DNA of 64,000 bases, taken from an uncultured Clostridia bacterium. Its GTDB lineage: Bacteria; Bacillota; Clostridia; TANB77; CAG-508. Numbering within the stretch: the stretch's first letter is position 1; every line of letters begins with the position of its first letter. The notes under the pieces are model-generated. The model did no database searches and was not told the DNA's origin. It was given only the letters and a program-made list of their open reading frames with translations. A program made the translations under genes and the position numbers. Below, piece by piece: positions 1-64,000 of the stretch. The stretch spans positions 71,236-135,235 of the forward strand of contig CAKOTX010000003.1 of the NCBI GenBank assembly GCA_934120315.1, written 5' to 3'.

Positions 1-651
1 TGTTTCTATTATTTTGGATGTTTTTTCTGTAGTTATTGCTGATGAAACTTGATATGCACAGAAATAAATTGCATAAAATAGTACTATTGAAATCATCATC
101 ATTGCAAATTGATTCCCATGCACTTCTTGTTCTTCAGTCTGTTTCATTTCAAAATTGAAATTTGGACTAATACTTTCTAATTGCTCTTGTGTTAATCCCA
201 ATTTTGAAATTTGTAAATTTGAATATATGCTTGTCAAAGCATTAACTATATCTTCTGGAACTTTGTCGATCATAGATAAATTTTTAACAATATATTCTAT
301 GTTGATTTTTCCATCAACTTTACTAATTACAATTGCATCACTTGCTTCATCATTTGAAATTTTATTTTTGATATCTTCAAATGTTAATTTATCATTAGAA
401 ACATCAAATTTATATCCTAAATCCATTTCATTTAAAGCACCTAATGTGCCTTCAAAAACATTCTCTGAGTCGACAATCAAGAAATTATCTCCGCTTGACT
501 CACTCTCATCACCCTTAATCATTTTTAAAATGTTAGGAATATTAAATCCAATTACTATAAGGCACAAAATGATTATATTAGAAATTATAAAAGATTTTCT
601 TTGTATCATATCTTTTATTGTAAATTTTGCTACAACAAATAAATCTCTCAT
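1..651 (-). CDS. ABC-2 type (NatB-like) transporter permease, N-terminal part; C-terminus lies beyond the left window edge
   Basis: Absent from the ORF track because there is no stop inside the window. The minus-strand ATG at 651..649 overlaps the stop of the upstream ATPase gene. My translation starts MRDLFVVAKFTIKDMIQRKSFIISNIIILCLIVIGF (TM helix), continues through a long soluble loop, then a hydrophobic stretch FAMMMISIVLFYAIYFCAYQVSSAITTEKTSKIIET, and stays open to position 1. Confidence 0.6.
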   Translation of the reverse strand, partial: MRDLFVVAKFTIKDMIQRKSFIISNIIILCLIVIGFNIPNILKMIKGDESESSGDNFLIVDSENVFEGTLGALNEMDLGYKFDVSNDKLTFEDIKNKISNDEASDAIVISKVDGKINIEYIVKNLSMIDKVPEDIVNALTSIYSNLQISKLGLTQEQLESISPNFNFEMKQTEEQEVHGNQFAMMMISIVLFYAIYFCAYQVSSAITTEKTSKIIET

Positions 652-652
652 T

Positions 653-1543
653 TTATTCACCTACCTTTTCTATAAAGATGTCATTTAGAGTTGGCTTCTT
701 TAATTCAAATTTATCAATCTCAATATTTTTATTTACTAGATTTTTTAATAAAGTATGTGCTATTTCTTCATTTTCGATTTTTATCTCATAATTATTATCT
801 ATGTTTTTCTCGATATTCAAATTTAAATCTTTGATTTCTGCTGTAATATCTTGTTTTGTACTAATAATTAATCTATTTGCTTTGTATGTATCCTTTATTT
901 CTTTTAAATTTCCTTTTAACACAGTTTTACCTTTATTTATGATAACAACATCACTGCAAAATTCTTCAATTGATGTCATTTGATGGCTTGACATTACAAT
1001 ATATTTGCCTTTTTCTACTAATTCTAGAATTACTTCTTTTAACAATTCTGTATTAACTGGATCTAAACCACTAAATGGCTCGTCTAACACTATTAATTCT
1101 GGATCATTTAATATAGCTGTTATAAATTGAACTTTTTGTTGATTTCCTTTAGAAAGTTTCTCTGCTGTCATATTTTTATATTCTGATACTTTTAACTTAT
1201 CCATCCAATAATCAATTTCTTTACTTGCATCTTCTTTTTTCATTCCTTTTAATTCTGCAAAATACAATAATTGCTCATAAATCTTAGACTTTGGATAAAT
1301 TCCTCTTTCCTCTGGTAAATATCCAAAATTAACATTTTTTCTTTCTACTTTTTTGCCATTCCACGTAATTTCGCCTGAATCCTTTTTTAGTATCCCAAGC
1401 ATCATTCTTATTGTCGTTGATTTTCCTGCACCATTTGTTCCTAATAGTCCAAATACTCCTGGTTTATTTATTTCAAAACTGATGTTATCTACTGCTAATT
1501 TTTCACCAAAATATTTGCTTACTTTTTCTATTTTTAGCCCCAT
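653..1543 (-). CDS. ABC transporter ATP-binding protein (NatA/ABC-2 subfamily-like)
   Basis: Walker A GTNGAGKST, signature LSKGNQQK, Walker B LIVLDEPFSGLD. RBS GGGGA lies 8 nt before the ATG. Confidence 0.9.
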   Translation of the reverse strand: MGLKIEKVSKYFGEKLAVDNISFEINKPGVFGLLGTNGAGKSTTIRMMLGILKKDSGEITWNGKKVERKNVNFGYLPEERGIYPKSKIYEQLLYFAELKGMKKEDASKEIDYWMDKLKVSEYKNMTAEKLSKGNQQKVQFITAILNDPELIVLDEPFSGLDPVNTELLKEVILELVEKGKYIVMSSHQMTSIEEFCSDVVIINKGKTVLKGNLKEIKDTYKANRLIISTKQDITAEIKDLNLNIEKNIDNNYEIKIENEEIAHTLLKNLVNKNIEIDKFELKKPTLNDIFIEKVGE

Positions 1544-1615
1544 TTTTGCAATCCCCTTTTTTCTTAATTTTTCCTTATTCTATCACTGTTTTACAGGTTT
1601 GTCAAAACAAAAAAA

Positions 1616-1677
1616 TGACAATTTGGTGTCGGTGTTTTTCTTGACAGGCGTGTCAAAAAAAACACCGACACCAAATT
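1616..1677. repeat. Intergenic repeat family, inverted pair (27-bp hairpin arms, 4-nt loop)
   Basis: tgacaatttggtgtcggtgtttttcttgaca ggcg tgtcaaaaaaaacaccgacaccaaatt. The arms are complementary with one mismatch. It lies directly after the stop (1687) of the upstream minus-strand gene. Confidence 0.85.
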
Positions 1678-1686
1678 ACCAAATTA

Positions 1687-2505
1687 TTATTTTATCTCAA
1701 TAGCTCCTACTCCACCATCAATGTCTATATATGTTTCTCCATGTCCATATTCGTTTCCATCTGTTGTTTCCTTGCCATCAATAGTAATAGAACCTATGCC
1801 TTTATTTACTTTAATTTTATAGTTTTCAGTTCCATCAGTTAGATTAAAGTTTATTTTTCCAACACCAGCCCTTACATCATTTCTGCCTGTTAATTTAGCA
1901 TTCAAAGTAAACTCTCCAACTCCTGTATCTAATTTCAAATTATTCATAGCACCAGATAGGATTTCAATTTTTCCAGCTCCTCCATCAATTTCTGATTTGT
2001 TAGATACATTCAATTCTTTTATTACAACTTTTCCAGCACCCATATCAAAATCAAAATTTCTTGTTGCTAATTCTTCTATACTAATTTCTCCTGCTCCTGC
2101 ATCTATCTTCACACTGTCCCAAAGCATATTTGCTGGCACATATAATACAATTTGGCTCGCATCATTTCTATTTGAAAACCAATTTTTTGATTTATCTTTT
2201 ATTATCAACTGACTTCCTTCTTGATTGCATTTAACATTCAAATTATTAGTTTCTACTCTAAGCATTTCACCATTTTTTATTTCTAAGTTTGATGCACTTA
2301 GTTCTATTTTTAATGTTGTAATATCTGTATTTCCTATTGTAGAATAGATCTCTTCTTGACTCTCTATTATTTGGGCATCTTTAGCAACCCCACTAAGCCA
2401 AGCCACTCCCCACAATATGCTTAATGCGACTGAAACAATATTCATTATTATAAATGCAGCTAATGCTATAGCTAAATATTTTATTACTTTTTGGATTACA
2501 TTCAT
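1687..2505 (-). CDS. DUF4097 / toast-rack (LiaG-like) membrane-anchored protein
   Basis: N-terminal TM helix followed by repetitive beta-strand segments (GAGEISI, GAGKVVI, GAGKIEI, GVGEFTL, GVGKINF, GIGSITI, GVGAIEI). There is a 4-nt ATGA overlap with the upstream LiaF-like gene. Confidence 0.65.
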   Translation of the reverse strand: MNVIQKVIKYLAIALAAFIIMNIVSVALSILWGVAWLSGVAKDAQIIESQEEIYSTIGNTDITTLKIELSASNLEIKNGEMLRVETNNLNVKCNQEGSQLIIKDKSKNWFSNRNDASQIVLYVPANMLWDSVKIDAGAGEISIEELATRNFDFDMGAGKVVIKELNVSNKSEIDGGAGKIEILSGAMNNLKLDTGVGEFTLNAKLTGRNDVRAGVGKINFNLTDGTENYKIKVNKGIGSITIDGKETTDGNEYGHGETYIDIDGGVGAIEIK

Positions 2506-3182
2506 TTTATATCAACTCCTCCAAATATACATGTTGAATTAATATAAATAGTGTGCTCACTCTCTTGGTTATGAACAGATTTGTCCGTTACCCCTCCAAA
2601 TATTGGAGTTGATTTGATTTTTACTTTTACATTTGAAGGTACATATATTTCAACTCCTCCAAATATTGATTCTGTTTTTATAACTGTGTCTGAATTGATA
2701 ATAGCTTGACGTAAGTCACACTTTACTCCTCCAAATACAGCTGTTAAATCAGCTCCTCTAAATTCTTCATTTTCAAACTTTGCATTTTGTTCTGAAAATG
2801 TTGCACAATATGAAGGTATATCTTTTTGACTCTTGTTTATTTTGCTTATTTCAGAATTTATTTTTCCATGGATTGAATCCTTAAAAATTATTGATACACC
2901 TATTATTACTAATGCTACTGGTACTACTAATTTCAATACCATGTCAAAGTTTAATAACCATTGACATGCTAATAATAAAGCTCCTCCAATAACTAATCCT
3001 ATTATGTTTCCTGTTTTATCACTATCATTAAATAATCCTATAAAACATGGCACTATGATGAATAATGTCCACCATCCATCAAAAAATATGTCTATATTTG
3101 TTATTCCTAACGCATTTCCTGCTAAAATTAATCCGACTATTATAAATGCTATTCCCCATAATATATTTTCAAATTTTTTCAT
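2502..3182 (-). CDS. LiaF-like cell-wall-active antibiotic response protein (N-terminal TM domain plus C-terminal toast-rack domain)
   Basis: Multi-TM N-terminus followed by repeated FGGV motifs (VFGGVKCDL, IFGGVEIYVP, IFGGVTDKS, IFGGVDIK). Confidence 0.6.
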   Translation of the reverse strand: MKKFENILWGIAFIIVGLILAGNALGITNIDIFFDGWWTLFIIVPCFIGLFNDSDKTGNIIGLVIGGALLLACQWLLNFDMVLKLVVPVALVIIGVSIIFKDSIHGKINSEISKINKSQKDIPSYCATFSEQNAKFENEEFRGADLTAVFGGVKCDLRQAIINSDTVIKTESIFGGVEIYVPSNVKVKIKSTPIFGGVTDKSVHNQESEHTIYINSTCIFGGVDIK

Positions 3183-3195
3183 TATAAAATCTCCT

Positions 3196-3885
3196 TTATT
3201 TTACATAGTAATGTCTAATTGGTTTTAGACTGTCATCTAATTCATAGCAAATTGGATTTCCTGTTTGAATTTCTAGTTTTACTATGTCTTCATCACTAAT
3301 ATCATCAAGATATTTCATTAAACCTCTTAAACTATTTCCATGTGCTGCTATTATTATATTTCTACCTTTTTCTAAATCTGGTTTTATGTCTGTATTCCAA
3401 TATTCCATAACTCTTTTAATTGTGTCTATTAAATTTTCTGTTTTTGGTAGTTCATCTTCTGTTAAGTCTTTGTATTTAGGGTCATTCCCTGGATATCTTG
3501 GATCTGTTACTTCTAATTCTGGTGGTCTTACATCTGAGCTTCTTCTCCAAAGCAATACTTGTTCATCTCCGTATTTTTTTCTTGTTTCATCTTTGTTTAA
3601 ACCTTGTAAAGCTCCATAGTGTCTTTCATTAAGTCTCCAGCTTCTCTTAATTTCGATATTTTCTTCTCCCATTTCTTTTAAAATTAAGTCTAATGTATGT
3701 TCAGCTCTTTTTAAAACTGATGTATATGCTAAATCGAAATGATATCCTTTTTCTTTTAATACCTTTCCAGCTTCTTTAGCTTCTCTTACTCCTTGTTCAG
3801 ATAATTCTACATCTGTCCATCCTGTAAATCTATTTTCTAGATTCCATTCGCTTTGTCCGTGTCTTACTAATACTAATTTTATCAT
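3196..3885 (-). CDS. gpmA: 2,3-bisphosphoglycerate-dependent phosphoglycerate mutase
   Basis: N-terminus [26 protein letters not shown] with the catalytic RHG motif; family-typical length of 229 aa. Confidence 0.93.
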
Positions 3886-3940
3886 AAAAATACCTCCTAA
3901 TTTTAATCTAACATGAATTATATTTCACATCGTAAAAAAA

Positions 3941-4975
3941 TCAACCTTCTTCTGCAATTTTTGTCTTTTTATCTCTCATCGTATTTATAATAACAATTAC
4001 TGCACTAATTAAGATTAATGAATAGAAATTTATTCCTCTACTTAATAACATTGCACTACTTAGCATTGCTTCTGGAAATACATTTCTGAATATTCCTAAA
4101 AATCCACCTTCACTTACTCCAACTGCACCTGGTGATGGAATTCCTGATACTGTTGCATATAACACAGCTTGTAATGTTAATACTTGCCATAAATTATATG
4201 TATTAAATCCTAATGCTCTATATACCCAATATGGTACACTGTAATACGCTAATAATTGTACTACTGTAGTCAAAACGGTTTTTAACATTAATTTTTTATG
4301 TTGTTTTACATATACCGCACTTTCTTGATAAGACGCTAATTCTTTTTCCATTTTTTCTTGTTTTTTTTCTATATTTTTAACTCTAAAAAATTTCAATGTT
4401 TTTAATGCAAAATTTATTAATCCTCTTGATAATTTTTTTGAAAATATTCCTATAATCAACAATGCTAATGCTGATGAATTTAATGTAATTCCTAATATAA
4501 ATAAATATATCAATCCTGATTGTAATACATCAAAATGTATAATTGCACTTATAATTCCCATTGTTATTGTTACAATCTGAAAACTACAAAGTTGCATCAT
4601 TAATGCTAATGTTGAATATGCAACTGGAATATCATCTTTATGCATATAATAAATTTCCATTGGTTGTCCACCACTTGCTGCTGGTGTTATAGAACTAAAG
4701 AAAAATCCAATCAATGTATATTTTATATTTTTTAAAAATGTTGATTTTTGCTTGAATTCCTTTAATACTCTTCCTATATTTATTGCCTCACACATGATGT
4801 ATATAAACATTGCAATAATTCCTATGAATATATATCCTTTCTTTGCACTTGCTGCTGCAGTTAATATTTGTGAGACATCTTGGTCTTTAAAAATTAATAC
4901 AAATGTTAATACAATTAATAGAATAAATACAATTATATTCATTATTGTTTTTTTAGTTTTCTTAGTCTTTTCCAT
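3941..4975 (-). CDS. Flippase-like / lysylphosphatidylglycerol synthase TM-region family membrane protein (UPF0104)
   Basis: 344 aa polytopic membrane protein with the SITPAASGGQP motif typical of the LPG_synthase_TM family. Confidence 0.6.
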   Translation of the reverse strand: MEKTKKTKKTIMNIIVFILLIVLTFVLIFKDQDVSQILTAAASAKKGYIFIGIIAMFIYIMCEAINIGRVLKEFKQKSTFLKNIKYTLIGFFFSSITPAASGGQPMEIYYMHKDDIPVAYSTLALMMQLCSFQIVTITMGIISAIIHFDVLQSGLIYLFILGITLNSSALALLIIGIFSKKLSRGLINFALKTLKFFRVKNIEKKQEKMEKELASYQESAVYVKQHKKLMLKTVLTTVVQLLAYYSVPYWVYRALGFNTYNLWQVLTLQAVLYATVSGIPSPGAVGVSEGGFLGIFRNVFPEAMLSSAMLLSRGINFYSLILISAVIVIINTMRDKKTKIAEEG

Positions 4976-5066
4976 TTCTAACTCCTATCTTCTGTTTTTT
5001 ATCTATATTAGCAAAATTTCTTAAACTTTTCAATATTCTTTAACATATCTTCATAAAATATTAATT

Positions 5067-6236
5067 TTAAAATCCAACAATTTTGTTATATGTTTCTATT
5101 GCAAAATTGTCTGTCATTCCTGATATATAGTAAATGATAGCTTTACAAAAATCTCTTTCATTTTTCATATCAAAAATAACATCATTTTTATTCGCATCAT
5201 TTCGCTTTAAGTTCCAATAGTTTGATAGCCATTTTTCAAAGCTTTCAATTACTTCTGGATTAACTGATTTATCTTTTTTGCCATAATTGTTTTTGATTGT
5301 AGAATAAATCTCGTTTATAATTATATTAAAATATCTTGCAGATGGTTTTAATCTTTCTGCTTTGTAAATATATTTGTAATTAAATTCTTTTATTTCTTTC
5401 AACATCTTAAATGTACCTTCTGAAAAGCATAAACCTTTTTCAGGAGAAGAGTTTTCACATAAATCACCTATCAAATGATTTATTATTACTGTATTGTTTA
5501 TTACTTCTTTTTGTTTTAAAATTTTATATAATTCTTCTAGCTTTTCATCTAAAATTCCTAAAGTAATTGCATCTTCTATGTCTCTACCTAGATAAGATAT
5601 TTTGTCTGCAATTTTTACTACACATCCTTCCCAAGTATATGGTGCATATTGGTTTGGATATTCATAATCATATAAATTAATATATTCTTCTCTAGGTTTT
5701 AAACAATTTTCATCAATCTCGCCACAGTGTGAAATTATTCCATCTCTTACTGCATATGTTAAATTCAAATTTTGCCAGTTTTGGTTCATATCTTGCAATA
5801 ATTCGATTTTGTCTACATATTCCATACCATTTCTTTCATGCCAAAAGGTTTCACCAATTTCTTTTTGTGATATTTCTGATAATATTCTTTCTCCAGCATG
5901 GCCAAATGGGCTATGACCTATGTCATGCCCTGTGGCTATTGCTTTGGTTAGTTCTGTATTTAATCCAAAATATTTTGCAATTGTATAACTTACTGATTCA
6001 ACATGCATTACATGTTCAATTCTTGTACATACATGATCATTTTCTGGTGAGAAAAATACTTGAGTTTTATGTTTTAAACGTCTATATGCATTGCAATGTA
6101 ATATTCTTGTGTAATCCCTTTCGAATTCTGAACGCATGTCATTTTCTCTTTTATAAATTTCTTTTTCCCTTTTGATTATTTTCTCCCAATTAGGATTGTT
6201 AGGAGTTGCTGAATATTCTTTAAATTTTCCTTCCAT
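5067..6236 (-). CDS. dGTPase-like HD-domain triphosphohydrolase
   Basis: RTRIEHVMHV and GHDIGHSPFGHAGE motifs of the dGTP triphosphohydrolase / HD superfamily. Confidence 0.75.
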   Translation of the reverse strand: MEGKFKEYSATPNNPNWEKIIKREKEIYKRENDMRSEFERDYTRILHCNAYRRLKHKTQVFFSPENDHVCTRIEHVMHVESVSYTIAKYFGLNTELTKAIATGHDIGHSPFGHAGERILSEISQKEIGETFWHERNGMEYVDKIELLQDMNQNWQNLNLTYAVRDGIISHCGEIDENCLKPREEYINLYDYEYPNQYAPYTWEGCVVKIADKISYLGRDIEDAITLGILDEKLEELYKILKQKEVINNTVIINHLIGDLCENSSPEKGLCFSEGTFKMLKEIKEFNYKYIYKAERLKPSARYFNIIINEIYSTIKNNYGKKDKSVNPEVIESFEKWLSNYWNLKRNDANKNDVIFDMKNERDFCKAIIYYISGMTDNFAIETYNKIVGF

Positions 6237-6255
6237 TTTTTCTCCTTCTTATGTA

Positions 6256-8274
6256 TTAAAATAAATTTGTCTTAATTTTATTTATTAAATAATGGCTTCC
6301 TCCAAGACTTCTTCCATTTTCAACCATACTGATAACTAGCAATTGGTTGCTATCATTGTCTGAAGTGAAGCAGTCAAACCATCCTAGAACATCTGCTTCT
6401 GCATCTTTTGAACCTTTTAATTCTGCAGTTCCAGTTTTTCCAGCAATAGTTCTTCCTTGAACTCTCATGTCTTTAGCTGTTCCTTCTTGATTTTCTACAA
6501 CTTGAATTAAGTCTTCTTTAATTGTATTAGCCGCTTCTTTTGTAAATGCTCCTTCAACTAAATATGATGTTTCAGTTCCTTCTTCTAAATATGGTTTTAT
6601 CATGTTTCCATCATTTGCAAATGCTGAATAAATAGAAGCCATATGTATTGGATTTACAAGTATTTCACCTTGACCATATCCACTATCTGCAAGAACTTTT
6701 TCATTAGAAATTTCTCCATTATTAGCATATTGTGATTTTATATTTCCTAATGTAAAATCAATGTTTTCTCCAAATTTAATTTGTTTTAAACCACTTGTAA
6801 AGCTCTTCGCACCTATTTGTAATGCTGCTTGTGCAAAATAAATATTATCTGAGTGAATCATAGCATTTTCTAGATTTTTAGGTCCACTATATGCTGTAAG
6901 AGTAGTGATATCATATTGTCCCCATCCATCTTTTTTCCAACTTAAACCACTATAAGAAAATGTATCACTTGTGCTTAACTTTCCAGTTGTTAATCCCACT
7001 GCACCTGTTACTGCTTTGAATGTTGAACCTGGGCAATAACTTTGCAAATATCTTGTAAGCATTGGCTTATTCTCATTATTTTTAATAGCATTCCATTTTT
7101 CTGTACTTAATCCTAATGCAAAATCATTTGGATCATATGATGGTGTACTAACTAATGCTAGCAATGCTCCTGTATTTGGATGCATTACTACAAAAAATCC
7201 TGCATCATTTTTTAACTCATTATATAATTTAGATTGTATTGTTGAATCTATTGTTAATTTAATAGTTTCTCCATTTTGAACATCAATTTTAGCAACATCC
7301 TTTTTTCTATTACCTTTGGCATCTTCAATATAAATTTCAACCCCATCTTTACCTTTTAATCTCTCTTCATATTGCTTTTCCAATCCAGCTTTTCCTATAA
7401 CACTAGTACTTGTATATCCTTTACCTCTGTTAGCTTTTAATTCCTCAGCTGTTATATTTTGAACATATCCAACTAAATGTGCAGCAGCTTCTCCTAATGG
7501 ATAAACTCTTGATTTAGTACTTGTTATTTTAATTCCTGGTATTTGAAGCAATTGCTCTTTAAGTTCTGTTGAATCTACCTGAACTTTTTTTAGAGGTACA
7601 AATGTATCATCTTTTACCCAAGAAGCTGACAAAGTTTTATTAATAGATTCTGCTGTTGTTCCAAGTAAATTTGCAATCTTTTCTATATTCTCATCTTTGT
7701 TTTCTCCAAGTTTTCCTGGAACAATTCCAACAGAAGATACAGTTCCAAGCCCTGCTAGCATTTTTCCATTTTTGTCAACAATACTACCTCTTTCTGCAGA
7801 AATTGTTTTAATTCTAACTTTATCATTGCTACTTAAATTGGGAAATATTAAGCTTGATTTCCAGTTTAATTGATAGCCTTTTTCTTTATCTTTAATAACA
7901 TTAGCTGTATTTTCAAACTCTATCTTGCCTGCCTCTGAATTCATTGATTGATTATATGAAATTGCATATGTTTTAGAATCTTCTTCTGCTATATTTGTTA
8001 TCTCAATTTCCATATCTGTCATATCAATACCTTCATATATATTCTTATTTCTAGATATGAAATCTTCTTGTGAAATTTGCTCTTTTGAATCATCTGTTAA
8101 TAAATTATACATATCTTCATAATTTTGCTCATTAACCAGTGAAACGTATTTATTTAATACATCTTCTGGCTTACTATTATCTTTTGTTAATTTATATGCA
8201 ATTATTCCTCCTGCTGTTGCTGCTACTATTACAATAATTGCTACAATAATTCCAATTATAACTTTTTTGTTCAT
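6256..8274 (-). CDS. Class B penicillin-binding protein (NTF2-like MecA_N domain plus transpeptidase)
   Basis: STFK (CPGSTFKAV), SDN (HSDN) and KTGTA motifs with an N-terminal signal anchor. The ORF-track start at 8295 is a TTG inside the repeat element. I prefer the ATG at 8274 (MNKKVIIG...), which has AAAGGA 8 nt upstream. Confidence 0.85.
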   Translation of the reverse strand: MNKKVIIGIIVAIIVIVAATAGGIIAYKLTKDNSKPEDVLNKYVSLVNEQNYEDMYNLLTDDSKEQISQEDFISRNKNIYEGIDMTDMEIEITNIAEEDSKTYAISYNQSMNSEAGKIEFENTANVIKDKEKGYQLNWKSSLIFPNLSSNDKVRIKTISAERGSIVDKNGKMLAGLGTVSSVGIVPGKLGENKDENIEKIANLLGTTAESINKTLSASWVKDDTFVPLKKVQVDSTELKEQLLQIPGIKITSTKSRVYPLGEAAAHLVGYVQNITAEELKANRGKGYTSTSVIGKAGLEKQYEERLKGKDGVEIYIEDAKGNRKKDVAKIDVQNGETIKLTIDSTIQSKLYNELKNDAGFFVVMHPNTGALLALVSTPSYDPNDFALGLSTEKWNAIKNNENKPMLTRYLQSYCPGSTFKAVTGAVGLTTGKLSTSDTFSYSGLSWKKDGWGQYDITTLTAYSGPKNLENAMIHSDNIYFAQAALQIGAKSFTSGLKQIKFGENIDFTLGNIKSQYANNGEISNEKVLADSGYGQGEILVNPIHMASIYSAFANDGNMIKPYLEEGTETSYLVEGAFTKEAANTIKEDLIQVVENQEGTAKDMRVQGRTIAGKTGTAELKGSKDAEADVLGWFDCFTSDNDSNQLLVISMVENGRSLGGSHYLINKIKTNLF

Positions 8275-8289
8275 TTTTATTTTCCTTTC

Positions 8290-8354
8290 TGTCAATTTGG
8301 TGTCGGTGTTTTTCTTGACAAGCTGTCAATTTGGTACCGGTGTTTTTCTTGACA
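8290..8354. repeat. Intergenic repeat family, direct tandem pair (2 x 31 bp, 3-bp spacer)
   Basis: tgtcaatttggtgtcggtgtttttcttgaca agc tgtcaatttggtaccggtgtttttcttgaca. The two units differ only at GTGTC versus GTACC. Confidence 0.9.
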
Positions 8355-8371
8355 TTTTTAGTAATAAAATC

Positions 8372-8407
8372 GGGCCTCTATCCCTTTTGTCTGTAAGATA
8401 AAAGCCC
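8372..8407 (-). terminator. Putative rho-independent terminator of the surface-protein gene
   Basis: On the minus-strand RNA, GGGCUUUUAUC pairs with GAUAGAGGCCC (11 bp including 2 G-U wobbles, so pairing is better on the minus strand). A U-rich GAUUUUAUU tract follows. Confidence 0.45.
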
Positions 8408-8428
8408 AACATATAATTTTCTATTTTT

Positions 8429-11400
8429 TTACTTTATGTTCCATACATTGTATGTTTGATTTCCTCCATAGTTTGACATATTTCCACCTGTTAATGTTTT
8501 AGTTCCTGCTTTTTCTCCATAGAATAATACACTTGATGATAATGTTACTAGTACTCTTACTCCAAATGCATAATCACCATAGTGTCCTACTGAAAGACTG
8601 CTAGGATTAAAACGAGGCATACCTTTTGATGTGTCATTATATCCTGCTAACCAATAATATGAATTATTATCAATAATATTCATATATCTTGCATTTGAAT
8701 ATATTTTTTGGAATACATCATCTACATATAAATCTGTACTACTGGAATCTGTTCCAAGATATTTTTTATACCAACTTTCTAGCTTTGATTTACTTAATGC
8801 AATTGCACTAGTTGCTTTTAATGTTGGATTAACATAGTCGCTCCAATTTCTTATCTTATAATAAGTTGCAGACGATGAGCCTGCTAATACCTCCTCACTC
8901 AAATATGCATAAGATAATGTTCCGTGATAATAGTCTTCTGGATTTCCTGCTGATATCAATGTTACTTGGTCTCCAACTATATCAAATACTCTCCATCCTG
9001 TTACAGCACTTCCTGTTGATACATCTTTTATATAGTTGTTTGATGAAGAATATGGTGTTGCATTTCCATTTCTACTGCTTCCTACTGTAAATCCTCCAAA
9101 TTGAAATGCTGTTGATGGTAAACTTGTGCTTCCATTTGGCGTTTGTAATCCATCTGATGTTGAACCTGTTTGAATTGCACTTATCTCTGATTGAGTCCAT
9201 GTTCCTGCATCATAATTTACGAAGTCTCCTATATGTAAAGAGTCTGTTTGATTTCCTGTTGAGTCATATATTGTTGATGCTGATACCCATGTTGGTTCTG
9301 GTTTTGGTTCTGGTTCTGGTTCTGGATCAGGGTCAGGGTCTGGTAATGGCGTTACACTTCCATATGATTTTAGGTTCCATACATTGTATGTTTGATTTCC
9401 TCCATATTTGTCCATGTTTCCACCTGTTAATGTTTTTGTTCCTGCTCTTGTTGATGAGAATAATGCTTCTGTTGATAGGGTTACCAGTGGACGGATACCA
9501 TAAGCATTCCCAACATTTTTAAATACTTGTGCTTTATCAACACTTGTTGAATTAACAACTCTATACATAAGATAATGTTCAGAAGTTGTACTAGAAGCAT
9601 TTGCTAACCAATAATTAGAATAATTATCTATTAAATTTTGGTATTTTACATAAGGTGTATCATATATTAATTGAAATGTACTAGTAGTATATACATCAGG
9701 ACTTGAAACTCCCATGTATTTTCCATACCAAGTGTCTAAAATGTTTTTTGTTAATACTGTAGCACTTTCAGCTTTCTGATTTGTATTTGTATATATATTC
9801 CAACATCTTGCCTTGTATGTACTTGCTGCTGTACTTGCAGCACTCCAATTACTATTTGCTTTTCCTGTTAGTACATACTCACCAATATATCCCATATTGG
9901 TATATCCTGAAAGCAAAAAATCTTCTGTATTACCTGCTGATATTAACGTTACCTTGTCTCCATCTATATCAAACACTCTCCATCCTGTGACACCGTTTCC
10001 TGTTGAAGTATCTTTTACATAGTTAATAGCTGAATCATATGAAGTAGCATTGCCATTTCTACTAGCTCCTGCCACAAATCCTCCAAATTGAAGTGAGTTA
10101 CTTGGTAATGATGTGCTTCCATTGGCAGTTTGCAAATCAGATTTTGCTCCAGTCTGTATTGAATTTATTTCTGTTGAAGTCCATGTTCCTGCATCATAAT
10201 TTACGAAATCACCTATGTGCATTTTTTCTTCACTTGTATTACCATAATCATAAATCTTTGATGCTTTTACCCATTCATCCACTGGAGCTGGTGGATTTGG
10301 ATCTGGGTCTACACTTCCTCCACCTTTTAATCCCCACACATTATATGTTTGACTTCCACTTATTCTGCCACCTGTCAATGTTTTTGTACCTTTTTTAGTT
10401 GCAGAAAGTAAAGCTTCCTCTGATAAATTAACTACAACTCTTATTCCCATCGCAGTTCCTTGCATTGCTGTTATTGATCTACCTGCAGGGTTGAAATTAT
10501 ATAGATATGCATAATTGTATGGAGATGGATAATAATAATATGAATTGTTATCAATTATATTCATATATTTTTCATATCCACTTTCATATATTGTTTGAAA
10601 ATCACTTGATTTTATATATTTAGTAAACCAGCTATCTTGCAATGATTTGCTATATGCCGTTGCACTAACAGCGGCTTGGTCTGTATTTACATATGCACTC
10701 CAATCTCTTTTTGTATAGCTACTAGCATCTGTAAGTTCGCTATTTATATTTCCTGTTAGCATGTATTCAGCTTCATTAGCCTCACCATAATCATTGTAAT
10801 AATCCTCTGGATTTCCTGCAGATAATAATGTAATTTTATCTCCATCTATATCAAATACTCTCCATCCAGTAACACCTGAATTCGTAGCAGAATCTTGAAT
10901 ATAATTATATGTTAAATCATATGCACTAGCATTTCCACTTTTAGATGTTCCAGCTACGAATCCTCCAAATTGATAAGCAGCTGTTGGCAAAGTAGTGCTT
11001 CCATTCGCTACTTGTAGCCCGGTTGGCTGTTTTACCTATTTGAATTGCATTTATCTCATCTTGTGTCCATACTCCAGGTTCATAATCAATAAAGTCCCCT
11101 ATGTGCAATCCATCAGCATTTGATCCAGAAGCATCATATACTTCTGATGGTTTTACCCAATCTCCATCATCTCCAGAATCATCTTCCATTGAACCTGTAT
11201 TGATATTAATATAATATTCTCTTTCTGTCTCCAAATATGTAATTTTTAACCTTGTACTTGAAGCTTTTTCAACAGTAACCTTGTTACTTCCTAAATAACT
11301 ATTTAGCTTTGCTTCAAAAAGGTCTTTTTGCAATACTGTTTTAGAATCTTCTCCCATTAGCGAAGCTGCCGCAACTCTAATCAAATTTATTTCGCTCGCT

Positions 11401-11576
11401 ATCTCATTTCCTGTTAAATCTGTCCTAACAGCATATACAATTGTTGCCATTAGAAACACCAATAACACCGCTAATATTGCATAAACTTTTTTTGGCATAA
11501 AGCTTAATTTTTGTTTTAATTTATTGCTTTTTGAATTTTCCATTTTTTCTACTTTTGGTTCTGTATAATTCATCAT
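8429..11576 (-). pseudogene. Large secreted/anchored three-module repeat protein, interrupted by a +1 frameshift near 11018..11022 (ORFs 10941..11576 and 8429..10990)
   Basis: The 211-aa ORF has a signal anchor and then begins a module (WVKPSEVYDASGSNADGLHIGDFIDYEPGVWTQDEINAIQIGKTAN). That module continues in the +1 frame as GLQVANGSTTLPTAAYQFGGFVAG, exactly matching the equivalent stretch of modules 2 and 3 (..AIQTG..LQT.NGSTSLP...QFGGF). Modules are separated by Pro/Asp/Glu linkers (DPDPNPPAP; PDPDPDPEPEPEPKPEP). Confidence 0.75.
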
Positions 11577-11693
11577 TATACGAATTTACCTCCTTTGTAT
11601 ATTTTTTCCCTTTTTACATTCTCTTTCTTCTATATTTAATCATAATCCCTCTTTTTTTTCAATACTTTTCTTGGAGTTTTTTTAGGAAATCTA

Positions 11694-11769
11694 TGTCAAT
11701 TTGGTGTCAATTTGGTGTCGGTGTTTTTCTTGACAATTTGTCAATTTGGTACCGGTGTTTTTCTTGACA
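11694..11769. repeat. Intergenic repeat family, 13-nt partial unit plus direct tandem pair
   Basis: tgtcaatttggtg tcaatttggtgtcggtgtttttcttgaca att tgtcaatttggtaccggtgtttttcttgaca. It overlaps the 3' end of cca. Confidence 0.9.
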
Positions 11770-13017
11770 ATTTTTCATCCAATTCACTCTCTCTTCATGC
11801 AGTCTACGCCCGACTTTCGCGCCTTTTTCAAGACTATATTTTTCTTGTATAAATTTACCATTAATTGCTTCAAAACACTCATTACCAATTTTCTCAAAAT
11901 TGATGTCTTCTGGATTATTTTTTCTGCCACCACTTGTCTTATCACTTACAACTATAATTTGAAGTCCATCTAGTCCTAATAAAGTCTTATTTACTCTTTC
12001 TATAAACTCAACTTTTTTAGCAGGTTTCATTTTATAAAATATTCCACCTCTCATATGCTCTTTGCAAGCTGTTTTACCACATTTAATCCAATTGTTAGGT
12101 AATTCTACCCTCTTTGCCATTTCATCTATCAATTCCGAACCTCGCTCTTCATGTCCATAATGATGCGGGTACAATTCTTTTGGTGTTGTTCCTTTTCCTA
12201 AATCATGAACCAATGCTGAAAATCTAATTTCTAATTTTCTATTTTTAGGATATTCTTTTGTTAAATTTGCCGCCATGTCTAACACGAGCATTGTGTGATT
12301 ATATGCATCTCCTTCTGGATGGTATTGCACAGGTTGCTCTACTCCAACTAAATTATTAATTTCTTTAAAATGAACATCTAAAACTCCTGCAACTTTTAGG
12401 GTATTAAAAAATATTGATGGAGCATCAGTATTCAATGCCTTTTTTAGTTCTTCAAAAACTCTTTCTTTAGATAGACTTTTTAGCTCATCTCTTAATTTGT
12501 GCATTTGTTCTAATGTTTCTTCTTCAACTTCAAAATTTAATTGGGCTACAAACCTTGCAACTCTATAAACTCTAAGTGGATCTTCTCCAAAGGCTGATGT
12601 TGTTGCTCTTATAATTTTATTTTTTATATCTTCTCTTCCATTAAACGGATCTACTATCTCTTCTGTTAGAACATCTTGAGCTATTGAATTTATTGTAATA
12701 TCTCTTCTAGCTAAGTCTTGTTCTATTGTTATGTCCGGGCTAGTATGGATTGCAAACTCTTTATGGCCTTCCCCAACTTTAACTTCTTTTCTTGCAATTG
12801 CAAATTCTTTACCTTCAAGTTCAAATACTTCAAATGCTTTTCCTTTTACTTTTGCTTCAGAAAATAATTTTTTGAATTTTTCTGAACTTAATCCAGTAAT
12901 ACAATAATCTTCATCTTCTGAATTTTTGCCTAAAAATTGGTCTCTTATTGCACCACCCACCAAGTATAGTTTTCCTCCATTTTCCTCTATTTTTTTAGCT
13001 ATTTCTTTAATATTCAT
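11707..13017 (-). CDS. cca: CCA-adding tRNA nucleotidyltransferase with HD domain
   Basis: N-terminal GGAIRD polymerase-beta nucleotidyltransferase motif, RRDITINS, and a C-terminal HD region (LVHDLGK). The last ~20 codons (CQEKHRYQIDKLSRKTPTPN) and the stop are encoded by the repeat element. Confidence 0.88.
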   Translation of the reverse strand: MNIKEIAKKIEENGGKLYLVGGAIRDQFLGKNSEDEDYCITGLSSEKFKKLFSEAKVKGKAFEVFELEGKEFAIARKEVKVGEGHKEFAIHTSPDITIEQDLARRDITINSIAQDVLTEEIVDPFNGREDIKNKIIRATTSAFGEDPLRVYRVARFVAQLNFEVEEETLEQMHKLRDELKSLSKERVFEELKKALNTDAPSIFFNTLKVAGVLDVHFKEINNLVGVEQPVQYHPEGDAYNHTMLVLDMAANLTKEYPKNRKLEIRFSALVHDLGKGTTPKELYPHHYGHEERGSELIDEMAKRVELPNNWIKCGKTACKEHMRGGIFYKMKPAKKVEFIERVNKTLLGLDGLQIIVVSDKTSGGRKNNPEDINFEKIGNECFEAINGKFIQEKYSLEKGAKVGRRLHEERVNWMKNCQEKHRYQIDKLSRKTPTPN

Positions 13018-13038
13018 ACCTCTTTATTCCTCCATTTT

Positions 13039-13103
13039 TGTCAATTTGGGGTCGGTGTTTTTTTTGACACAATGTCAAGAAAAACACCGACCCCAAATTG
13101 TCA
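13039..13103. repeat. Intergenic repeat family, inverted pair (about 30-bp hairpin arms, 3-nt loop), GGGTC variant
   Basis: tgtcaatttggggtcggtgttttttttgaca caa tgtcaagaaaaacaccgaccccaaattgtca. The right end contains the dinB stop codon (tca = TGA on the minus strand). Confidence 0.9.
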
Positions 13104-14312
13104 CACATCCTTCAATTTTATCTTCTCTTCTGAGTTCAATTTTCCTGCCCTCGTAACACTCGAATAACCATATTTTTGTTTCAACTCATCTACAACTTTA
13201 TCAAGTTTTTCTTGTTTCTCACTTTGATTATTATCAAAAAATGATAATTGTTTTTCACTCTTCTCTATAAGATTATCTACTCTCATTCCAATTAGTCTTA
13301 TTTGAGTACCTTGCTTATACATCTCATGCAAAAGTTCTTTTGCCACATTATAAATTTCTTTTGTACTTGATGTTGCTTCCAACATTTTTCTCTGATGTGA
13401 TGTATCTTCAAAGTTTTTGGTTCTTAATTGAACATTTACAACATTTGCTAGCATATCATACTTTCTTAATCTGTATGTAACTTGCTCTGTTAAGGCTAAC
13501 AACACTTCTTCTAATTTAGCCATTTCACTTACATCCACTGGCAATGTTGTAGAATTTCCTATTCCTTTTGGCTTCTCAAATTGATAATGTACTTCTGAAT
13601 TATCAATTCCATTTGCATATTCCCACATCATTGTACCATGTTTTCCAAATTTTTTAGTCAATAATTCTTTATCGGTGTTTGCTAATTGTCCTATTGTTTT
13701 TATTCTCATATTATATAATTTAGGAATTGTTTTTCTTCCTAACATTAATAAATCTGATACTGGCAATGGCCACATTTTTTGTGGAATTTCATTTTCAAAT
13801 AGAGTATGCACTCTATCTGGCTTGGTAAAATCTGACGCCATCTTCGCTAATAACTTATTGTGAGCCACTCCAACATTCACTGTAAATTTTAGTTCTTCTT
13901 TTACTCGTTTGTTTATTTCATATCCCTTCTCTAGCAGACTCGTTCCTCTTAGATAATTTGTCATATCTAAGAAACATTCATCTATACTGAATCGTTCTAT
14001 TTTATCTGTATATTGTAACAATAATTGATATAATTTATTCGAATTTTCTTTATATAATTTGTAATTCATAGGATATACTTGTAAATTAGGGCATTTCATT
14101 CTTGCTTGATATAGCGTTTCTCCTGTTGATATTCCAAAAATCTTGGCTTTTGGACTTTTGGCTAACACTATTCCAGATCTTCTATTTTCATCTCCACCTA
14201 TTACTGATGGAATTTCTCTTATATCTATTTTGCTTCCGTTTTTCAGCATTTCTACTGCTGTCCAACTCAAAAATGCATTATTAACATCTACATGCAATAT
14301 TTGTCTTTCCAT
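13101..14312 (-). CDS. dinB: Y-family DNA polymerase IV (DinB/UvrX-like)
   Basis: ILHVDVNNAFLSW and SIDECFLDMT motifs. I place the start at M32 of the ORF-track protein (ATG 14312) because a consensus promoter and SOS box occupy the upstream 31 codons. Confidence 0.85.
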   Translation of the reverse strand: MERQILHVDVNNAFLSWTAVEMLKNGSKIDIREIPSVIGGDENRRSGIVLAKSPKAKIFGISTGETLYQARMKCPNLQVYPMNYKLYKENSNKLYQLLLQYTDKIERFSIDECFLDMTNYLRGTSLLEKGYEINKRVKEELKFTVNVGVAHNKLLAKMASDFTKPDRVHTLFENEIPQKMWPLPVSDLLMLGRKTIPKLYNMRIKTIGQLANTDKELLTKKFGKHGTMMWEYANGIDNSEVHYQFEKPKGIGNSTTLPVDVSEMAKLEEVLLALTEQVTYRLRKYDMLANVVNVQLRTKNFEDTSHQRKMLEATSSTKEIYNVAKELLHEMYKQGTQIRLIGMRVDNLIEKSEKQLSFFDNNQSEKQEKLDKVVDELKQKYGYSSVTRAGKLNSEEKIKLKDV

Positions 14313-14327
14313 AATATCACCATTTTC

Positions 14328-14356
14328 ATTATAAAACAGTTGTTCTTGCCTGTCAA
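14328..14356 (-). promoter_or_regulatory. Sigma-A type promoter of dinB with an embedded LexA (SOS) box
   Basis: Minus strand reads TTGACA (14356..14351), 17 nt, TATAAT (14333..14328). The spacer contains GAACAACTGTTT (14345..14334), matching the Firmicute LexA box GAAC-N4-GTTY. Confidence 0.7.
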
Positions 14357-14367
14357 TATTGTGGCAA

Positions 14368-14392
14368 TAAAAAAACAGGCATTTCTGCCTGT
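14368..14392 (-). terminator. Rho-independent terminator of rny
   Basis: Minus strand reads ACAGGCA GAAA TGCCTGT followed by a run of eight T, immediately after the rny stop at 14395. Confidence 0.8.
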
Positions 14393-14394
14393 CT

Positions 14395-15936
14395 CTATTT
14401 TGCATAATCTACAACTCTTGTTTCTCTAATAACATTTACTTTGATTTGTCCTGGATAATCCATTTCTTCTTCAATTCTCTTAGATACATCTCTTGCAAGT
14501 AATGTCATTTGATCATCTGAAATTTTCTCTGGTTTTACGATAATTCTAACTTCACGACCAGCTTGAATTGCAAATGATTTTTCAACACCGTCAAATGAAT
14601 CTGCAATAGATTCAAGATTTTCTAATCTCTTTATGTATGCTTCTAATGTTTCTCTTCTTGCTCCTGGTCTTGATGCTGAGATTGCATCAGCAGCTTGTAC
14701 TAATACAGCTTCTAATGTTTGTGGTTCAACATCTCCATGATGAGCTTCTACTGCATTTATTACAAGTGGATTTTCTTTAAATTTCTTTAAAATATCAACA
14801 CCAATTTGTACGTGTGTACCTTCCATATCATGGTCTAGTGCTTTTCCAATATCATGTAATAAGCCTGCTCTACGTGCAAGTTTTGGATCTAATCCAAGTT
14901 CTTCTGCCATAATTCTTGCTAAGTTTGAAACTTCAATTGAATGGTTTAATACATTTTGTCCATAACTTGTTCTGTATTTTAATTTTCCTATTAATTTGAT
15001 AAGTTCTGGATTTAAACCAATTACTCCTGTTTCTAATGCTGCTCTTTCTCCTTCAGATTTAATTGTTTCAGATAGTTCCTCCTTAGCTTTTTCAACCATT
15101 TCTTCTATTTTAGCTGGATGAATTCTACCATCATCAATTAATTTTTCAAGTGCTATTCTTGCAACTTCTCTTCTTAATGGATCAAAACCTGATAAGATTA
15201 CTGCTTCTGGTGTATCATCTATTATCAAATCAATTCCAGTTAATGTTTCTAGTGCCTTTATATTTCTTCCTTCTCTACCAATAATTCTTCCTTTGATATC
15301 ATCTGATGGAAGTGGTACTATTGAAACTGTTGTTTCTGCAGAGTGATCTGCTGCACATTTTTGAATTGCATAACTTATTGTTTCTTTAGCATTCTTTGTA
15401 GCTTCTTCTTTGACTTTTTGTTCTAAGTCTCTGATTAAAGCTGCTTTTTCAGCTGTTATATCTTCTTCTACCTTTTTTAACAACTGTGTTTTTGCTTCTT
15501 CTTGGCTTAAGTTTGCAATTCTTTGTAGAACTTCTACTTGTTGTGCTTTCAAGTCCTCAATTTCATTTTCTCTTTCTTTTAGAGCTTGTTCATCACGTTC
15601 TAATTCTCTCTCTTTTTTCTCAAAATTATCTGAACGTCTTTCTAAGTTTTCTTCTTTTTGAATAATTCTACTTTCTTGTTTTTGAATTTCGCCTCTTCTT
15701 TCTTTAATCTCTTGATCTAACTCGTTTCTAGCATTCATAATTTCTTCTTTTGCTTTGAAGATTTCTTCTTTCTTTAAATTTTCTGCGTCTATTTTTGCTA
15801 GTTCAACTAATCTTTTTGCTTCTTGTTCTGCACTTTCAATTTTAGATTCTGCAATTTTCTTTCTTATTATCATTCCGATAAAAATTCCAACTGCTAATGA
15901 GATTAAGATAGTGGCTACTATGATTAATGTTTGCAT
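14395..15936 (-). CDS. rny: Ribonuclease Y
   Basis: N-terminal TM helix, long coiled coil, KH domain ([15 protein letters not shown]) and HD domain (LLHDIGKA). The start is taken at the second ATG (15936), 7 nt after GAGGTG; the ORF-track start is 15942. Confidence 0.93.
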
Positions 15937-16075
15937 AATCATACACCTCTTTCTTATTTAATTTTCAATGTTCGAATAAATATATCTTTTTCTACTTTAA
16001 TTTTTTATATATTTTTTCAACCTATTATATTTTATAATTATTATTGTCAACTGTCAAGAGATTTTGGCTAATTCA

Positions 16076-16729
16076 CTATATATTTTTCAGCGAAATCATC
16101 TTATCATCAAATTTATTTATCATTTTAGCACATGAAACTAATTCTTTTGATGTCTTTTTGCTTACATCATGCTCTGTTTTATATTTAACTTTATGTTCAA
16201 AGCTTGCCCAGAAGTCCATTGCAAGTGTTCTAATTTGTATTTCACATTTTACATATATTGTCTTTTGAGTCAATTTAACAGGAACCTCGACTACCATATG
16301 ATAACTAGAATATCCACTTGGTTTTGGGTTTGTAACATAGTCTTTTTCTTTTAATATGTGAATATCTGGCATTTGCTTAATCAAATCTCTAATAAAAAAT
16401 ATATCATCTTTTAAAGTGCATACTATTCTCATTCCAGCTACATCATTAATTTTTTCAATTAAATTCAAATATGTTTTGTCATATTTCTTTTTCTCCATTT
16501 TTTTAATTATACTCTTTGGTTCTTTTATTCTAGTGTCAATATGGTCTATTAAGTCATAATTATACATAATTTGAAATTCTTCTTTTATAATATTCATTTG
16601 TACATTTAATTGATTTAATGCTGATTTATAAAAAAACATCAGCTTATCAAAAGGCTCTTCTTTTACATCTAACTTCTCTTCTTTATCCTCCAAAAAATTT
16701 TCAATTATTATTAAATCATTTTCTCTCAT
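16076..16729 (-). CDS. Small alarmone synthetase, (p)ppGpp synthetase (RelQ/RelP family)
   Basis: RelA/SpoT synthetase-domain motifs GYSSYHMVVEVPV and CEIQIRTLAMDFWASFEHKVKYK. The ORF-track start at 16747 is a TTG; the ATG at 16729 is preferred. Confidence 0.85.
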   Translation of the reverse strand: MRENDLIIIENFLEDKEEKLDVKEEPFDKLMFFYKSALNQLNVQMNIIKEEFQIMYNYDLIDHIDTRIKEPKSIIKKMEKKKYDKTYLNLIEKINDVAGMRIVCTLKDDIFFIRDLIKQMPDIHILKEKDYVTNPKPSGYSSYHMVVEVPVKLTQKTIYVKCEIQIRTLAMDFWASFEHKVKYKTEHDVSKKTSKELVSCAKMINKFDDKMISLKNI

Positions 16730-16874
16730 AATAACAATCCTTTCCAATTTTTTCTATGCTATGATTTTATATGTATTTTGTTATGGAAATATTCCTTAAT
16801 TGTGTTTTTTGTGTGAATTACTTTATTTTTTATTTTATTATGATATAATCTATTCATAAAAGGAGGTAATTTAT

Positions 16875-17597
16875 ATGTCAACACCACATAATGAAGCAAA
16901 TTTAGGCGATATTGCTAAAACGGTAATAATGCCTGGCGACCCACTTCGTGCCAAATATATTGCTGAAAATTTTTTAGATAATTACAAATTAGTTAATTCT
17001 GTTAGAGGGATGTATGCCTTTACAGGCAATTACAAAGGAAAAGAAATTACTGTTATGGCTTCTGGTATGGGAATGCCAAGCATGGGAATTTATTCTTATG
17101 AATTATATAAATTCTATGGAGTAGAAAATATTATACGTATAGGTTCTTGTGGCGCTTATAGACCTGACTTAAAACTATTTGATATAGTTCTTTCTGAAAA
17201 TGTATTTTCTGAAGGAAATTTTGCTTTAACTTTAAATAACGAAAATTGTCATATAGTTTCAAGCAATCAAGATTTAAATGCTGTCATAAAATCCATAGCC
17301 AATCAGAATAATATAAACATTTTATCTGGCAACACCGTTTGTACTGATTGTTTTGATGTTTACATGACTGATGTTAATCAATTCTTAACAAGAATACCAG
17401 AAAACTTCAATCCAGCAGCTGCTGAAATGGAGGCTTTTGCTTTATTCTACGTTGCTAAAGTTCTAAACAAAAAAGCCGCATGCTTAATGAGCGTAGTAGA
17501 TTCTAAATATATTAAAGAAATTGCAACTCCTGAAGAGCGTCAAACTGGTCTTAATAATATGATAAAACTTGCTTTAGAAAGTGCTATATTATTATAA
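16875..17597 (+). CDS. deoD: Purine nucleoside phosphorylase, DeoD type
   Basis: TPHNEA..IAKTVIMPGDPLRAKYIAENFL and MASGMGMPSMGIYSYEL. RBS AAAGGAGG precedes the ATG. Confidence 0.9.
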   Translation: MSTPHNEANLGDIAKTVIMPGDPLRAKYIAENFLDNYKLVNSVRGMYAFTGNYKGKEITVMASGMGMPSMGIYSYELYKFYGVENIIRIGSCGAYRPDLKLFDIVLSENVFSEGNFALTLNNENCHIVSSNQDLNAVIKSIANQNNINILSGNTVCTDCFDVYMTDVNQFLTRIPENFNPAAAEMEAFALFYVAKVLNKKAACLMSVVDSKYIKEIATPEERQTGLNNMIKLALESAILL

Positions 17598-17603
17598 AAC
17601 TTT

Positions 17604-17634
17604 AAAAGACTTACCTTTTCTGGTAAGTCTTTTT
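17604..17634. terminator. Bidirectional terminator between convergent deoD and argS
   Basis: AAAA-AGACTTACC-loop-GGTAAGTCT-TTTT. Confidence 0.75.
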
Positions 17635-17654
17635 CGTTATATTCTTTTAATTTT

Positions 17655-19364
17655 CTACATCTTATCAGGCATCTCTATTCCTAGCAACTTACAACCTGTT
17701 TTCAAAATACTTCCAACAGCATAAGTCAAATAAACACGTGCATTTTGAAGCTCTTTATCCTCAACAATAATCTTGTTTTCATTATAAAAATTACTATAAG
17801 CTTTAGCAACATCAATCAAATATCTAGACAATATATATGGTTCATTTTTGTCAGTAACTTGAATTAATGTATCTTCAAATTGATAAATCAATTTCACTAT
17901 TTTACTTGATGCATCATCTAATAATTTTTCAACATTTACATCTTTTATATCAGGAACTCCACCAGCCTTTTCAATTACACTCTTTGTACGAACATAAGTA
18001 TATTGAACATATGGGCCTGTCTCTCCTTGAAAATTAAGAATTGTATCCCAATCAAAGATTTCATCTTTTATACGACTATTAGATAAATCATTGAAAATTA
18101 TTGCTCCGACCCCAACTTTGCGTGCCACATCTTCTTTGTTTTCAAGGTCTGGATTTTTTTCTTCAATTATAGCCTTTGCTCTTGAAATAGATTCATTAAG
18201 CAAATCGCTTAATTTAATGCTTGTACCTTCCCTTGTAGACATTTTCCCAGTTGGTAATAATACCATTCCAAATGATACATGTTCTAGGCCTTTAGTATAT
18301 TTCTCGTCTAAACCTAATAATTTAGCCACTTCAAAGATTTGTTTAAAGTGTAATACTTGTTCATATGATGTAACATATAATGCTTTGTCAAAATCATATG
18401 TTCTAGCTCTATATAAAATAGCTGCTAAATCTCTTGTAGCATATGTTGAAGAACCATTGCTCTTTTCTATTATACATGGTGTGTTTATTCCTTTATCCTC
18501 TAAGTCAATTATTTTTGCTCCTTGTGATTCTACTAATTTTCCTGATTTTTCTAATATGTCCATTACTTCTTGCATTTTATCAGAATAGAATGCTTCACCA
18601 TTCCAAGAATCAAATTTGCTTCCTAATAAATCATAAACTTTTTGGAATTCCTTCAAACTTACTTCCCTAAATTTCTTCCATAGTTCAACACAATAAGGAT
18701 CTCCATCTTCTAATTTTTTGAAGTTATTTCTGCAATTTTCTAAGATTTTTTCATCTTCTTTACATGCATTATTTATTCTAATATAAATTTTAGTTAATTC
18801 ATCAATTGGATTTTCATCTAAATTGTATTCACTTCCCCAAAGCTTATATCCTTCAATTAACTTTCCAAATTGTGTTCCATAATCTCCTAGATGGTTTATT
18901 CCTGTAACATTATATCCTAAATATTTATATATATTATATAATGCAGCTCCTATTACTGTTGAACGCAAATGTCCTATATGGAATGGTTTGGCAATATTAG
19001 GTGCAGAATAATCTATTACAATATTTTTTCCTTCTCCTATTGAAGATTTACCATATTGCTCATCTTTGCTGATTTCTTCTAAAACTTCTTTGGTTAATAA
19101 TTCTTTATTTACAAAAAAGTTCAAATATCCACCAACTACTTCGATTTTAACAATTTGTGATTCATCAACTTTAATTTGATTTTTTATTTCTTCTGCAATA
19201 ACAGGTGGAGCTTTTCTTAATGTTTTTGCTAATTTAAAACAAGGAAATGCATAATCTCCATTATCAGCTCCCTTTGGCTTTTCAATTGACATTTCTATTT
19301 CATTAGTTTCAATATTTAATACTTTTGCTATTGATTCTGCTATTATTTTCTTAAAATCTATCAT
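17655..19364 (-). CDS. argS: Arginine--tRNA ligase
   Basis: Class I HIGH motif (PFHIGHLRS); typical ArgRS N-terminal and DALR anticodon-binding organisation; 569 aa. Confidence 0.93.
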   Translation of the reverse strand: MIDFKKIIAESIAKVLNIETNEIEMSIEKPKGADNGDYAFPCFKLAKTLRKAPPVIAEEIKNQIKVDESQIVKIEVVGGYLNFFVNKELLTKEVLEEISKDEQYGKSSIGEGKNIVIDYSAPNIAKPFHIGHLRSTVIGAALYNIYKYLGYNVTGINHLGDYGTQFGKLIEGYKLWGSEYNLDENPIDELTKIYIRINNACKEDEKILENCRNNFKKLEDGDPYCVELWKKFREVSLKEFQKVYDLLGSKFDSWNGEAFYSDKMQEVMDILEKSGKLVESQGAKIIDLEDKGINTPCIIEKSNGSSTYATRDLAAILYRARTYDFDKALYVTSYEQVLHFKQIFEVAKLLGLDEKYTKGLEHVSFGMVLLPTGKMSTREGTSIKLSDLLNESISRAKAIIEEKNPDLENKEDVARKVGVGAIIFNDLSNSRIKDEIFDWDTILNFQGETGPYVQYTYVRTKSVIEKAGGVPDIKDVNVEKLLDDASSKIVKLIYQFEDTLIQVTDKNEPYILSRYLIDVAKAYSNFYNENKIIVEDKELQNARVYLTYAVGSILKTGCKLLGIEMPDKM

Positions 19365-19382
19365 ATTACTCCTCTTTCTATA

Positions 19383-20765
19383 TTATAGTGGATTAACTTC
19401 CATTCCTTCTTTTGTGTCTTTTACTACATATCCTTTTTCAGAAATTAAGTCTCTTAATCTATCTGATTCTGCCCAATTTTTTTCTTGTCTTGCTTTTTTA
19501 CGTTGTTCTACTAATTCTAATATTTCTTCTGGAATTGTTTCTTGTTTTTTCTTTTCTGTTATCTTAATTCCAAGGACTGTATCAAACTTTTCTAATAACT
19601 TTGCTATTTTAGGTGATTTATCTGCATATTTTACGGCTTCCCATACTACACTCATTGCAAGTGACATATTTAAATCATCATTTATTGCTTGGTGGAATCT
19701 ATTTTCCATATCACTAATTATTTCATCTGATACTTCAGCATTTCCTGCTAAATGCTTTTGATATCCATCTCTTATCCTATCTAAAGCAACTGATGCTGAT
19801 TCTATTCCTTCCCAAGTAAAATTCAATTTTCCTCTATAATGGCATGAGAAATTAAATAATCTGTATACTAATGGATCATATCCTCTATTTATGATATCAT
19901 CCAATAAATATACATTTCCTAAGCTTTTTGACATCTTTCCACCATTTATTAAAAGATATTCCCCATGCATCCAATAATGTGCTGGAATCTTTCCACATGC
20001 CCCTTTGCTTTGAGCAATTTCATTTTCATGATGTGTTGGTATTAAATCAATTCCTCCTGTATGAATATCAAATACTTCTCCTAAATATTTTGTGCTCATT
20101 GCTGAACATTCAATATGCCATCCTGGATAGCTTGGTCCCCATGGACTATCCCATTTCATCAAATGATTTTCTGGTGCTTTTATCCAAAGAGCAAAATCAT
20201 ATGGATTTCTTTTTTCTGGATCAACTTCTACTCTTGCTCCTGCCTTTTGTTCTCTTAAATTTACACCTGATAATATTCCATATTCATCTAATTTTGAAAC
20301 GTCAAAATAAATTGCTGTTGAAGTTTCATATGCATATCCTCTTTCCATTATTTTTTGTACTAATTCTAACATTTCTTTGATATGGTCTGTTGCCTTGCAT
20401 ACAATTTCTGGTGTTTCTATATTTAATCTTTCTAAATCATTAAAGAATAATTTTGTATAATATTCTGCAATTTGTAATGGTGTTTTATGCTCTTCTCTTG
20501 CAGATTTTAACATTTTGTCTTCGCCTTCATCTCCATCTGATACAAGGTGTCCAACATCTGTTATATTCATTGCATGTTTTAATTCATAACCATTATAGCG
20601 TAATACTCTTCTTAAAATATCTTGGAATAAGTTTGTTCTCATATTTCCTATTGTTGCATTTTTATATACTGTTGGCCCACATGAATACATTCTTACTTTT
20701 CCTTTTTCTATTGGTACAAATAATTCTTTCTTTTTAGTTAATGTATTATAAAAATATATGTCCAC
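19383..20765 (-). CDS. cysS: Cysteine--tRNA ligase
   Basis: CGPTVY, GWHIECS and KMSKSLGN motifs. The start is taken at GTG 20765, 8 nt after AAGGGAG; the ORF-track start is GTG 20774. Confidence 0.92.
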   Translation of the reverse strand: MDIYFYNTLTKKKELFVPIEKGKVRMYSCGPTVYKNATIGNMRTNLFQDILRRVLRYNGYELKHAMNITDVGHLVSDGDEGEDKMLKSAREEHKTPLQIAEYYTKLFFNDLERLNIETPEIVCKATDHIKEMLELVQKIMERGYAYETSTAIYFDVSKLDEYGILSGVNLREQKAGARVEVDPEKRNPYDFALWIKAPENHLMKWDSPWGPSYPGWHIECSAMSTKYLGEVFDIHTGGIDLIPTHHENEIAQSKGACGKIPAHYWMHGEYLLINGGKMSKSLGNVYLLDDIINRGYDPLVYRLFNFSCHYRGKLNFTWEGIESASVALDRIRDGYQKHLAGNAEVSDEIISDMENRFHQAINDDLNMSLAMSVVWEAVKYADKSPKIAKLLEKFDTVLGIKITEKKKQETIPEEILELVEQRKKARQEKNWAESDRLRDLISEKGYVVKDTKEGMEVNPL

Positions 20766-20834
20766 TATTTTCACTCCCTTATATGTAAAATTAGTTTGGA
20801 GGAGAACTATAAAATATAATTCTCCTTCAAACTT

Positions 20835-23432
20835 CTATTGTGCTGTATTTCCTCCTGATGTAGTATTACTATTGGTAATATTTCCTCCACCAGTTGTGTT
20901 TCCAGCCGTTGTATTACTCCCTCCTGTTGTAGCATTTCCAGTCGTATTACTTCCAGAATCTGGTTTTGTCGTATTATTTGAATCTGGCTTTTTCTCTGCA
21001 TCATTTTTTGGCTTTTCTTCTACTGGTTTCTTAACTTCTTCTACCTTTTTATGAATTGTACAATATTCTGTTGGCGCACTAGTTGTTGTTGTATTAACTC
21101 CTGGTGTTGTCCATAAACCTAATCTTTCTTTTTCAACAACATAATTAGCAGATCTTGTTTCTCTAGTTGATGCTGGGCAAAATTCATTTGCTAATTTTCC
21201 TGATTCTTTACATATTGTATACTGATTTTGATGTGCATCACAAGTATCTGGTAAATGGTCTTTTACAAATACTTCTGAATAAGTATTTGAGCATTTATTT
21301 GTTGCAAGAAGTCCACTTGTTCTACATACTTTTGCATGAACAATGTTTTCTGGTTCTGCAAATAATGAATCTTCTTTTCCTTTATGAATTTCTTTCATAA
21401 TTCCTGAGAATAATTGACCTGCTGGGTTTGTTCCAGGGAAACTTATTCTTTCTGGATCATCAAATCCATACCAAGCAGCGCATGCATAATAATTTGTAAA
21501 TCCACATAACCATCTATCTTTTGATGAGTTTGTTGTTCCTGTTTTTGCTGCTACATCAATTCCACTTAGTCCACAGTAAGATGCTGTTCCAGCATAACTG
21601 TCTGCTCCCTCTACAACTGATAACATTACGCTTTTTACTATATATGCTGTTTCGGCTGAACATACTTTTTCTGTTTTTTGTCCTGGTTCTAATACTACTT
21701 TTCCGTTAGAATCTTCTACTTTTGTATAGAATGTTGGTTCTATATATGTTCCATCATTTGCTACTGTTGCATATGCTGCAGCCATTTCTAATGGACTTAC
21801 ACCATATGTCATACCACCAATAGCTAATGCTAAGTTTTCATCATTATGCTCTTTATTTTCTTTTGCTGTTACTAATGATGAAATTCCCATCTTTTTCATA
21901 TATTCTATTGATTTTTGTGGTGTTAATTCTGCCATAATTTTTACAAATGGTATATTTTGTGATGTTGTTACTGCAGTTCTTACAGTCCTTAAACCTGTAA
22001 ATTTATTATAGTTTTGAGGTTCATAGTCTTTTCCAAATGTTGTAGCTAAATCTGCATATATTGTTGCTAGAGTTACAATTCCTTCTTCTACACCTGGCAA
22101 TACATCTGCCAATGGCTTAATAGATGAACCTGTTTGTCTTAATGACTTTATTCTGTTCAATCCTCTTGAAGTTGTTTTTTCTCCTAATTGTCCAACAGCT
22201 CCAACTACATTTCCTGTTTTTGGATCTATAACTACTGCTGCACCTTGTGCTAATACTGCTGAACCATCTTCGTTCGTATTTTTCTTAGATTTTAAATTAT
22301 ATTTGCTCTTTTTAGCTTCTTCTTCCATTACTGTTTGAATTGAAGATACTTGTGTTGAATATATTTTTAATCCACTACTATACAAATATGTTGTCGCTGC
22401 ATCTTTTGAAATTTCTTTTTCTTCCATTATTTGAGCAATTAATTGGTCTATTAATGCATCTGTATGTGATGAATATACATTTCCTTTTGCACCATTTTCA
22501 AAATTAAATCCTGCATCTACTTCTGCAACAGCTGTATCATATTCTTCTTGGTTTATATACTCCAACTTTTTCATTTGTGATAAAACTGTTTTTGTTCTCT
22601 TTGCAATTTTCTCTGTTGGGTCACTTCCGAAATATGGATTATATCTATTTGGTGAATGGTTAATTCCTGCTAAGAATGCACATTGTGCTATACTTAAATC
22701 TTTTGCTGATTTATTGAAATAGTATTCTGAAGCTATTTCAACACCTCTATTATCCTGATTTTTTCCACCGATAAATATCAAGTTCAAATATAACTCTAAT
22801 ATTTGGTCTTTTGATAATTCATTTTCTACTTGATATGCTTTTGCCCATTCTTTTAATTTTCTAATTATACCATCTATTCCGCTACTTTCTTTATCTTGAG
22901 TAATATTTTTTACTAATTGCTGTGTTATTGTACTTCCTCCACCTGCAGTAGATTTTCCACCATGTGTTACAAATGATAATATTGCTGCACCTGTTCTTTT
23001 TATATCTACTCCATGATGTTTTTCGAATCTTTCGTCTTCTATTGCTATATAGGCTTTTGGAAGGTATGGTGACATTTCTTCTAATGTTATTATTTTTCTG
23101 TTTTCATCACCAGTTAATTCTGCTATTACATTTCCATCGGTATCATAAATTACTGAATTTTGTTTTAATACTAGTTCAGATAAATTGATTTTTAAATCGT
23201 CTCCCCATAATCCATATAATAGTCCTATTGTTACACCAGAGCCAACTACTACAAGAATTACTAATGCAATTAAAATAATTTTTAATGCTAAAGCTAATTT
23301 TGGATGTTTATATTTTAATTTCATTTTAGTATCCTTTTTTCTTGCTTTTGCTTCTTTATTTCCTTTTTTAGATTTTACTAATGCTGTTGAAGTTTTACTG
23401 TGTTTACTTGATTTTCTTTTATTTTTTCCCAT
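20835..23432 (-). CDS. Class A penicillin-binding protein (glycosyltransferase plus transpeptidase) with a low-complexity Asn/Thr/Gly-rich C-terminal tail
   Basis: GT51 motifs (AIEDERFEKHHGVD, GGSTITQQLVKN), transpeptidase motifs SSIKP and KTGTT. Tail sequence is NNTTKPDSGSNTTGNATTGGSNTTAGNTTGGGNITNSNTTSGGNTAQ. Confidence 0.9.
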   Translation of the reverse strand: MGKNKRKSSKHSKTSTALVKSKKGNKEAKARKKDTKMKLKYKHPKLALALKIILIALVILVVVGSGVTIGLLYGLWGDDLKINLSELVLKQNSVIYDTDGNVIAELTGDENRKIITLEEMSPYLPKAYIAIEDERFEKHHGVDIKRTGAAILSFVTHGGKSTAGGGSTITQQLVKNITQDKESSGIDGIIRKLKEWAKAYQVENELSKDQILELYLNLIFIGGKNQDNRGVEIASEYYFNKSAKDLSIAQCAFLAGINHSPNRYNPYFGSDPTEKIAKRTKTVLSQMKKLEYINQEEYDTAVAEVDAGFNFENGAKGNVYSSHTDALIDQLIAQIMEEKEISKDAATTYLYSSGLKIYSTQVSSIQTVMEEEAKKSKYNLKSKKNTNEDGSAVLAQGAAVVIDPKTGNVVGAVGQLGEKTTSRGLNRIKSLRQTGSSIKPLADVLPGVEEGIVTLATIYADLATTFGKDYEPQNYNKFTGLRTVRTAVTTSQNIPFVKIMAELTPQKSIEYMKKMGISSLVTAKENKEHNDENLALAIGGMTYGVSPLEMAAAYATVANDGTYIEPTFYTKVEDSNGKVVLEPGQKTEKVCSAETAYIVKSVMLSVVEGADSYAGTASYCGLSGIDVAAKTGTTNSSKDRWLCGFTNYYACAAWYGFDDPERISFPGTNPAGQLFSGIMKEIHKGKEDSLFAEPENIVHAKVCRTSGLLATNKCSNTYSEVFVKDHLPDTCDAHQNQYTICKESGKLANEFCPASTRETRSANYVVEKERLGLWTTPGVNTTTTSAPTEYCTIHKKVEEVKKPVEEKPKNDAEKKPDSNNTTKPDSGSNTTGNATTGGSNTTAGNTTGGGNITNSNTTSGGNTAQ

Positions 23433-23504
23433 TTATAAATCCTCCGTATTTTTTTGGAATCTTCTCAAATATTATAATACATTTTGCCAAAAAAGGAAAG
23501 TATT

Positions 23505-24350
23505 TTAAGAAAATCTTTCGATTTTTCCATTTATTCCATATATTTCTTGCACCAAAACCTTGTATTTTCCTATTTTTGCTCTAATATTATCAAATGTATC
23601 TTTCATATATAAAGACGCTTCCAATAATTCTTTAGTTTCAAATTTATCCATATTTGTTCTCCAAATTATTTCTTCTCTACCTACTTCTATTTCATAATTG
23701 TTGACATTTATCCCATTAAATCTTTTATTATAAATTATCATATCTCCTTCCAAATTTAAAATTACCGCATTTTCGTTTATTTTATATTTATTTAATACCT
23801 CTTTGTTAAAATCCATATTTAATATTAGCTGAGTCTTGGCTAAACTCTTTTTTTGATTATTTGAGACTAATATTAAAATCCCATACTCATCATATAACTC
23901 TTTTTCAATTTTTCTTAATTTATTTAAATGATTTGTTACTACTGTTACTCTTTTATACTGTTTGGCTAATGTCTTTATAATCTGTATACATGAGTCTGTA
24001 ATTTCATTTGTAGTTATTGCTAATTCAGTTTCTTCTTTTTTTTGATTTTTCTGTTTTAAAATAAATTCTAATATTTCATAGGTTAAATATTTTTCTAGCC
24101 ATCTCCCATCAAATATGTGTATATTAGCTGAATTTAATTCATTTATTAATCGAAGATTTGTTTTTAATTCTTTACTTAAAACTACCGCATTAATTTCGGC
24201 TTTCACTATTTTAGAAATCACTTTCTTTATATTTTTTTCTTTCTCCAAATTAGCATATATTTTACAATTATCTTGTTCAATTTTTAGTTTTTGAAACACA
24301 AATTTTGGCTTATCCACCTTTTCTAGATATAATGTTTTTATCATAATCAC
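23505..24350 (-). CDS. Hypothetical protein (no family recognised)
   Basis: 281-aa Lys/Glu/Asn-rich soluble ORF in the same orientation as its neighbours. An alternative ATG at 24344 has better RBS spacing. Confidence 0.4.
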   Translation of the reverse strand: MIMIKTLYLEKVDKPKFVFQKLKIEQDNCKIYANLEKEKNIKKVISKIVKAEINAVVLSKELKTNLRLINELNSANIHIFDGRWLEKYLTYEILEFILKQKNQKKEETELAITTNEITDSCIQIIKTLAKQYKRVTVVTNHLNKLRKIEKELYDEYGILILVSNNQKKSLAKTQLILNMDFNKEVLNKYKINENAVILNLEGDMIIYNKRFNGINVNNYEIEVGREEIIWRTNMDKFETKELLEASLYMKDTFDNIRAKIGKYKVLVQEIYGINGKIERFS

Positions 24351-24425
24351 CTCAATTGAATCTATGATAAAAACTCATTAATTATGCAAAAAGCCTGAAA
24401 CATTTTGCTTCAGACTTTTACTATT

Positions 24426-26117
24426 TTATTCACTTGCATTAGCAAGTCCTTCTTTAATTATTGCCCAAATATTAGATGTTTCCATATCTTTTCTCCAGCC
24501 AGAAGTTCCTCCTAATTTATATTTTGCAACTAATGCAACTTTTTCTTTTATTGAAGTTCCATCTTCAATCCACATTTTTATTGTATTTTTTCCTGATGCA
24601 TATTCAATGTAATATTGTTTTAAATCCTCATCCCATTGTTTTTCAACGTTATTAGGAATTTTAATGTTCATCATTGGTACAGGACTTCTATCTTTAATTT
24701 TTCCATCTGATGCAATTGTCCATTGTCTTGTATAAAATGGTATTCCTAAAATTATTTTTTCTGTATCTACTTCATCATATTGAATTATTTTTTGTAGACT
24801 CTTTTCAACCCAATTAAGACCTGCTGTTGTTCCTGGTTTTGCACTTGATGTTCCATATTGGTCATATCCCATAAATACTAAATAATCTGCTACATCTCCA
24901 ATTACATTTCTGTTATAACATAAAGACCAATTTGGATCCCCATCTGGTGCAGTTACATCTACAGATAAAACAATTCCCATTTCTTGCATACGTGGTGCAA
25001 GTTCTATTATAAATCTTGAAAATTTATCTTTATCTGCTTGGTACATATTTTCAAAATCTATATTTATACCATCAATTTCATATTGTGCACATTTTTCTAC
25101 TATACTTTGAATTAATTCTTGTCTTTTGCTGTAACTATTTAATATTGTTGATGTTACTTTTATTCCTGCATCTGAATTTGAAATCATTGGCCATATTTTA
25201 TATCCATTTGAATGTGCCCACTCAATATATGTTTTTCCTGCATCTCCAACATTTTCTTTTAATGTTCCATCTGTTTTATCTAAATAGAAGAATAATGGTG
25301 ATACTACATTTACTCCATCAACTACTTGTCCTGTTCTGTCCGGTGCTTTTACATATTGTGAGAAATAATCCCAAAACATGTTTACTTTTCCTTCTATTTG
25401 CTTTTTCTTTTCTACTGCTTGTCTTGCTGTTGTTATCTCATTTAACTTATTTGTTTTTACATATCCAATTTTTCCATTTGCAGTTCTAACTTTTGTCCAT
25501 CCTTTTTCAGATGTTACTCCATTATTTTTTATTACAATTAAACTTGCATTATCTTCAACTTTATCTACTGTTCTAGAAAAACTTTCTCTTTTTGATTTTA
25601 CTGAAAGTTTTGATTTTGTAGTTGCCTTTAATTGTTCTCTTTCTAATGAATCTATTGTTATTACTTTTGTTGATTCTATGTTGTTAATTTCAATATTATA
25701 TACATCTGTCATTTCACTTATTGGTATGTAAACAACATCATTTTCTTTTATTGCATGTGCATTGATTTTCTTTGTCGAACCATTTAATGTTAGCTTGTTT
25801 GCTTCAAATCCTATGCTTGCAATTTTATCATTATATGTTGTTACTATTTCGTTTATTTCATCTTCTATATAGATATATTTGTCAAAGAAATTTTTTATAT
25901 CATCCATTGAAACATAAATATTGTTGTTTTCAATTTTCACGTCATATTTAAGTCTTTGTGTTACATTTGTATTATTTATAATTAAACTAATTGAATCATC
26001 TGTTTTTTCTTTCATAAAGTCTTGTGCTTTTAACAATACTAAAATGATTGCTATTAATACCAATACTACTATTAAAACTCTTTTTATTATATTTCCTTTT
26101 GGACCTAATTCTTTCAT
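24426..26117 (-). CDS. GH18 family (YaaH/YdhD-like) peptidoglycan/chitin hydrolase with N-terminal anchor and SH3-like region
   Basis: GH18 catalytic motif IDGINIDFEN, N-terminal TM helix, and a KGWTKVRTANGKIGYVKTNKL SH3-like segment. Confidence 0.75.
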   Translation of the reverse strand: MKELGPKGNIIKRVLIVVLVLIAIILVLLKAQDFMKEKTDDSISLIINNTNVTQRLKYDVKIENNNIYVSMDDIKNFFDKYIYIEDEINEIVTTYNDKIASIGFEANKLTLNGSTKKINAHAIKENDVVYIPISEMTDVYNIEINNIESTKVITIDSLEREQLKATTKSKLSVKSKRESFSRTVDKVEDNASLIVIKNNGVTSEKGWTKVRTANGKIGYVKTNKLNEITTARQAVEKKKQIEGKVNMFWDYFSQYVKAPDRTGQVVDGVNVVSPLFFYLDKTDGTLKENVGDAGKTYIEWAHSNGYKIWPMISNSDAGIKVTSTILNSYSKRQELIQSIVEKCAQYEIDGINIDFENMYQADKDKFSRFIIELAPRMQEMGIVLSVDVTAPDGDPNWSLCYNRNVIGDVADYLVFMGYDQYGTSSAKPGTTAGLNWVEKSLQKIIQYDEVDTEKIILGIPFYTRQWTIASDGKIKDRSPVPMMNIKIPNNVEKQWDEDLKQYYIEYASGKNTIKMWIEDGTSIKEKVALVAKYKLGGTSGWRKDMETSNIWAIIKEGLANASE

Positions 26118-26209
26118 TTGTTTTCTCCTTGTTTTTTTGTTTTATTATATTATACACTCGAAAAAATAGCAAGATTTTTCTTGCTATTTTTTATTAATAT
26201 TTTTTATTT

Positions 26210-26857
26210 CTACATTTTTCTAAATACTCCAGCAACTTTTCCTAATATTTTACAGTCTGGTACTATTATAGGATCCATTGTATGATTTTCTGGTTGTAAT
26301 CTTATATGGTCTTTCTCTTTGTAGAATGTTTTTACTGTTGCTTCATCTCCTATTAATGCAACAACAATTTCTCCATTACTTGCATTGTTTTGCTTCTTTA
26401 CAAGTATATAGTCTCCATCTAATATTCCAGCTTCTATCATACTTTCTCCTCTTACAGTTAACATGAAACTTTCACTATTTCCAACAAAGTCTAATGGAAT
26501 TGGAAATGTGTCTGTTACATTTTCAACCGCAAGTATTGGTAATCCAGCTGTTATTTTTCCTATTACTGGTACTTCTACCATTTCTCTTTGGGTATAAAAT
26601 TCTTTATTCTGTTTTGTTATAGGTTGGCCGTCTGTTCCTTTTATTACTTTTAATGTTCTTCCTTTTTTATCTTCTTTTTTTATGAATCCTTGTTTCTCTA
26701 ATTTTTCTAAATATGCATGAACTGTAGCTGTTGAGCTTAAGCCAATTGCTTTTCCTATCTCCCTAACTGATGGTGGATATCCATTTTTTACAACTTGATC
26801 TTCAATAAATTTTAATATTGCTTTTTCCTTTCTGCTTGTTTCGGCTCTAGTTCCCAT
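26210..26857 (-). CDS. lexA: LexA repressor
   Basis: Winged-helix N-terminus ([33 protein letters not shown]) and S24 peptidase C-terminus (RGESM ... VALI.DEATVK). Confidence 0.93.
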
Positions 26858-26944
26858 TTACATCACTTCTCCTTTTTTCTTATGTAACAATAATATCATA
26901 ACAAAAAAGAAATGTCAAACAAATTTTTGACATTTCTTAAAATA

Positions 26945-27421
26945 TTATTTTTTTATTTTTCTTATTTCATATTTTATTATACCAGCTGGTGCATTAACTT
27001 CTACTGTTGCACCTTTTTTGGCTCCTAATAAAGCTTTTCCTATTGGTGATTCATTTGAAATTTTGTTTTCTGCTAAATTTACTTCTGTAGAACCAACTAT
27101 AGTATATTCAACTTCTTCATCAAATTCTACATCATATAATGTTACTGTATTTCCTATTTGAACTGTTTTGGTATCTATATCTTTTTCGTCTATGATTTTA
27201 GCATATCTTACTTTGTTTTCTAATTCTGCTATTTTAGCTTCATTTTCAGCTTGAGCATTTTTAGCTTCATCATATTCAGAGTTTTCTGATAAATCTCCAA
27301 ATCCTAATGCTACTTTTATTCTATCTGCTATTTCTGATCTTTTTTCTGTTCTTAAATATTCTAATTCTTTTTCTATTTTGTCATAACCTTCTTGTGTTAA
27401 TATTACTTCTTTTCCTTCCAT
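26945..27421 (-). CDS. greA: Transcription elongation factor GreA
   Basis: [16 protein letters not shown]...[12 protein letters not shown]. The start is taken at ATG 27421, 9 nt after AAGGAGG; the ORF-track start is 27445. Confidence 0.92.
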
Positions 27422-27539
27422 AATTGTATTCCTCCTTGTTGCCATTATGGCATATATAGTAAATAGCGACTTTTTTGAAGTCGCTTATATAATAACATTT
27501 AGTATGATACTTCACTTTTTTAATTTTGTCAAGTATTTT

Positions 27540-28193
27540 TTAATCTTTTAATAAATCTTTTCCATTTTTTAGATAATCTGCCCCTGAGAATATTGTTGCT
27601 ATTACTGATATTACTAACATTACTGTTGATATTATATTAATAGCAAATTGTCCTGTTGTCATATAGATTGATGCTGAATTTGACATCATACTTGCTTCAT
27701 TTGAAACTCTAAATATAAATTGTCCAAATGCAAATTTATCTAAGAAACAGAATATAATTGCAATCATTTGTGTTACTGTTTTTAATTTTCCCCATATAGA
27801 TGCTGCAATTACTTTTCCACCTTTTTCAACTGCTATTAATCTATATCCTGAAACAATAAATTCTCTTGCCAATACTATAATTGGTATCCATGATGGAATT
27901 TTTCCATATTCTACTAATATTACAAGTGCAGATAAAACTAAGATTTTGTCTGCTAATGGATCTAGAAATTTTCCAAATGTAGTTACTTCATTTCTGCTTC
28001 TTGCTATATATCCATCTAATTTATCTGTAATTGATGCTATTATAAATATAATATTCATAATCCAAAATGCAGATGATATTCCTAAAAATGTTCCTGGTAT
28101 CCCAACCAAGTTATCTATAATTGGGATAGCCATTATAACAGGAACTAATATAATTCTAAATATTGTTAATTTGTTTGCTAAATTCATTTTCAT
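27540..28193 (-). CDS. pgsA: CDP-diacylglycerol--glycerol-3-phosphate 3-phosphatidyltransferase
   Basis: CDP-alcohol phosphatidyltransferase motif DGYIARSRNEVTTFGKFLDPLADK. Confidence 0.85.
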   Translation of the reverse strand: MKMNLANKLTIFRIILVPVIMAIPIIDNLVGIPGTFLGISSAFWIMNIIFIIASITDKLDGYIARSRNEVTTFGKFLDPLADKILVLSALVILVEYGKIPSWIPIIVLAREFIVSGYRLIAVEKGGKVIAASIWGKLKTVTQMIAIIFCFLDKFAFGQFIFRVSNEASMMSNSASIYMTTGQFAINIISTVMLVISVIATIFSGADYLKNGKDLLKD

Positions 28194-28205
28194 GATATTT
28201 ACTCC

Positions 28206-29435
28206 TTATTTGCTTAATAATTCTACTGCTTTTTGTAATTGAGTGTCTTCTTCGTCTTTTACTAATAATATATTTGTTACAGACTCTGGTAATTCTACTT
28301 TTTCATCTGGTTCTATTCCTACACCATTAATTTTTGATCTATTTGGTGTATAATATTCTTCTACTGTAACTTTTAATCCCGCACCATTTCTAAGAGATAA
28401 TAACTGTTGTATTACTCCTTTTCCATATGTTGTTGTTCCAACAATTGTAGCTTCTCCTAAATCTTTTAGTGCACCTGCTAATATTTCTGATGAACTTGCA
28501 GAATTTTTATTTACAAGTACTACTATTGGCATATCTATAAGAACATCTTCTTTAGATTTTTCTATTTTTTCATTTTTGTCTTTATCAACTGTTATTAATA
28601 AATCTTTTCCCTTTGGTACAATATAATCTGCTATTTGTAGTGCTTCATCAACTAATCCACCACCATTATTTCTTAAATCTATAATTAATGATGTTATTCC
28701 TTGATTTTTCAATTCTTCAAATTTTTCTTTAAAGTTAGTTGCTGTATCTTCATCAAAGCTGCTTACTTCTAAATATCCTATATTATTATCTAATTTTTTT
28801 GCAATTACAGGATTTGTTGTAATCTTTTTTCTTGTAATTTCAAAACTTTTTACTTCTTGATTTCTTAAAATTTGTAATTTTACTGTTGTTCCCTCTGCAC
28901 CTTTTATATTATTTGCAGCTGCTGTCATATCATCTCCTGTGTATTCAACACCATCTATACTTTTTATTACATCCCCAGGAAGAATTCCAGCTTCTTCTGC
29001 TGGGCTATATTTTATAGGAGTTAATACTACAATTGTATTGTTTTCTGTATTTTTTGCCATGTATATTCCAATTCCAACATAGTTTCCCATTAAATTTTGT
29101 TTATAGTCTTCCATCTTATCTTTGGGAATATATTCTGTATATGGATCTCCTAGAGATTCTACATATCCTTCAATTGCTCCTTCGTCTGCTTTATCCTCAT
29201 CTATGTCATTTAAATAATATTTTTTTAATATTTTTTTAATATAATTAATAGATGTTCCATCATCACTTGTAGAATTATTAAATAGTGATGAGAGTGATTG
29301 ATTTACATCTCCTATATCATATTTGTTTAAAACATATGCTGTAGTTAAAATAAATGTTATAAATGCTGTTAATATAACTAGCATTATTCCTTTATAAATT
29401 CTTTGTCTTTTCAAATATTTTTCTTCTTCTTCCAT
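28206..29435 (-). CDS. S41 family carboxy-terminal processing peptidase (Ctp)
   Basis: N-terminal anchor, PDZ segment (SPAEEAGILPGDVIKSIDG), and S41 core (DLRNNGGG ... NKNSASSSEILAGALKD). Confidence 0.88.
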   Translation of the reverse strand: MEEEEKYLKRQRIYKGIMLVILTAFITFILTTAYVLNKYDIGDVNQSLSSLFNNSTSDDGTSINYIKKILKKYYLNDIDEDKADEGAIEGYVESLGDPYTEYIPKDKMEDYKQNLMGNYVGIGIYMAKNTENNTIVVLTPIKYSPAEEAGILPGDVIKSIDGVEYTGDDMTAAANNIKGAEGTTVKLQILRNQEVKSFEITRKKITTNPVIAKKLDNNIGYLEVSSFDEDTATNFKEKFEELKNQGITSLIIDLRNNGGGLVDEALQIADYIVPKGKDLLITVDKDKNEKIEKSKEDVLIDMPIVVLVNKNSASSSEILAGALKDLGEATIVGTTTYGKGVIQQLLSLRNGAGLKVTVEEYYTPNRSKINGVGIEPDEKVELPESVTNILLVKDEEDTQLQKAVELLSK

Positions 29436-29459
29436 TTTTATTTGGCCTTTCTATTTATT

Positions 29460-30659
29460 TTATAGATAATCTAGTGGATTTAATCTTGAATCCTGTCCAT
29501 ATGCTGTTGCACTTGATTTGTAATTATATGGTGATCTTCTTACTTCAAAATGTAAGTGTGGTCCTGTTGAATTTCCTGTATTTCCACTTAACATTATTTT
29601 TTGTCCTTTTTTTACTGTTTCTCCTGGACTTACAACAATTGAACCTCTTGTACCATGTGCATAATATGTTTGCAAACCATTTGCATGTCTTATTACAACA
29701 TGTGTTCCATAACTATTTGTCAAATTCGCTGTATACATTACTACACCGTCTGCTGCTGCATATACGGTAGTTCCTACAGATACTCCATAATCAACAGCTC
29801 CATGGAATTTTCCACTTGAATAATATGCTTTAGCTGTAATACCAGCTTTTACTGGTGCTGCAAAATATCCTGAACCTGCTGAAGTGTTGCTACCATTATT
29901 TCTTTGTAATTCTGCTAATTGTTTTTGATACCTTTTTTCAGCTTCTTTTATTTCATTTGCAATTTTTCTATTTGCAGCTTCTAATTCTTCAATTTCTTTT
30001 TGTAATTTTTTCTCTTCTTCTGTTAGTTTTGCTGCTTGCGCATCTTTATCACTTTTTAATGATTTTAATTCATTTGATTTAGCTTCTTTTTCTGATAATG
30101 ATTTTTTTAGTTCTTCTTTGTTTGATTCCAATTGACTTTTTTCATTCTCAATTTGTTCCTTTTGGTCTTTTGTATCTTGCATTAATTTTTTGTCATATGA
30201 AACCAATTCAGATGCTGCATAATATTTAGCTAAAAAGTCTGTCATGCTTGAAGCTGTTAAAAATGTCTCCAAATATCCTGTTTTTGGTGATTTATACATT
30301 CTTAACATTCTCTCATCTAATAAACTCATCTGTTTATTATATTCTTCTTCTTTAGAAGTTATATCTTTTTCTTTTTGATCTATTTGAGATTGTAAGTCAT
30401 CGATTTTGCTTTGTAATTCATCTGTTTCATCTTCTACAGAAGAAATTTGATTAATCAATTTTTCTACACTTTTCATAGTTTCAGATTTTTTGGCTTCTAT
30501 TTCTTCTTGTTTCTTTTTTACATCATCCAGTTGATCATCTATTTGAGATTTTTCTTGCTCTAATTTTTCTTTTTCTGTTAATGCATAAACTTTAGTTGCT
30601 TGAAAAATTAAGATAATTGAAATTGTAATTCCAAAAATTTTTGTCAATGTTTTTCTCAT
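29460..30659 (-). CDS. Coiled-coil M23 metallopeptidase (EnvC-like)
   Basis: Signal peptide, about 230 aa of coiled coil, and a C-terminal M23 domain with HGAVDYG and GPHLHFEV. Confidence 0.85.
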   Translation of the reverse strand: MRKTLTKIFGITISIILIFQATKVYALTEKEKLEQEKSQIDDQLDDVKKKQEEIEAKKSETMKSVEKLINQISSVEDETDELQSKIDDLQSQIDQKEKDITSKEEEYNKQMSLLDERMLRMYKSPKTGYLETFLTASSMTDFLAKYYAASELVSYDKKLMQDTKDQKEQIENEKSQLESNKEELKKSLSEKEAKSNELKSLKSDKDAQAAKLTEEEKKLQKEIEELEAANRKIANEIKEAEKRYQKQLAELQRNNGSNTSAGSGYFAAPVKAGITAKAYYSSGKFHGAVDYGVSVGTTVYAAADGVVMYTANLTNSYGTHVVIRHANGLQTYYAHGTRGSIVVSPGETVKKGQKIMLSGNTGNSTGPHLHFEVRRSPYNYKSSATAYGQDSRLNPLDYL

Positions 30660-30688
30660 ATTTTTTCATCCTTTCTATATTATATTCT

Positions 30689-31861
30689 TTAGTTATTATT
30701 TGTTTCTTCCAACTTTTTTGTAAAATCCTTTGATGATAGATAATCTAATGGATTTACTGTTTGTCCATTAATTCTAATTTCAAAATGAGCATGTGGTCCT
30801 GTTGAATATCCTGTTGAGCCAACTTTTAATACCTCTGTGCCTGCTTTTACAGTTTGTCCTACTTGAACCATTATTTCATTTCCATGTGCATATAATGTTT
30901 GCACTCCTCCACCATGGTCTATAATAACCATATTTCCATAGGCTGGACTAAATGTTGCTTTTGATACTATTCCATTAGCTGCAGCCACAAAACTTGATTC
31001 TAATGGTGCTCCTATATCAACCCCTGTATGTAATTTATATGCTCCTGTAACTGGATGTGTTCTCATCCCATATTCTGAGGTTATTGTTGTATATCCTGGA
31101 GCTGGCCAAATCATTGCACCACCAATATAATCTTTGCTAATACTATTTAGTGCTAATAATTTTATTTCTGCTTCAATTTCAGAAACTTGATTATTATATT
31201 CATCTATTTTAGCTTGTAATTCTTGTTCTTCAGCTGATAATTTACTTATATAATATTCTCTTTGCTTCTTTGCATTTGATAATACTTGTTTTTTCTTTTG
31301 TTGTTTCTTTTGAGTTGCTACTATTTGTTCCTTTTTTTCAATTAATATTTTTCTAGTTGTTTCTATTTCATCTTTTTCTTCTTTTACTGATTTCATTAAA
31401 TTTCTGTCAAGTTTTGTTGCTTCTTGTATTGCATAATATGTTGTTAAAAAATCTGTTACACTTTTTGCTTCTAATAAAACTTGTAATGTTTGAAATTTAG
31501 GTGTTGCATATATTTTTAACATTCTTGCATCTACAAGTTTTTGAATTTTATTATATTGTTCTTGTGTTTGTTTTAGTTTTTCTTCATTTTCTTCAACTTG
31601 CTTTACTAAACTGTTAACATCTGTATCAATTTTAGTTATCTCTTCCTCTGAACTCGCTATTTGTGAATCTAAATCTTGGAGTTCTTGCATATTACTTGAT
31701 AATTGATCTTGGACAGCTTGCAATCTATTATTTGTTTCATTTAATGATTCTGTAATTGTGTTTGATTTCTCTTGTAAATTTGTAATGTCTTCTGCTGATA
31801 CACAAACACATATATTACTAATCAGAATAAAAATTATTAATATTGATATATATTTGCGCAT
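30689..31861 (-). CDS. Coiled-coil M23 metallopeptidase (EnvC-like), paralog of the downstream gene
   Basis: Same architecture as its neighbour; M23 motifs HTGVDIG and GPHAHFEI. Confidence 0.85.
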   Translation of the reverse strand: MRKYISILIIFILISNICVCVSAEDITNLQEKSNTITESLNETNNRLQAVQDQLSSNMQELQDLDSQIASSEEEITKIDTDVNSLVKQVEENEEKLKQTQEQYNKIQKLVDARMLKIYATPKFQTLQVLLEAKSVTDFLTTYYAIQEATKLDRNLMKSVKEEKDEIETTRKILIEKKEQIVATQKKQQKKKQVLSNAKKQREYYISKLSAEEQELQAKIDEYNNQVSEIEAEIKLLALNSISKDYIGGAMIWPAPGYTTITSEYGMRTHPVTGAYKLHTGVDIGAPLESSFVAAANGIVSKATFSPAYGNMVIIDHGGGVQTLYAHGNEIMVQVGQTVKAGTEVLKVGSTGYSTGPHAHFEIRINGQTVNPLDYLSSKDFTKKLEETNNN

Positions 31862-31880
31862 CTAACATATCCTTTCTGTA

Positions 31881-32798
31881 TTATACTTCTAAATACTTTC
31901 TCATAGAAATTCCACTACCAATTGCTCCAATTCCAATTCCTAATCCTAAATATACTACTAAGATTAAATTGAACATATCTTTAAAGTCTAACAATTTCCA
32001 ATGAACTGTCTCTAAAAAGTCTGTTGATGATATTTGATTTGCAATTCCTGTGTATACTAATCCAACTATTCCTACTGATAGTAGTCCAGCAATTACACCT
32101 ATAATGATACCTTCAACTAAAAATGGCCATCTTATAAAACTATTTGTCGCTCCAACATATTTCATAATTGAAATTTCTTTTCTTCTTGCATGTACTGTTA
32201 ATTTTATTGTATTTGATATTATTGATACTGAAATAACAATTAATAATGCTAATATTCCTGCAGTAACATATTTTACACCTTTTGCTAATCTAAGTATTTG
32301 TGCAATTAATTGATTGCTTGATACAATACCATCTACTTGTGGTATTTGGTTTATTTCGTTTTGTACTTCATCATTTAATGAAAGATCTGTTAGTGTTACA
32401 TTATATGCTACTGGAAATATATTTCTTTCTTTATATTCTGCAACAGCATCACTTCCAAGCAAATCTTCCATATATTTTATTGCATCATCTTTTGAAACAA
32501 ATTCTGCATTTCTTACACCTTCTATTGCAAGAATTTCGTTTCCTACTTCTTCTATTTCACTTTCTGTTGCATTTATTTTTAAATTTACTCTAATCTCTTG
32601 TGCCTCTGCAACATTTGATACAAATGCATTTATATTTTCGCCTATTACAAAAAACAATCCAAATACCAACATTGTTGCACACATTATCATTAATGATGAC
32701 ATTGTTGATTTTTTATTTTTTAATAGGTTTTTAACTCCTTCACTTATCCAATAGTTTATTACATTAAATCTCACAATCATACCCACCTTTTTTATCAT
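31881..32798 (-). CDS. ftsX: Cell division ABC transporter permease FtsX
   Basis: Four-TM FtsX topology with a large first extracytoplasmic loop. It overlaps the ftsE stop. Alternative starts are ATG 32780 and GTG 32774, the latter 8 nt after AGGTGG. Confidence 0.85.
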   Translation of the reverse strand: MIKKVGMIVRFNVINYWISEGVKNLLKNKKSTMSSLMIMCATMLVFGLFFVIGENINAFVSNVAEAQEIRVNLKINATESEIEEVGNEILAIEGVRNAEFVSKDDAIKYMEDLLGSDAVAEYKERNIFPVAYNVTLTDLSLNDEVQNEINQIPQVDGIVSSNQLIAQILRLAKGVKYVTAGILALLIVISVSIISNTIKLTVHARRKEISIMKYVGATNSFIRWPFLVEGIIIGVIAGLLSVGIVGLVYTGIANQISSTDFLETVHWKLLDFKDMFNLILVVYLGLGIGIGAIGSGISMRKYLEV

Positions 32799-33450
32799 CT
32801 TTTACTATTACGCCTTTATTTATGTGTATAACTCTTTTTTTCATTTGGTCTACAATATCTTTAGCGTGTGTTGCTACTACTACAGTTGTTCCTCTCATAT
32901 TTATCTCATTTAATAAATTCATAATGTCCCAAGCAGTGTCTGGATCCAAGTTTCCTGTTGGCTCGTCTGCAATTATCATTGATGGATTATTTACTAAAGC
33001 TCTTGCTAATGCTACTCTTTGTTGTTCTCCTCCTGATAATTCGTTTGGATACATTTTTGCTTTTCCACTTAGTCCAACAAGTGACAATACCATCGGAACT
33101 TGTCGGCGGATATGTTTTGGAGTTGCTTTTACTATATACATTGCAAATGCAACATTTTCATATACAGTTTTATCTGGCAATAATCTAAAGTCTTGAAAAA
33201 CTACTCCCATACTTCTACGTAAAAATGGAACTTTATTTTGTTTCAAAAATGTTGTATCTTTTCCATTTATTATAATATTTCCTGATGTTGGTTCTTCTTC
33301 TTTTAATATTAATTTTATTAGTGTTGATTTTCCACTTCCTGATGTACCTACTAAGAATGCGAATTCTCCTTTATCTATTTTAAAACTTGCATTTTTTACA
33401 GCTTCTGTACCTGTCCCATACTTTTTGCATACGTTCTTAAATTCTATCAT
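32764..33450 (-). CDS. ftsE: Cell division ATP-binding protein FtsE
   Basis: Walker A GTSGSGKST, signature LSGGEQQR, Walker [12 protein letters not shown]. Confidence 0.92.
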   Translation of the reverse strand: MIEFKNVCKKYGTGTEAVKNASFKIDKGEFAFLVGTSGSGKSTLIKLILKEEEPTSGNIIINGKDTTFLKQNKVPFLRRSMGVVFQDFRLLPDKTVYENVAFAMYIVKATPKHIRRQVPMVLSLVGLSGKAKMYPNELSGGEQQRVALARALVNNPSMIIADEPTGNLDPDTAWDIMNLLNEINMRGTTVVVATHAKDIVDQMKKRVIHINKGVIVKDDKKGGYDCEI

Positions 33451-33558
33451 TTTTCTTTACCAATTCCTTTTTATCTTCATAATTTTTCATTCTCTTTTAT
33501 CATATCAATAATATACTTTTTTTGCAATAGATATTATGTAAAAATTTTGTGAATTTTG

Positions 33559-34038
33559 TTAATGATTGTCAATAAAATTGCTTACAAGCTGTAAGATTTT
33601 ACCCGTGTTAGTAACATACTTACGTGGTACCATGTTTCTAACATTTTTTAATGCTTCAGGTAATTCAGAAACATCTTGAATTCCTATAATATATCCTGCA
33701 TCATTAAATGATTTTATTATGTCTAATTGATGGTCATTTACATGTTCTTTATATTTTTTTAAACGTGGCACTGCGATTACTTTTTTTCCTTGCTCAATTG
33801 CAGTTATAATTGAACCTACTCCACCATGCGTTATAACTAAATCCGCTTGTTTTACTAGTTCTTTCATTTTTTCAACTGGAACTTGGTCATATATTTGCAT
33901 ATCTGGACTTTCAAATTTTGTATAACCTTTTTGTACTACCACTTCATCTTTTATATTTCCATTATCTATATTTTTTTGTACTTCTTCTAATAGTCTATGA
34001 AAACTATTATTTTGCGTTCCTAATAATACTAATGTCAT
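33559..34038 (-). CDS. Alg13-like / PssE-Cps14G family glycosyltransferase subunit (GT28 C-terminal domain)
   Basis: MTLVLLGTQNNSFHRLL ... ITHGGVGSI motif. The start is taken at ATG 34038 (TAATG overlap with the upstream stop); the ORF-track start is 34095. Confidence 0.7.
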   Translation of the reverse strand: MTLVLLGTQNNSFHRLLEEVQKNIDNGNIKDEVVVQKGYTKFESPDMQIYDQVPVEKMKELVKQADLVITHGGVGSIITAIEQGKKVIAVPRLKKYKEHVNDHQLDIIKSFNDAGYIIGIQDVSELPEALKNVRNMVPRKYVTNTGKILQLVSNFIDNH

Positions 34039-34514
34039 TAATAAATTGCACCTCCATATACAGCTTTTGGGTATAATTTTAGCATTTCTTCCCACTGCAC
34101 AATAAATAAATCTGCAATTGGATATATTAATCTTCCTGTTGCAGTTTTTCTATTTCTGTTTGCAAATGTTTCTATATATATTATTTTACTTCCAAACAAT
34201 TTTCCTAAATAACACATTGGTCCTGCTGTATGTGTTCCTGTTGTTACAATATATTTAGGTCTTATTTTAAAATACAAGTATATTGTTTTTAAGCACAAAT
34301 ATGTATATACAAAAATATATCTTATTAATTTTTTTCTTGTTCCATATGGTAAATATGATATTTTATCTCCATATTTTTCTTTTAGGCCTTTTGTTGATTC
34401 ATCTTTCTCTGTTATTATATGATAATCATATTTCTCAAATATTGGACTTAATTGTTGTAATTCATTAAAGTGTCCACCTGTACTTGATATAAATAATACT
34501 TTTTTCTTTTTCAT
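34038..34514 (-). CDS. Alg14-like / PssD-Cps14F family glycosyltransferase membrane-associated subunit
   Basis: KVLFISSTGGHFNELQQL N-terminus and ...TTGTHTAGPMC, typical of Alg14-like partners of Alg13-like subunits. Translationally coupled to the downstream gene. Confidence 0.7.
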   Translation of the reverse strand: MKKKKVLFISSTGGHFNELQQLSPIFEKYDYHIITEKDESTKGLKEKYGDKISYLPYGTRKKLIRYIFVYTYLCLKTIYLYFKIRPKYIVTTGTHTAGPMCYLGKLFGSKIIYIETFANRNRKTATGRLIYPIADLFIVQWEEMLKLYPKAVYGGAIY

Positions 34515-34593
34515 ATTTTTCTCTTTTCTTACATTTTTCTGTTTTTAATATACACCATTTTCTTTTTTTATTCAAGACACTCATAAAATTTTA

Positions 34594-34639
34594 CAAAAAA
34601 TAACCTTACAATAAAATTTCATCAATTTTGTAAAGTTAT
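34594..34639 (-). terminator. Rho-independent terminator of the toxin gene
   Basis: The minus-strand RNA forms a 12-bp stem (AUAACUUUACAA / UUGUAAGGUUAU, one G-U wobble that is a C-A mismatch on the plus strand), followed by UUUUUU. Confidence 0.65.
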
Positions 34640-34658
34640 TTTTTATCCTCAATATAAT

Positions 34659-35138
34659 TTAGTTTTTATTTAATAGCAATTTTTTCATCTTCACAATATC
34701 ATAAAACGGAATGTTGATTCCTCTTTCAGCTAACTCTACAACCCTAAGAGATGTAATGATAACGTTATCTCTAACCGTAGTTGGAATTTCAACATCTATA
34801 TTCGAATTAACATACTTATTTTCTATGTATTCTTCTGTTGTTGGAAATATATTTTGAATTAAAAATACAGCCTTTTTTCCTAATACATTTCCAAATACAA
34901 AGTTGTAAACAGGTCTTTTTCCACTTTTGGCTTTTTTTGTTTCATAAAGTTCCTTATATTTTTCATATTTTGTAGATATTGGAACAAACCAAATTATTTC
35001 TTTATTTTTTCTATCTCTAAAACAAAAATAACATGGTCTTTTATTTCCATTTTCTTTATTTACCATTAATCCATAATCCTTAAACACATCAAAAAACTCA
35101 TCTTTTATAAAATAAAATTTTCCATCTTCTATTACCAT
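34659..35138 (-). CDS. Type III toxin-antitoxin system toxin, ToxN/AbiQ/CptN-like endoribonuclease
   Basis: 159-aa protein with a ToxN-like layout: KFYFIKDEFFDVFKDYGL, KRPCYFCF, WFVPISTKYEKYK, LIQNIFPTTEEYI. A tandem RNA repeat array plus a leaky terminator lies immediately upstream on the same strand. Confidence 0.72.
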   Translation of the reverse strand: MVIEDGKFYFIKDEFFDVFKDYGLMVNKENGNKRPCYFCFRDRKNKEIIWFVPISTKYEKYKELYETKKAKSGKRPVYNFVFGNVLGKKAVFLIQNIFPTTEEYIENKYVNSNIDVEIPTTVRDNVIITSLRVVELAERGINIPFYDIVKMKKLLLNKN

Positions 35139-35166
35139 TTTTATTCCATCTCTCCTTTACGAAAAT

Positions 35167-35192
35167 ATGGGACCTATTTTTATAGACCCCAT
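35167..35192 (-). terminator. Intra-operon (leaky) terminator between the antitoxin repeats and the toxin gene
   Basis: Minus-strand RNA AUGGGGUCUAU AAAA AUAGGUCCCAU forms 11 bp including 2 G-U wobbles (A-C mismatches on the plus strand), followed by AUUUUC. Confidence 0.65.
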
Positions 35193-35206
35193 ATTTCACT
35201 ATAATA

Positions 35207-35309
35207 ACATTTTTCCACCTGCACATTTATATCTCGCAAGCAGGGTTGCGGTTCACATTCTCTCACCTATAAATTTATATTTCGCAAATAGGGTTGCGGT
35301 TCACATTTT
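35207..35309 (-). ncRNA. Type III antitoxin RNA: 2.1 tandem 48-nt repeats (ToxI/CptI-like)
   Basis: Minus-sense repeat 1 (35309..35262) is aaaatgtgaaccgcaaccctatttgcgaaatataaatttataggtgag. Repeat 2 (35261..35214) is agaatgtgaaccgcaaccctgcttgcgagatataaatgtgcaggtgga. A partial third repeat, aaaatgt, follows. 40 of 48 positions are identical, and compensatory changes CCTAT/ATAGG versus CCTGC/GCAGG are present. Confidence 0.75.
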
Positions 35310-35314
35310 AATTA

Positions 35315-35377
35315 TAGTAGATATTAAATATCTACTACTATTGTATTCATTATACACACTTTTTATTATTTTTTCAA
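35315..35377 (-). promoter_or_regulatory. Promoter of the type III TA operon plus a perfect 10-bp inverted repeat at the 5' end of the transcript
   Basis: Minus strand reads TTGAAA (35377..35372), 17 nt, TATAAT (35354..35349). The palindrome tagtagatat-taa-atatctacta at 35315..35337 lies between the predicted TSS and repeat 1. Confidence 0.55.
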
Positions 35378-35446
35378 TAGTTTTATTATAATTTTTTATT
35401 CAATTTTTATATTTTTAGTATATAATATCATTATGGGAGGTAGAAC

Positions 35447-35944
35447 ATGAAAGAAATTAATATTGAAGAATTTAAATTTAATCCATTTACAAAAATAGGA
35501 AAAGAATGGATGTTAGTAACTGCTAGCAACAATGAAAAAGTAAATAGTATGACCGCTTCTTGGGGTGGAGTTGGTGTATTATGGAATAAAAACATAGCCT
35601 TTATTGTACTTAGACCACAAAGATATACAAAAGAATTTATAGATGCCTCAAACGAATTCTCTTTAAGCTTCTTTGATGAAAATTATAAAAAGACTCTAGC
35701 TTATATGGGCAAAGTTTCTGGAAAAAATGAAGATAAAATTTCTAATTCAGGCTTACATGTTAAATTTATAAATAATATTCCTACATTTGAAGAAGCTTCA
35801 CTTGTAATTAATTGCAAAAATTTATATAGGCAAAGTTTACAACCTGATTGTTTTATTGATAAGTCTTTAGATTCTAAAAATTATCCTAACAAAGATTATC
35901 ATGATTTATATTTTGCTGAAATTACTGGAATATTTTCAAAATAA
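35447..35944 (+). CDS. Flavin reductase-like (FMN-binding split-barrel) protein
   Basis: 165 aa; the pattern WMLVTA..NSMTASWGGVG is typical of flavin reductase domain proteins. RBS GGGAGG precedes the ATG. Confidence 0.65.
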   Translation: MKEINIEEFKFNPFTKIGKEWMLVTASNNEKVNSMTASWGGVGVLWNKNIAFIVLRPQRYTKEFIDASNEFSLSFFDENYKKTLAYMGKVSGKNEDKISNSGLHVKFINNIPTFEEASLVINCKNLYRQSLQPDCFIDKSLDSKNYPNKDYHDLYFAEITGIFSK

Positions 35945-36014
35945 TTCTATAAAAATGTTGAGGTGGTTAAAACTACTTCAACATTTTTTATAGAGCAAAA
36001 GATTATAAAAACCT

Positions 36015-36689
36015 CTAAGACAGAAGATTTTTAATTTTTCCATCTTCTATTTGTATAATTCTATCTGCCAATTTTGCAATTTCCAAATTATGAGTAATCA
36101 TAATGATGGTTTGTTTATATTCTTTATTGGCTTTTTTTAATAGTTGTATAATCTCATTACTTGATTTAGAATCTAGGTTACCAGTTGGTTCATCAGCTAA
36201 AATAATGGTTGGTTCTATTATTAAAGCTCTACCAATAGCTACTTTTTGTTGTTGGCCTCCTGATAATTCATTTGGTAAGTGTTTTCTTCTATTATCTATA
36301 CCTAAAAATTTCAATATTTCTTCTAGCTTTACTTTATCTATTTTTTTCTTATCAAGTTCAATAGGTAATGTTATATTTTCTTCTACATTTAAAGTAGGAA
36401 TCAAATTATAAAATTGATATATAATTCCTATCTTTTGTCTTCTTAATATTGTCAAATCCTTTTTATTCATTTCATACATATTTTTGTCATAAAAATATAC
36501 TTTCCCACTAGTTGGCTTTTCTAAGCCTGCAATTGTATGTAAAAGAGTGGATTTTCCACTTCCAGAAGGACCTATTATTGCAAGAAACTCTCCTTCTTCA
36601 ACTTCAAAAGAAATGTCATTTAGAGCAATAACTTTTGCATCACCTTTTCCATAAATTTTACTCAAATTTTCTACTTTTAAAATTTTCAT
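36015..36689 (-). CDS. ABC transporter ATP-binding protein (MacB/LolD-like)
   Basis: Walker [10 protein letters not shown], signature LSGGQQQK, Walker [12 protein letters not shown]. Confidence 0.9.
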
Positions 36690-36707
36690 AATTTTTCTCC
36701 TATAATT

Positions 36708-38981
36708 TTATTCTTCTTTTATAAATTTTACTGAATATATTGCTATAATCAAAGATATTATAAATAGTAATAAAATAAATATACCTATACTAGTAAATGG
36801 AATTAATATTTTATCTAATATAATTGTTTTTGTCATAGATTTTATAATCGCATATAAAATAGGAATTGACAAAACAATTGAAATTATTGTTGCTTTTATA
36901 AACATATAGATATTTTCATATATTAGTATTTTAATTATATTTTCTTTAGTAGCACCTAATCTTGATAATGCTTTAAATTCTTCTTCTCTTTCACATAGAC
37001 TTGCATTTATTATATTTATAGAACTTATTATTCCAATAATTATAATCGTTAAAATAATAGTTTGTAATATTAATTCTAGAACATTCGCATAAATTATTTT
37101 TTCTTGATTTTCTAAGGAATAATATTTTGCCGAAATGTCAGTATTTTGGTTTTGAATAATATTATCCATATAATTTGAAAAATTAATTATGTTTCCACAT
37201 TTGATTTTAACAAAATTTCCACTATTACTTGTATTTCCAAAATGCATCCATATATTTTGTTGATTGACGCCCTTTGGATGAATATTTATTTTTTCTTTTA
37301 TCTTATTAAATGTGTCCATGTTTGTAAAAATTGTTATCTTTTCTGTATTATTTATTTCTTTAAATCCACTAGGAAGTTTTTCTGTCAAAACAAAATTTTC
37401 TTTTAAAGTTTCATCATCAATTATTTCATATGACGCTTCTTCATCAACATAATTGCAATAAACTATTTTAAAATTAAAATCATAATTTGTTTCAAATGCA
37501 GTATAATATTTATATACATATTCTGTTTTTCCTTCTTTTTGAGTAATGTTATTATAAATGATATAATCCCCATTATTAGCATTTAGATCAGTTATATAAT
37601 TGGTATAAGATTTATCATCTAAGCCAATTATTCTGATTGGAAAATGCAACGAATCTGCATATCTGCAATTTGCTATAAGCACATCTTCTGGTTCTACTAA
37701 AGCATATAAGCCCATTACCTTATATTCTAAATATTCAATTTTATCACTAGAATTTGCAGCATAGTTATCAAGTATAGTTTTGTAATATTTATTTGAATTT
37801 TCATTAAGTTCTAATTCAGCATCAACATCATATTCATCAATTAAATTTGCTGCTACTTTTTCATAATTTATATATGTAGAAATTGTAATATATGAAGTCA
37901 TACATATTACAAGTAAAATTGTTATAATTTTATATTTATTTTTATTCCTCTTTAAATTCTTTAAAGCCAATTTTCCTTCTATATTAAAATGTTTTTCGAA
38001 AATAGAATTATTTGTTTGAGATTTTATTTGTTTGTTGTTTTTAATTCCTTGTATAACAGATGCGCTACTTGCTCTTATGCTTGGAATTAATGATGATATA
38101 TAAATATTAATAATTATTATAACAAATGATATGATTATATATTTAATATCTAACACTAATTTAAAATTGTATATAGTAGAAACTACTATATTATTCAAAA
38201 GTTTTAATAGCAAATCAGAGCAAAGATAAGAAAGTAGAAAGCCTATAATTATTCCAATTATTCCTATAATAATATTTTCTAAAAATGTCATCTTTAATAT
38301 TTGACCTTCTGTTGCTCCTATGCTGTTTAATACTGCATAATCTTTTTTTCTTTCATTAATAGTTATTAAAAACGCATTATATAATATTATGATTGATAAA
38401 ATTGAGAAAATTAACAATATAATTACAAGCAGTATATCTGCGACATATGTGAAATTTAGTCTAGCTTGACATGTTGGGACACTATCAGCATAACCATTTG
38501 GAATGATAGATACATCTATTAGTCCATAAGAGTTGAGCAATTTTGTGTTTAATTCGCAGTTTTCACTTGTTTCAATATATGTTAAATTTAAAGTTTCTAA
38601 TATGTCATTTGTATAGGCACACGTTTTTTTATAATTGTCATATTTAATATATATATTTATTCCATCAGTAATTTGGAAAGAATCTGGTAAATTATCTATT
38701 TCATATAATTGTCCTTCATTATTTTCTTGTAAATAAATTTGAGCAATATATTCTTTAGTTTTAATTTTATTAAGCCTGTCCAAATTTATATTTTTTATCG
38801 AAAAATAATAGTCATTATATTTTTGTGCAATATTTTCTTTAAAACTTTTGCCAATACTAGTCGCCACCAAAAGTGTTGCTATTATGAGAAATGAGCATAA
38901 TGCTATTGAAATTGTAGTATATATTGTTCTTTTTATATTTTTTCTAATATTATTAAAGGTTAATTTGGTTTCGATTTTCAT
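36708..38981 (-). CDS. FtsX-domain ABC transporter permease (two FtsX-type TM bundles, large extracytoplasmic domain)
   Basis: 757 aa. TM clusters sit near residues 20-40, 180-300 and 340-360, plus a C-terminal 4-TM bundle, separated by about 270 aa of soluble sequence. It lies downstream of the MacB-like ATPase. Confidence 0.75.
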   Translation of the reverse strand: MKIETKLTFNNIRKNIKRTIYTTISIALCSFLIIATLLVATSIGKSFKENIAQKYNDYYFSIKNINLDRLNKIKTKEYIAQIYLQENNEGQLYEIDNLPDSFQITDGINIYIKYDNYKKTCAYTNDILETLNLTYIETSENCELNTKLLNSYGLIDVSIIPNGYADSVPTCQARLNFTYVADILLVIILLIFSILSIIILYNAFLITINERKKDYAVLNSIGATEGQILKMTFLENIIIGIIGIIIGFLLSYLCSDLLLKLLNNIVVSTIYNFKLVLDIKYIIISFVIIIINIYISSLIPSIRASSASVIQGIKNNKQIKSQTNNSIFEKHFNIEGKLALKNLKRNKNKYKIITILLVICMTSYITISTYINYEKVAANLIDEYDVDAELELNENSNKYYKTILDNYAANSSDKIEYLEYKVMGLYALVEPEDVLIANCRYADSLHFPIRIIGLDDKSYTNYITDLNANNGDYIIYNNITQKEGKTEYVYKYYTAFETNYDFNFKIVYCNYVDEEASYEIIDDETLKENFVLTEKLPSGFKEINNTEKITIFTNMDTFNKIKEKINIHPKGVNQQNIWMHFGNTSNSGNFVKIKCGNIINFSNYMDNIIQNQNTDISAKYYSLENQEKIIYANVLELILQTIILTIIIIGIISSINIINASLCEREEEFKALSRLGATKENIIKILIYENIYMFIKATIISIVLSIPILYAIIKSMTKTIILDKILIPFTSIGIFILLLFIISLIIAIYSVKFIKEE

Positions 38982-39048
38982 ATGTTTTTCTCCTATTATA
39001 TAGTTCTATAAAAATAACCGACATATAGATATTATGCCGGTCTTATTT

Positions 39049-39930
39049 TTATGCTCTTGGATGAGCTTTTTTATATACATTTTTTAATGATTCATCTTGG
39101 AATTGCATATATATTTGTGTTGATAAAATATCAGAATGTCCTAACATCATTTGAATTGATTTTAAATCTGCTCCATTTTGTAATAAATGTGTTGCAAATG
39201 AATGTCTTAAAACATGTGGTGTGATATCTTTATCTATATGTGCTTGGTCTTTATAATATTTTATGATTTTCCAAAATCCTTGTCTTGTTAAACGTTGTCC
39301 ATTTACATTTACGAATAGTGCTTTTTCATTTTCATCTTTAATCATTGTTGGCCTTGCATCTACAACATATTCTTTTAATGCTTTTAATGACATATTTCCC
39401 ATTGGAACTGTTCTTTCTTTTTTACCATTTCTGCATGTTGCATAACCTGTTTCTAAATTTACATCTTCTACATTTAATGAGATTATTTCTGTAACTCTCA
39501 TTCCTGTAGCATATGCAAATTCTAGCATTGCTTTATCTCTAGTTCCTTTTAAATCAACATCTTTTGGTTGGTCTAATAATAATGCAACTTCACTTGATGT
39601 TAATACACTTGGTACTCTTTTTTCAATTTTAGGTGATTGAATTCCTTCTGTTGGATCTTTTTCTACAACTTTGTTTTTTGCTTCATATTGATAGAATGAT
39701 CTAATTGATGCTAATCCTCTTGATATTGTTGATGGTTTTTTTCCTATTTCTTGCATATGTGATATATATTCTTTTATTCCATCATCTGTAATTTCTACAT
39801 AATTTTCTCCATTGTCTTCTATATATTTTTCAAATTGCTTTAAATCCCTTTTATATGATTGAAGTGTGTTTAAAGACACTTTCTTATCATTTTCTAAAAA
39901 TCCAAAAAATAAGTTTAATTGTTCTTCCAT
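39049..39930 (-). CDS. xerD: Tyrosine recombinase XerD
   Basis: SLNTLQSYKRDL N-terminal core-binding domain; catalytic motifs ATGMRVTE, HVLRHSFATHLL and LGHSDILSTQIY. The start is at ATG 39930 after GGTGGGGG; the ORF-track GTG start at 39942 lies inside the RBS. Confidence 0.88.
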   Translation of the reverse strand: MEEQLNLFFGFLENDKKVSLNTLQSYKRDLKQFEKYIEDNGENYVEITDDGIKEYISHMQEIGKKPSTISRGLASIRSFYQYEAKNKVVEKDPTEGIQSPKIEKRVPSVLTSSEVALLLDQPKDVDLKGTRDKAMLEFAYATGMRVTEIISLNVEDVNLETGYATCRNGKKERTVPMGNMSLKALKEYVVDARPTMIKDENEKALFVNVNGQRLTRQGFWKIIKYYKDQAHIDKDITPHVLRHSFATHLLQNGADLKSIQMMLGHSDILSTQIYMQFQDESLKNVYKKAHPRA

Positions 39931-40045
39931 TTTTTCCCCCACCTATGATTAATTTTATTGTCTTATATCTTTTATTTTACATAACTGATATACTCCTATG
40001 TTATATCAAATTTTCATCCAAATGTAAATAGCTTTTACCCATTTT

Positions 40046-40681
40046 TTAAAAATATTTAATTAAATTAACTATCATTCTGTAAGAAATTTCTATTTTAATA
40101 ATTGAAGATATAATTAAGACTAGCATTATCATTAATGAAATAATGCTATGTTTAAAAATCGAAATTTTTATGTTTTCTTTTCTTCTATCTTTTACTATTG
40201 ATGTATATAATTTTATGCTACTTACTCCTAAAATCATTATTGCTGGTATGAATATGGCATTTTGAAGAAATATTGTTATTAATACAAATATAATCCCTTT
40301 TGCCTTTCCTAGTGTAAATATGCAAGATGCTATTGTATAGCCTAAACAGAATCCCCTGAATAATATTATCCCTAAAACTATTGGAATCCCAACAATTGTA
40401 GTTCCTGCAAACCATAGCAATATTGTAAGACCTATTTTACTTTTTATATCTTTTTGTAATTCTTCAAAATAGTTTCCGTTCTGAATTTGTTTTGTTTCAT
40501 CAATATATGAATGTATATATTTTTCAATATCTTCTTTACTCTCTTTTTGATTTACAAATAAAACTCCTAAAAATACCCCAACTGTAAAAATAATTACAAC
40601 TATAAAATACGCTTTAGCATGACTACTTATATCATTTTTTATAGTTGTAATTATTTCATTTTTTCTCTTTCGCATAGACAA
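40046..40681 (-). CDS. spoIIM: Stage II sporulation protein M
   Basis: 211-aa polytopic membrane protein with the typical SpoIIM length and topology, in the xerD-adjacent context seen in Clostridia. Confidence 0.7.
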   Translation of the reverse strand: MSMRKRKNEIITTIKNDISSHAKAYFIVVIIFTVGVFLGVLFVNQKESKEDIEKYIHSYIDETKQIQNGNYFEELQKDIKSKIGLTILLWFAGTTIVGIPIVLGIILFRGFCLGYTIASCIFTLGKAKGIIFVLITIFLQNAIFIPAIMILGVSSIKLYTSIVKDRRKENIKISIFKHSIISLMIMLVLIISSIIKIEISYRMIVNLIKYF

Positions 40682-40735
40682 CTCCTTTATAATAAATTTC
40701 TACATAATGTCTATGCAATAAATTATTTTTTAGAA

Positions 40736-41929
40736 CTAAGAAGCTGTTACTTTACCATAGTTTCCACCGCCACCGGCTTCAACTTTCATTTTTCCTTCAC
40801 GGGCATTTACAATATTTTTAGCAACTTTTTCTCCTACAACTGCCTCTATATCATCTTCTGAAAGTTTATGTAAAATATTCATTTCTGTTTCAAAATTGTC
40901 TAATAGTTTTTCTATTGTTTTTCCACCAACTCCTGGTATAAATGTTAGTGGAATCTGATAAATGTATGGAGGTCTATTAGCTGGACTTTGAGTAGTTTCT
41001 TTATCTTTTATTAATTCAATTCTATCAAAAACTCCAAAGGTTACTTTATCACTTCCACATTTTGGACAGATTTCAACTGGTTCTTTTGTTTCTATTGTAG
41101 AGTCACAATTGTCGCAATGTGTTCTATGATATTTTCCAAGCTTTGGATCTAATCCATAATTTGCTAATATTTTTCTTCCATCTTCATTTTTTAAAGCTTT
41201 TACAACTTCTTTAAAACTTATATCATTAACTAACATTTTGTTGTATTCTCTTGCAATTTTAGGCAATGAATGTGCATCAGAATTTGTAACAAATGTCTTG
41301 TCTTCTAATTCTGAAATCATATCAGCTAAAAATGTGTCTGAACTTAATCCTAATTCTACTGCAAAAATTTTATCATATTTTTCTTTAAATATGTCTTTTA
41401 ATCTATCTGTACAATTTCCATAATAGCTTTTAAATGGAGTAAAAATGTGTGCAGGTATCAATATTCCGTTATATTTTTCTACAATGTCTATTAATTCATA
41501 TCCTGATACATTTGATCTTTGAGTACTTAATGTAATGTTTTTTATATGTTTGCTCATTTCGTTTGAAAAGCCTTTTATATCGTTTAAATGTGGAAAGAAA
41601 CATACATTATGTGCTGCACCGCATTTTCCGTTTCTACCTTTTTCTGAAGTCTCTACTTCGCTTCCTAACAAGATACATACTTTATCTTTATAAATTATTC
41701 CACCATCTTCTAGTTCATAGGCATCTCCTGTTTTTAAAAAGTTTTCTATATCTTCTATAACATAAGGAGATGCACAATCTATTATTCCTACTATGTTTAT
41801 TCCTTTTCTTTCTGCACATTCTTTTGCTATATTTGCAAAATTTAAGCTTCTAGCAGCTGTAATTTTAATTGGTTTTCCATTTTCACTTCTTCCTATATGA
41901 ACATGTAAGTCTGCAAATACTTCGTACAT
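40736..41929 (-). CDS. Endonuclease Q-like PHP-domain protein (TIGR00375 family)
   Basis: N-terminal ADLHVHIGRS PHP motif and a Cys4 zinc ribbon (CDNCDS ... CPKCGS). Confidence 0.55.
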   Translation of the reverse strand: MYEVFADLHVHIGRSENGKPIKITAARSLNFANIAKECAERKGINIVGIIDCASPYVIEDIENFLKTGDAYELEDGGIIYKDKVCILLGSEVETSEKGRNGKCGAAHNVCFFPHLNDIKGFSNEMSKHIKNITLSTQRSNVSGYELIDIVEKYNGILIPAHIFTPFKSYYGNCTDRLKDIFKEKYDKIFAVELGLSSDTFLADMISELEDKTFVTNSDAHSLPKIAREYNKMLVNDISFKEVVKALKNEDGRKILANYGLDPKLGKYHRTHCDNCDSTIETKEPVEICPKCGSDKVTFGVFDRIELIKDKETTQSPANRPPYIYQIPLTFIPGVGGKTIEKLLDNFETEMNILHKLSEDDIEAVVGEKVAKNIVNAREGKMKVEAGGGGNYGKVTAS

Positions 41930-41935
41930 CTATTT

Positions 41936-42694
41936 TTATCCTTCTCTCTTTAATATTTTTTCTTTAACTTCTTCTGTGAACATTGATCTGTTTGCTGTTT
42001 CATTTGCTTTTTCTTTAAGCTTTTCTAATTCTTTGATTTTTTCGTCTACAGCTACTGAATAATCAATTGAAATTTGTTTAACAAATTCAGGTACATCTCT
42101 TGTTTCTCTGTGCAACTTTTGCAATCTTGCAAAAACAGTAGTATTTACAACTCCTAAAATTTCAACTTTATCTAAAGTATTGACAAATTCTCTAAAAGTT
42201 TCTAAATATCTATTGTATTCATTTTTTAAGTTTCTGTGTTCTATTAAAACAAGTGCTTCATCTGGAGAAAATCCTATTCTTTCTGGTCTATCCATTAGTA
42301 ATCCGCCAAATTGGTCAGCTAATTCAATAATATCACTTTCTTTTTCTCTTGGACTTAAACCACTATATCTGTTTACTCCTTCGCAAATTCTACAGAATCT
42401 TTCGTCAAATCCAAGTTTAACTAGATATTCAGCACCTTCTTTTGCATAAGTTTTCAATTGTCCTATTTTTTGCGCATCATCAACTTTTTTACAATTACAC
42501 AACAAACAAGCTGTTAGCACTAAATTTTCATCTACATTTAATTTAGAATATTCTAAAAACATTCTTGCTATCTCTGTTTTAAATACTATAGATTTATCAA
42601 AATTTATTCCTAGCTTTGGTGCTAAAAAATATAATATTTCTATTTTTGATATAAAATCATCTTCATTTAAAATATATTTAGCAAAATCTTCCAT
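41936..42694 (-). CDS. Hypothetical protein
   Basis: 252-aa soluble ORF, 6 nt from the downstream gene; no motif that I can name with confidence. Confidence 0.4.
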   Translation of the reverse strand: MEDFAKYILNEDDFISKIEILYFLAPKLGINFDKSIVFKTEIARMFLEYSKLNVDENLVLTACLLCNCKKVDDAQKIGQLKTYAKEGAEYLVKLGFDERFCRICEGVNRYSGLSPREKESDIIELADQFGGLLMDRPERIGFSPDEALVLIEHRNLKNEYNRYLETFREFVNTLDKVEILGVVNTTVFARLQKLHRETRDVPEFVKQISIDYSVAVDEKIKELEKLKEKANETANRSMFTEEVKEKILKREG

Positions 42695-42716
42695 GTTTTA
42701 TCCTCTTTTCTTTTGA

Positions 42717-44531
42717 TTAAGAGTTAAAAAATTGATTAAACTCTTCTTCATTTATTTTTTCTTTTGATATTAATACAGATGCTATTGCATGTAATTTATC
42801 TACATTTTGTCTTAAGATTTCTTGTGCATCTCTATATGCTGTATCTATTAATCTTTTTACTTCTTTTCCAATTGCATCTTGCATGTCATCACCAAACATT
42901 TGGTAATTCATTTCTCCATCACTATCTTTAAATGATATTGTTCCTATTGTATCACTCATTCCATAAACAGTAATCATGTCTCTTGCAATTTGTGTTGCTA
43001 CCTCTAGATCATTACTTGCACCAGTTGAAATATCATCTAATATAAGTTTTTCTGCTGCTCTTCCACCTAATAAAGCAATAAGCTTTTCTTGCATTTCTGT
43101 TTTAGATATATAATATTTGTCTTCATCAGATTTGTACATTGTATATCCGCCAGCCATTCCTCTTGGAATTATTGATACTTCTTTTACTGCTGTTTGTGTT
43201 GGTAAGAATTGGCTTACTATAGCATGTCCAGCTTCGTGATATGCGGTTAATTTTTTATCTTTTTCTGATATTTTTCTGCTTGTTTTTTCAAGACCTACAG
43301 TTACTTTCTTTACCGCTTCATCTAAGTCTGAATTTGTTATTGCATCATGTTCTTTTTTAGTTGCTATTATTGCTGCTTCATTTAAAATATTAGCAAGTTC
43401 TGCTCCTGTAAATCCTGCAGTATCTTCTGCTATGCTATATAATGATACATCATCTGCTAATTTCTTGTCTTTAGCATGAATTTTTAATATAGCTTCTCTT
43501 CCTGTTAAGTCTGGTGCTGGTATTGTTACTTGTCTATCAAATCTTCCTGGTCTTAATAAAGCTTTATCTAGCATTTCTGGTCTATTTGTTGCTGCTAATA
43601 CAATAATTGTTTCTTCTGATGAGAAACCATCCATTTCAACTAATAATTGATTTAATGTTTGATTATTTTCAGATTCTGCTCCACTATTGCTTGTTCTTCT
43701 TGAACCAATTGCATCAATCTCATCTATAAACACTATACATGGTGATAGTTTTCTTGCTTTATCAAATAATTTTCTTACTCTTGATGCTCCAAGTCCTGCG
43801 AACATTTCTATAAATTCTGAACCACTCATAGAAATAAATGGTACATCTGCTTCTCCAGCAATTGCTTTTGCAATTAATGTTTTACCAGTTCCTGGCTTAC
43901 CATATAATAAAACACCTTTTGGGATTTTTGCTCCCATTTCTGTGAATTTTTTTGGTTGTTTCAAAAATTCTACAATTTCTTTTAATTCTTCTTTTTCTTC
44001 ATCTAGTCCTGCTATATCATCAAATGTAATTTTTGTTTTTCTTTCTGTATCATCATATACTTCGCCTTTGTCTCCAAGTCCTTGCATTTTGAAAATCATT
44101 ATAAACAATGCTACCATAATTACTGTTGGTAATACAGACATTATATAAGATGGAACTTGTGATATAATACTTGGTTTCTTTACCTCTAAAGTAACACCTT
44201 TTTCTTCTAGTGCTTTTTCTTGTACCAATTCTGTAAATGCTTGTGTACTTGATATTATTGTTGTTTTTTCTTCTTCTGCATCTTTTAATTTTACCTTTAA
44301 TGTAGCACTTCCAACTGTCATTTCTATTTTTTCTACATTTCCTGCTTCAATTTGTTGTACTAAATCTGTATAAGATAATTTTTTATCATCTTCACTTTCT
44401 TGCTTTTTATTTGTATATACCATATATATGCCAAATGCTAAAGCTAATATAATTCCTATTATTAATACTGTATTAATAAATGTTCTTAATATATTTTTGT
44501 ATTTATCTTTATTGTTATTATTGTCGTTCAT
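42717..44531 (-). CDS. ftsH: ATP-dependent zinc metalloprotease FtsH
   Basis: AAA+ Walker A GKPGTGKTLIAKAIAGEA, Walker B IVFIDEIDA, SRH region, and zinc motif HEAGHA. Confidence 0.95.
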   Translation of the reverse strand: MNDNNNNKDKYKNILRTFINTVLIIGIILALAFGIYMVYTNKKQESEDDKKLSYTDLVQQIEAGNVEKIEMTVGSATLKVKLKDAEEEKTTIISSTQAFTELVQEKALEEKGVTLEVKKPSIISQVPSYIMSVLPTVIMVALFIMIFKMQGLGDKGEVYDDTERKTKITFDDIAGLDEEKEELKEIVEFLKQPKKFTEMGAKIPKGVLLYGKPGTGKTLIAKAIAGEADVPFISMSGSEFIEMFAGLGASRVRKLFDKARKLSPCIVFIDEIDAIGSRRTSNSGAESENNQTLNQLLVEMDGFSSEETIIVLAATNRPEMLDKALLRPGRFDRQVTIPAPDLTGREAILKIHAKDKKLADDVSLYSIAEDTAGFTGAELANILNEAAIIATKKEHDAITNSDLDEAVKKVTVGLEKTSRKISEKDKKLTAYHEAGHAIVSQFLPTQTAVKEVSIIPRGMAGGYTMYKSDEDKYYISKTEMQEKLIALLGGRAAEKLILDDISTGASNDLEVATQIARDMITVYGMSDTIGTISFKDSDGEMNYQMFGDDMQDAIGKEVKRLIDTAYRDAQEILRQNVDKLHAIASVLISKEKINEEEFNQFFNS

Positions 44532-44546
44532 CTGTTCTCCTCCTTC

Positions 44547-45596
44547 TTAAGCTTCTGAACCTTGAGGTTCTTCTCCTTCATCATCCTCTTTTTGTTCTTT
44601 CTTTTCATCCTTTTCTTGTTTTTTCTCTTCAGGTTCTTCCTTTTTATTTTCTTGTTCTTTTATTTCTTCTTTAACATTTTTTTGCTCTTCTCTGATTTTT
44701 TCTACTTCTTGCATTTTTCTTATCAAATCATCTTTTAGTATAAATATTGTTGCAGCTAAATAAATATAAGCTATTGCAATATATGCAACTTGGAAATATT
44801 TAATAGAGAATGTTGTAAAGTAATTAATTATTATATATATAATGTTCAAAAATATTGGTAATGTTAATGCATATGCAGCCATACTATACAATGCTGAAAA
44901 TTTTATTTTTATCTTTGCAAGTGAACCTGTTATCCATCCTAATATTGCAATTTCGAAAGCATCTAATAATGCATATATAACATTCATAATCAACAAATAT
45001 ATAAATAATGATAATCCATATCTTGTATAAAATGGTACCATTCTTTCACTTGTTAAATAATCAGTAAAATCTGTTTTATTAAATGATTGGATATCTGTTC
45101 CTGTATAACTTTGAATGAAATTGCTATATGTATATACTTGTTCTGCTGTTTTATCTGATTCTGATGTTTTTCCAACTAGTACAATTTCATCTTTAAACAA
45201 GAACACAATTATTCCTTCCATTGAATTATCTGTTTTGTCTTTTTCTTTTTGCTCTGCTGTATCAGCACTTGGATCAATTACTATTCTATCTATTCCTTGA
45301 TATTGAATATCATTTATAACAATAGGTTCTTCTGTATTCATTTCTAATTTTCCATCATTATAAGAAAACTCTGGAATATTTTCTTGAATATATTGAGCTA
45401 AATCTTTCATCAATTTATTTGTTTGTAATAATGAACCTACCATTGCAGCTACAGTTACTAATGTTATTAATATTAACAAATATCTTGTTGAAGTTTTTAT
45501 TCCTTCTGCTGCCATTGCTGGATATTGTTCAAATTTGGTAATAGAGTACCATATCTTTTTAAAAAAGTTTATATTTTTAACTTTGTTCTCTTTCAT
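44547..45596 (-). CDS. DUF1189 family membrane protein with a Lys/Glu-rich C-terminal tail
   Basis: NFFKKIWYSITKFEQYPAMAAEG N-terminus and multiple TM helices. Tail sequence is EEQKNVKEEIKEQENKKEEPEEKKQEKDEKKEQKEDDEGEE. Confidence 0.55.
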   Translation of the reverse strand: MKENKVKNINFFKKIWYSITKFEQYPAMAAEGIKTSTRYLLILITLVTVAAMVGSLLQTNKLMKDLAQYIQENIPEFSYNDGKLEMNTEEPIVINDIQYQGIDRIVIDPSADTAEQKEKDKTDNSMEGIIVFLFKDEIVLVGKTSESDKTAEQVYTYSNFIQSYTGTDIQSFNKTDFTDYLTSERMVPFYTRYGLSLFIYLLIMNVIYALLDAFEIAILGWITGSLAKIKIKFSALYSMAAYALTLPIFLNIIYIIINYFTTFSIKYFQVAYIAIAYIYLAATIFILKDDLIRKMQEVEKIREEQKNVKEEIKEQENKKEEPEEKKQEKDEKKEQKEDDEGEEPQGSEA

Positions 45597-45647
45597 TTCT
45601 TATTCCTTTTAAACTTTATTTAGGTTTTTGGTTATACCTATAAACCT

Positions 45648-46748
45648 TTAAATGTATTCTCTAGTAATACTGCTATCTACAAACATTGGACTTATATTAA
45701 AATAAACCTCATCATTAATATTAATTTCTTTTCCTGTTATATCAACACTAACATGATACATTCCTAAACGTCCTAAAACTTTATGTCTTTCATCATTTAT
45801 TGTTACATATAAGTTTTTATCTCTAAAAGCATCTTTTACATCTCTTATTACATACCTTAGTTTATCAATTGGTCTAAACATATCTCTATCTACTTTAACA
45901 TTAAATCCATCAGCATATCCTACTGGAACAATAGCAATCTTAGTTTCTTTCTGTGTAGTATATGAATTTGAATATCCTATATTGTATCCCTTAGGAAGGC
46001 TTTTTATTTCTGCAATATTTGATTTTAGATATCCTACTTTTTTGAATCCCCATTTATTTGGAATTGCTAGTCTACCTAATAACGCAGAACCAATTCTTAC
46101 AGCATCTAAATGCATATTTTCAAATCTTAAAAATGCTGATGAATTGCATACATGCAACATTCCTGTATCAATCTTATTTTGCTTTAGATATTCCACTGTT
46201 GCCATAAATCTTTCAAATTGTTCTTGAGTTTCTTTTCCATCTCCAAAAAATGCAATAGAAAAATGTGTAAATGCTCCTTCTATTTTTACATTTTCTAATT
46301 TCTTTAATGATTCTAAGATTTTTTCTTTTTCTGCATAAATAAATCCATATCTTCCAAATCCAGTATCTATTTTTAAATGTGCTCTTATTTTTTTATTTTT
46401 ACTTTTTGCCACTTCTTCTGCTACTTCAACTGCTTCATTTGAGCCTATTGTTATTATAATATCATTTTCTACTAATGCTTCAACATCTTCTTTTACAGCT
46501 GTTGATGACATCATCAAGATATCTTGCTTTATGCCACTTTTTCTTAGTTTTATCGCTTCTTCTACTGTTGCAACTGCAAAAATTTCTATTCCATTGTCTG
46601 CTAGAAATTCTGCATATTCAACTAATCCTAATCCATATCCATTTCCTTTTATTACTGCTATTATTTTAGTTTTGTTTTTTTCTGCTCTCCCTTTTATTAT
46701 TTTCAAATTATGTTTTAGATTCTGTTTTTCTACAACTAATGTTTTCAT
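45648..46748 (-). CDS. Alanine/ornithine racemase family PLP-dependent enzyme
   Basis: The PLP-lysine region [12 protein letters not shown] diverges from the canonical alanine racemase VVKANAYGHG. 366 aa with the TIM barrel plus beta-domain layout. Confidence 0.7.
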
Positions 46749-46756
46749 ATTTCTCC

Positions 46757-47812
46757 TTATTTTTTTAATTTTGTTTTTAATCCTCTTAAATTTCTAAATG
46801 TTTTTTCTGAAAATTTATAAATTGAATATGTTAATGGTTTAAATGGAATATATACTTCTCCAATAAATTCTGTAAATGTTGCTCCAAATCCTTTTTTGAA
46901 TCTATATAATCCGTATTGTGGATGACTTTCGTCTACAACTCCTGATACTCCTCTAAAATCATAAATATCGTCTTTTCTTGCTAATGCCATTTTTATCATT
47001 TCCCATTGTAATAAATAATTTGGCATTAAATTTCTGTGTTCATTGCTACTTGCTCCATATAAATACCATGTTTTATTTCCATAAAAAATTGGAATTACTC
47101 CTGATATTGCTTTTCCATTATGATATGCCATTAATAATTTCATATGATTTGGTGCAAGTTCATCATACATTTTTTCAAAATATGATAATGGTCTAATTAT
47201 AAATCCATCTCTTGCCCCTGTTTCAACCATGATTTTATGGAATTCTTTTAAATCTTCTCTTGTTCCTTCTTTTACTTCAACACCTTTTTTTATTGCAAGA
47301 CGTACATTATATCTTGTTTTTGAGTGAAATCCTGAAAAAATCTCATCTTCTGTTTTATCTTTTATGTCAAGTCTGAATACATATCTTGGTTGTATTTCTT
47401 CTCTAAAATTTTTAGCATCATCTTTTATCTTGTAACCTAAACTTGTTACAACTTTTCTAAACTCTTCATCTTTGCTTTCAATGTCTGGCTCTGCTTTATA
47501 CACAAAGGCATTATATTTTTTAGCTAATTCCTTAATTCCATCTGTTAATTGTCTCATTACTGCTACATCATGTATATCACAAGTCGGTCCTCTTGAAGAA
47601 TACATAATATTACCGAAAACAGGAATTTTTCTTATTAATACACTTACTGCTCCTATAATTTTTCCATTTTCATCTTCTGCTAAGACTACTTCGTTTCTCC
47701 AATTTGATTTTACTTTTGCCCATTCTGGTGATTGTTGAAAGTTGCATCTTTCATGACTTTCTAGGAATTCTTTATATTCCTTTTTACTCTTTTCATCTGT
47801 TACAAATCTCAT
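46757..47812 (-). CDS. FemAB family peptidoglycan interpeptide-bridge aminoacyltransferase
   Basis: [11 protein letters not shown] ..., [22 protein letters not shown] and YDFRGV motifs typical of FemX/MurM-type transferases. Confidence 0.85.
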
Positions 47813-47971
47813 TTTTTGACCTCATTCCTTTTTGCTCTTTTTTATTATTTACATTTTGCCTTTATTTTACACTAAATATATTATTTTTACAAGGCTTTTT
47901 GAAATTTAATTTTTGTTTGCATTTTTAACAAAAAAATTACGGGTATAAGTAATCTTACCCCGTAATTATAT

Positions 47972-50719
47972 CTATTTTTTGGTGTCTGTTCCACTGTTTG
48001 CTTTTTGAGTCATTTTATCTAATGATTCAATTAAACTTTGTAATTCTTTTATATCAGAGCCCATCATTTCCCAATCATTTCTATTATTTGACTCTGTTAA
48101 ATTTTTATTTGCTTTTATAATAGCTTGAATCATTCCTTCAACATCTTCTGTATTAGTTATTTCAATATTTACAGCTGATTTTGATAATAAGTTTGTAATA
48201 GCTTCTTCTAAGCTATCCCCAATTGCAACTTTTGTTCCTGATGCCACAATTACTTTCTCTAAAACTGTAGAAGCACTAGGTTCATTAGTTCTTGTTCTAT
48301 AAACAGTTTCAACATACAAAACTGTATTACCAACTGGAATTATCTTCATATCTTTAGATATTTTACTTCCAGCTACATTTAGAGCTTCTAATTGTGCTGA
48401 AATTGTTTCATCTTGCTGAATCTTTGTATCCAACTGTGTTGGCCCTACTATATTGCTATCTGTTGAATATTTATATATCTTTAATTTGCATTCTGTACCA
48501 TCACAAACACCAACCAAATATGATATTATATTTGATTTTCCGTTTTGTGTATACATTTGAATTAATCCTAATTGAGCTTGACTATCACCATTTTTTACCA
48601 TAGCATAATATGGTTCTAATGTTGCTGTTTTAGTTTTTGAACTTGCTGTTCCATACTTTGGTAATGCCCAAATATCAGCATTTCTATATAATACATCTTC
48701 TTTTACATTATGATATACCATAAGCATTTGAGATTGAATTTTATATAAATATTGTGGATATTTAAATTGAGCTTTTATTCCCTCTGGTATTTCTTTTCCT
48801 GTATAATCAGAAAAGATAGTTGGATATAATTTTAAATATGCCATAATAATTGGATCATTTCTATCTGTTATATAAAATGTCATATCTCCATCATATGCAT
48901 TTATTATAACTTTTACAGAATTTCTAATATAATTTATTTTGTGTTTAGATTCATTATAAATAACTTCTGTATATGTTGAATATGGATATTTATCAGAAAC
49001 TGTATAACCATCTAATACCCAATAAATTTGTCCATTATCAACCACTGTATAAGGATTTTCATCATAAACAATGTTTGGCAACACTGTTTTAGCTCTTTCA
49101 ATTATATTTCTATTTGTTAGAATTTTGCTTTCATCTGAAACAGAACTTGACATTGCAAGTTTTATGTCTCCTTGATTTATTGCTAGTATCAATCTATCAA
49201 TAAACCCAACTTGTATTCCAGATTTTCCAGAATAATTACATGTATGCTCTATTCCAGCATTATCTGTATAATCATATTCTGCTTTATTTTTAGTATTTGT
49301 AACAACTGTACTATTTGTTTCAACACCATAATAAATTCTTGGTTCTGTTATTTCATAAATATTATCAGCACCTGAAATATCTTTTTGAATATATTGGATG
49401 TTTCCATCTTCAGCAACAGCTGTTGCAGATGCAACAATCTCTCCAATTCCATGTGTATATTCATATGTTTTATTATTATAAGAAATATCTAGATTTTTCA
49501 TTTCTCTTGGAGAAATATATACTAATTGCTCTTTGCCATTAACCTCATATTTTGCAATATGAGCATTTTTATATGTATAATATCCTGATTCTGTTTGAGT
49601 ATCATTCAAGCTTTCAATAACTAAATTTTCATTTACTAATGGTATATTGTCTATAATATCAGAATTAGCTTGAACTTCTTCTTCACTTACAGTTCCAGTA
49701 TAATCTACATTTGTTTCATCAACTTTTATATTATATGCTTTTTGGGTTGATTCAATATTTTTTCTTATATATTTTCTTTCTTTATCAAACTCATTAGGCT
49801 TTACAAATATAAAGTCATATCCTACCATTACCACAAACAAAGCTATCAAATAAATTGGAATAGACATTACTGTATACATAATTTTTTTGTTTTGTTTTTT
49901 AACAAAAAACTTTACTGCTAAAATTGTTGCAACAACAATCAATATAGCTAGTCCAATATATCCCCATAATTGAATTGTTGATTCTACAACTCCTGCACCA
50001 ATCAACTCTGTATCATTGCTTAAAGTCAATAATTTTCCTGTAACTATATTTTGTGTACCAAAAATAGTTTTTATAGAATATTCTATTGCCAAAATTATTG
50101 TATTTCTCAATAACTTTTTAATTAATTTACTTTCTTTTAATAGTTCTCTGTCAACAGCTTTAAAATAAAAATTAAATACAACAATATAATATCCAGCCAT
50201 ATACAAGCTTAGCCAAATAGTCAACTTAATAAGAATATCTATTCCTAATTCAATTAATGGCTTTACAAACATATAATAAGAAATATCTAAATTAAAAATA
50301 AAATCTGTCTCACCAAATGATACATTACTTGCTAATAGTAATATCTTTTCAGTCAAATTATTAGATATAATAACACTTACTATTGCTGCAATAACTAATG
50401 TTAATGACTTATTAGGAAGTTTAGGCATTGTTTTATTTTCTTGTTCAAAAAACGGCTTTAAGCCTTTTTTTACGCCTTTGTTTATAAAATATATAATAAT
50501 ACTTAAAACCACAAAGCTTATTCCCATTATTGTATATTTACATTTAATATCTGTCAAAAATTTTTCGACATATTGATTTCCTAGCTCAAGATACTCCAAA
50601 TATTGGCCTCTTAGCGATATATATGTTATAAGTGCATATATTATAAGAAATGCTATTACAAGTCCTGCTCTTGCTTTTTTTCCGATTCTTAGTTTAGTTA
50701 TTTCCATATTTTCCTCCAT
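47972..50719 (-). CDS. UPF0182 family large membrane protein
   Basis: 915 aa; about 7 N-terminal TM helices followed by a large soluble domain. The start shares a TAATG overlap with the ftsY stop. An alternative ATG at 50707 lies 5 nt after GGAGG. Confidence 0.6.
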   Translation of the reverse strand: MEENMEITKLRIGKKARAGLVIAFLIIYALITYISLRGQYLEYLELGNQYVEKFLTDIKCKYTIMGISFVVLSIIIYFINKGVKKGLKPFFEQENKTMPKLPNKSLTLVIAAIVSVIISNNLTEKILLLASNVSFGETDFIFNLDISYYMFVKPLIELGIDILIKLTIWLSLYMAGYYIVVFNFYFKAVDRELLKESKLIKKLLRNTIILAIEYSIKTIFGTQNIVTGKLLTLSNDTELIGAGVVESTIQLWGYIGLAILIVVATILAVKFFVKKQNKKIMYTVMSIPIYLIALFVVMVGYDFIFVKPNEFDKERKYIRKNIESTQKAYNIKVDETNVDYTGTVSEEEVQANSDIIDNIPLVNENLVIESLNDTQTESGYYTYKNAHIAKYEVNGKEQLVYISPREMKNLDISYNNKTYEYTHGIGEIVASATAVAEDGNIQYIQKDISGADNIYEITEPRIYYGVETNSTVVTNTKNKAEYDYTDNAGIEHTCNYSGKSGIQVGFIDRLILAINQGDIKLAMSSSVSDESKILTNRNIIERAKTVLPNIVYDENPYTVVDNGQIYWVLDGYTVSDKYPYSTYTEVIYNESKHKINYIRNSVKVIINAYDGDMTFYITDRNDPIIMAYLKLYPTIFSDYTGKEIPEGIKAQFKYPQYLYKIQSQMLMVYHNVKEDVLYRNADIWALPKYGTASSKTKTATLEPYYAMVKNGDSQAQLGLIQMYTQNGKSNIISYLVGVCDGTECKLKIYKYSTDSNIVGPTQLDTKIQQDETISAQLEALNVAGSKISKDMKIIPVGNTVLYVETVYRTRTNEPSASTVLEKVIVASGTKVAIGDSLEEAITNLLSKSAVNIEITNTEDVEGMIQAIIKANKNLTESNNRNDWEMMGSDIKELQSLIESLDKMTQKANSGTDTKK

Positions 50720-51624
50720 TATATTATAGCCTTAGCGAAATCTTTTGAATTAAAGATCTCCATATCATCAATTTGCTCACCAACACCAATAAATTTTACA
50801 GGAATTTTATTTTCTTCTACAATTCCAATAACAGCGCCACCTTTGGCAGTTCCGTCTAATTTTGTAAGAACTATACCTGTAATATCTGCTTGTTCTTTAA
50901 ATGCTTTTACTTGTGAAATTGCATTTTGACCTGTTCCAGCATCAATTACTAGCAAAACTTCTTTTGATGCATCTGGCATTTCTTTGTTTATTACTTTTTG
51001 AATTTTGTTTAGCTCGTCCATTAAATATTTTTTATTGTGTAATCTTCCTGCTGTATCACAAATTAAAACATCTGCACCTATTTCCCTTGTCTTTTTTATA
51101 GCATCAAATACAACTGAAGCTGGATCTATACCTTCTTCTCTTTTTACTATTTCAGCACCAGCTCTTTTAGCCCAAATCTCTAATTGTTCTACTGCTGCAG
51201 CTCTAAATGTATCTGCAGCAGCAACTACAACTTTTTTTCCATCTCTTGATAATCTTGCAGCCATTTTTCCAATAGAAGTAGTTTTTCCTACTCCATTTAC
51301 TCCTATTACCAAGATTACAGATGGCTTAGTTTCAAGCTTTAATGAATTATCTGAAATTTCTAATATTTTTTCAATTTCTTCCCTTAATGATTCTTTTACT
51401 TGTTCTTCATCTTCAATTTTTTCTTTTTTAATTCTAGTTCTTAGATTATCTATTATTTTTGTTGAAGTTTCAATTCCTATATCTGACATTATTAATGCTT
51501 CTTCTAGTTCTTCTAGAAAATCTTCATCCACTTTTCTAAAATTACTAAAAACATCATTAATTTTTTCATTAATTGAATCTTTTGTTTTGCTTAGTCCTTG
51601 TTTTAGTTTATCAAAAAATCCCAT
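50719..51624 (-). CDS. ftsY: Signal recognition particle receptor FtsY
   Basis: GVNGVGKTTSIGK, DTAGR and TKLDGTAKGG motifs. Confidence 0.95.
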   Translation of the reverse strand: MGFFDKLKQGLSKTKDSINEKINDVFSNFRKVDEDFLEELEEALIMSDIGIETSTKIIDNLRTRIKKEKIEDEEQVKESLREEIEKILEISDNSLKLETKPSVILVIGVNGVGKTTSIGKMAARLSRDGKKVVVAAADTFRAAAVEQLEIWAKRAGAEIVKREEGIDPASVVFDAIKKTREIGADVLICDTAGRLHNKKYLMDELNKIQKVINKEMPDASKEVLLVIDAGTGQNAISQVKAFKEQADITGIVLTKLDGTAKGGAVIGIVEENKIPVKFIGVGEQIDDMEIFNSKDFAKAII

Positions 51625-51640
51625 CTTAAACCCTCTTTCT

Positions 51641-53005
51641 CTATTTGCAATTTTTCTCTATTAAATCTGCTATTTTTTGTGCTTTTTCTCTAATAACCTC
51701 TTTATCTTTTCCTTCAATCATAACTCTAACAAGAGGTTCTGTTCCAGAAGGTCTAATTAAAACTCTGCCATTTCCGGAAAATTCTTTTTCTAATTTTTCA
51801 ATTGCATCTTTTATTTCTGCATTTTTTTCATAATCATATTTTTTATCTGAATCTACTTTTGCATTTATTAAAACTTGTGGATATTTTTGTACAATTGCGC
51901 CTAATTCTGATGCTTTTTTGCCACTCTCTAAAATTGCTTGAATTAGCATTAATGAAGTTAATATTCCATCACCAGTAGGATTGTAATCTAATAATATAAC
52001 ATGGCCAGATTGCTCTCCACCTAAGTTATATCCGCTTTTTAGCATTTCTTCTAGTACATATCTGTCTCCTACTTTGGTTTGAATAAAGTTCAAACCTTCT
52101 TTTTCTGCAAATTTATTCAACCCTAAGTTACTCATAACAGTTGCAACAATTGTATCTTTAGCAAGCTTATCTTGTTTTCTTAGATATTGAGAAATAATTG
52201 CAAGCAATTTATCTCCATCTATTTCTTCTCCATTTTCGTCAACGGCAAGGCATCTATCTCCATCACCATCATATGCAATTCCAAGACTCATTTTGTTTTT
52301 TACAACATATTCCTTCAACATTTCAAGATGTGTTGAACCACATCCAGCATTAATGTTTATTCCATCTGGATTATTATTTATTATTACATGATTTATTCCA
52401 AGTGTTGTAAATACTTTATCTGCAACTTGATATGTTGCACCATTTGCAGTATCTATAACAACTTTAAAATCTGATCTATTTAGTCTTGCAATATTATCAT
52501 CAAAATTCTTTCTAAAGAAATATACATATTCATCTAATAAATCTGTGCTTACTTCAGAAACACCTATTTTTTCGCTTACTGCTGATAATTCGTCAAGTTT
52601 TCCAGAATCCATAACTTCTTCTATTTCTTCCTCAACATCATCAGGAATTTTCATTCCTTTATTGCTAAAATATTTAATACCATTGAATTCATATGTATTG
52701 TGAGAAGCTGAAATAACTACACTTGCATCAGCTTGTAGCTTTCTAGTCAAATATGCAACACCAGGAGTTGGAATAACTCCTAGTAATTTTACATTTGCAC
52801 CATAGCTTAAAAATCCTGCAACCATCGCACTTTCTATTAATGTGCCTGAAAGACGAGTATCTCTACCAATCAATATAGTTGGAGCTTTTTTAGAATGTTT
52901 TGACAACACATATGCCCCTGCTTTAGCGACTTTATAAACTAACTCTGGTGATAATTCAGTATTTGCAATTCTACGAATTCCATCAGTCCCAAAATATTTT
53001 CTCAT
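51641..53005 (-). CDS. glmM: Phosphoglucosamine mutase
   Basis: YFGTDGIRRIAN N-terminus, phosphoserine loop SASHNTYEFNGIK, DGDGDR metal loop and GEQSGH. Confidence 0.95.
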   Translation of the reverse strand: MRKYFGTDGIRRIANTELSPELVYKVAKAGAYVLSKHSKKAPTILIGRDTRLSGTLIESAMVAGFLSYGANVKLLGVIPTPGVAYLTRKLQADASVVISASHNTYEFNGIKYFSNKGMKIPDDVEEEIEEVMDSGKLDELSAVSEKIGVSEVSTDLLDEYVYFFRKNFDDNIARLNRSDFKVVIDTANGATYQVADKVFTTLGINHVIINNNPDGININAGCGSTHLEMLKEYVVKNKMSLGIAYDGDGDRCLAVDENGEEIDGDKLLAIISQYLRKQDKLAKDTIVATVMSNLGLNKFAEKEGLNFIQTKVGDRYVLEEMLKSGYNLGGEQSGHVILLDYNPTGDGILTSLMLIQAILESGKKASELGAIVQKYPQVLINAKVDSDKKYDYEKNAEIKDAIEKLEKEFSGNGRVLIRPSGTEPLVRVMIEGKDKEVIREKAQKIADLIEKNCK

Positions 53006-53028
53006 ATTATCTACCTCTTCCTCTGAAA

Positions 53029-53733
53029 CTAATCAATAAACTGATTTAATAAACTATAATATTCTGTCATCCTATTTAAATTTGTAAATTGTATTTTATC
53101 TTCTTTGATTTCCCAAGAACTTTTATTATCCTCTAAAAACTTCTTTATCTTTTCTATCTTAGTAACTTTTTCATTTAATTTGCTATTTTCATCTTTTACT
53201 TTTTCGATTAAAGAAACATATTGAGCCTTCATAGAATCACTTAACATGATTGTATTATACAAATTTTTATAATAATCTTTTCTATTAGAAATATTTTTAG
53301 CATCAATATTCTCGGTAATCTTACTCTCGCTTGTTAAACTTTGCAATTCAGATACACAATTTTGACCTTTTTCTTTATATTCACTTATAATTTCTTCAAC
53401 AGCCTTTAAATCCTTGTTCTGCATATTTTGAGATGAAAAAATATTATTAGGATTTATTCCTGAATTCAATTCATCAATCTCTACATATATATTCTTAAGA
53501 TTAGATACATATTCTTTTACAGCTTTTTCTACAACCGCATAATTTTTCTTAGTTTTAATTGAAAAACTAATATTCTCATTTGCAATATCTGATTGCAATA
53601 TTTTATTTGTCTCTTCTGACAACAACTTCATTTGTTCAGAATTAAAATTATTGAAAGAATATGCAATAACTCCTATGGCTACTATTAATATTACTAATAT
53701 TATAATTCCTATTATAGTTTTTTTATTTTCCAT
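53029..53733 (-). CDS. Hypothetical membrane-anchored protein
   Basis: N-terminal TM helix (IIGIIILVILIVAIGVIAY) followed by a coiled-coil-like Lys/Glu/Asn-rich ectodomain. Confidence 0.45.
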   Translation of the reverse strand: MENKKTIIGIIILVILIVAIGVIAYSFNNFNSEQMKLLSEETNKILQSDIANENISFSIKTKKNYAVVEKAVKEYVSNLKNIYVEIDELNSGINPNNIFSSQNMQNKDLKAVEEIISEYKEKGQNCVSELQSLTSESKITENIDAKNISNRKDYYKNLYNTIMLSDSMKAQYVSLIEKVKDENSKLNEKVTKIEKIKKFLEDNKSSWEIKEDKIQFTNLNRMTEYYSLLNQFID

Positions 53734-53749
53734 TTTACTTTTCCTCTCT

Positions 53750-53780
53750 TGTTAATTTGGGGTCGGTCCTTTTTTTCGCA
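53750..53780. repeat. Degenerate single unit of the intergenic repeat family (GGGTC variant)
   Basis: tgttaatttggggtcggtcctttttttcgca compared with tgtcaatttggggtcggtgttttttttgaca. It lies directly after the glyQS stop. Confidence 0.5.
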
Positions 53781-53784
53781 TGCC

Positions 53785-55167
53785 TTAAAATTCAACCTTT
53801 TCCTCAATCCATTTTTCCAAATCATTAATATTTACTCTAACTTGTTCCATTGTGTCTCTATCTCTTATTGTTACTGTATTATCTTCTAATGTATCAAAAT
53901 CAACAGTTACGCAATATGGTGTACCTATTTCATCTTCTCTTCTATAACGTTTTCCAATTGAACCAGTTTCATCATATTCACACATGAATTTCTTTGATAA
54001 TTGTGCATATACTTCTTCTGCTTTTTCTGATAATTTTTTAGATAATGGTAATACAGCTACTTTGTATGGTGCTAATGCTGGATGTAAATGTAATACTGTT
54101 CTTGTATCTCCTTCAGCAATTTCTTCCTCATCATATGCATTACACAAAAATGCTAATGCAACTCTGTCTGCTCCAAGTGATGGTTCGATACAATATGGTA
54201 CATATCTTTCATTTGTTTCTGGGTCTAAATATGTGAAATCTTCTTTTGACATATTCATATGATTTGTTAAGTCATAATCAGTTCTGTCAGCAATTCCCCA
54301 TAATTCTCCCCATCCGAATGGGAATGCATATTCTATATCTGTTGTTGCTTTACTATAAAATACTAATTCTTCTGGGCTATGGTCTCTTAAACGAATATTT
54401 TCTTTTTTCATTCCTAATCCTAATAGCCAATCTTCGCAGAATTTTTTCCAATATTCATGCCATTCTAAGTCTGTTCCTGGTCTACAGAAAAATTCTAGTT
54501 CCATTTGTTCAAATTCTCTTGTTCTAAATGTAAAGTTACCTGGTGTAATTTCATTTCTGAATGCTTTTCCTACTTGTGCAATACCCATAGGTAATTTCTT
54601 TCTTGTTGTTCTCATTACATTTTTGAAATTAACAAATATCCCTTGTGCTGTTTCTGGTCTTAAATAGATTTCTGCTTTTGCATCTTCTGTTACACCTTGG
54701 AATGTTTTGAACATTAAGTTGAATTTACGAATTGATGTGAAATTGTGTTTTCCACAGCTTGGACATGGAATATTATTGTCATCTAAGAATTTTATCATTT
54801 CTTCATCAGACATTCCATCTGCAATCATGTCTTTTCCTTGTTCATGAGCCCATTCCTCGATTAATTTATCTGCTCTATGTCTTGTTTTACATTCTTTACA
54901 ATCAATAAGTGGGTCTGAAAATCCTCCAACATGTCCTGATGCTACCCATGTTTGTGGGTTCATTAAAATTGCAGCATCTAATCCTACATTATATTTACAT
55001 TCTTGAACAAATTTTTTTCTCCATAATTTTTTTACATTGTTTTTTAATTCTACTCCTAAAGGTCCATAGTCCCAAGTATTTGCTAATCCTCCGTATATTT
55101 CTGATCCAGGATATATATATCCTCTTGCCTTACACAAATTTACTATTGTGTCCATTGATTTTACCAT
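53785..55167 (-). CDS. glyQS: Glycine--tRNA ligase (homodimeric GlyQS type)
   Basis: [24 protein letters not shown] and class II motifs. RBS AGGAGG precedes the ATG, and a T-box leader lies upstream. Confidence 0.95.
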
Positions 55168-55205
55168 TTTAAACTCCTCCTTGTTACTTCTTTGCTAGAA
55201 AAATC

Positions 55206-55430
55206 AAAAAAACTTTCATTCCTAGCAATAAAAAATATATTGCTAGGGACGAAAGTTAAGTTCCGCGTTTCCACCCTAATTCTCAAAGTCTTTTTTCAAG
55301 ACATTGGGCACCTTAATTTATATTACTCCAAAGCTCCCCTCATGGTTCAAATTACTAGCTTCGCACCAACTGCTAGCTCTCTCCAAAATTTTCCACATGA
55401 TTTTTCTTTTTCATCGTAATTATTTATTTG
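55206..55430 (-). promoter_or_regulatory. T-box riboswitch leader of glyQS (probable Gly specifier GGU)
   Basis: Minus strand shows an AGAGA box, a specifier-loop candidate GCTAGC-agttGGTgcgaa-GCTAG, and the T-box sequence AATTAGGGTGGAAACGCGG (UGGA would pair with a U73 tRNA-Gly end). A terminator follows: CTTTCGTCCCTAGCAATA...TATTGCTAGGAATGAAAG plus a T7 run. Confidence 0.85.
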
Positions 55431-55435
55431 CAATT

Positions 55436-55464
55436 ATTATATTATTTTAACATTGCTTTGTCAA
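55436..55464 (-). promoter_or_regulatory. Consensus sigma-A promoter of the glyQS T-box leader
   Basis: Minus strand reads TTGACA (55464..55459), 17 nt, TATAAT (55441..55436). Confidence 0.75.
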
Positions 55465-55591
55465 CATTTTTTATAAAAAACTGGATTTTTTTAGAGATTT
55501 ATGCTATAATTCTTTTTGTTCGATGCAGAAATAAGCTAGGTATATTTCTGCTAATCCCTGATTTTTCAATAAAATGATGGAGGTTTAGCAA

Positions 55592-55918
55592 ATGAAAAAA
55601 ACGATTGATTTGACTTATATTGAAAAAGGCGTGTCTTACAAAGGCACTATCGATCGGGAAAGTTTTTTGAACTACATGCAGCATCTGGTCACCTGGTATC
55701 CTGACCGAAATGCAAATGCAACCAAGCTTTGCGAATTGATTCCTGAAATGGAAACTATCAAAATCAATAAAGATATTATAGAAACTCAGGATGTTCCGTT
55801 CATTGAATACAAATGTCCCGAAGATGCTCGTACCAAAATGTTGCGTCTTTCTCGCCCATGCCGTATTATTTGGAGCATTTTGGAAGACTATTGCGACCAA
55901 GCCAAAAACAATCAATAA
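55592..55918 (+). CDS. Orphan 108-aa protein in a G+C-elevated islet (no family recognised)
   Basis: RBS GGAGG lies 8 nt before the ATG. An extended -10 TGCTATAAT sits at 55502..55510, and the gene has its own terminator. Its codon choices (ctg, cgg, ccg, gcc) are unlike its neighbours. The antisense ORF 55499..55915 looks like a shadow. Confidence 0.6.
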   Translation: MKKTIDLTYIEKGVSYKGTIDRESFLNYMQHLVTWYPDRNANATKLCELIPEMETIKINKDIIETQDVPFIEYKCPEDARTKMLRLSRPCRIIWSILEDYCDQAKNNQ

Positions 55919-55927
55919 TTATTTCAA

Positions 55928-55966
55928 AACAGAGGAGTTCTCACTGAACTCCCCTGTTTATTTTTG
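55928..55966. terminator. Bidirectional terminator shared by the orphan gene and rqcH
   Basis: AACAGAGGAGTTC tcact GAACTCCCCTGTT followed by TATTTTT; an A-run lies on the other side. Confidence 0.7.
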
Positions 55967-57616
55967 TGGATTTACATTTAATGTCTTATTATTTGTAAAT
56001 ATAACCATTCCTGGTTTTGAGCCATTTGGCTTTTTTACAAATTGAACTAAACAATAATCAACTGGAACATTTGAAGACATTTTGGCTTTACTATGTTTTG
56101 CAGCAATCTCTGCTGCTTTTACTAAAATATCATCATTTACTTCTTTATCTGCTTTTAATATAACATGACTTCCTTGCACATCTTTGGTATGAAACCAATA
56201 ATCTGTTTTACTTGCAAATGATAATGTTAACCAATCATTTTCTTTATTATTTCTTCCAACATAAATTTTATATCCATCCACCTCATATTCAATTGGTGAA
56301 AATTTTTGTTGTTTTTTCTTTTTTTGATTTTTGTTTTTCTTTTCTTTCTTCTTTAATTTTTCTTTAAATACTACATTTTCGCTTATTTCTTCAAAGATGT
56401 CCTGAACATCTTCTAAACATGTACTATCTTCTAATTCATAAACTATACTTTCTATATAATTTAATTCTTTTTCTGTTTCTACCTTTTGCTCAGACACAAT
56501 CTTATATGCATTTTTCAATTTTGAATATTTTTTAAAATATCTCTTTGCATTCATGCTTGGCGAATATTTTACATCTAATGGAATTTTTATATTGCTATTA
56601 TCATAGTAATTGTACAATTCTATACTATCTGAATGTGTATTTGTAAGCTGATATAAATTTGCTGTTATAAGTTCTCCATATAATCTATATTTGTCCATTC
56701 CATCACATTCTTGCAATTTAGCATCTATGCTTGCTAAACGATTTTTATATTTTTTTAGAACTTCTAAAATCATTCTAAGCATAGTATTTCTAGCATTTGT
56801 AAAAGCTTCTGTAGTCTCTCTTTCAAAATAAAAATCATCTATAAAAAAGTTTAATTCAAACCTTTCTTTCTCTTGATCTGAAAGTTTTAAAACATAGTCA
56901 GAACCTTCTAACTCAAATTTTAACTTTTTACTATTTATAATTTCATTTATATAATTATATATTTCAGGTAATTTTCTATGTTCTACTGCAGATTTTGCAA
57001 ATGACAAGCTTATCCCTGTAAATGTATTTGAAAGCTTTTTAGCATAATCATTTTCTGTTGAATCTATTTCTAGTTTTTCACCAAACTCTTCTGGCCCTGA
57101 CAATTTAGTAAATTCATATTTGTTTGATTGTGGTAATGTATAAATTCGTGATGGCAATATTTCTCTATATGAATTATTTGAAGCAATATGCCTCATTGCA
57201 TCAATAATAATATCATTTTGGTTTTTTAGAATGATATTGCTATGTTTTCCCATCAGTTCTAAAATTAAGGTTTTATTTTCTATCTCATTAAATTCATTAA
57301 TAGTCTCAATTTCAATATTTACAATTCTTTCAAGCCCTTGCATAGAAATATTTGATATTTTACCACCTATCAAATGTTTTCTAAGTAGCATACAAAAATT
57401 AGGCGCAACAAGTGGGTTTATTTTGGTATGTGTTGTTAAATTTAATCTACAATTATGTGCATCTATACAAATATTTAATGCATAATTTTTTCCTTGTGAA
57501 TACAATCCTAACACTATTGTATTTTTATCAGGTTCATGTACTTTATCAATTTTACTTCCAACTAATTCTTGCAACTCTGTTACAATTGCTTTTGTTACAA
57601 TTCCATCAAATGCCAT
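55958..57616 (-). CDS. rqcH: NFACT/FbpA family ribosome quality control protein RqcH
   Basis: MAFDGIVTKAIVTELQ N-terminus, central coiled coil, and C-terminal NFACT-R region (YWFHTKDVQGSHVIL). The start is at ATG 57616, 6 nt after GGAGGAG; the ORF-track start at 57631 is a TTG inside the RBS. Confidence 0.85.
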   Translation of the reverse strand: MAFDGIVTKAIVTELQELVGSKIDKVHEPDKNTIVLGLYSQGKNYALNICIDAHNCRLNLTTHTKINPLVAPNFCMLLRKHLIGGKISNISMQGLERIVNIEIETINEFNEIENKTLILELMGKHSNIILKNQNDIIIDAMRHIASNNSYREILPSRIYTLPQSNKYEFTKLSGPEEFGEKLEIDSTENDYAKKLSNTFTGISLSFAKSAVEHRKLPEIYNYINEIINSKKLKFELEGSDYVLKLSDQEKERFELNFFIDDFYFERETTEAFTNARNTMLRMILEVLKKYKNRLASIDAKLQECDGMDKYRLYGELITANLYQLTNTHSDSIELYNYYDNSNIKIPLDVKYSPSMNAKRYFKKYSKLKNAYKIVSEQKVETEKELNYIESIVYELEDSTCLEDVQDIFEEISENVVFKEKLKKKEKKNKNQKKKKQQKFSPIEYEVDGYKIYVGRNNKENDWLTLSFASKTDYWFHTKDVQGSHVILKADKEVNDDILVKAAEIAAKHSKAKMSSNVPVDYCLVQFVKKPNGSKPGMVIFTNNKTLNVNPQK

Positions 57617-57658
57617 GGTTATCTCCTCCAAATATTATTATAATACCACAATTTTATT

Positions 57659-58237
57659 TTATTGTAAATAATCTAATGGGTTTACATACTCATTATCTAT
57701 TCTAAAACCTATATGAAGATGACAACCTGTTGTTGCTCCATTTGTTGGATTTCCAGCTGAATCTGTATAAATATTTCCTGCCACTCCATATACATATTTA
57801 GGCCCTACATTTCCTATTATATCTCCTTGTTCTACAAATTGCCCTTTTGATACTATATAATTAGGCGAAACATGACAATAAGATATTTTTATATCTTCTT
57901 CTGTTGTAAGTGTTATTGTATATCCGCCACCGCCTAGAAATCCTGTAAATGTTATTTCTCCATCACAGGTTGCAACAAGTGGCGTTCCTTCAGGAGCTGG
58001 TATGTCTGTTCCTTTATGATATGTTGATGCACCTGAGGTTGGAGCAGTTCTTTTTCCAAATGGAGAAGATATTAAAGTATATCCTGGAATAGGCCAGGCA
58101 TATTTTGAATTTTCCCCAATTATAATTTGACCTTTTTCACTAGTACCAGCATTTATTGGCATTGTTGGTATAAAAAATATGCATATTATTATTGTGAATA
58201 TTATTACTCTAGTTATTAATTTATTTATAAGTCTCAC
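57659..58237 (-). CDS. Secreted M23 family metallopeptidase
   Basis: Signal peptide, HKGTDIPA and GCHLHIGFR motifs. Confidence 0.8.
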   Translation of the reverse strand: MRLINKLITRVIIFTIIICIFFIPTMPINAGTSEKGQIIIGENSKYAWPIPGYTLISSPFGKRTAPTSGASTYHKGTDIPAPEGTPLVATCDGEITFTGFLGGGGYTITLTTEEDIKISYCHVSPNYIVSKGQFVEQGDIIGNVGPKYVYGVAGNIYTDSAGNPTNGATTGCHLHIGFRIDNEYVNPLDYLQ

Positions 58238-58303
58238 CTCCGTAAACTCTTTATTTTTAGACGAAAAAAAGAAGTCTAGCTATTACACTAAACTTCTTTG
58301 TTA

Positions 58304-58378
58304 TGGCAGGGGTACTAGGATTCGAACCCAGACAAGCGGTTTTGGAGACCGATGTGCTACCATTAACACTATGCCCCT
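58304..58378 (-). tRNA. trnW: tRNA-Trp (anticodon CCA), with encoded 3' CCA
   Basis: Minus-strand sequence AGGGGCATAGTGTTAATGGTAGCACATCGGTCTCCAAAACCGCTTGTCTGGGTTCGAATCCTAGTACCCCTGCCA folds as a cloverleaf with anticodon loop CU-CCA-AA and a GTTCGAATC T-loop. There is a C6:A67 mismatch in the acceptor stem. A terminator hairpin plus T-run lies downstream at about 58262..58296. Confidence 0.85.
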
Positions 58379-58393
58379 AAATGTTACTATCAT

Positions 58394-58422
58394 ATAGTAA
58401 CACATTATTTGGTTTTTGACAA
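58394..58422 (-). promoter_or_regulatory. Putative promoter of tRNA-Trp
   Basis: Minus strand reads TTGTCA (58422..58417), 17 nt, TGtTACTAT (extended -10, hexamer 58399..58394), about 15 nt upstream of the mature 5' end. Confidence 0.45.
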
Positions 58423-58440
58423 GACTTTTTAATAATTTTT

Positions 58441-60753
58441 TTAATTCTTTTTTGTAAAGTATCCTGGGGTACTTGCTGTGTCTATTCGAGCATATGTTTT
58501 ATCTTTATAGCTTGAACTGTATTTAGTCCCATTTCCTCCTACTAATTTTGTAGAATTAGAAAACATACCATTTGAACTTGTTACATTTTCTGTTGTCCAT
58601 CCTTTTTCACTTACATATATTGTAGTTAACTCTTCGCAAGAATCAAACATATAATTCATATTCGTTACATTACTCGTATTAAAGCTACTTAAACCTATAC
58701 TACTTAATCCGTTACATTCAGAAAACATAGAACCCATATCCGTTACCTGACTCGTGTCAAAATTACTCAAATCTAATTTGGTTAATTTTTTACAGTATTC
58801 AAACATACCATTCATATTTGTTACCTGACTCGTATTAAAATTGCTTACATCCAATTCTGTTAAGCCACTGCAATAATAAAACATATCCTTCATGTTTGTT
58901 ACATTACTCGTATCAAAGTTGCTTACATCCAATTCTATTAAACCACTACACCATGTAAACATATTATACATAGTAGTTACCTTACTCGTATTAAAATTAC
59001 TTACATCCAATTGTGTTAATTTTTTACAGTATCCAAACATATTATGCATATCTGTTACCTGGCTTGTATTAAAGTTGCTTACATCCAATTCTGTTAGTAC
59101 ATTACATTGAGCAAACATGCAATACATATTTGTTACCTTACTCGTATTAAAATTACTTACATCCAATTGTGTTAATTTTTTACAGGATCCAAACATATTA
59201 TGCATATCTGTTACCTGGCTTGTATTAAAGTTGCTTACATCTACTTTGTCTAATACTTCACAATTTTCAAACATTTCACTCATGTTTATTACCTTACTTG
59301 TATCAAAATTACCTATATTCAAACTAATTAATTTTTTACAAAGCATAAACATACAGCCCATATCCGTAACTTGGCTCGTGTCAAAATTACTTAAATCTAA
59401 TTCTGTTAATTCTGAGCATCTTTCAAACATAGAATGCATACTCGTGACTTTATTAGTAGAAAAATTACTTAAATTCACCTTTGTTAATTTGCTACAAGAA
59501 CTAAACATCATCAGCATATTCGTAACTTGGCTCGTATCAAAATTACTTAAATCTAATTCTGTTAAGCTAATACAAGAATCAAACATGTGATTCATTTTTG
59601 TCACATTGCTCGTATTAAAATTACTTAAATTCAATTCTGCTAAGCCGTAACAATAAAAAAATATTTCAGACATATCAGTTACTCGGCTTGTGTCAAAATT
59701 ACTTAAATTTAATTTTGATATTTTAGAACACCAGTAAAACATTTTATTCATATCAGTTACATTGCTTGTATTAAAATTGCTTACATCCAATTCTGTTAAA
59801 CTACTGCAATAAGCAAACATTTGACTTGTATTTGTCACATTGCTCGTATTAAAGTTAGTTACATTCAATTCTGTTAAGCCACTGCAATGATAAAACATAC
59901 CAGCCATGTCTGTAACTCCATCAGTTATAAAGTTTGATAGATCTATATTGGTTAACTTATCAAAATAAAAAAATAAGTTACTTGAATTTTTATTAGCATA
60001 AATTGGATCTTCACTCATAAATGTTAATTCATACATTCCATCACTATCTTCGTCTGTATAATAGCCTATTATGCTTTCATCTTTTTTCTCCGATGCGTCA
60101 AATGTTGACTTTATTTCTGCCGTTATATCTGATTTTTTCCCTTGCTTAAATATTATTGTTTCTATTTTGTTATTATATATATTACTTCTTAAATATCTAT
60201 AACTACCAAATGTAGAATTAGAATTAGCCAGCATCCTATTAGGCAATTTTATAACAAAATTCAAATAAGAATTTAGCACATTATTATCAGGTACTGTTGT
60301 TCCTTTATACTTAAATTTTATAATTATATCTCTACTTTCGCCTGGCCCTATTTTTTCTCCTGTCGTAAAACCTGATATATCAAATATAATATCATTATTA
60401 TCATAAAAATCATTTGCATAAGTTATTTTTTGAAATATTGCTTCTTCTGTATATTTGTTATAAACTGTTACTTTAAATGTTATACTTGAATTTGCATCTG
60501 AATCAGACAACTGCATAGTACTATCCATTACTGTTCCAAGAAATTTATTTACTCTTGAATTGCTTGCACTTGCATTTACATCACTTACATACTCAATATT
60601 TGTAATAAACACTCCTTCCTGTGCATCCGCAAGTGCAGTTCCTTCAATGTCTCCCGTAACCGAATTTATTGACGCATACCCTACTGACATTATTAATATA
60701 GCTCCCAATAATACAAATAATAATAGCATATTTTTTCTTTCTAGCAATTTCAT
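58441..60753 (-). CDS. BspA-like surface protein with about 17 tandem 26-residue leucine-rich repeats (DUF285 / TIGR02167-type) and a TasA/SipW-type-looking signal peptide
   Basis: The repeat consensus LTELDVSNFNTSxVTxMxxMFxxCxx recurs with a 78-nt period. The N-terminus is KLLERKNMLLLFVLLGAILIMSVGYASINS. The start is at ATG 60753, 8 nt after GGAGG; the ORF-track start at 60768 is a TTG. Confidence 0.8.
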   Translation of the reverse strand: MKLLERKNMLLLFVLLGAILIMSVGYASINSVTGDIEGTALADAQEGVFITNIEYVSDVNASASNSRVNKFLGTVMDSTMQLSDSDANSSITFKVTVYNKYTEEAIFQKITYANDFYDNNDIIFDISGFTTGEKIGPGESRDIIIKFKYKGTTVPDNNVLNSYLNFVIKLPNRMLANSNSTFGSYRYLRSNIYNNKIETIIFKQGKKSDITAEIKSTFDASEKKDESIIGYYTDEDSDGMYELTFMSEDPIYANKNSSNLFFYFDKLTNIDLSNFITDGVTDMAGMFYHCSGLTELNVTNFNTSNVTNTSQMFAYCSSLTELDVSNFNTSNVTDMNKMFYWCSKISKLNLSNFDTSRVTDMSEIFFYCYGLAELNLSNFNTSNVTKMNHMFDSCISLTELDLSNFDTSQVTNMLMMFSSCSKLTKVNLSNFSTNKVTSMHSMFERCSELTELDLSNFDTSQVTDMGCMFMLCKKLISLNIGNFDTSKVINMSEMFENCEVLDKVDVSNFNTSQVTDMHNMFGSCKKLTQLDVSNFNTSKVTNMYCMFAQCNVLTELDVSNFNTSQVTDMHNMFGYCKKLTQLDVSNFNTSKVTTMYNMFTWCSGLIELDVSNFDTSNVTNMKDMFYYCSGLTELDVSNFNTSQVTNMNGMFEYCKKLTKLDLSNFDTSQVTDMGSMFSECNGLSSIGLSSFNTSNVTNMNYMFDSCEELTTIYVSEKGWTTENVTSSNGMFSNSTKLVGGNGTKYSSSYKDKTYARIDTASTPGYFTKKN
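58590..59955 (-). repeat. 78-bp (26-codon) tandem repeat array inside the BspA-like gene
   Basis: 17-18 consecutive units are visible in translation. Plus-strand shadow ORFs 58892..59110 and 59117..59590 show the same periodicity. Confidence 0.8.
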
Positions 60754-60818
60754 CTTTTCTACCTCCAATTTTATATAACAACACCAAAAATCTAGATAAA
60801 AAATAATTTTTTATTTAC

Positions 60819-61289
60819 TTAGAAAAATATCATATATGTTAACAACATTATCACTCTTAATTGAGTCATATCTTCTGTCATAAAATCAACATCTGTTGCA
60901 CTTTCTACTTTCTCATCAACAATGCTAACATCATAAGATTTTACATCTTGAATTTTAAAATATGTTTCGAAATTCTTTTTTTGATTTACTTCTAAGTTTC
61001 CTATATCCAAATACTTTGTTCCTAAAATATTTCCACTTTCTGCATATAAATCTATTTTCAAATATTTTCCACTTATATTATTTTCTTCACTATTTGTAAC
61101 TGTTCCGCTAATTCTTCCATTTACCTTTGTTGCTTCAGCATTATTTATTGCAATTTGATTTGAAATTTCACTCCTTCTTGGTATTGCTTTATATGTAGAG
61201 TTTATTCCATAATAAATTAATATATCTGATAATATCCAAAACAATATCAACCAAATAGCATATTTTGCAAAAGTTTTTAGTCTATTCAT
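60819..61289 (-). CDS. Membrane-anchored protein, possibly with an FxLYD-like domain
   Basis: N-terminal TM helix (AIWLILFWILSDILIYYGI), a beta-rich ectodomain with KIDLYAESGNILG (FxLYD-like), and a hydrophobic C-terminus. RBS GGAGGG precedes the ATG. Confidence 0.45.
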   Translation of the reverse strand: MNRLKTFAKYAIWLILFWILSDILIYYGINSTYKAIPRRSEISNQIAINNAEATKVNGRISGTVTNSEENNISGKYLKIDLYAESGNILGTKYLDIGNLEVNQKKNFETYFKIQDVKSYDVSIVDEKVESATDVDFMTEDMTQLRVIMLLTYMIFF

Positions 61290-61308
61290 TCAAACATCCC
61301 TCCATGAT

Positions 61309-61935
61309 TTATTTTTCACAATCTAAGTATAACATTTCATTTGCTATAAATGTAAAGTAAGTTACTATTTCCATAAATGTTGTTGCTAATAGTGTATCTT
61401 GTGTTTTAATTGTTGCATTTTCCAATAATAAAATAACTAAAAATATTAAATTCCATAACAAAATTTTTAATATATTTTCTTTTTTTAATGTTATTCTTAT
61501 ACTATGTCCAATTGAAGCTATAACACCTGCATCTTCTAACACTATAATATAAACTGTAAATGATAATAATATTTTAATAATATATATTGACACTGCAGAA
61601 ATTCCCCATATTGCTAAATCGCCTACTTGTTCTTTTAATTTAAATACACCATCAGCAAGGCTAGTTGTTATTACATTTAGAATTATCATTACAACAACCA
61701 CTTTTATGTATGTACTTATTTTAAACTTTTTATCTTCGCTTTCTGCAACATTTTTTATCAATAAAATATTAAATATTGATACTATAAGTATTTCAATAGT
61801 CTTTACTGATATTGCTGTTGCAACTTCATTTCCAACAAATATGTTTTGTTGTAGAACTTCACCTATAATTCCTAATAAAAGTGAGGCACCAACAATAATC
61901 CACAAAATTTTTATGTATTTTCCTATTTTTTCCAT
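61309..61935 (-). CDS. Hypothetical polytopic membrane protein
   Basis: 208 aa with about 6 predicted TM helices. RBS AGGAGGAG precedes the ATG. Confidence 0.45.
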   Translation of the reverse strand: MEKIGKYIKILWIIVGASLLLGIIGEVLQQNIFVGNEVATAISVKTIEILIVSIFNILLIKNVAESEDKKFKISTYIKVVVVMIILNVITTSLADGVFKLKEQVGDLAIWGISAVSIYIIKILLSFTVYIIVLEDAGVIASIGHSIRITLKKENILKILLWNLIFLVILLLENATIKTQDTLLATTFMEIVTYFTFIANEMLYLDCEK

Positions 61936-61947
61936 GCTTTTCTCCTC

Positions 61948-62277
61948 CTACATTATCCCTTGTAATACAAGCCAATCAAAAAATCCTTCTAATAATTGTT
62001 CGAAATCTGTTTTTGAAATATATGACTCTTTATTGGTCATTTGGCTAGCTAAAACCGGATTTTCAATTACTCTTTTTGTAGGTGTTCTTAACATGAATTT
62101 TGTTATTGCTTCTAATTCTATTACTGTTGTTGAACTATCTGACACATAACATTCTACCATCCATGGCTTTTTTGGTTCTTCCTTTTGTGGTTGTAACCAC
62201 GCATTTGCTACATTTCCATGTAAAAGCATAATCAAAAGTATACTGATTGCTATTCCTATTTTTCTAAATTTTTTCAT
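61948..62277 (-). CDS. Hypothetical small secreted protein
   Basis: Signal peptide with a VANA-W cleavage-like site; 109 aa. RBS AAGGAG precedes the ATG. It is the first gene of a four-gene minus-strand cluster. Confidence 0.45.
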   Translation of the reverse strand: MKKFRKIGIAISILLIMLLHGNVANAWLQPQKEEPKKPWMVECYVSDSSTTVIELEAITKFMLRTPTKRVIENPVLASQMTNKESYISKTDFEQLLEGFFDWLVLQGIM

Positions 62278-62359
62278 TTGTTTTCCATCTCCTTATTCTC
62301 GTTTATTCTACCATATTATTTTTTCTTACGCAACAAAAAACGACAAACTAATAAAAAAA

Positions 62360-62477
62360 TGTCAATTTGGTGTCGGTGTTTTTCTTGACAGCCATGTCAA
62401 AAAAAACACCGGTACCAAATTGACAAAAAAATGACACCCAACTATCTTATAACCATTGATTGTGTAATCTTACATTC
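62360..62477. repeat. Intergenic repeat family, inverted pair plus about 50-bp conserved tail (upstream of prx)
   Basis: tgtcaatttggtgtcggtgtttttcttgaca gcca tgtcaaaaaaaacaccggtaccaaattgaca, followed by the tail aaaaaatgacacccaactatcttataaccattgattgtgtaatcttacattc. Confidence 0.85.
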
Positions 62478-62640
62478 AAAAAATCACTTTTTACATTTTG
62501 GGCATTTTTCTTCTAATAATTTAAAATTACAACATACTTTTTTCACGAAAAAATTTGTAGTCAAACACACATTTATATTACAAAATAAAAGTAACAAAAA
62601 CTTCCCATCAAAATACAATATGATGAAAGGAGTTTTTTAT

Positions 62641-63315
62641 ATGGACTATGAATTAATGATGAATGGAACTGTAAAAATTGGTCAACATGCTCCAAACTTT
62701 GAAGCAGAAACTACATATGGGCCTGTCAGCCTTGAAGATTACAAAGGGAAATGGTTAGTATTTTTCTCACATCCAGGAGATTTTACCCCAGTCTGTACAA
62801 CAGAAATGATTGCATTTGCAAATGCCTGCCCATACTTTGAAAAATTAAACACTTGCCTATTAGGATTAAGCATAGACAGCAATCCATCACATCTTGCATG
62901 GATGCGTGACATTTACTGCATGACAGGAATCGTTTTACCATTTCCAATTGTTGCAGATAGAAATGGATCAATTGCCAGAAAATATGGCATGATTTCTAAT
63001 GATATTAGTTCTACAGAAACTGTTAGAAATGTCTTTGTAATTGATGATAAAGGTATTGTAAGAGTAATTCTAGTATACCCTTTAAACATAGGAAGATTTA
63101 TACCAGAAATCCTAAGAATCATTCAAGCTTTGCAAATGGCAGACTGCTCAAAAGGTTCTACTCCTGCAAATTGGATGCCAGGGCAACCTGTTATTGAAAC
63201 ACCTCCAAAAACATATCCTCAATTGCAAGAAAGATTAAATTTTATTGAACAAAATAATAACGGAATGAGCTGGTATTTAAGTTTTAAAGAACCACCTAAA
63301 ATATGTGACAAGTGA
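62641..63315 (+). CDS. Peroxiredoxin (Prx6-like, AhpC/TSA family)
   Basis: APNFEAETTYG..WLVFFSHPGDFTPVCTTE peroxidatic Cys motif. The start is at ATG 62641, 8 nt after AAAGGAG; the ORF-track start at 62431 would read through the repeat element. The stop TGA (63313..63315) is the first 3 nt of the downstream repeat copy. Confidence 0.88.
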   Translation: MDYELMMNGTVKIGQHAPNFEAETTYGPVSLEDYKGKWLVFFSHPGDFTPVCTTEMIAFANACPYFEKLNTCLLGLSIDSNPSHLAWMRDIYCMTGIVLPFPIVADRNGSIARKYGMISNDISSTETVRNVFVIDDKGIVRVILVYPLNIGRFIPEILRIIQALQMADCSKGSTPANWMPGQPVIETPPKTYPQLQERLNFIEQNNNGMSWYLSFKEPPKICDK

Positions 63316-63441
63316 CAATTTGGTGTCAATTTGGTACCGGTGTTTTTCTTGACAGCCTTGTCAAGAAAAACACCGGTACCAAATTGACAAAAAACTAGCA
63401 TCCAATTATCTCGTAACCGTTGGCAGTGTAGTCTTGCCTTC
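63313..63441. repeat. Intergenic repeat family, 13-nt partial unit plus inverted pair plus about 50-bp conserved tail (downstream of prx)
   Basis: tgacaatttggtg tcaatttggtaccggtgtttttcttgaca gcct tgtcaagaaaaacaccggtaccaaattgaca, followed by the tail aaaaactagcatccaattatctcgtaaccgttggcagtgtagtcttgccttc. It has the same orientation and tail as 62360..62477. Confidence 0.88.
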
Positions 63442-63616
63442 AATTTTTTTGTTGGATTTTTTTGGAGATTTTTTACACTTTTTTTGAAATTTTAAATAAT
63501 AAAAAAAGCAAAGAATTTTCAGTTCCTTGCTCTTTAATTAACATATTTTATTAATCTTTTTAATTTTTTATCTTGTATCTTTTTTAATTCTTCCAGATAC
63601 AATTCAGGTATTTTAA

Positions 63617-64000
63617 TTATAACTTTAGTAACTTTTTATAACTTTTTGGAAATCCCATTTTATACATTACTTTATCTATTTGTATTGCATATAATTCCTT
63701 TTTTAATTTTTCTATACTTTTTATTATTTCAGAATAGAATCTATTAAATTGATCTTTTTCTAATAATAGTTTTAAAGCAATAATAATTGAAAATAAATCT
63801 CTTGTTGCATATTGGTAGTTACCATTTTTATTCTCAATTTTCAATTTTTTATGATAAATAGTAGATGAAATTCTATTTTTCATTTTTATATCATATAGTT
63901 TTTCATCATGTGCACAAATATTTCTAATTAATGTTAAATTGTGCAATATTATTCTAAATTCAGATATTCTTAAATTATATTTTCTACTGATTGTATTTTG
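63617..64000 (-). CDS. Abi_2 (AbiD/AbiF-like) abortive infection protein, C-terminal part; N-terminus lies beyond the right window edge
   Basis: LIRNICAHDEKLYD matches the LRNxxAH motif of Abi_2 proteins. The frame stays open upstream of the ORF-track TTG start through position 64000 (..QNTISRKYNLRISEFRIILHNLTLIRN). A terminator hairpin plus T-run lies at about 63505..63535. Confidence 0.65.
   Translation of the reverse strand, partial: QNTISRKYNLRISEFRIILHNLTLIRNICAHDEKLYDIKMKNRISSTIYHKKLKIENKNGNYQYATRDLFSIIIALKLLLEKDQFNRFYSEIIKSIEKLKKELYAIQIDKVMYKMGFPKSYKKLLKL

Follow-up and report, generated by a model that had tools for sequence, protein, structure and literature searches.

A lineage-specific REP-like repeat family in uncultured gut Clostridia and a Y1 HUH transposase as its probable partner

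Introduction

Short extragenic repeats that are dispersed and mostly arranged as dimers are known from the REP/REPIN-RAYT "REPtrons", such as yafM/TnpA-REP with its BIMEs in E. coli and the REPINs of P. fluorescens, which are inverted dimers with long hairpins and replicate as an entity (PMC2817692, PMC3116915, PMC3479197). In REPtrons, a Y1 HUH gene in a single context lies between oppositely oriented repeats and is inherited vertically at a fixed locus. Repeats that flank the gene, their dispersal and their co-variation with the enzyme have been described as hallmarks of REP-RAYT systems (PMC2817692, PMC3116915, PMC5581495). RAYTs carry the motif NP(L/V)(R/K)xG beside the tyrosine (Nunvar et al. 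2010, PMC2817692), and classical REPs are imperfect palindromes of 20-40 nt that carry a GT(A/G)G or CGTC head and have a stem longer than that of the units reported below (PMC3733652).

RAYT-like proteins that are longer than the classical ones and have a C-terminal helical or HTH-like extension were described as TIRYTs, in "TIRtrons" (Di Nocera et al. 2013, PMC3733652), and as TnpA-Y1 subclass 2.1 (Quentin et al. 2018, PMC6006769). Inverted repeats other than classical REPs flank their genes, and some of these repeats belong to moderately abundant dispersed families with dimers or clusters. Quentin et al. (2018) found no REP-like sequences near subclass 2.1 genes (PMC6006769). IS200/IS605 elements such as IS608 and ISDra2 have the HUH plus tyrosine catalytic fold and end hairpins that are likely a recognition feature. 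Group 1 RAYTs, including those of Clostridia, were found to be weakly associated with repeats (Bertels et al., PMC5581495). REP/REPIN-RAYT studies to date come almost all from Proteobacteria.

The dispersed dimers, the gene between oppositely oriented repeats, the extended enzyme and the catalytic fold of these systems all recur in a repeat family that we describe here. It was found in a 64-kb stretch of bacterial chromosome (the window; 28% GC) from uncultured human-gut Clostridia. We propose, with a probability of about 0.8, that the repeats are lineage-specific REP/REPIN-like non-autonomous elements whose cognate enzyme is a single-copy REP-associated-type Y1 HUH transposase encoded outside the window. 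The mechanism class is familiar; what differs from the described systems is the anatomy of the repeats, the subtype of the enzyme and the group of hosts.

Repeat units in the window

The 31-nt pattern TGTCAATTTGGNNNCGGTGTTTTTNTTGACA, with up to three mismatches allowed, was matched 12 times in the window, at six of the seven loci that the family has there, and in none of 100 dinucleotide-preserving shuffles of the window. This confirms the repeat unit that a first-pass annotation of the same DNA had reported at these loci. Each unit consists of TGTCAA, a 19-nt asymmetric core (TTTGG-NNN-CGGTGTTTTT-Y) and TTGACA. The core varies at one C/T position and at the triplet, which is TGT, TAC or GGT, in agreement with the three core variants annotated before.

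Both of the pair types that had been distinguished are present, and their units are spaced 3-4 nt apart as stated. Inverted pairs lie at 1616..1681 (units 1616-1646(+) and 1651-1681(-), GGCG loop), 13039..13103 (13039-13069(+) and 13073-13103(-), CAA loop), 62360..62425 (62360-62390(+) and 62395-62425(-), GCCA loop) and 63324..63389 (63324-63354(+) and 63359-63389(-), GCCT loop); the arm cores of the 62360 pair differ, one being TGT and the other TAC. Head-to-tail pairs occupy the plus strand at 8290..8354 (8290-8320(+) and 8324-8354(+), AGC linker) and 11705..11769 (11705-11735(+) and 11739-11769(+), ATT linker). An 11-nt partial unit precedes two of the pairs, at 11694-11704 and 63313-63323, giving composites that span 11694..11769 on the plus strand and 63313..63389. 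These two partial units had been read as an identical 13-nt sequence; they are in fact 11 nt long and differ by one mismatch (TGTCAATTTGG versus TGACAATTTGG). A 13th unit, on the plus strand at 53750-53780, has five mismatches to TGTCAATTTGGNNNCGGTGTTTTTNTTGACA and corresponds to the degenerate single copy noted earlier, bringing the total to seven loci. Units of this degenerate type (GGGGTCGGTCCTTTTTTTC) were also found in L057, L077 and L089.

Next to the 62360 pair, an extension of about 55 nt (62426..62479, plus strand) is 85% identical to 63390-63443 (plus strand), a second copy downstream of the peroxiredoxin gene. Because the extension is confined to the peroxiredoxin locus, its membership in the repeat family is uncertain.

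Architecture and predicted folding of the family

A survey of 816 kb of related DNA yielded 118 non-redundant composites. They comprised 50 inverted pairs, 23 head-to-tail pairs, one triple and 44 nominal singles, many of which are really pairs with a 1-nt indel in the partner. True single units and the triple in related genomes nevertheless contradict the earlier statement that units always come in pairs, and head-to-tail dimers are common, which sets the family apart from REPtrons. All 50 inverted pairs consist of unit(+) followed by unit(-) with the TTGACA ends facing, and the reverse arrangement was found in none of the 50. The linkers between units are 3-4 nt long and have 64-72% G+C in a genome of 28% GC; the arms of inverted dimers in REPtrons, by comparison, lie tens of nt apart.

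The two arms of an inverted pair share the core triplet in 44 of 50 cases, compared with 40% expected. They differ at position 25 in 41 of 50, and this systematic difference makes the inverted pair polar, with a left and a right half. The 11-nt partial unit, a repetition of the first 11 nt, is common on the outer ends of composites throughout the family. The argument that the partial unit shared by two loci in the window points to copying of whole composites is therefore weak.

A lone unit is predicted to fold no better than its shuffles (-1.6 kcal/mol, z = -0.7). As single-stranded DNA, the inverted pair at 13039 is predicted to form a hairpin of -30.5 kcal/mol (z = -11), while the only good local structure predicted for head-to-tail pairs is a junction hairpin, TTGACA-loop-TGTCAA. 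Since units are joined by a 3-4-nt linker at which TTGACA meets TGTCAA, each junction can fold as a hairpin in single-stranded DNA. The junction hairpin is shared by both pair types and lengthens to a stem of about 31 bp in inverted pairs.

Two other classes of repeat were considered and rejected: CRISPR, because the spacing between units is merely 3-4 nt, and integron attC sites, because RYYYAAC/GTTRRRY cores are missing and the copies are dispersed rather than arrayed.

Placement relative to genes

The composites in the window lie close to start and stop codons. The 1616 pair follows the stop codon of gene 1687..2505 (minus strand) by 5 nt, and an ABC-ATPase gene starts 72 nt downstream of the pair, at 1543. 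The TGTCAA end of the 8290 pair abuts the ribosome-binding site of the minus-strand penicillin-binding-protein (PBP) gene, 16 nt from its ATG at 8273, and the pair is 74 nt from the upstream stop codon. Both units of the 11705 pair lie inside the 3' end of the CCA-enzyme ORF 11707..13017, which runs through them and takes its last ~21 codons and its stop codon from the repeat. The 13039 pair overlaps the stop of a DinB-like gene (13101..14405) and is 21 nt upstream of the CCA-enzyme ATG. The single unit at 53750 lies 4 nt past the glycyl-tRNA synthetase stop and upstream of gene 53029..53733, whose start is 16 nt away; the 62360 pair separates the divergent genes 61948..62277(-) and peroxiredoxin (+), and the TGA of the 63313 partial unit is the peroxiredoxin stop codon. 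The first-pass annotation had placed all copies between genes, which is not strictly so given the 11705 pair, and the clear copies within a few nt of a stop codon, which holds only for three of the four inverted pairs (1616, 13039 and 63313).

A census of 97 non-redundant composites with called neighbour genes in related DNA revealed two patterns of placement. Almost all inverted pairs (n = 42) lie -3 to +6 nt from a stop codon; 18 are between convergent genes, and the arrangement is symmetric. Single units and head-to-tail pairs lie 5-26 nt from a start codon, with the TGTCAA end toward the start in 30 of 37 and 17 of 18 cases, respectively. The genes flanking composites are functionally unrelated and include those for PBP, CCA enzyme, ABC ATPase, peroxiredoxin and hypothetical proteins. 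Oriented arrays, whether single or head-to-tail, have unit(+) on the C-rich strand in 53 of 64 cases, a bias that is confounded with gene direction. In the window, the GC skew is strongly negative and nearly all genes are on the minus strand.

Such placement could mean that the composites are host-selected RNA elements (3' hairpins, RNase III sites, terminators or 5'-UTR elements) that spread only by recombination, their link to a transposase being incidental. The position of nearly all inverted pairs at stop codons, often between convergent genes, fits this reading, as do the fixed orientation of single and head-to-tail units near starts and the very stable hairpin of the inverted pair. However, the hairpins have no T-run and a terminator scan reported zero at composites, which also led us to reject intrinsic terminators. 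The stable fold is missing from head-to-tail pairs and single units, and the neighbouring genes have no related function. No Rfam family matches the composites: a permissive search over the pairs returned only generic noise in the form of sub-threshold eukaryotic miRNA hairpins, and the gathering-threshold search of the window found tRNA-Trp alone. Together with the results on strains and on the transposase given below, this makes the RNA-element reading quite improbable.

The units might also serve as operators or as arrays of sites bound by a protein such as a global regulator or a nucleoid protein, with TGTCAA...TTGACA as half-sites. The terminal hexamers are indeed inverted repeats, and units occupy fixed positions beside ribosome-binding sites. 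Yet the downstream genes share no common function, many copies lie between convergent genes and the 19-nt core is asymmetric, so we regard this explanation as very doubtful. Among specific motifs, those of Spo0A, TnrA and sigma-54 were rejected since they fail to survive the core variants.

The REP/REPIN-like reading also leaves something to account for: transposition alone does not explain placement this tight beside start and stop codons. Possible reasons are a target preference, purifying selection acting on a compact genome, or co-option of the composites as RNA hairpins.

Distribution

A strict 24-base pattern of the unit matched two of 185,579 species-representative genomes, uncultured Clostridium sp. 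UMGS1852 (seven exact matches) and a Hadza "uncultured Clostridia" MAG (13 exact matches, all on one contig). It was also found in 87 stretches of human-gut metagenome contigs, and viral contigs searched with the unit pattern gave zero matches. In these collections, the repeat family is limited to one gut Clostridia lineage, a spore-forming host of 28% GC that contrasts with the hosts of Gammaproteobacterial REPtrons.

Syntenic genes of UMGS1852 and the window are about 90% identical. Three stretches of the Hadza MAG that were compared with the window are non-syntenic with it and have the repeats alone in common. Hadza and other gut metagenomes also contain a protein identical to the CCA enzyme of the window. 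Local density is high: the window has seven loci in 64 kb, and the related stretch L102 has five in 11 kb.

A Y1 HUH transposase flanked by the repeats

The 64-kb window contains no transposase gene, and the first-pass annotation was correct in reporting neither a transposase nor a RAYT there. The search for Y1 transposases that it had suggested was productive in related genomes, where a Y1 HUH gene is flanked by the units. In L050, the ORF at 7786..8652 (P0001/P0123) encodes a Y1 HUH transposase of 288 aa, and its counterparts in related genomes have 282-288 aa. An inverted pair lies 243 nt upstream of the L050 gene, and a head-to-tail pair of two (-) units overlaps its 3' end, as repeats do in REPtrons. 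The gene also occurs in the same context in the Hadza MAG (L004, 91%), L029, L091, L094, L067 and L102-L107, and the two flanking pairs recur in L004, L029, L091, L094 and L102-L107. No second gene context for the transposase was found in all the related DNA examined, and no tnpB lies beside the gene. We rejected the possibility that the window is contiguous with the transposase contig CAKPGU010000004.1, because 7.5 kb of DNA past the boundary has no match to the window.

The transposase matched Pfam Y1_Tnp at 42.6 bits (cut-off 23). Its sole NCBIfam match was NF047646 (REP_Tyr_transpos, equivalog) at 56.3 bits, below the cut-off of 80. We found 783 homologues and aligned 35, across which H60, H62 and Y119 are invariant. 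The sequence that follows the tyrosine, Y119-VHR-NPEKAG, fits the RAYT motif at N, P, K and G, with E in place of L/V. An AlphaFold model (pLDDT 74.8, high in the N-terminal domain) had its best PDB fold match in 4ER8, the E. coli RAYT with a REP hairpin (E 9e-7, target TM 0.69), a further likeness to REPtrons. 4ER8 ranked ahead of the IS608, ISDra2 and IS200 transposases; the PDB entries matched by the fold include 2A6O and 2XM3. The link to 4ER8 comes from fold comparison, as PDB sequence searches with the transposase, both as a single sequence and as a profile, gave nothing.

The C-terminal extension of about 120 aa is helical. It gave weak hints of HTH_7, HTH_8 or HTH_19, each in one or two of the 35 members, and no match to Bac_DnaA_C, HTH_23 or HTH_28. 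We therefore rejected its assignment to Bac_DnaA_C or another HTH family, for which the domain search gave no support.

Repeats and transposase across species

We examined seven transposase homologues, 50-58% identical, in their own contigs, which together with the window type represent eight lineages. L108, L109, L110 and L111 have two or three (+) units before the gene and two (-) units after it. The repeats at L115 are more diverged and still lie (+) upstream and (-) downstream of the gene, L114 has two direct units on the upstream side alone, and L113 has units downstream alone. Units in opposite orientation thus lie on both sides of the gene in five of the seven homologues, and units lie on both sides of it in six of eight lineages when the window type is included.

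The unit variants at the homologous transposases, such as TGTACATTTGGTGCCGGTTCTTTTTTGTACA, TGCACATTTGGGACCGGTTCTGTTTTGTGCA and GGGACATTTGGTACCGGTTCTTTTTTGTCCC, are related to the unit of the window yet distinct from it; those at L108, L109, L110 and L111 are 31 nt long. Their terminal 6-bp stems have changed compensatorily, and the core TTTGG-NN-CCGGT is conserved. By this comparison of sequences, repeats and transposase co-vary across species, as they do in REPtrons. The local variant is dispersed in L111 and L113, at 7 or more intergenic loci within 17-21 kb. Several homologues have odd C-terminal tails (..KKEPAPNA..QNGTGTKC), which are translations of their own repeats. The gene order MurC-SpoVG-SipL-YunB-transposase is kept in L102, L111, L113 and L115. 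This conserved position argues for long vertical inheritance, again as in REPtrons.

An RNA element with an incidental link to the enzyme would not be expected to flank and co-vary with a Y1 transposase in six of eight independent lineages, mostly on both sides, and a regulator binding site leaves the bracketing of the transposase gene in several species unexplained.

Strain variation and gene cassettes

The comparison of related strains that the first-pass annotation had proposed revealed that strains at 95-99% identity differ in the presence of copies and in whether these are single or double. This variation also speaks against both the RNA-element and the binding-site explanations, since copies are gained or lost among near-identical strains. 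L028 and L093, which share 95% identity with window positions 1-8290, lack 8290-11849. In both, about 60 nt of repeat-free DNA separate the PBP gene from the CCA gene, the 8290 and 11705 composites being absent, and the CCA gene of L028 ends ...HEERVKWMKDIEKNN*. Relative to these strains, the window has an insertion of a 3.3-kb two-gene cassette (8355-11608), bounded by the 8290 pair, and a second insertion of about 100 nt that contains the 11694 composite. Since native intergenic DNA separates the cassette from the 11694 composite, a minimum of two events is required, and the cassette does not fit a simple unit of left end, cargo and right end. At the site orthologous to 13039, L028 has one degenerate unit in place of a pair, and at the site orthologous to 1616 the pair in L028 and L093 is far more diverged than the 95% background predicts.

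Other loci vary as well. The UMGS1852-like L002, L013 and L030 lack window positions 61290-62588, which hold two small genes and the 62360 pair; this pair is present in L017 (98% identical). The 63313 composite is conserved in L002, L013, L030, L033, L043 and L076. At a site that holds one pair in L015 and L034, L009 has two pairs with a 1.3-kb cassette between them, and L056 has another 2.2 kb there. One array differs by two units between L102 and L103, which are 98.5% identical. In UMGS1852, the transposase gene is missing, and between its flanks there is a single inverted pair made of a shortened unit.

Filled-versus-empty comparisons revealed no consistent target-site duplication. This bears on the possibility that the composites are MITEs of a DDE-type insertion sequence, with the 31-nt arms as terminal inverted repeats tipped by TGT...ACA. 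Inverted pairs do resemble the terminal repeats of an element with an almost empty interior, and the unit tips are TGT and ACA. Besides the missing duplication in both comparisons, however, about 40% of composites are head-to-tail or single, which is unexpected for an element with terminal inverted repeats. The 816 kb of related DNA contains no unit-bounded DDE transposase, and the sole associated enzyme is the Y1 HUH transposase. An origin from a DDE element is thus scarcely credible.

Several composites sit at the exact borders of strain-specific gene blocks. When flanks were clustered, one flank joined up to four different partners across a composite, and flanking segments occurred in all four combinations (A-X, B-X, B-Y and A-Y). 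Because composites bound strain-specific blocks, flanks occur in four combinations and the transposase gene itself can be replaced by a pair, the composites could be read as cassette-exchange sites, where whole genes between housekeeping genes are captured, deleted and shuffled through the HUH transposase or through recombination at junction hairpins. We consider this reading unlikely; if true, it would give a REP-RAYT pair in Firmicutes an integron-like role.

Proposed mechanism and relation to known systems

Returning to the REP/REPIN-like reading, the simplest account would be that a domesticated RAYT-type enzyme maintains the family. By analogy with IS608 TnpA and E. coli TnpA-REP, whose chemistry is known, the enzyme would recognise the junction hairpins on transiently single-stranded DNA and cut the DNA with its tyrosine; the same analogy would set the cleavage sites, the strand used and any strand bias. 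Units or unit pairs would then be copied or moved into other intergenic sites. Transposition of this kind would explain why single and head-to-tail units keep one orientation, why the arms of an inverted pair match, and why close strains have gained or lost copies or differ in their number. The resulting copies act as hot spots for recombination or indels that border strain-specific gene cassettes, and they occasionally rewrite gene ends. Inverted pairs 0-6 nt past stop codons have possibly been co-opted as 3' RNA hairpins.

The first-pass annotation had likened the repeats to REP/BIME elements or to palindromes derived from IS200/IS605, and the flanked Y1 transposase, the co-variation and the strain polymorphism support that comparison. 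The likeness to REP systems stands, whereas the canonical definition of a REP does not apply: the units have no GTAG, GTGG or CGTC head, and each has a palindrome of 6 bp around a 19-nt asymmetric loop. The enzyme differs from RAYTs in its length of about 260-290 aa, its C-terminal helical extension and its score below the NCBIfam RAYT cut-off. Unlike IS200/IS605 transposases, it is not multi-copy and occurs in a single gene context without tnpB. The Y---Q signature is missing, the motif being Y-V-H-R-N, and it is the repeats that have been amplified rather than the gene.

The closest described relatives of the gene arrangement are TIRtrons and subclass 2.1; the domain search gave no support for placing the enzyme in subclass 2.1. 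The units differ from those of these two groups in having no GGGGWSAS motif, and the C-terminal domain differs in matching none of the three domain families listed above. The dense dispersed repeat family is a further difference from subclass 2.1.

These results describe a clade of long Y1 enzymes in low-GC gut Clostridia with a clear, co-varying repeat family and a conserved chromosomal locus. The system may offer a second, phylogenetically distant model for the maintenance of repeat populations by domesticated HUH transposases. In practice, the repeats are a marker of strain-level variation and of assembly breaks in uncultured gut species, and the composites are candidate entry and exit sites for accessory gene cassettes in the chromosome.

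Promoter motifs were considered separately. We rejected the TTGACA end as a promoter -35 box, because no consistent -10 box lies at 16-18 nt and the units in the window abut the ribosome-binding site. Good promoters do lie just past a pair in a few flanks, as at 1605..1577 and upstream of the transposase gene, where TTGACT-17-TATAAT directly follows the pair in L050.

Repeat units at gene ends and promoters

The CCA-adding enzyme encoded in the window has lost its native C-terminus, which in the counterpart from the related stretch L028 ends ...KDIEKNN*. Its end here consists of 21 residues encoded by two repeat units (..CQEKHRYQIDKLSRKTPTPN*; 11707-11770), and at least 13 metagenome contigs encode exactly this protein, repeat-encoded end included. 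At two inverted pairs, a strong sigma-70-like promoter is no more than ~10 nt away from the outer end. The two promoters are TTGACA-17-TAGAAT with TG on the minus strand at 1577-1605, upstream of an ABC-ATPase gene, and TTGACT-17-TATAAT at about 8850-8890 of L050, upstream of the transposase gene.

Homologues of this transposase in L102, L111, L113 and L115 share a neighbourhood containing MurC, SpoVG, SipL and YunB. This neighbourhood is conserved between species whose versions of the protein share only 55-58% identity, and within it the transposase gene is inverted in L113.

Several short metagenome contigs, including L045, L018, L037 and L060, terminate exactly at a repeat composite. It is thus likely that the 31-nt repeats cause breaks when the window's species is assembled from short reads.

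Sequence adjoining the peroxiredoxin pairs

Both inverted pairs that bracket the 1-Cys peroxiredoxin gene (plus strand; true start about 62641) are directly adjoined by a ~55-nt sequence, whose two copies (62426-62479 and 63390-63443) are 85% identical. A search of Rfam with this sequence returned matches at noise level only. When a 24-nt motif from this sequence was searched for, allowing zero mismatches, other strains had it solely at the peroxiredoxin locus; L043 carries three copies of the motif, by the composite flanks listed.

Other features of the window

A strain-specific cassette of 3.3 kb is located at 8429-11576. It is absent from L028 and L093, strains 95% identical to the window elsewhere. 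Its 853-aa protein, in which no Pfam domain was found, comprises three internal repeats of ~310 aa (period ~950 nt), and a second cassette ORF of 211 aa is related to a portion of this repeat.

A DUF285/LRR surface-type protein of 775 aa is encoded at 58441-60768, adjoining a tRNA-Trp gene (58304-58378), and contains 14 tandem repeats of 78 nt (26 aa) each. Neither boundary of the gene carries a repeat composite, and the entire gene is missing from the UMGS1852-like loci L002, L013 and L030.

Upstream of the minus-strand gene at 34659..35138, the leader region contains two tandem 48-nt copies (35207-35302; 81% identical), with no match in Rfam at E <= 0.1. Each copy has a CCTGC...GCAGG stem.

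Follow-up and report, generated by a model that had tools for sequence, protein, structure and literature searches.

The closest described relatives of the locus presented here are the cptIN systems, a type III toxin-antitoxin family of which CptIN from E. rectale is the type member (Blower et al. 2012, PMC3401426). The family is defined through toxin sequence homology, with a promoter serving as a preferred rather than a strict criterion, and its published ranges are 40–48 nt for the repeats, 1.9–3.4 for their copy number and 45–213 aa for the toxin (Blower et al. 2012, PMC3401426). The published identity among the three validated CptN toxins is 35–44%, and mutagenesis of the E. rectale antitoxin RNA (CptI_Er) found A29 and U30 of its L2 loop to be required (Rao et al. 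2015, PMC4627078). The cptIN repeats reported so far are nearly identical to one another, which is a descriptive regularity and not a defining criterion (PMC12283969, 2025).

The locus studied here lies in a 64,000-nt stretch of DNA from an uncultured Clostridia bacterium (GCA_934120315.1, contig CAKOTX010000003.1, positions 71,236–135,235), referred to below as the window, and is with high confidence an intact member of the CptIN family, a type III toxin-antitoxin cassette complete in itself. All parts of the cassette are on the minus strand, and their positions in the window are as follows.

34655..35420, minus strand: cassette conserved across species, approximately 750 bp
35349..35377, minus strand: putative promoter, TTGAAA-17-TATAAT (-35 at 35377..35372, -10 at 35354..35349)
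35314..35338, minus strand: 5' leader hairpin of 11 perfect base pairs with a 3-nt loop
35262..35309, minus strand: antitoxin (CptI) unit R1, 48 nt
35214..35261, minus strand: antitoxin (CptI) unit R2, 48 nt
35205..35213, minus strand: stub of a third unit, AAAAUGUUA
35162..35197, minus strand: intergenic hairpin, followed by UUUUCG
35141..35155, minus strand: ribosome-binding region
34659..35138, minus strand: cptN, encoding a 159-aa CptN-family endoribonuclease toxin
34595..34644, minus strand: 3' hairpin and U-run, terminator of the unit

Promoter, tandem repeats, palindromic terminator and toxin are found here in the order set out for cptIN loci by Blower et al. (2012); the palindromic repeat expected between repeats and toxin gene is present, with a short U tract. 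For the conserved extent, the window region was compared by blastn with the loci of 80 species; the upper alignment ends fall at 35354–35422 (in L006 at 35301, cut by its own contig end) and the lower ends mostly at 34636–34696, with seven shorter alignments stopping at 34786–34813. The neighbouring genes are housekeeping in nature (FtsEX, M23 peptidases, an Alg13/14-like glycosyltransferase and a flavin reductase) and form no defence island. No compositional anomaly is seen at the cassette, no second copy of the RNA or toxin occurs in the 64-kb window, and no significant repeats flank the cassette. An exact 12-mer, TTGAATAAAAAA, stands on both sides, but a match of this length is within chance for AT-rich DNA (mean 9.7 and maximum 13 in shuffles), and it was not accepted as a target-site duplication.

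The toxin carries the family assignment. Its sequence matches the NCBIfam CptIN equivalog NF047359 (E 2.2e-46; 157.4 bits against a cutoff of 90; positions 1–149 of the 150-position profile) and, by phmmer, CptN of E. rectale in PDB 4RMO (E 6.6e-17). The AF2 model of the protein (pLDDT 85.8, pTM 0.84) has 4RMO_A as its best PDB match in Foldseek (E 2.5e-10, TM 0.82/0.84, rmsd 2.6), with TM values of 0.60–0.65 to ToxN and lower ones to MazF; the predicted fold is that of CptN, a twisted beta-sheet with helices which is Kid/MazF-like and does not have the kinked helix of ToxN. Sequence and predicted fold both point to CptN, and the cassette is a member of an already described family. A preliminary description of this DNA had placed the locus as a self-contained type III module nearer CptIN than ToxIN, and had proposed a profile search and a structure comparison; the ORF passes for CptN on both, above the curated cutoff, and the placement holds on the equivalog, the 4RMO match, the predicted fold and the layout of the locus. 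Its mention of ToxN-like landmarks was not borne out, as Pfam returns no ToxN (PF13958) match even at E <= 10, a sub-threshold DUF1132 match being all that is found.

At the active site, S55-T56-K57 align with the S51-S52-R53 triad of CptN_Er and Y109 with Tyr104. An alignment of 40 sequences covering both clades shows no variation at S55 and Y109, and the Lys at the third triad position (Arg in one relative) is a conservative change with respect to Ser-[Ser/Thr]-Arg. The residues that specify the scissile adenine in CptN_Er, Asp81 and Ser85, align with Val85 and Ala90; these residues are a feature of CptN_Er and need not define the family, and since they are not conserved the cleavage specificity may differ, which fits the differing junction sequence and the reported co-evolution of toxin and RNA. 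Identity of the toxin to the E. rectale clade is 30–35%, resembling the 35–44% among validated CptN toxins, and the term "diverged subfamily" used earlier is acceptable in a weak sense only.

The antitoxin region was recognized by TRF as a tandem repeat of period 48 at 35216..35307 (86% matches, score 142; 2.1 copies when the leader is analyzed alone), and the register of R1 was set at the first A of AAAAUGUG, a choice of convenience and not a cut site. The repeat length, the copy number and the 159-aa toxin all fall within the published cptIN ranges. The toxin follows this same leader in 80 related species; all 73 full-length distinct leaders from these loci hold two full units and a stub, and R2 is 48 nt long in 74 of 74 distinct leaders. 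The stub gives R2 its 3' junction, is present in all related leaders and is conserved across 9–11 nt; the two 48-nt repeats described earlier stand, and the third start is longer than the 7 nt given for it. None of the 73 leaders departs from A3, A4 and U5 at any of the three junctions. The R1/R2 junction, previously written GAG|AAAAUGU, reads GAG|AGAAUGU, and the sequence common to the three junctions lies 3' of the boundary drawn there, so that the cut sites earlier placed at the boundaries are not supported. In the 64 kb a 25-nt degenerate core pattern matches only at R1 and R2, with 0 matches expected. Rfam gave no family for the repeats when the locus was scanned at permissive E-values and the whole window at gathering thresholds; the weak matches are due to chance.

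Covariation shows each unit to be an H-type pseudoknot, in which stem S1 pairs positions 12–16 with 23–27, L1 is C17, stem S2 pairs 18–22 with 40–44 and the long loop occupies 28–39. Among 58 distinct units, 98.8% of cells are paired, compared to 24–53% when the partners are slid, and compensatory changes are found in 7 of the 10 pairs; the observed values were reached by 0 of 500 shuffles. Extending S1 by two further pairs was rejected, as 3 of 57 units can form the outermost pair and 34 of 58 the one inside it. L1 is a single nucleotide, the invariant C17, and the 12-nt loop is A-rich and contains AUAUAAAUG as does L2 of CptI_Er; the copy in R2 is identical to the L2 loop string A27–G35 of CptI_Er, with the required A29 and U30 included. 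Both window units retain every pseudoknot pair and every invariant position, and their sequences predict the pseudoknot fold expected of cptIN, with its single-nucleotide L1 and long A-rich loop.

The promoter named in the preliminary description is retained, as it agrees with the sigma-70-type consensus at 11 of 12 positions and TTGAY-17-TATAAT stands at the equivalent position in 73 related leaders. Across the AT-rich window, sites resembling a promoter show no enrichment (7 found against 9.7 expected), so the weight of this call rests on its conservation in the leaders. Between the -10 box and R1 lies the 5' hairpin (-10.9 kcal/mol, z -4.2), a feature absent from the preliminary description, whose stability was reached by 0 of 200 shuffles. 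It begins approximately 4 nt past the inferred transcription start and ends 4 nt ahead of R1, and it is present in all related leaders with differing sequences and compensatory changes in 4 of 6 consensus pairs.

The hairpin that separates the array from cptN (-16.4 to -17 kcal/mol, z -3.5) was also reported earlier along with its short U tract; its stem, however, is 13 bp (two of them G-U) and extendable to 16 bp, not 11 bp. It is missed by a simple terminator scan because only four U follow it. A hairpin is present at this position in all loci, and in the second clade it has another sequence and a canonical T6 tract. By analogy with ToxIN, it is presumed to be a partial terminator which sets the ratio of antitoxin to toxin transcripts. 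In the ribosome-binding region, GGAG (35155..35152) lies 13 nt ahead of the toxin ATG, with the mini-ORF AUG-GAA-UAA (35149..35141) between the two; the spacing and the mini-ORF differ between loci, and the 13-nt spacing may result in weak translation of cptN. At the other end of the unit, the 3' hairpin (-18.6 kcal/mol, z -4.8) has arms at 34595–34611 and 34628–34644 (17 bp, 94% complementary) and, together with the U-run, bears out the view that the unit has its own terminator. It lies beyond the part conserved across species, in which similarity ends near the stop codon at approximately 34650–34680, and is kept in conspecific alleles bearing deletion scars.

The succession of a leader and a terminator hairpin resembles an attenuator and, as mentioned, the repeats match nothing in Rfam, so that they might be read as a chance repeat or as a leader that regulates an unrelated small gene in cis, in the manner of an attenuator or riboswitch. 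This reading is effectively refuted: three independent tests identify the ORF as a CptN toxin, the duplicated unit has the pseudoknot layout and the loop string of the crystallized CptI, and exactly two units with a junction stub are maintained in 80 species.

In the mechanism proposed, a constitutive sigma-70-type promoter would produce one transcript comprising the 5' hairpin, two 48-nt units, 9 nt of a third and the strong hairpin. Most transcripts probably end at the intergenic hairpin with its short U tract, from which it would follow that antitoxin RNA exceeds toxin mRNA, and read-through would provide the mRNA for CptN, a putative 159-aa endoribonuclease of Kid/MazF-like fold. CptN would process the repeat precursor at its junctions, within the motif (A/C)(A/G)AAUGUNA and most likely inside AAAU; cleavage behind A9 (UGUNA|), for which UGA|A of E. 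rectale would be the precedent, is disfavoured because several stubs are without G6–A9. The two 48-nt pseudoknot RNAs so released would stay on the toxin and block its active site, with the complex probably a closed ring of two proteins and two RNAs as in E. rectale CptIN. When the supply of this short-lived RNA stops, free CptN would be expected to cleave cellular RNA, resulting in growth arrest.

The near-identity of repeats reported for cptIN is not seen in the window, where R1 and R2 are 81% identical, so that the two may not both be active antitoxins; the mean over 55 loci is 78%. The differences are position-specific, as at the S2 pair 22-40 U-A is found in 48 of 55 R1 units whereas all 55 R2 units have C-G, and in the window the S2 stem is CCUAU/AUAGG in R1 and CCUGC/GCAGG in R2. 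It is conceivable, but on the doubtful side, that in this clade the antitoxin is a fixed pair of unlike RNAs forming an asymmetric CptN2-R1-R2 ring, with the pair as the functional unit. In such a case R1 and R2, each an H-type pseudoknot, would have stayed different from one another in no fewer than 80 species. A duller alternative is that R1 and R2 are interchangeable and drift with compensation.

Both toxin and RNA are under purifying selection. The median dN/dS of the toxin is 0.14 and its ORF is intact in 79 of 80 species loci; the repeats are 88.5% identical compared to 43% at synonymous sites, and were the more conserved in all 72 comparisons. The cassette is nevertheless accessory and often lost, as had been suspected from its setting: genomic contexts differ between species, and conspecific genomes carry deletion scars. 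Among 24 long contigs with an identical Alg14, approximately 13 have a 28-nt scar, 8 have a toxin deleted in frame to 98 aa, 2 have a larger deletion and 1 is intact; in the conspecific locus L092 the toxin is lost or inactivated while the promoter and both repeats are kept. Conspecific sites that appear empty still hold 28 nt of R2 and the stub, and were rejected as virgin insertion sites on that ground. Conspecific loss runs toxin-first, by microhomology deletions, a pattern typical of a toxin-antitoxin pair, and its loss from many conspecific genomes indicates that the toxin is dispensable. The single intact toxin among the 24 contigs, and the long spacing ahead of the ATG, could suggest that the window copy is a silent relic, intact in appearance and no longer expressed or toxic. 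Such a state is improbable, as the ORF is full-length with every family-invariant residue, the promoter match is 11 of 12 and both repeats keep their pairs; further, the exact window toxin protein is found on 16 contigs, and most contigs with an identical flavin reductase retain an intact ORF of 158–159 aa.

With regard to function, stabilization of carrier DNA (addiction) is more likely than proven phage defence. The cassette may be chiefly a selfish addiction element, originally carried on a serine-recombinase mobile element and now a chromosomal solo cassette in the window, a reading to which we give somewhat less than an even chance. CptIN_Er raised plasmid retention from approximately 50% to 100% in published work, CptN homologs are found on plasmids, and both the variable contexts of the cassette and its toxin-first loss agree with this role. 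In 29 of 80 species the cassette is followed at a distance of 120–1650 nt by a large serine recombinase, 85–100% identical and encoded on the same strand, which falls inside a conserved block of approximately 3 kb. The window, in contrast, has no serine recombinase in its 64 kb and no significant flanking repeats; frequent loss within the species implies that any addiction is weak or easily escaped, and the strength of purifying selection acting on the toxin and its RNA in 80 species suggests a benefit to host or element beyond drift.

The preliminary description had called the module an abortive-infection type. Phage shut-off of host transcription would deplete CptI and the freed CptN would kill the infected cell, a mechanism directly transferable from ToxIN and TenpIN, which confer strong phage resistance (Blower et al. 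2012, PMC3401426). However, in published tests two cptIN loci gave no protection against six coliphages, and CptIN_Er, which stabilized a plasmid, failed to protect against more than 200; challenging E. coli with coliphages may be ill-suited to Firmicute systems (Blower et al., PMC3401426). The toxin also has no PADLOC match, none of 50,697 phage records contains a homolog, and the housekeeping neighbours in the window form no defence island. The label is unsupported on these results, and abortive infection as the main role is considered rather unlikely.

As the toxin is recognized by NCBI's own family model, its annotation is routine; close relatives are nonetheless labelled "hypothetical protein" in public records and the RNA belongs to no Rfam family, so such loci go unannotated in genomes of gut Clostridia. 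The analysis adds covariation support for the CptI pseudoknot, with the A-minor-twist loop string conserved family-wide beyond the single crystallized example, and a cptIN clade with stably unlike repeats makes a heterotypic 2:2 complex a testable question. The population view of module decay and the serine-recombinase link bear on what CptIN systems are for.

In comparing the window to described systems, ToxIN (Pectobacterium atrosepticum, Bacillus thuringiensis and E. coli; PDB 2XD0/2XDD, 7D8O) shares the principle of a toxin-processed repeat RNA which inhibits its own endoribonuclease, a terminator between RNA and toxin gene and a distantly related fold (TM 0.60–0.65). Unlike the window units, those of ToxI are shorter (mean 38 nt), more numerous and assembled 3:3, and ToxIN is a proven abortive-infection system where CptIN is not. 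The tenpIN loci (PMC12283969, 2025) resemble the window in having two differing repeats, each capable of forming a pseudoknot, and a run of A conserved in the unit's second half, but their toxin belongs to a different family from CptN. Plasmid homologs of CptN from Megamonas funiformis (NZ_CP048628.1) and Clostridium perfringens pCP346-91 (NZ_CP075965.1) have 39–40% toxin identity and upstream units of approximately 47–50 nt with the loop strings AUAUAAAAC, AUAUAAAAG and AUACAAAUG. The Megamonas repeats are near-identical, unlike the window pair, and the C. perfringens plasmid carries a duplicated pair of unlike units, (A-B)(A-B), with a 97-nt period and 99% identity, which would be a second example of an antitoxin made of an unlike pair.

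Closest of all is CptIN of E. rectale (PDB 4RMO; Rao et al. 2015, PMC4627078), whose locus, obtained through a homolog search and contig look-up, is likewise chromosomal and has the same order of promoter, approximately 2.1 repeats, hairpin and toxin. Both RNAs are H-type pseudoknots built on 5-bp stems, with an L1 of one nucleotide and the shared loop string in an A-rich L2, and two full units in the window fit a 2:2 complex such as that of E. rectale. The toxin fold is predicted to match CptN_Er at TM 0.82–0.84, with the Ser and Tyr active-site positions kept and 26% identity over the structural alignment, the triad being Ser-Thr-Lys compared to Ser-Ser-Arg. The window differs in its longer unit (48 vs 45 nt), long loop (12 vs 9 nt) and single-stranded linker (15 vs 11 nt), in having no spacer nucleotides between S2 and S1', in its junction motif (AAAUGU vs UGAAAG) and in repeat-to-repeat identity (81% vs 100%); the E. 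rectale locus is without the 5' hairpin, its repeats beginning approximately 6 nt past the -10 box. The departures from described cptIN systems are two consistently non-identical repeats, a conserved 5' hairpin and, in other species, frequent linkage to a serine recombinase.

The cptIN locus lies on the minus strand and, read 5' to 3', is laid out as follows.

35377..35372, minus strand: -35 box (TTGAAA) of the promoter
35354..35349, minus strand: -10 box (TATAAT), a 17-nt spacer away from the -35 box; the promoter overall is an 11/12 match
35314..35338, minus strand: perfect 11-bp 5' hairpin, between the -10 box and R1
35309..35262, minus strand: R1, first 48-nt unit of the tandem repeat
35261..35214, minus strand: R2, second 48-nt unit; next comes AAAAUGUUA, the stub that opens a third unit
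35162..35197, minus strand: intergenic hairpin of 13-16 bp, followed by UUUUCG
35141..35155 region, minus strand: GGAG, 13 nt before the ATG, putative toxin ribosome-binding sequence
35138..34659, minus strand: ORF of 159 aa, assigned to cptN
34595..34644, minus strand: hairpin with 17-bp arms, 3' of the toxin ORF

The preliminary description was right in substance and needs correction in its details: it omitted the 5' hairpin, gave the intergenic stem as 11 bp, which is too short, and read the R1/R2 junction as GAG/AAAAUGU where the sequence is GAG/AGAAUGU. The two full 48-nt repeats it reported are present, at a mutual identity of only 81%. The repeat is not a product of chance, since it has a TRF score of 142 and a degenerate pattern for its 25-nt core hits the 64 kb at R1 and R2 alone, with 0 matches expected. 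Between the GGAG and the ATG (35141..35155) there is a two-codon mini-ORF, AUG-GAA-UAA; AUG-UAG occupies the same place in several relatives, and the spacing is 6-10 nt in others. The long spacing with its mini-ORF may be a way of holding toxin translation low.

The ORF has no match in Pfam or PADLOC; the NCBIfam equivalog NF047359 ('type III toxin-antitoxin system CptIN family toxin') gives a full-length hit of 157.4 bits (curated cutoff 90 bits), and by sequence the PDB has a single match, 4RMO, which is the CptN of Eubacterium rectale (E 6.6e-17). An AlphaFold2 model, built from an alignment of 40 sequences from both clades (pLDDT 85.8, pTM 0.84), has 4RMO_A as its best structural match (TM 0.82/0.84, rmsd 2.6), followed by ToxN (TM 0.60-0.65) and, lower, MazF. 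The HMM search and structure comparison proposed in the preliminary description thus both confirm CptN, and by sequence and predicted fold the ORF is identified as a CptN toxin. Its 30-35% identity to the E. rectale clade is comparable to the 35-44% that the three CptN toxins validated by experiment share with one another, in a family of 953 clusters (50% identity) at E <= 1e-3. Among the active-site residues described for E. rectale CptN by Rao et al. (PMC4627078), the first serine of the triad (S55) and the stacking tyrosine (Y109) do not vary in the alignment; the triad is Ser-Thr-Lys, versus Ser-Ser-Arg in E. rectale, and the two adenine-specifying residues are not conserved.

Scanning one genome for each species yielded 80 related loci. 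They all come from MAGs of gut Clostridia, and their toxins share 65-92% identity with that of the window. TRF detects an upstream repeat of 46-48 nt and 1.9-2.3 copies in 74 of these; the remaining 6, too divergent for TRF, also hold two units by alignment. All full-length leaders follow the window's plan of promoter, 5' hairpin, exactly two units plus stub, hairpin, SD and ATG. Both halves of the system are under purifying selection: the toxin ORF is intact (155-167 aa) in 79/80 loci with a median dN/dS against the window of 0.14 (maximum 0.32), and the repeat region, at a median identity of 88.5%, is more conserved than synonymous sites (43% identical) in 72/72 comparisons.

An alignment of 58 distinct units was used to examine an H-type pseudoknot in which S1 pairs positions 12-16 with 23-27, L1 is C17, S2 pairs positions 18-22 with 40-44, and positions 28-39 form the long loop. 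Standard pairs fill 98.8% of cells, against 24-53% for slid partners, a comparison in which the model is favoured because it was derived from the very sequences tested. Compensatory changes occur in 7/10 pairs (e.g., GCAA/UUGC to GGAG/CUCC, and UAU/AUA to UGC/GCA), and 0/500 shuffles attain the observed values. In the crystal-structure register, L2 of the E. rectale antitoxin RNA (CptI) is A27-UAUAAAUG-35; positions 30-38 of R2 are identical to it at all nine bases, and the R1 equivalent is AUAUAAAUU. Mutation of A29 or U30 in E. rectale CptI abolishes antitoxicity; the A29 equivalent is A in 55/55 loci, and the U30 equivalent is U in 55/55 R2 and 42/55 R1 units. Plasmid-borne cptI units hold related loop strings (AUAUAAAAC, AUAUAAAAG and AUACAAAUG).

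At the three junctions of 73 leaders, A3, A4 and U5 never vary, and conservation is 98% at G6, U7 and A9. The cut boundary placed earlier is not supported by this pattern, as the sequence common to the junctions lies 3' of it and the GGUGNN preceding that boundary is missing from the first junction; together with the invariant A3-A4-U5 at all three, this points to the shared motif (A/C)(A/G)AAUGUNA as the junction determinant. By analogy with the GA/AA cut of E. rectale CptI, cleavage is most likely to fall after A3.

On one side of the cassette lies a glycosyltransferase pair (Alg14-like/Alg13-like) and on the other a divergent flavin reductase gene, with FtsEX and two M23 peptidases farther downstream and an ABC transporter and XerC/D-like recombinase farther upstream. 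The pair (33559..34514) is a two-gene split glycosyltransferase of an Alg14-like ORF (34038..34514) and a Glyco_tran_28_C/Alg13-like ORF, the latter starting at a GTG with a 58-nt overlap in the mechanical ORF list and at the Alg14 stop (159 aa) in conspecific gene calls. The whole window has one Rfam match that passes the gathering score, a tRNA (58307..58378, minus strand). The window's neighbour genes adjoin the cassette in 0/80 other species, whose nucleotide similarity to the window ends at ~35355-35420 and ~34650-34680, leaving the terminator after the toxin outside the conserved cassette. The earlier view of an accessory unit holds. The cassette shows no compositional anomaly.

Conspecific contigs, chosen by identical Alg14 or flavin-reductase protein (alleles at L092:3558-3854, L091:3759-4000 and L094:3872-4000; window equivalent 34515..35446), show four states of the site: intact, an in-frame-deleted 98-aa toxin, a 28-nt scar and a larger deletion. 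The 98-aa allele has lost 41 and 20 aa in frame at two places, each deletion bounded by short direct repeats (AAAAGACC; TTCCAAC[A/T]AC). These deletions take out the Ser-Thr-Lys triad and Tyr109 and leave the promoter and both repeats intact. In scar alleles only 28 nt of R2 plus stub are left (27/28 identical, E ~1e-9); these seemingly empty sites therefore arose by loss of the cassette and are not virgin targets. A toxin-antitoxin pair would be expected to lose its toxin first, as it does here. The adjoining genes for the ABC ATPase and 757-aa FtsX-type permease (36015..38981), with the XerC/D-like recombinase (39049..39942) on one side and the flavin reductase on the other, are a second presence/absence polymorphism: conspecific contig L095 (1649-3066) lacks them, and its recombinase and flavin reductase genes abut.

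Among the nearest flanking ORFs of the 80 loci, 19/142 are large serine recombinases. By tblastn, 29/80 loci hold an 85-100% identical recombinase (Resolvase, Recombinase and Zn_ribbon_recom domains; e.g., L001:3647-5329, L057:3789-5381) downstream of the toxin, at a distance of 120-1650 nt and in the same orientation, within a conserved ~3 kb block ending ~70 nt past the recombinase gene; the recombinase is more conserved than the neighbouring toxin. The cassette may be carried by this element or may mark where it integrates. No serine recombinase was found in the window by tblastn. Flanking direct repeats of 16-29 nt, well above shuffled controls, occur in L025 and L028 (2652 and 3578), L079 (179 and 1010), L051 (2735 and 3485) and L043 (2749 and 3492), and hint at either insertion with target duplication or recombination between duplicated terminators; none were seen in the window, where a flanking 12-mer repeat is within chance. 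The 2012 survey (PMC3401426) placed cptIN on chromosomes only. CptN homologs of 30-41% identity, all labelled 'hypothetical protein', are found on plasmids of Megamonas, Clostridium perfringens, Planococcus, Oscillibacter, Fusobacterium and Virgibacillus (NZ_CP048628.1, NZ_CP075965.1, NZ_CP075963.1, NC_019558.1, AP012045.1, NZ_CP084160.1, NZ_CP017963.1). On C. perfringens pCP346-91 (NZ_CP075965.1; L099:1249-1449; CptN homolog 39% identity) the array repeats with a period of 97 nt (2.1 copies, 99% identity), each unit made of two different sub-units of ~47-50 nt, 70-74% alike; a pair of unlike units was therefore duplicated as a whole.

In E. rectale-type contigs (L081:399-1328) a gene for an RNA ligase (PF09414) sits immediately upstream of cptIN, beside a toxin whose RNA cleavage yields cyclic-phosphate ends; this may be coincidence. 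The mechanism of toxin inhibition can, by analogy, be transferred from E. rectale CptIN with good confidence. The label of abortive-infection type sits poorly with published tests: two cptIN loci gave E. coli no protection against 6 coliphages (PMC3401426), and E. rectale CptIN gave none against >200 coliphages and instead stabilised a plasmid. Because of these results, the recombinase linkage and the plasmid-borne homologs, stabilisation of mobile DNA is judged somewhat more likely than phage defence, and the two are mutually compatible.

In comparison with the E. rectale locus, recovered here with a 45-nt repeat (2.1 copies, 100% identical), the window unit keeps the one-base L1 and long A-rich L2. 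At 48 nt it is 3 nt longer because of a longer loop (12 versus 9 nt) and linker (15 versus 11 nt), offset by the lack of spacer nucleotides around S2; the window clade also has a conserved 5' hairpin, a feature missing from the E. rectale locus. While a 2025 survey (PMC12283969) reported toxI and cptI repeats as nearly identical, the window's two are consistently unlike each other. Published cptIN ranges (Blower et al. 2012, PMC3401426) include 48 nt, 2.1 copies and 159 aa, and the locus shows every architectural feature by which type III systems are recognised, together with cptIN homology. It is a new member of the known cptIN family, and its departures are not grounds for a new category.
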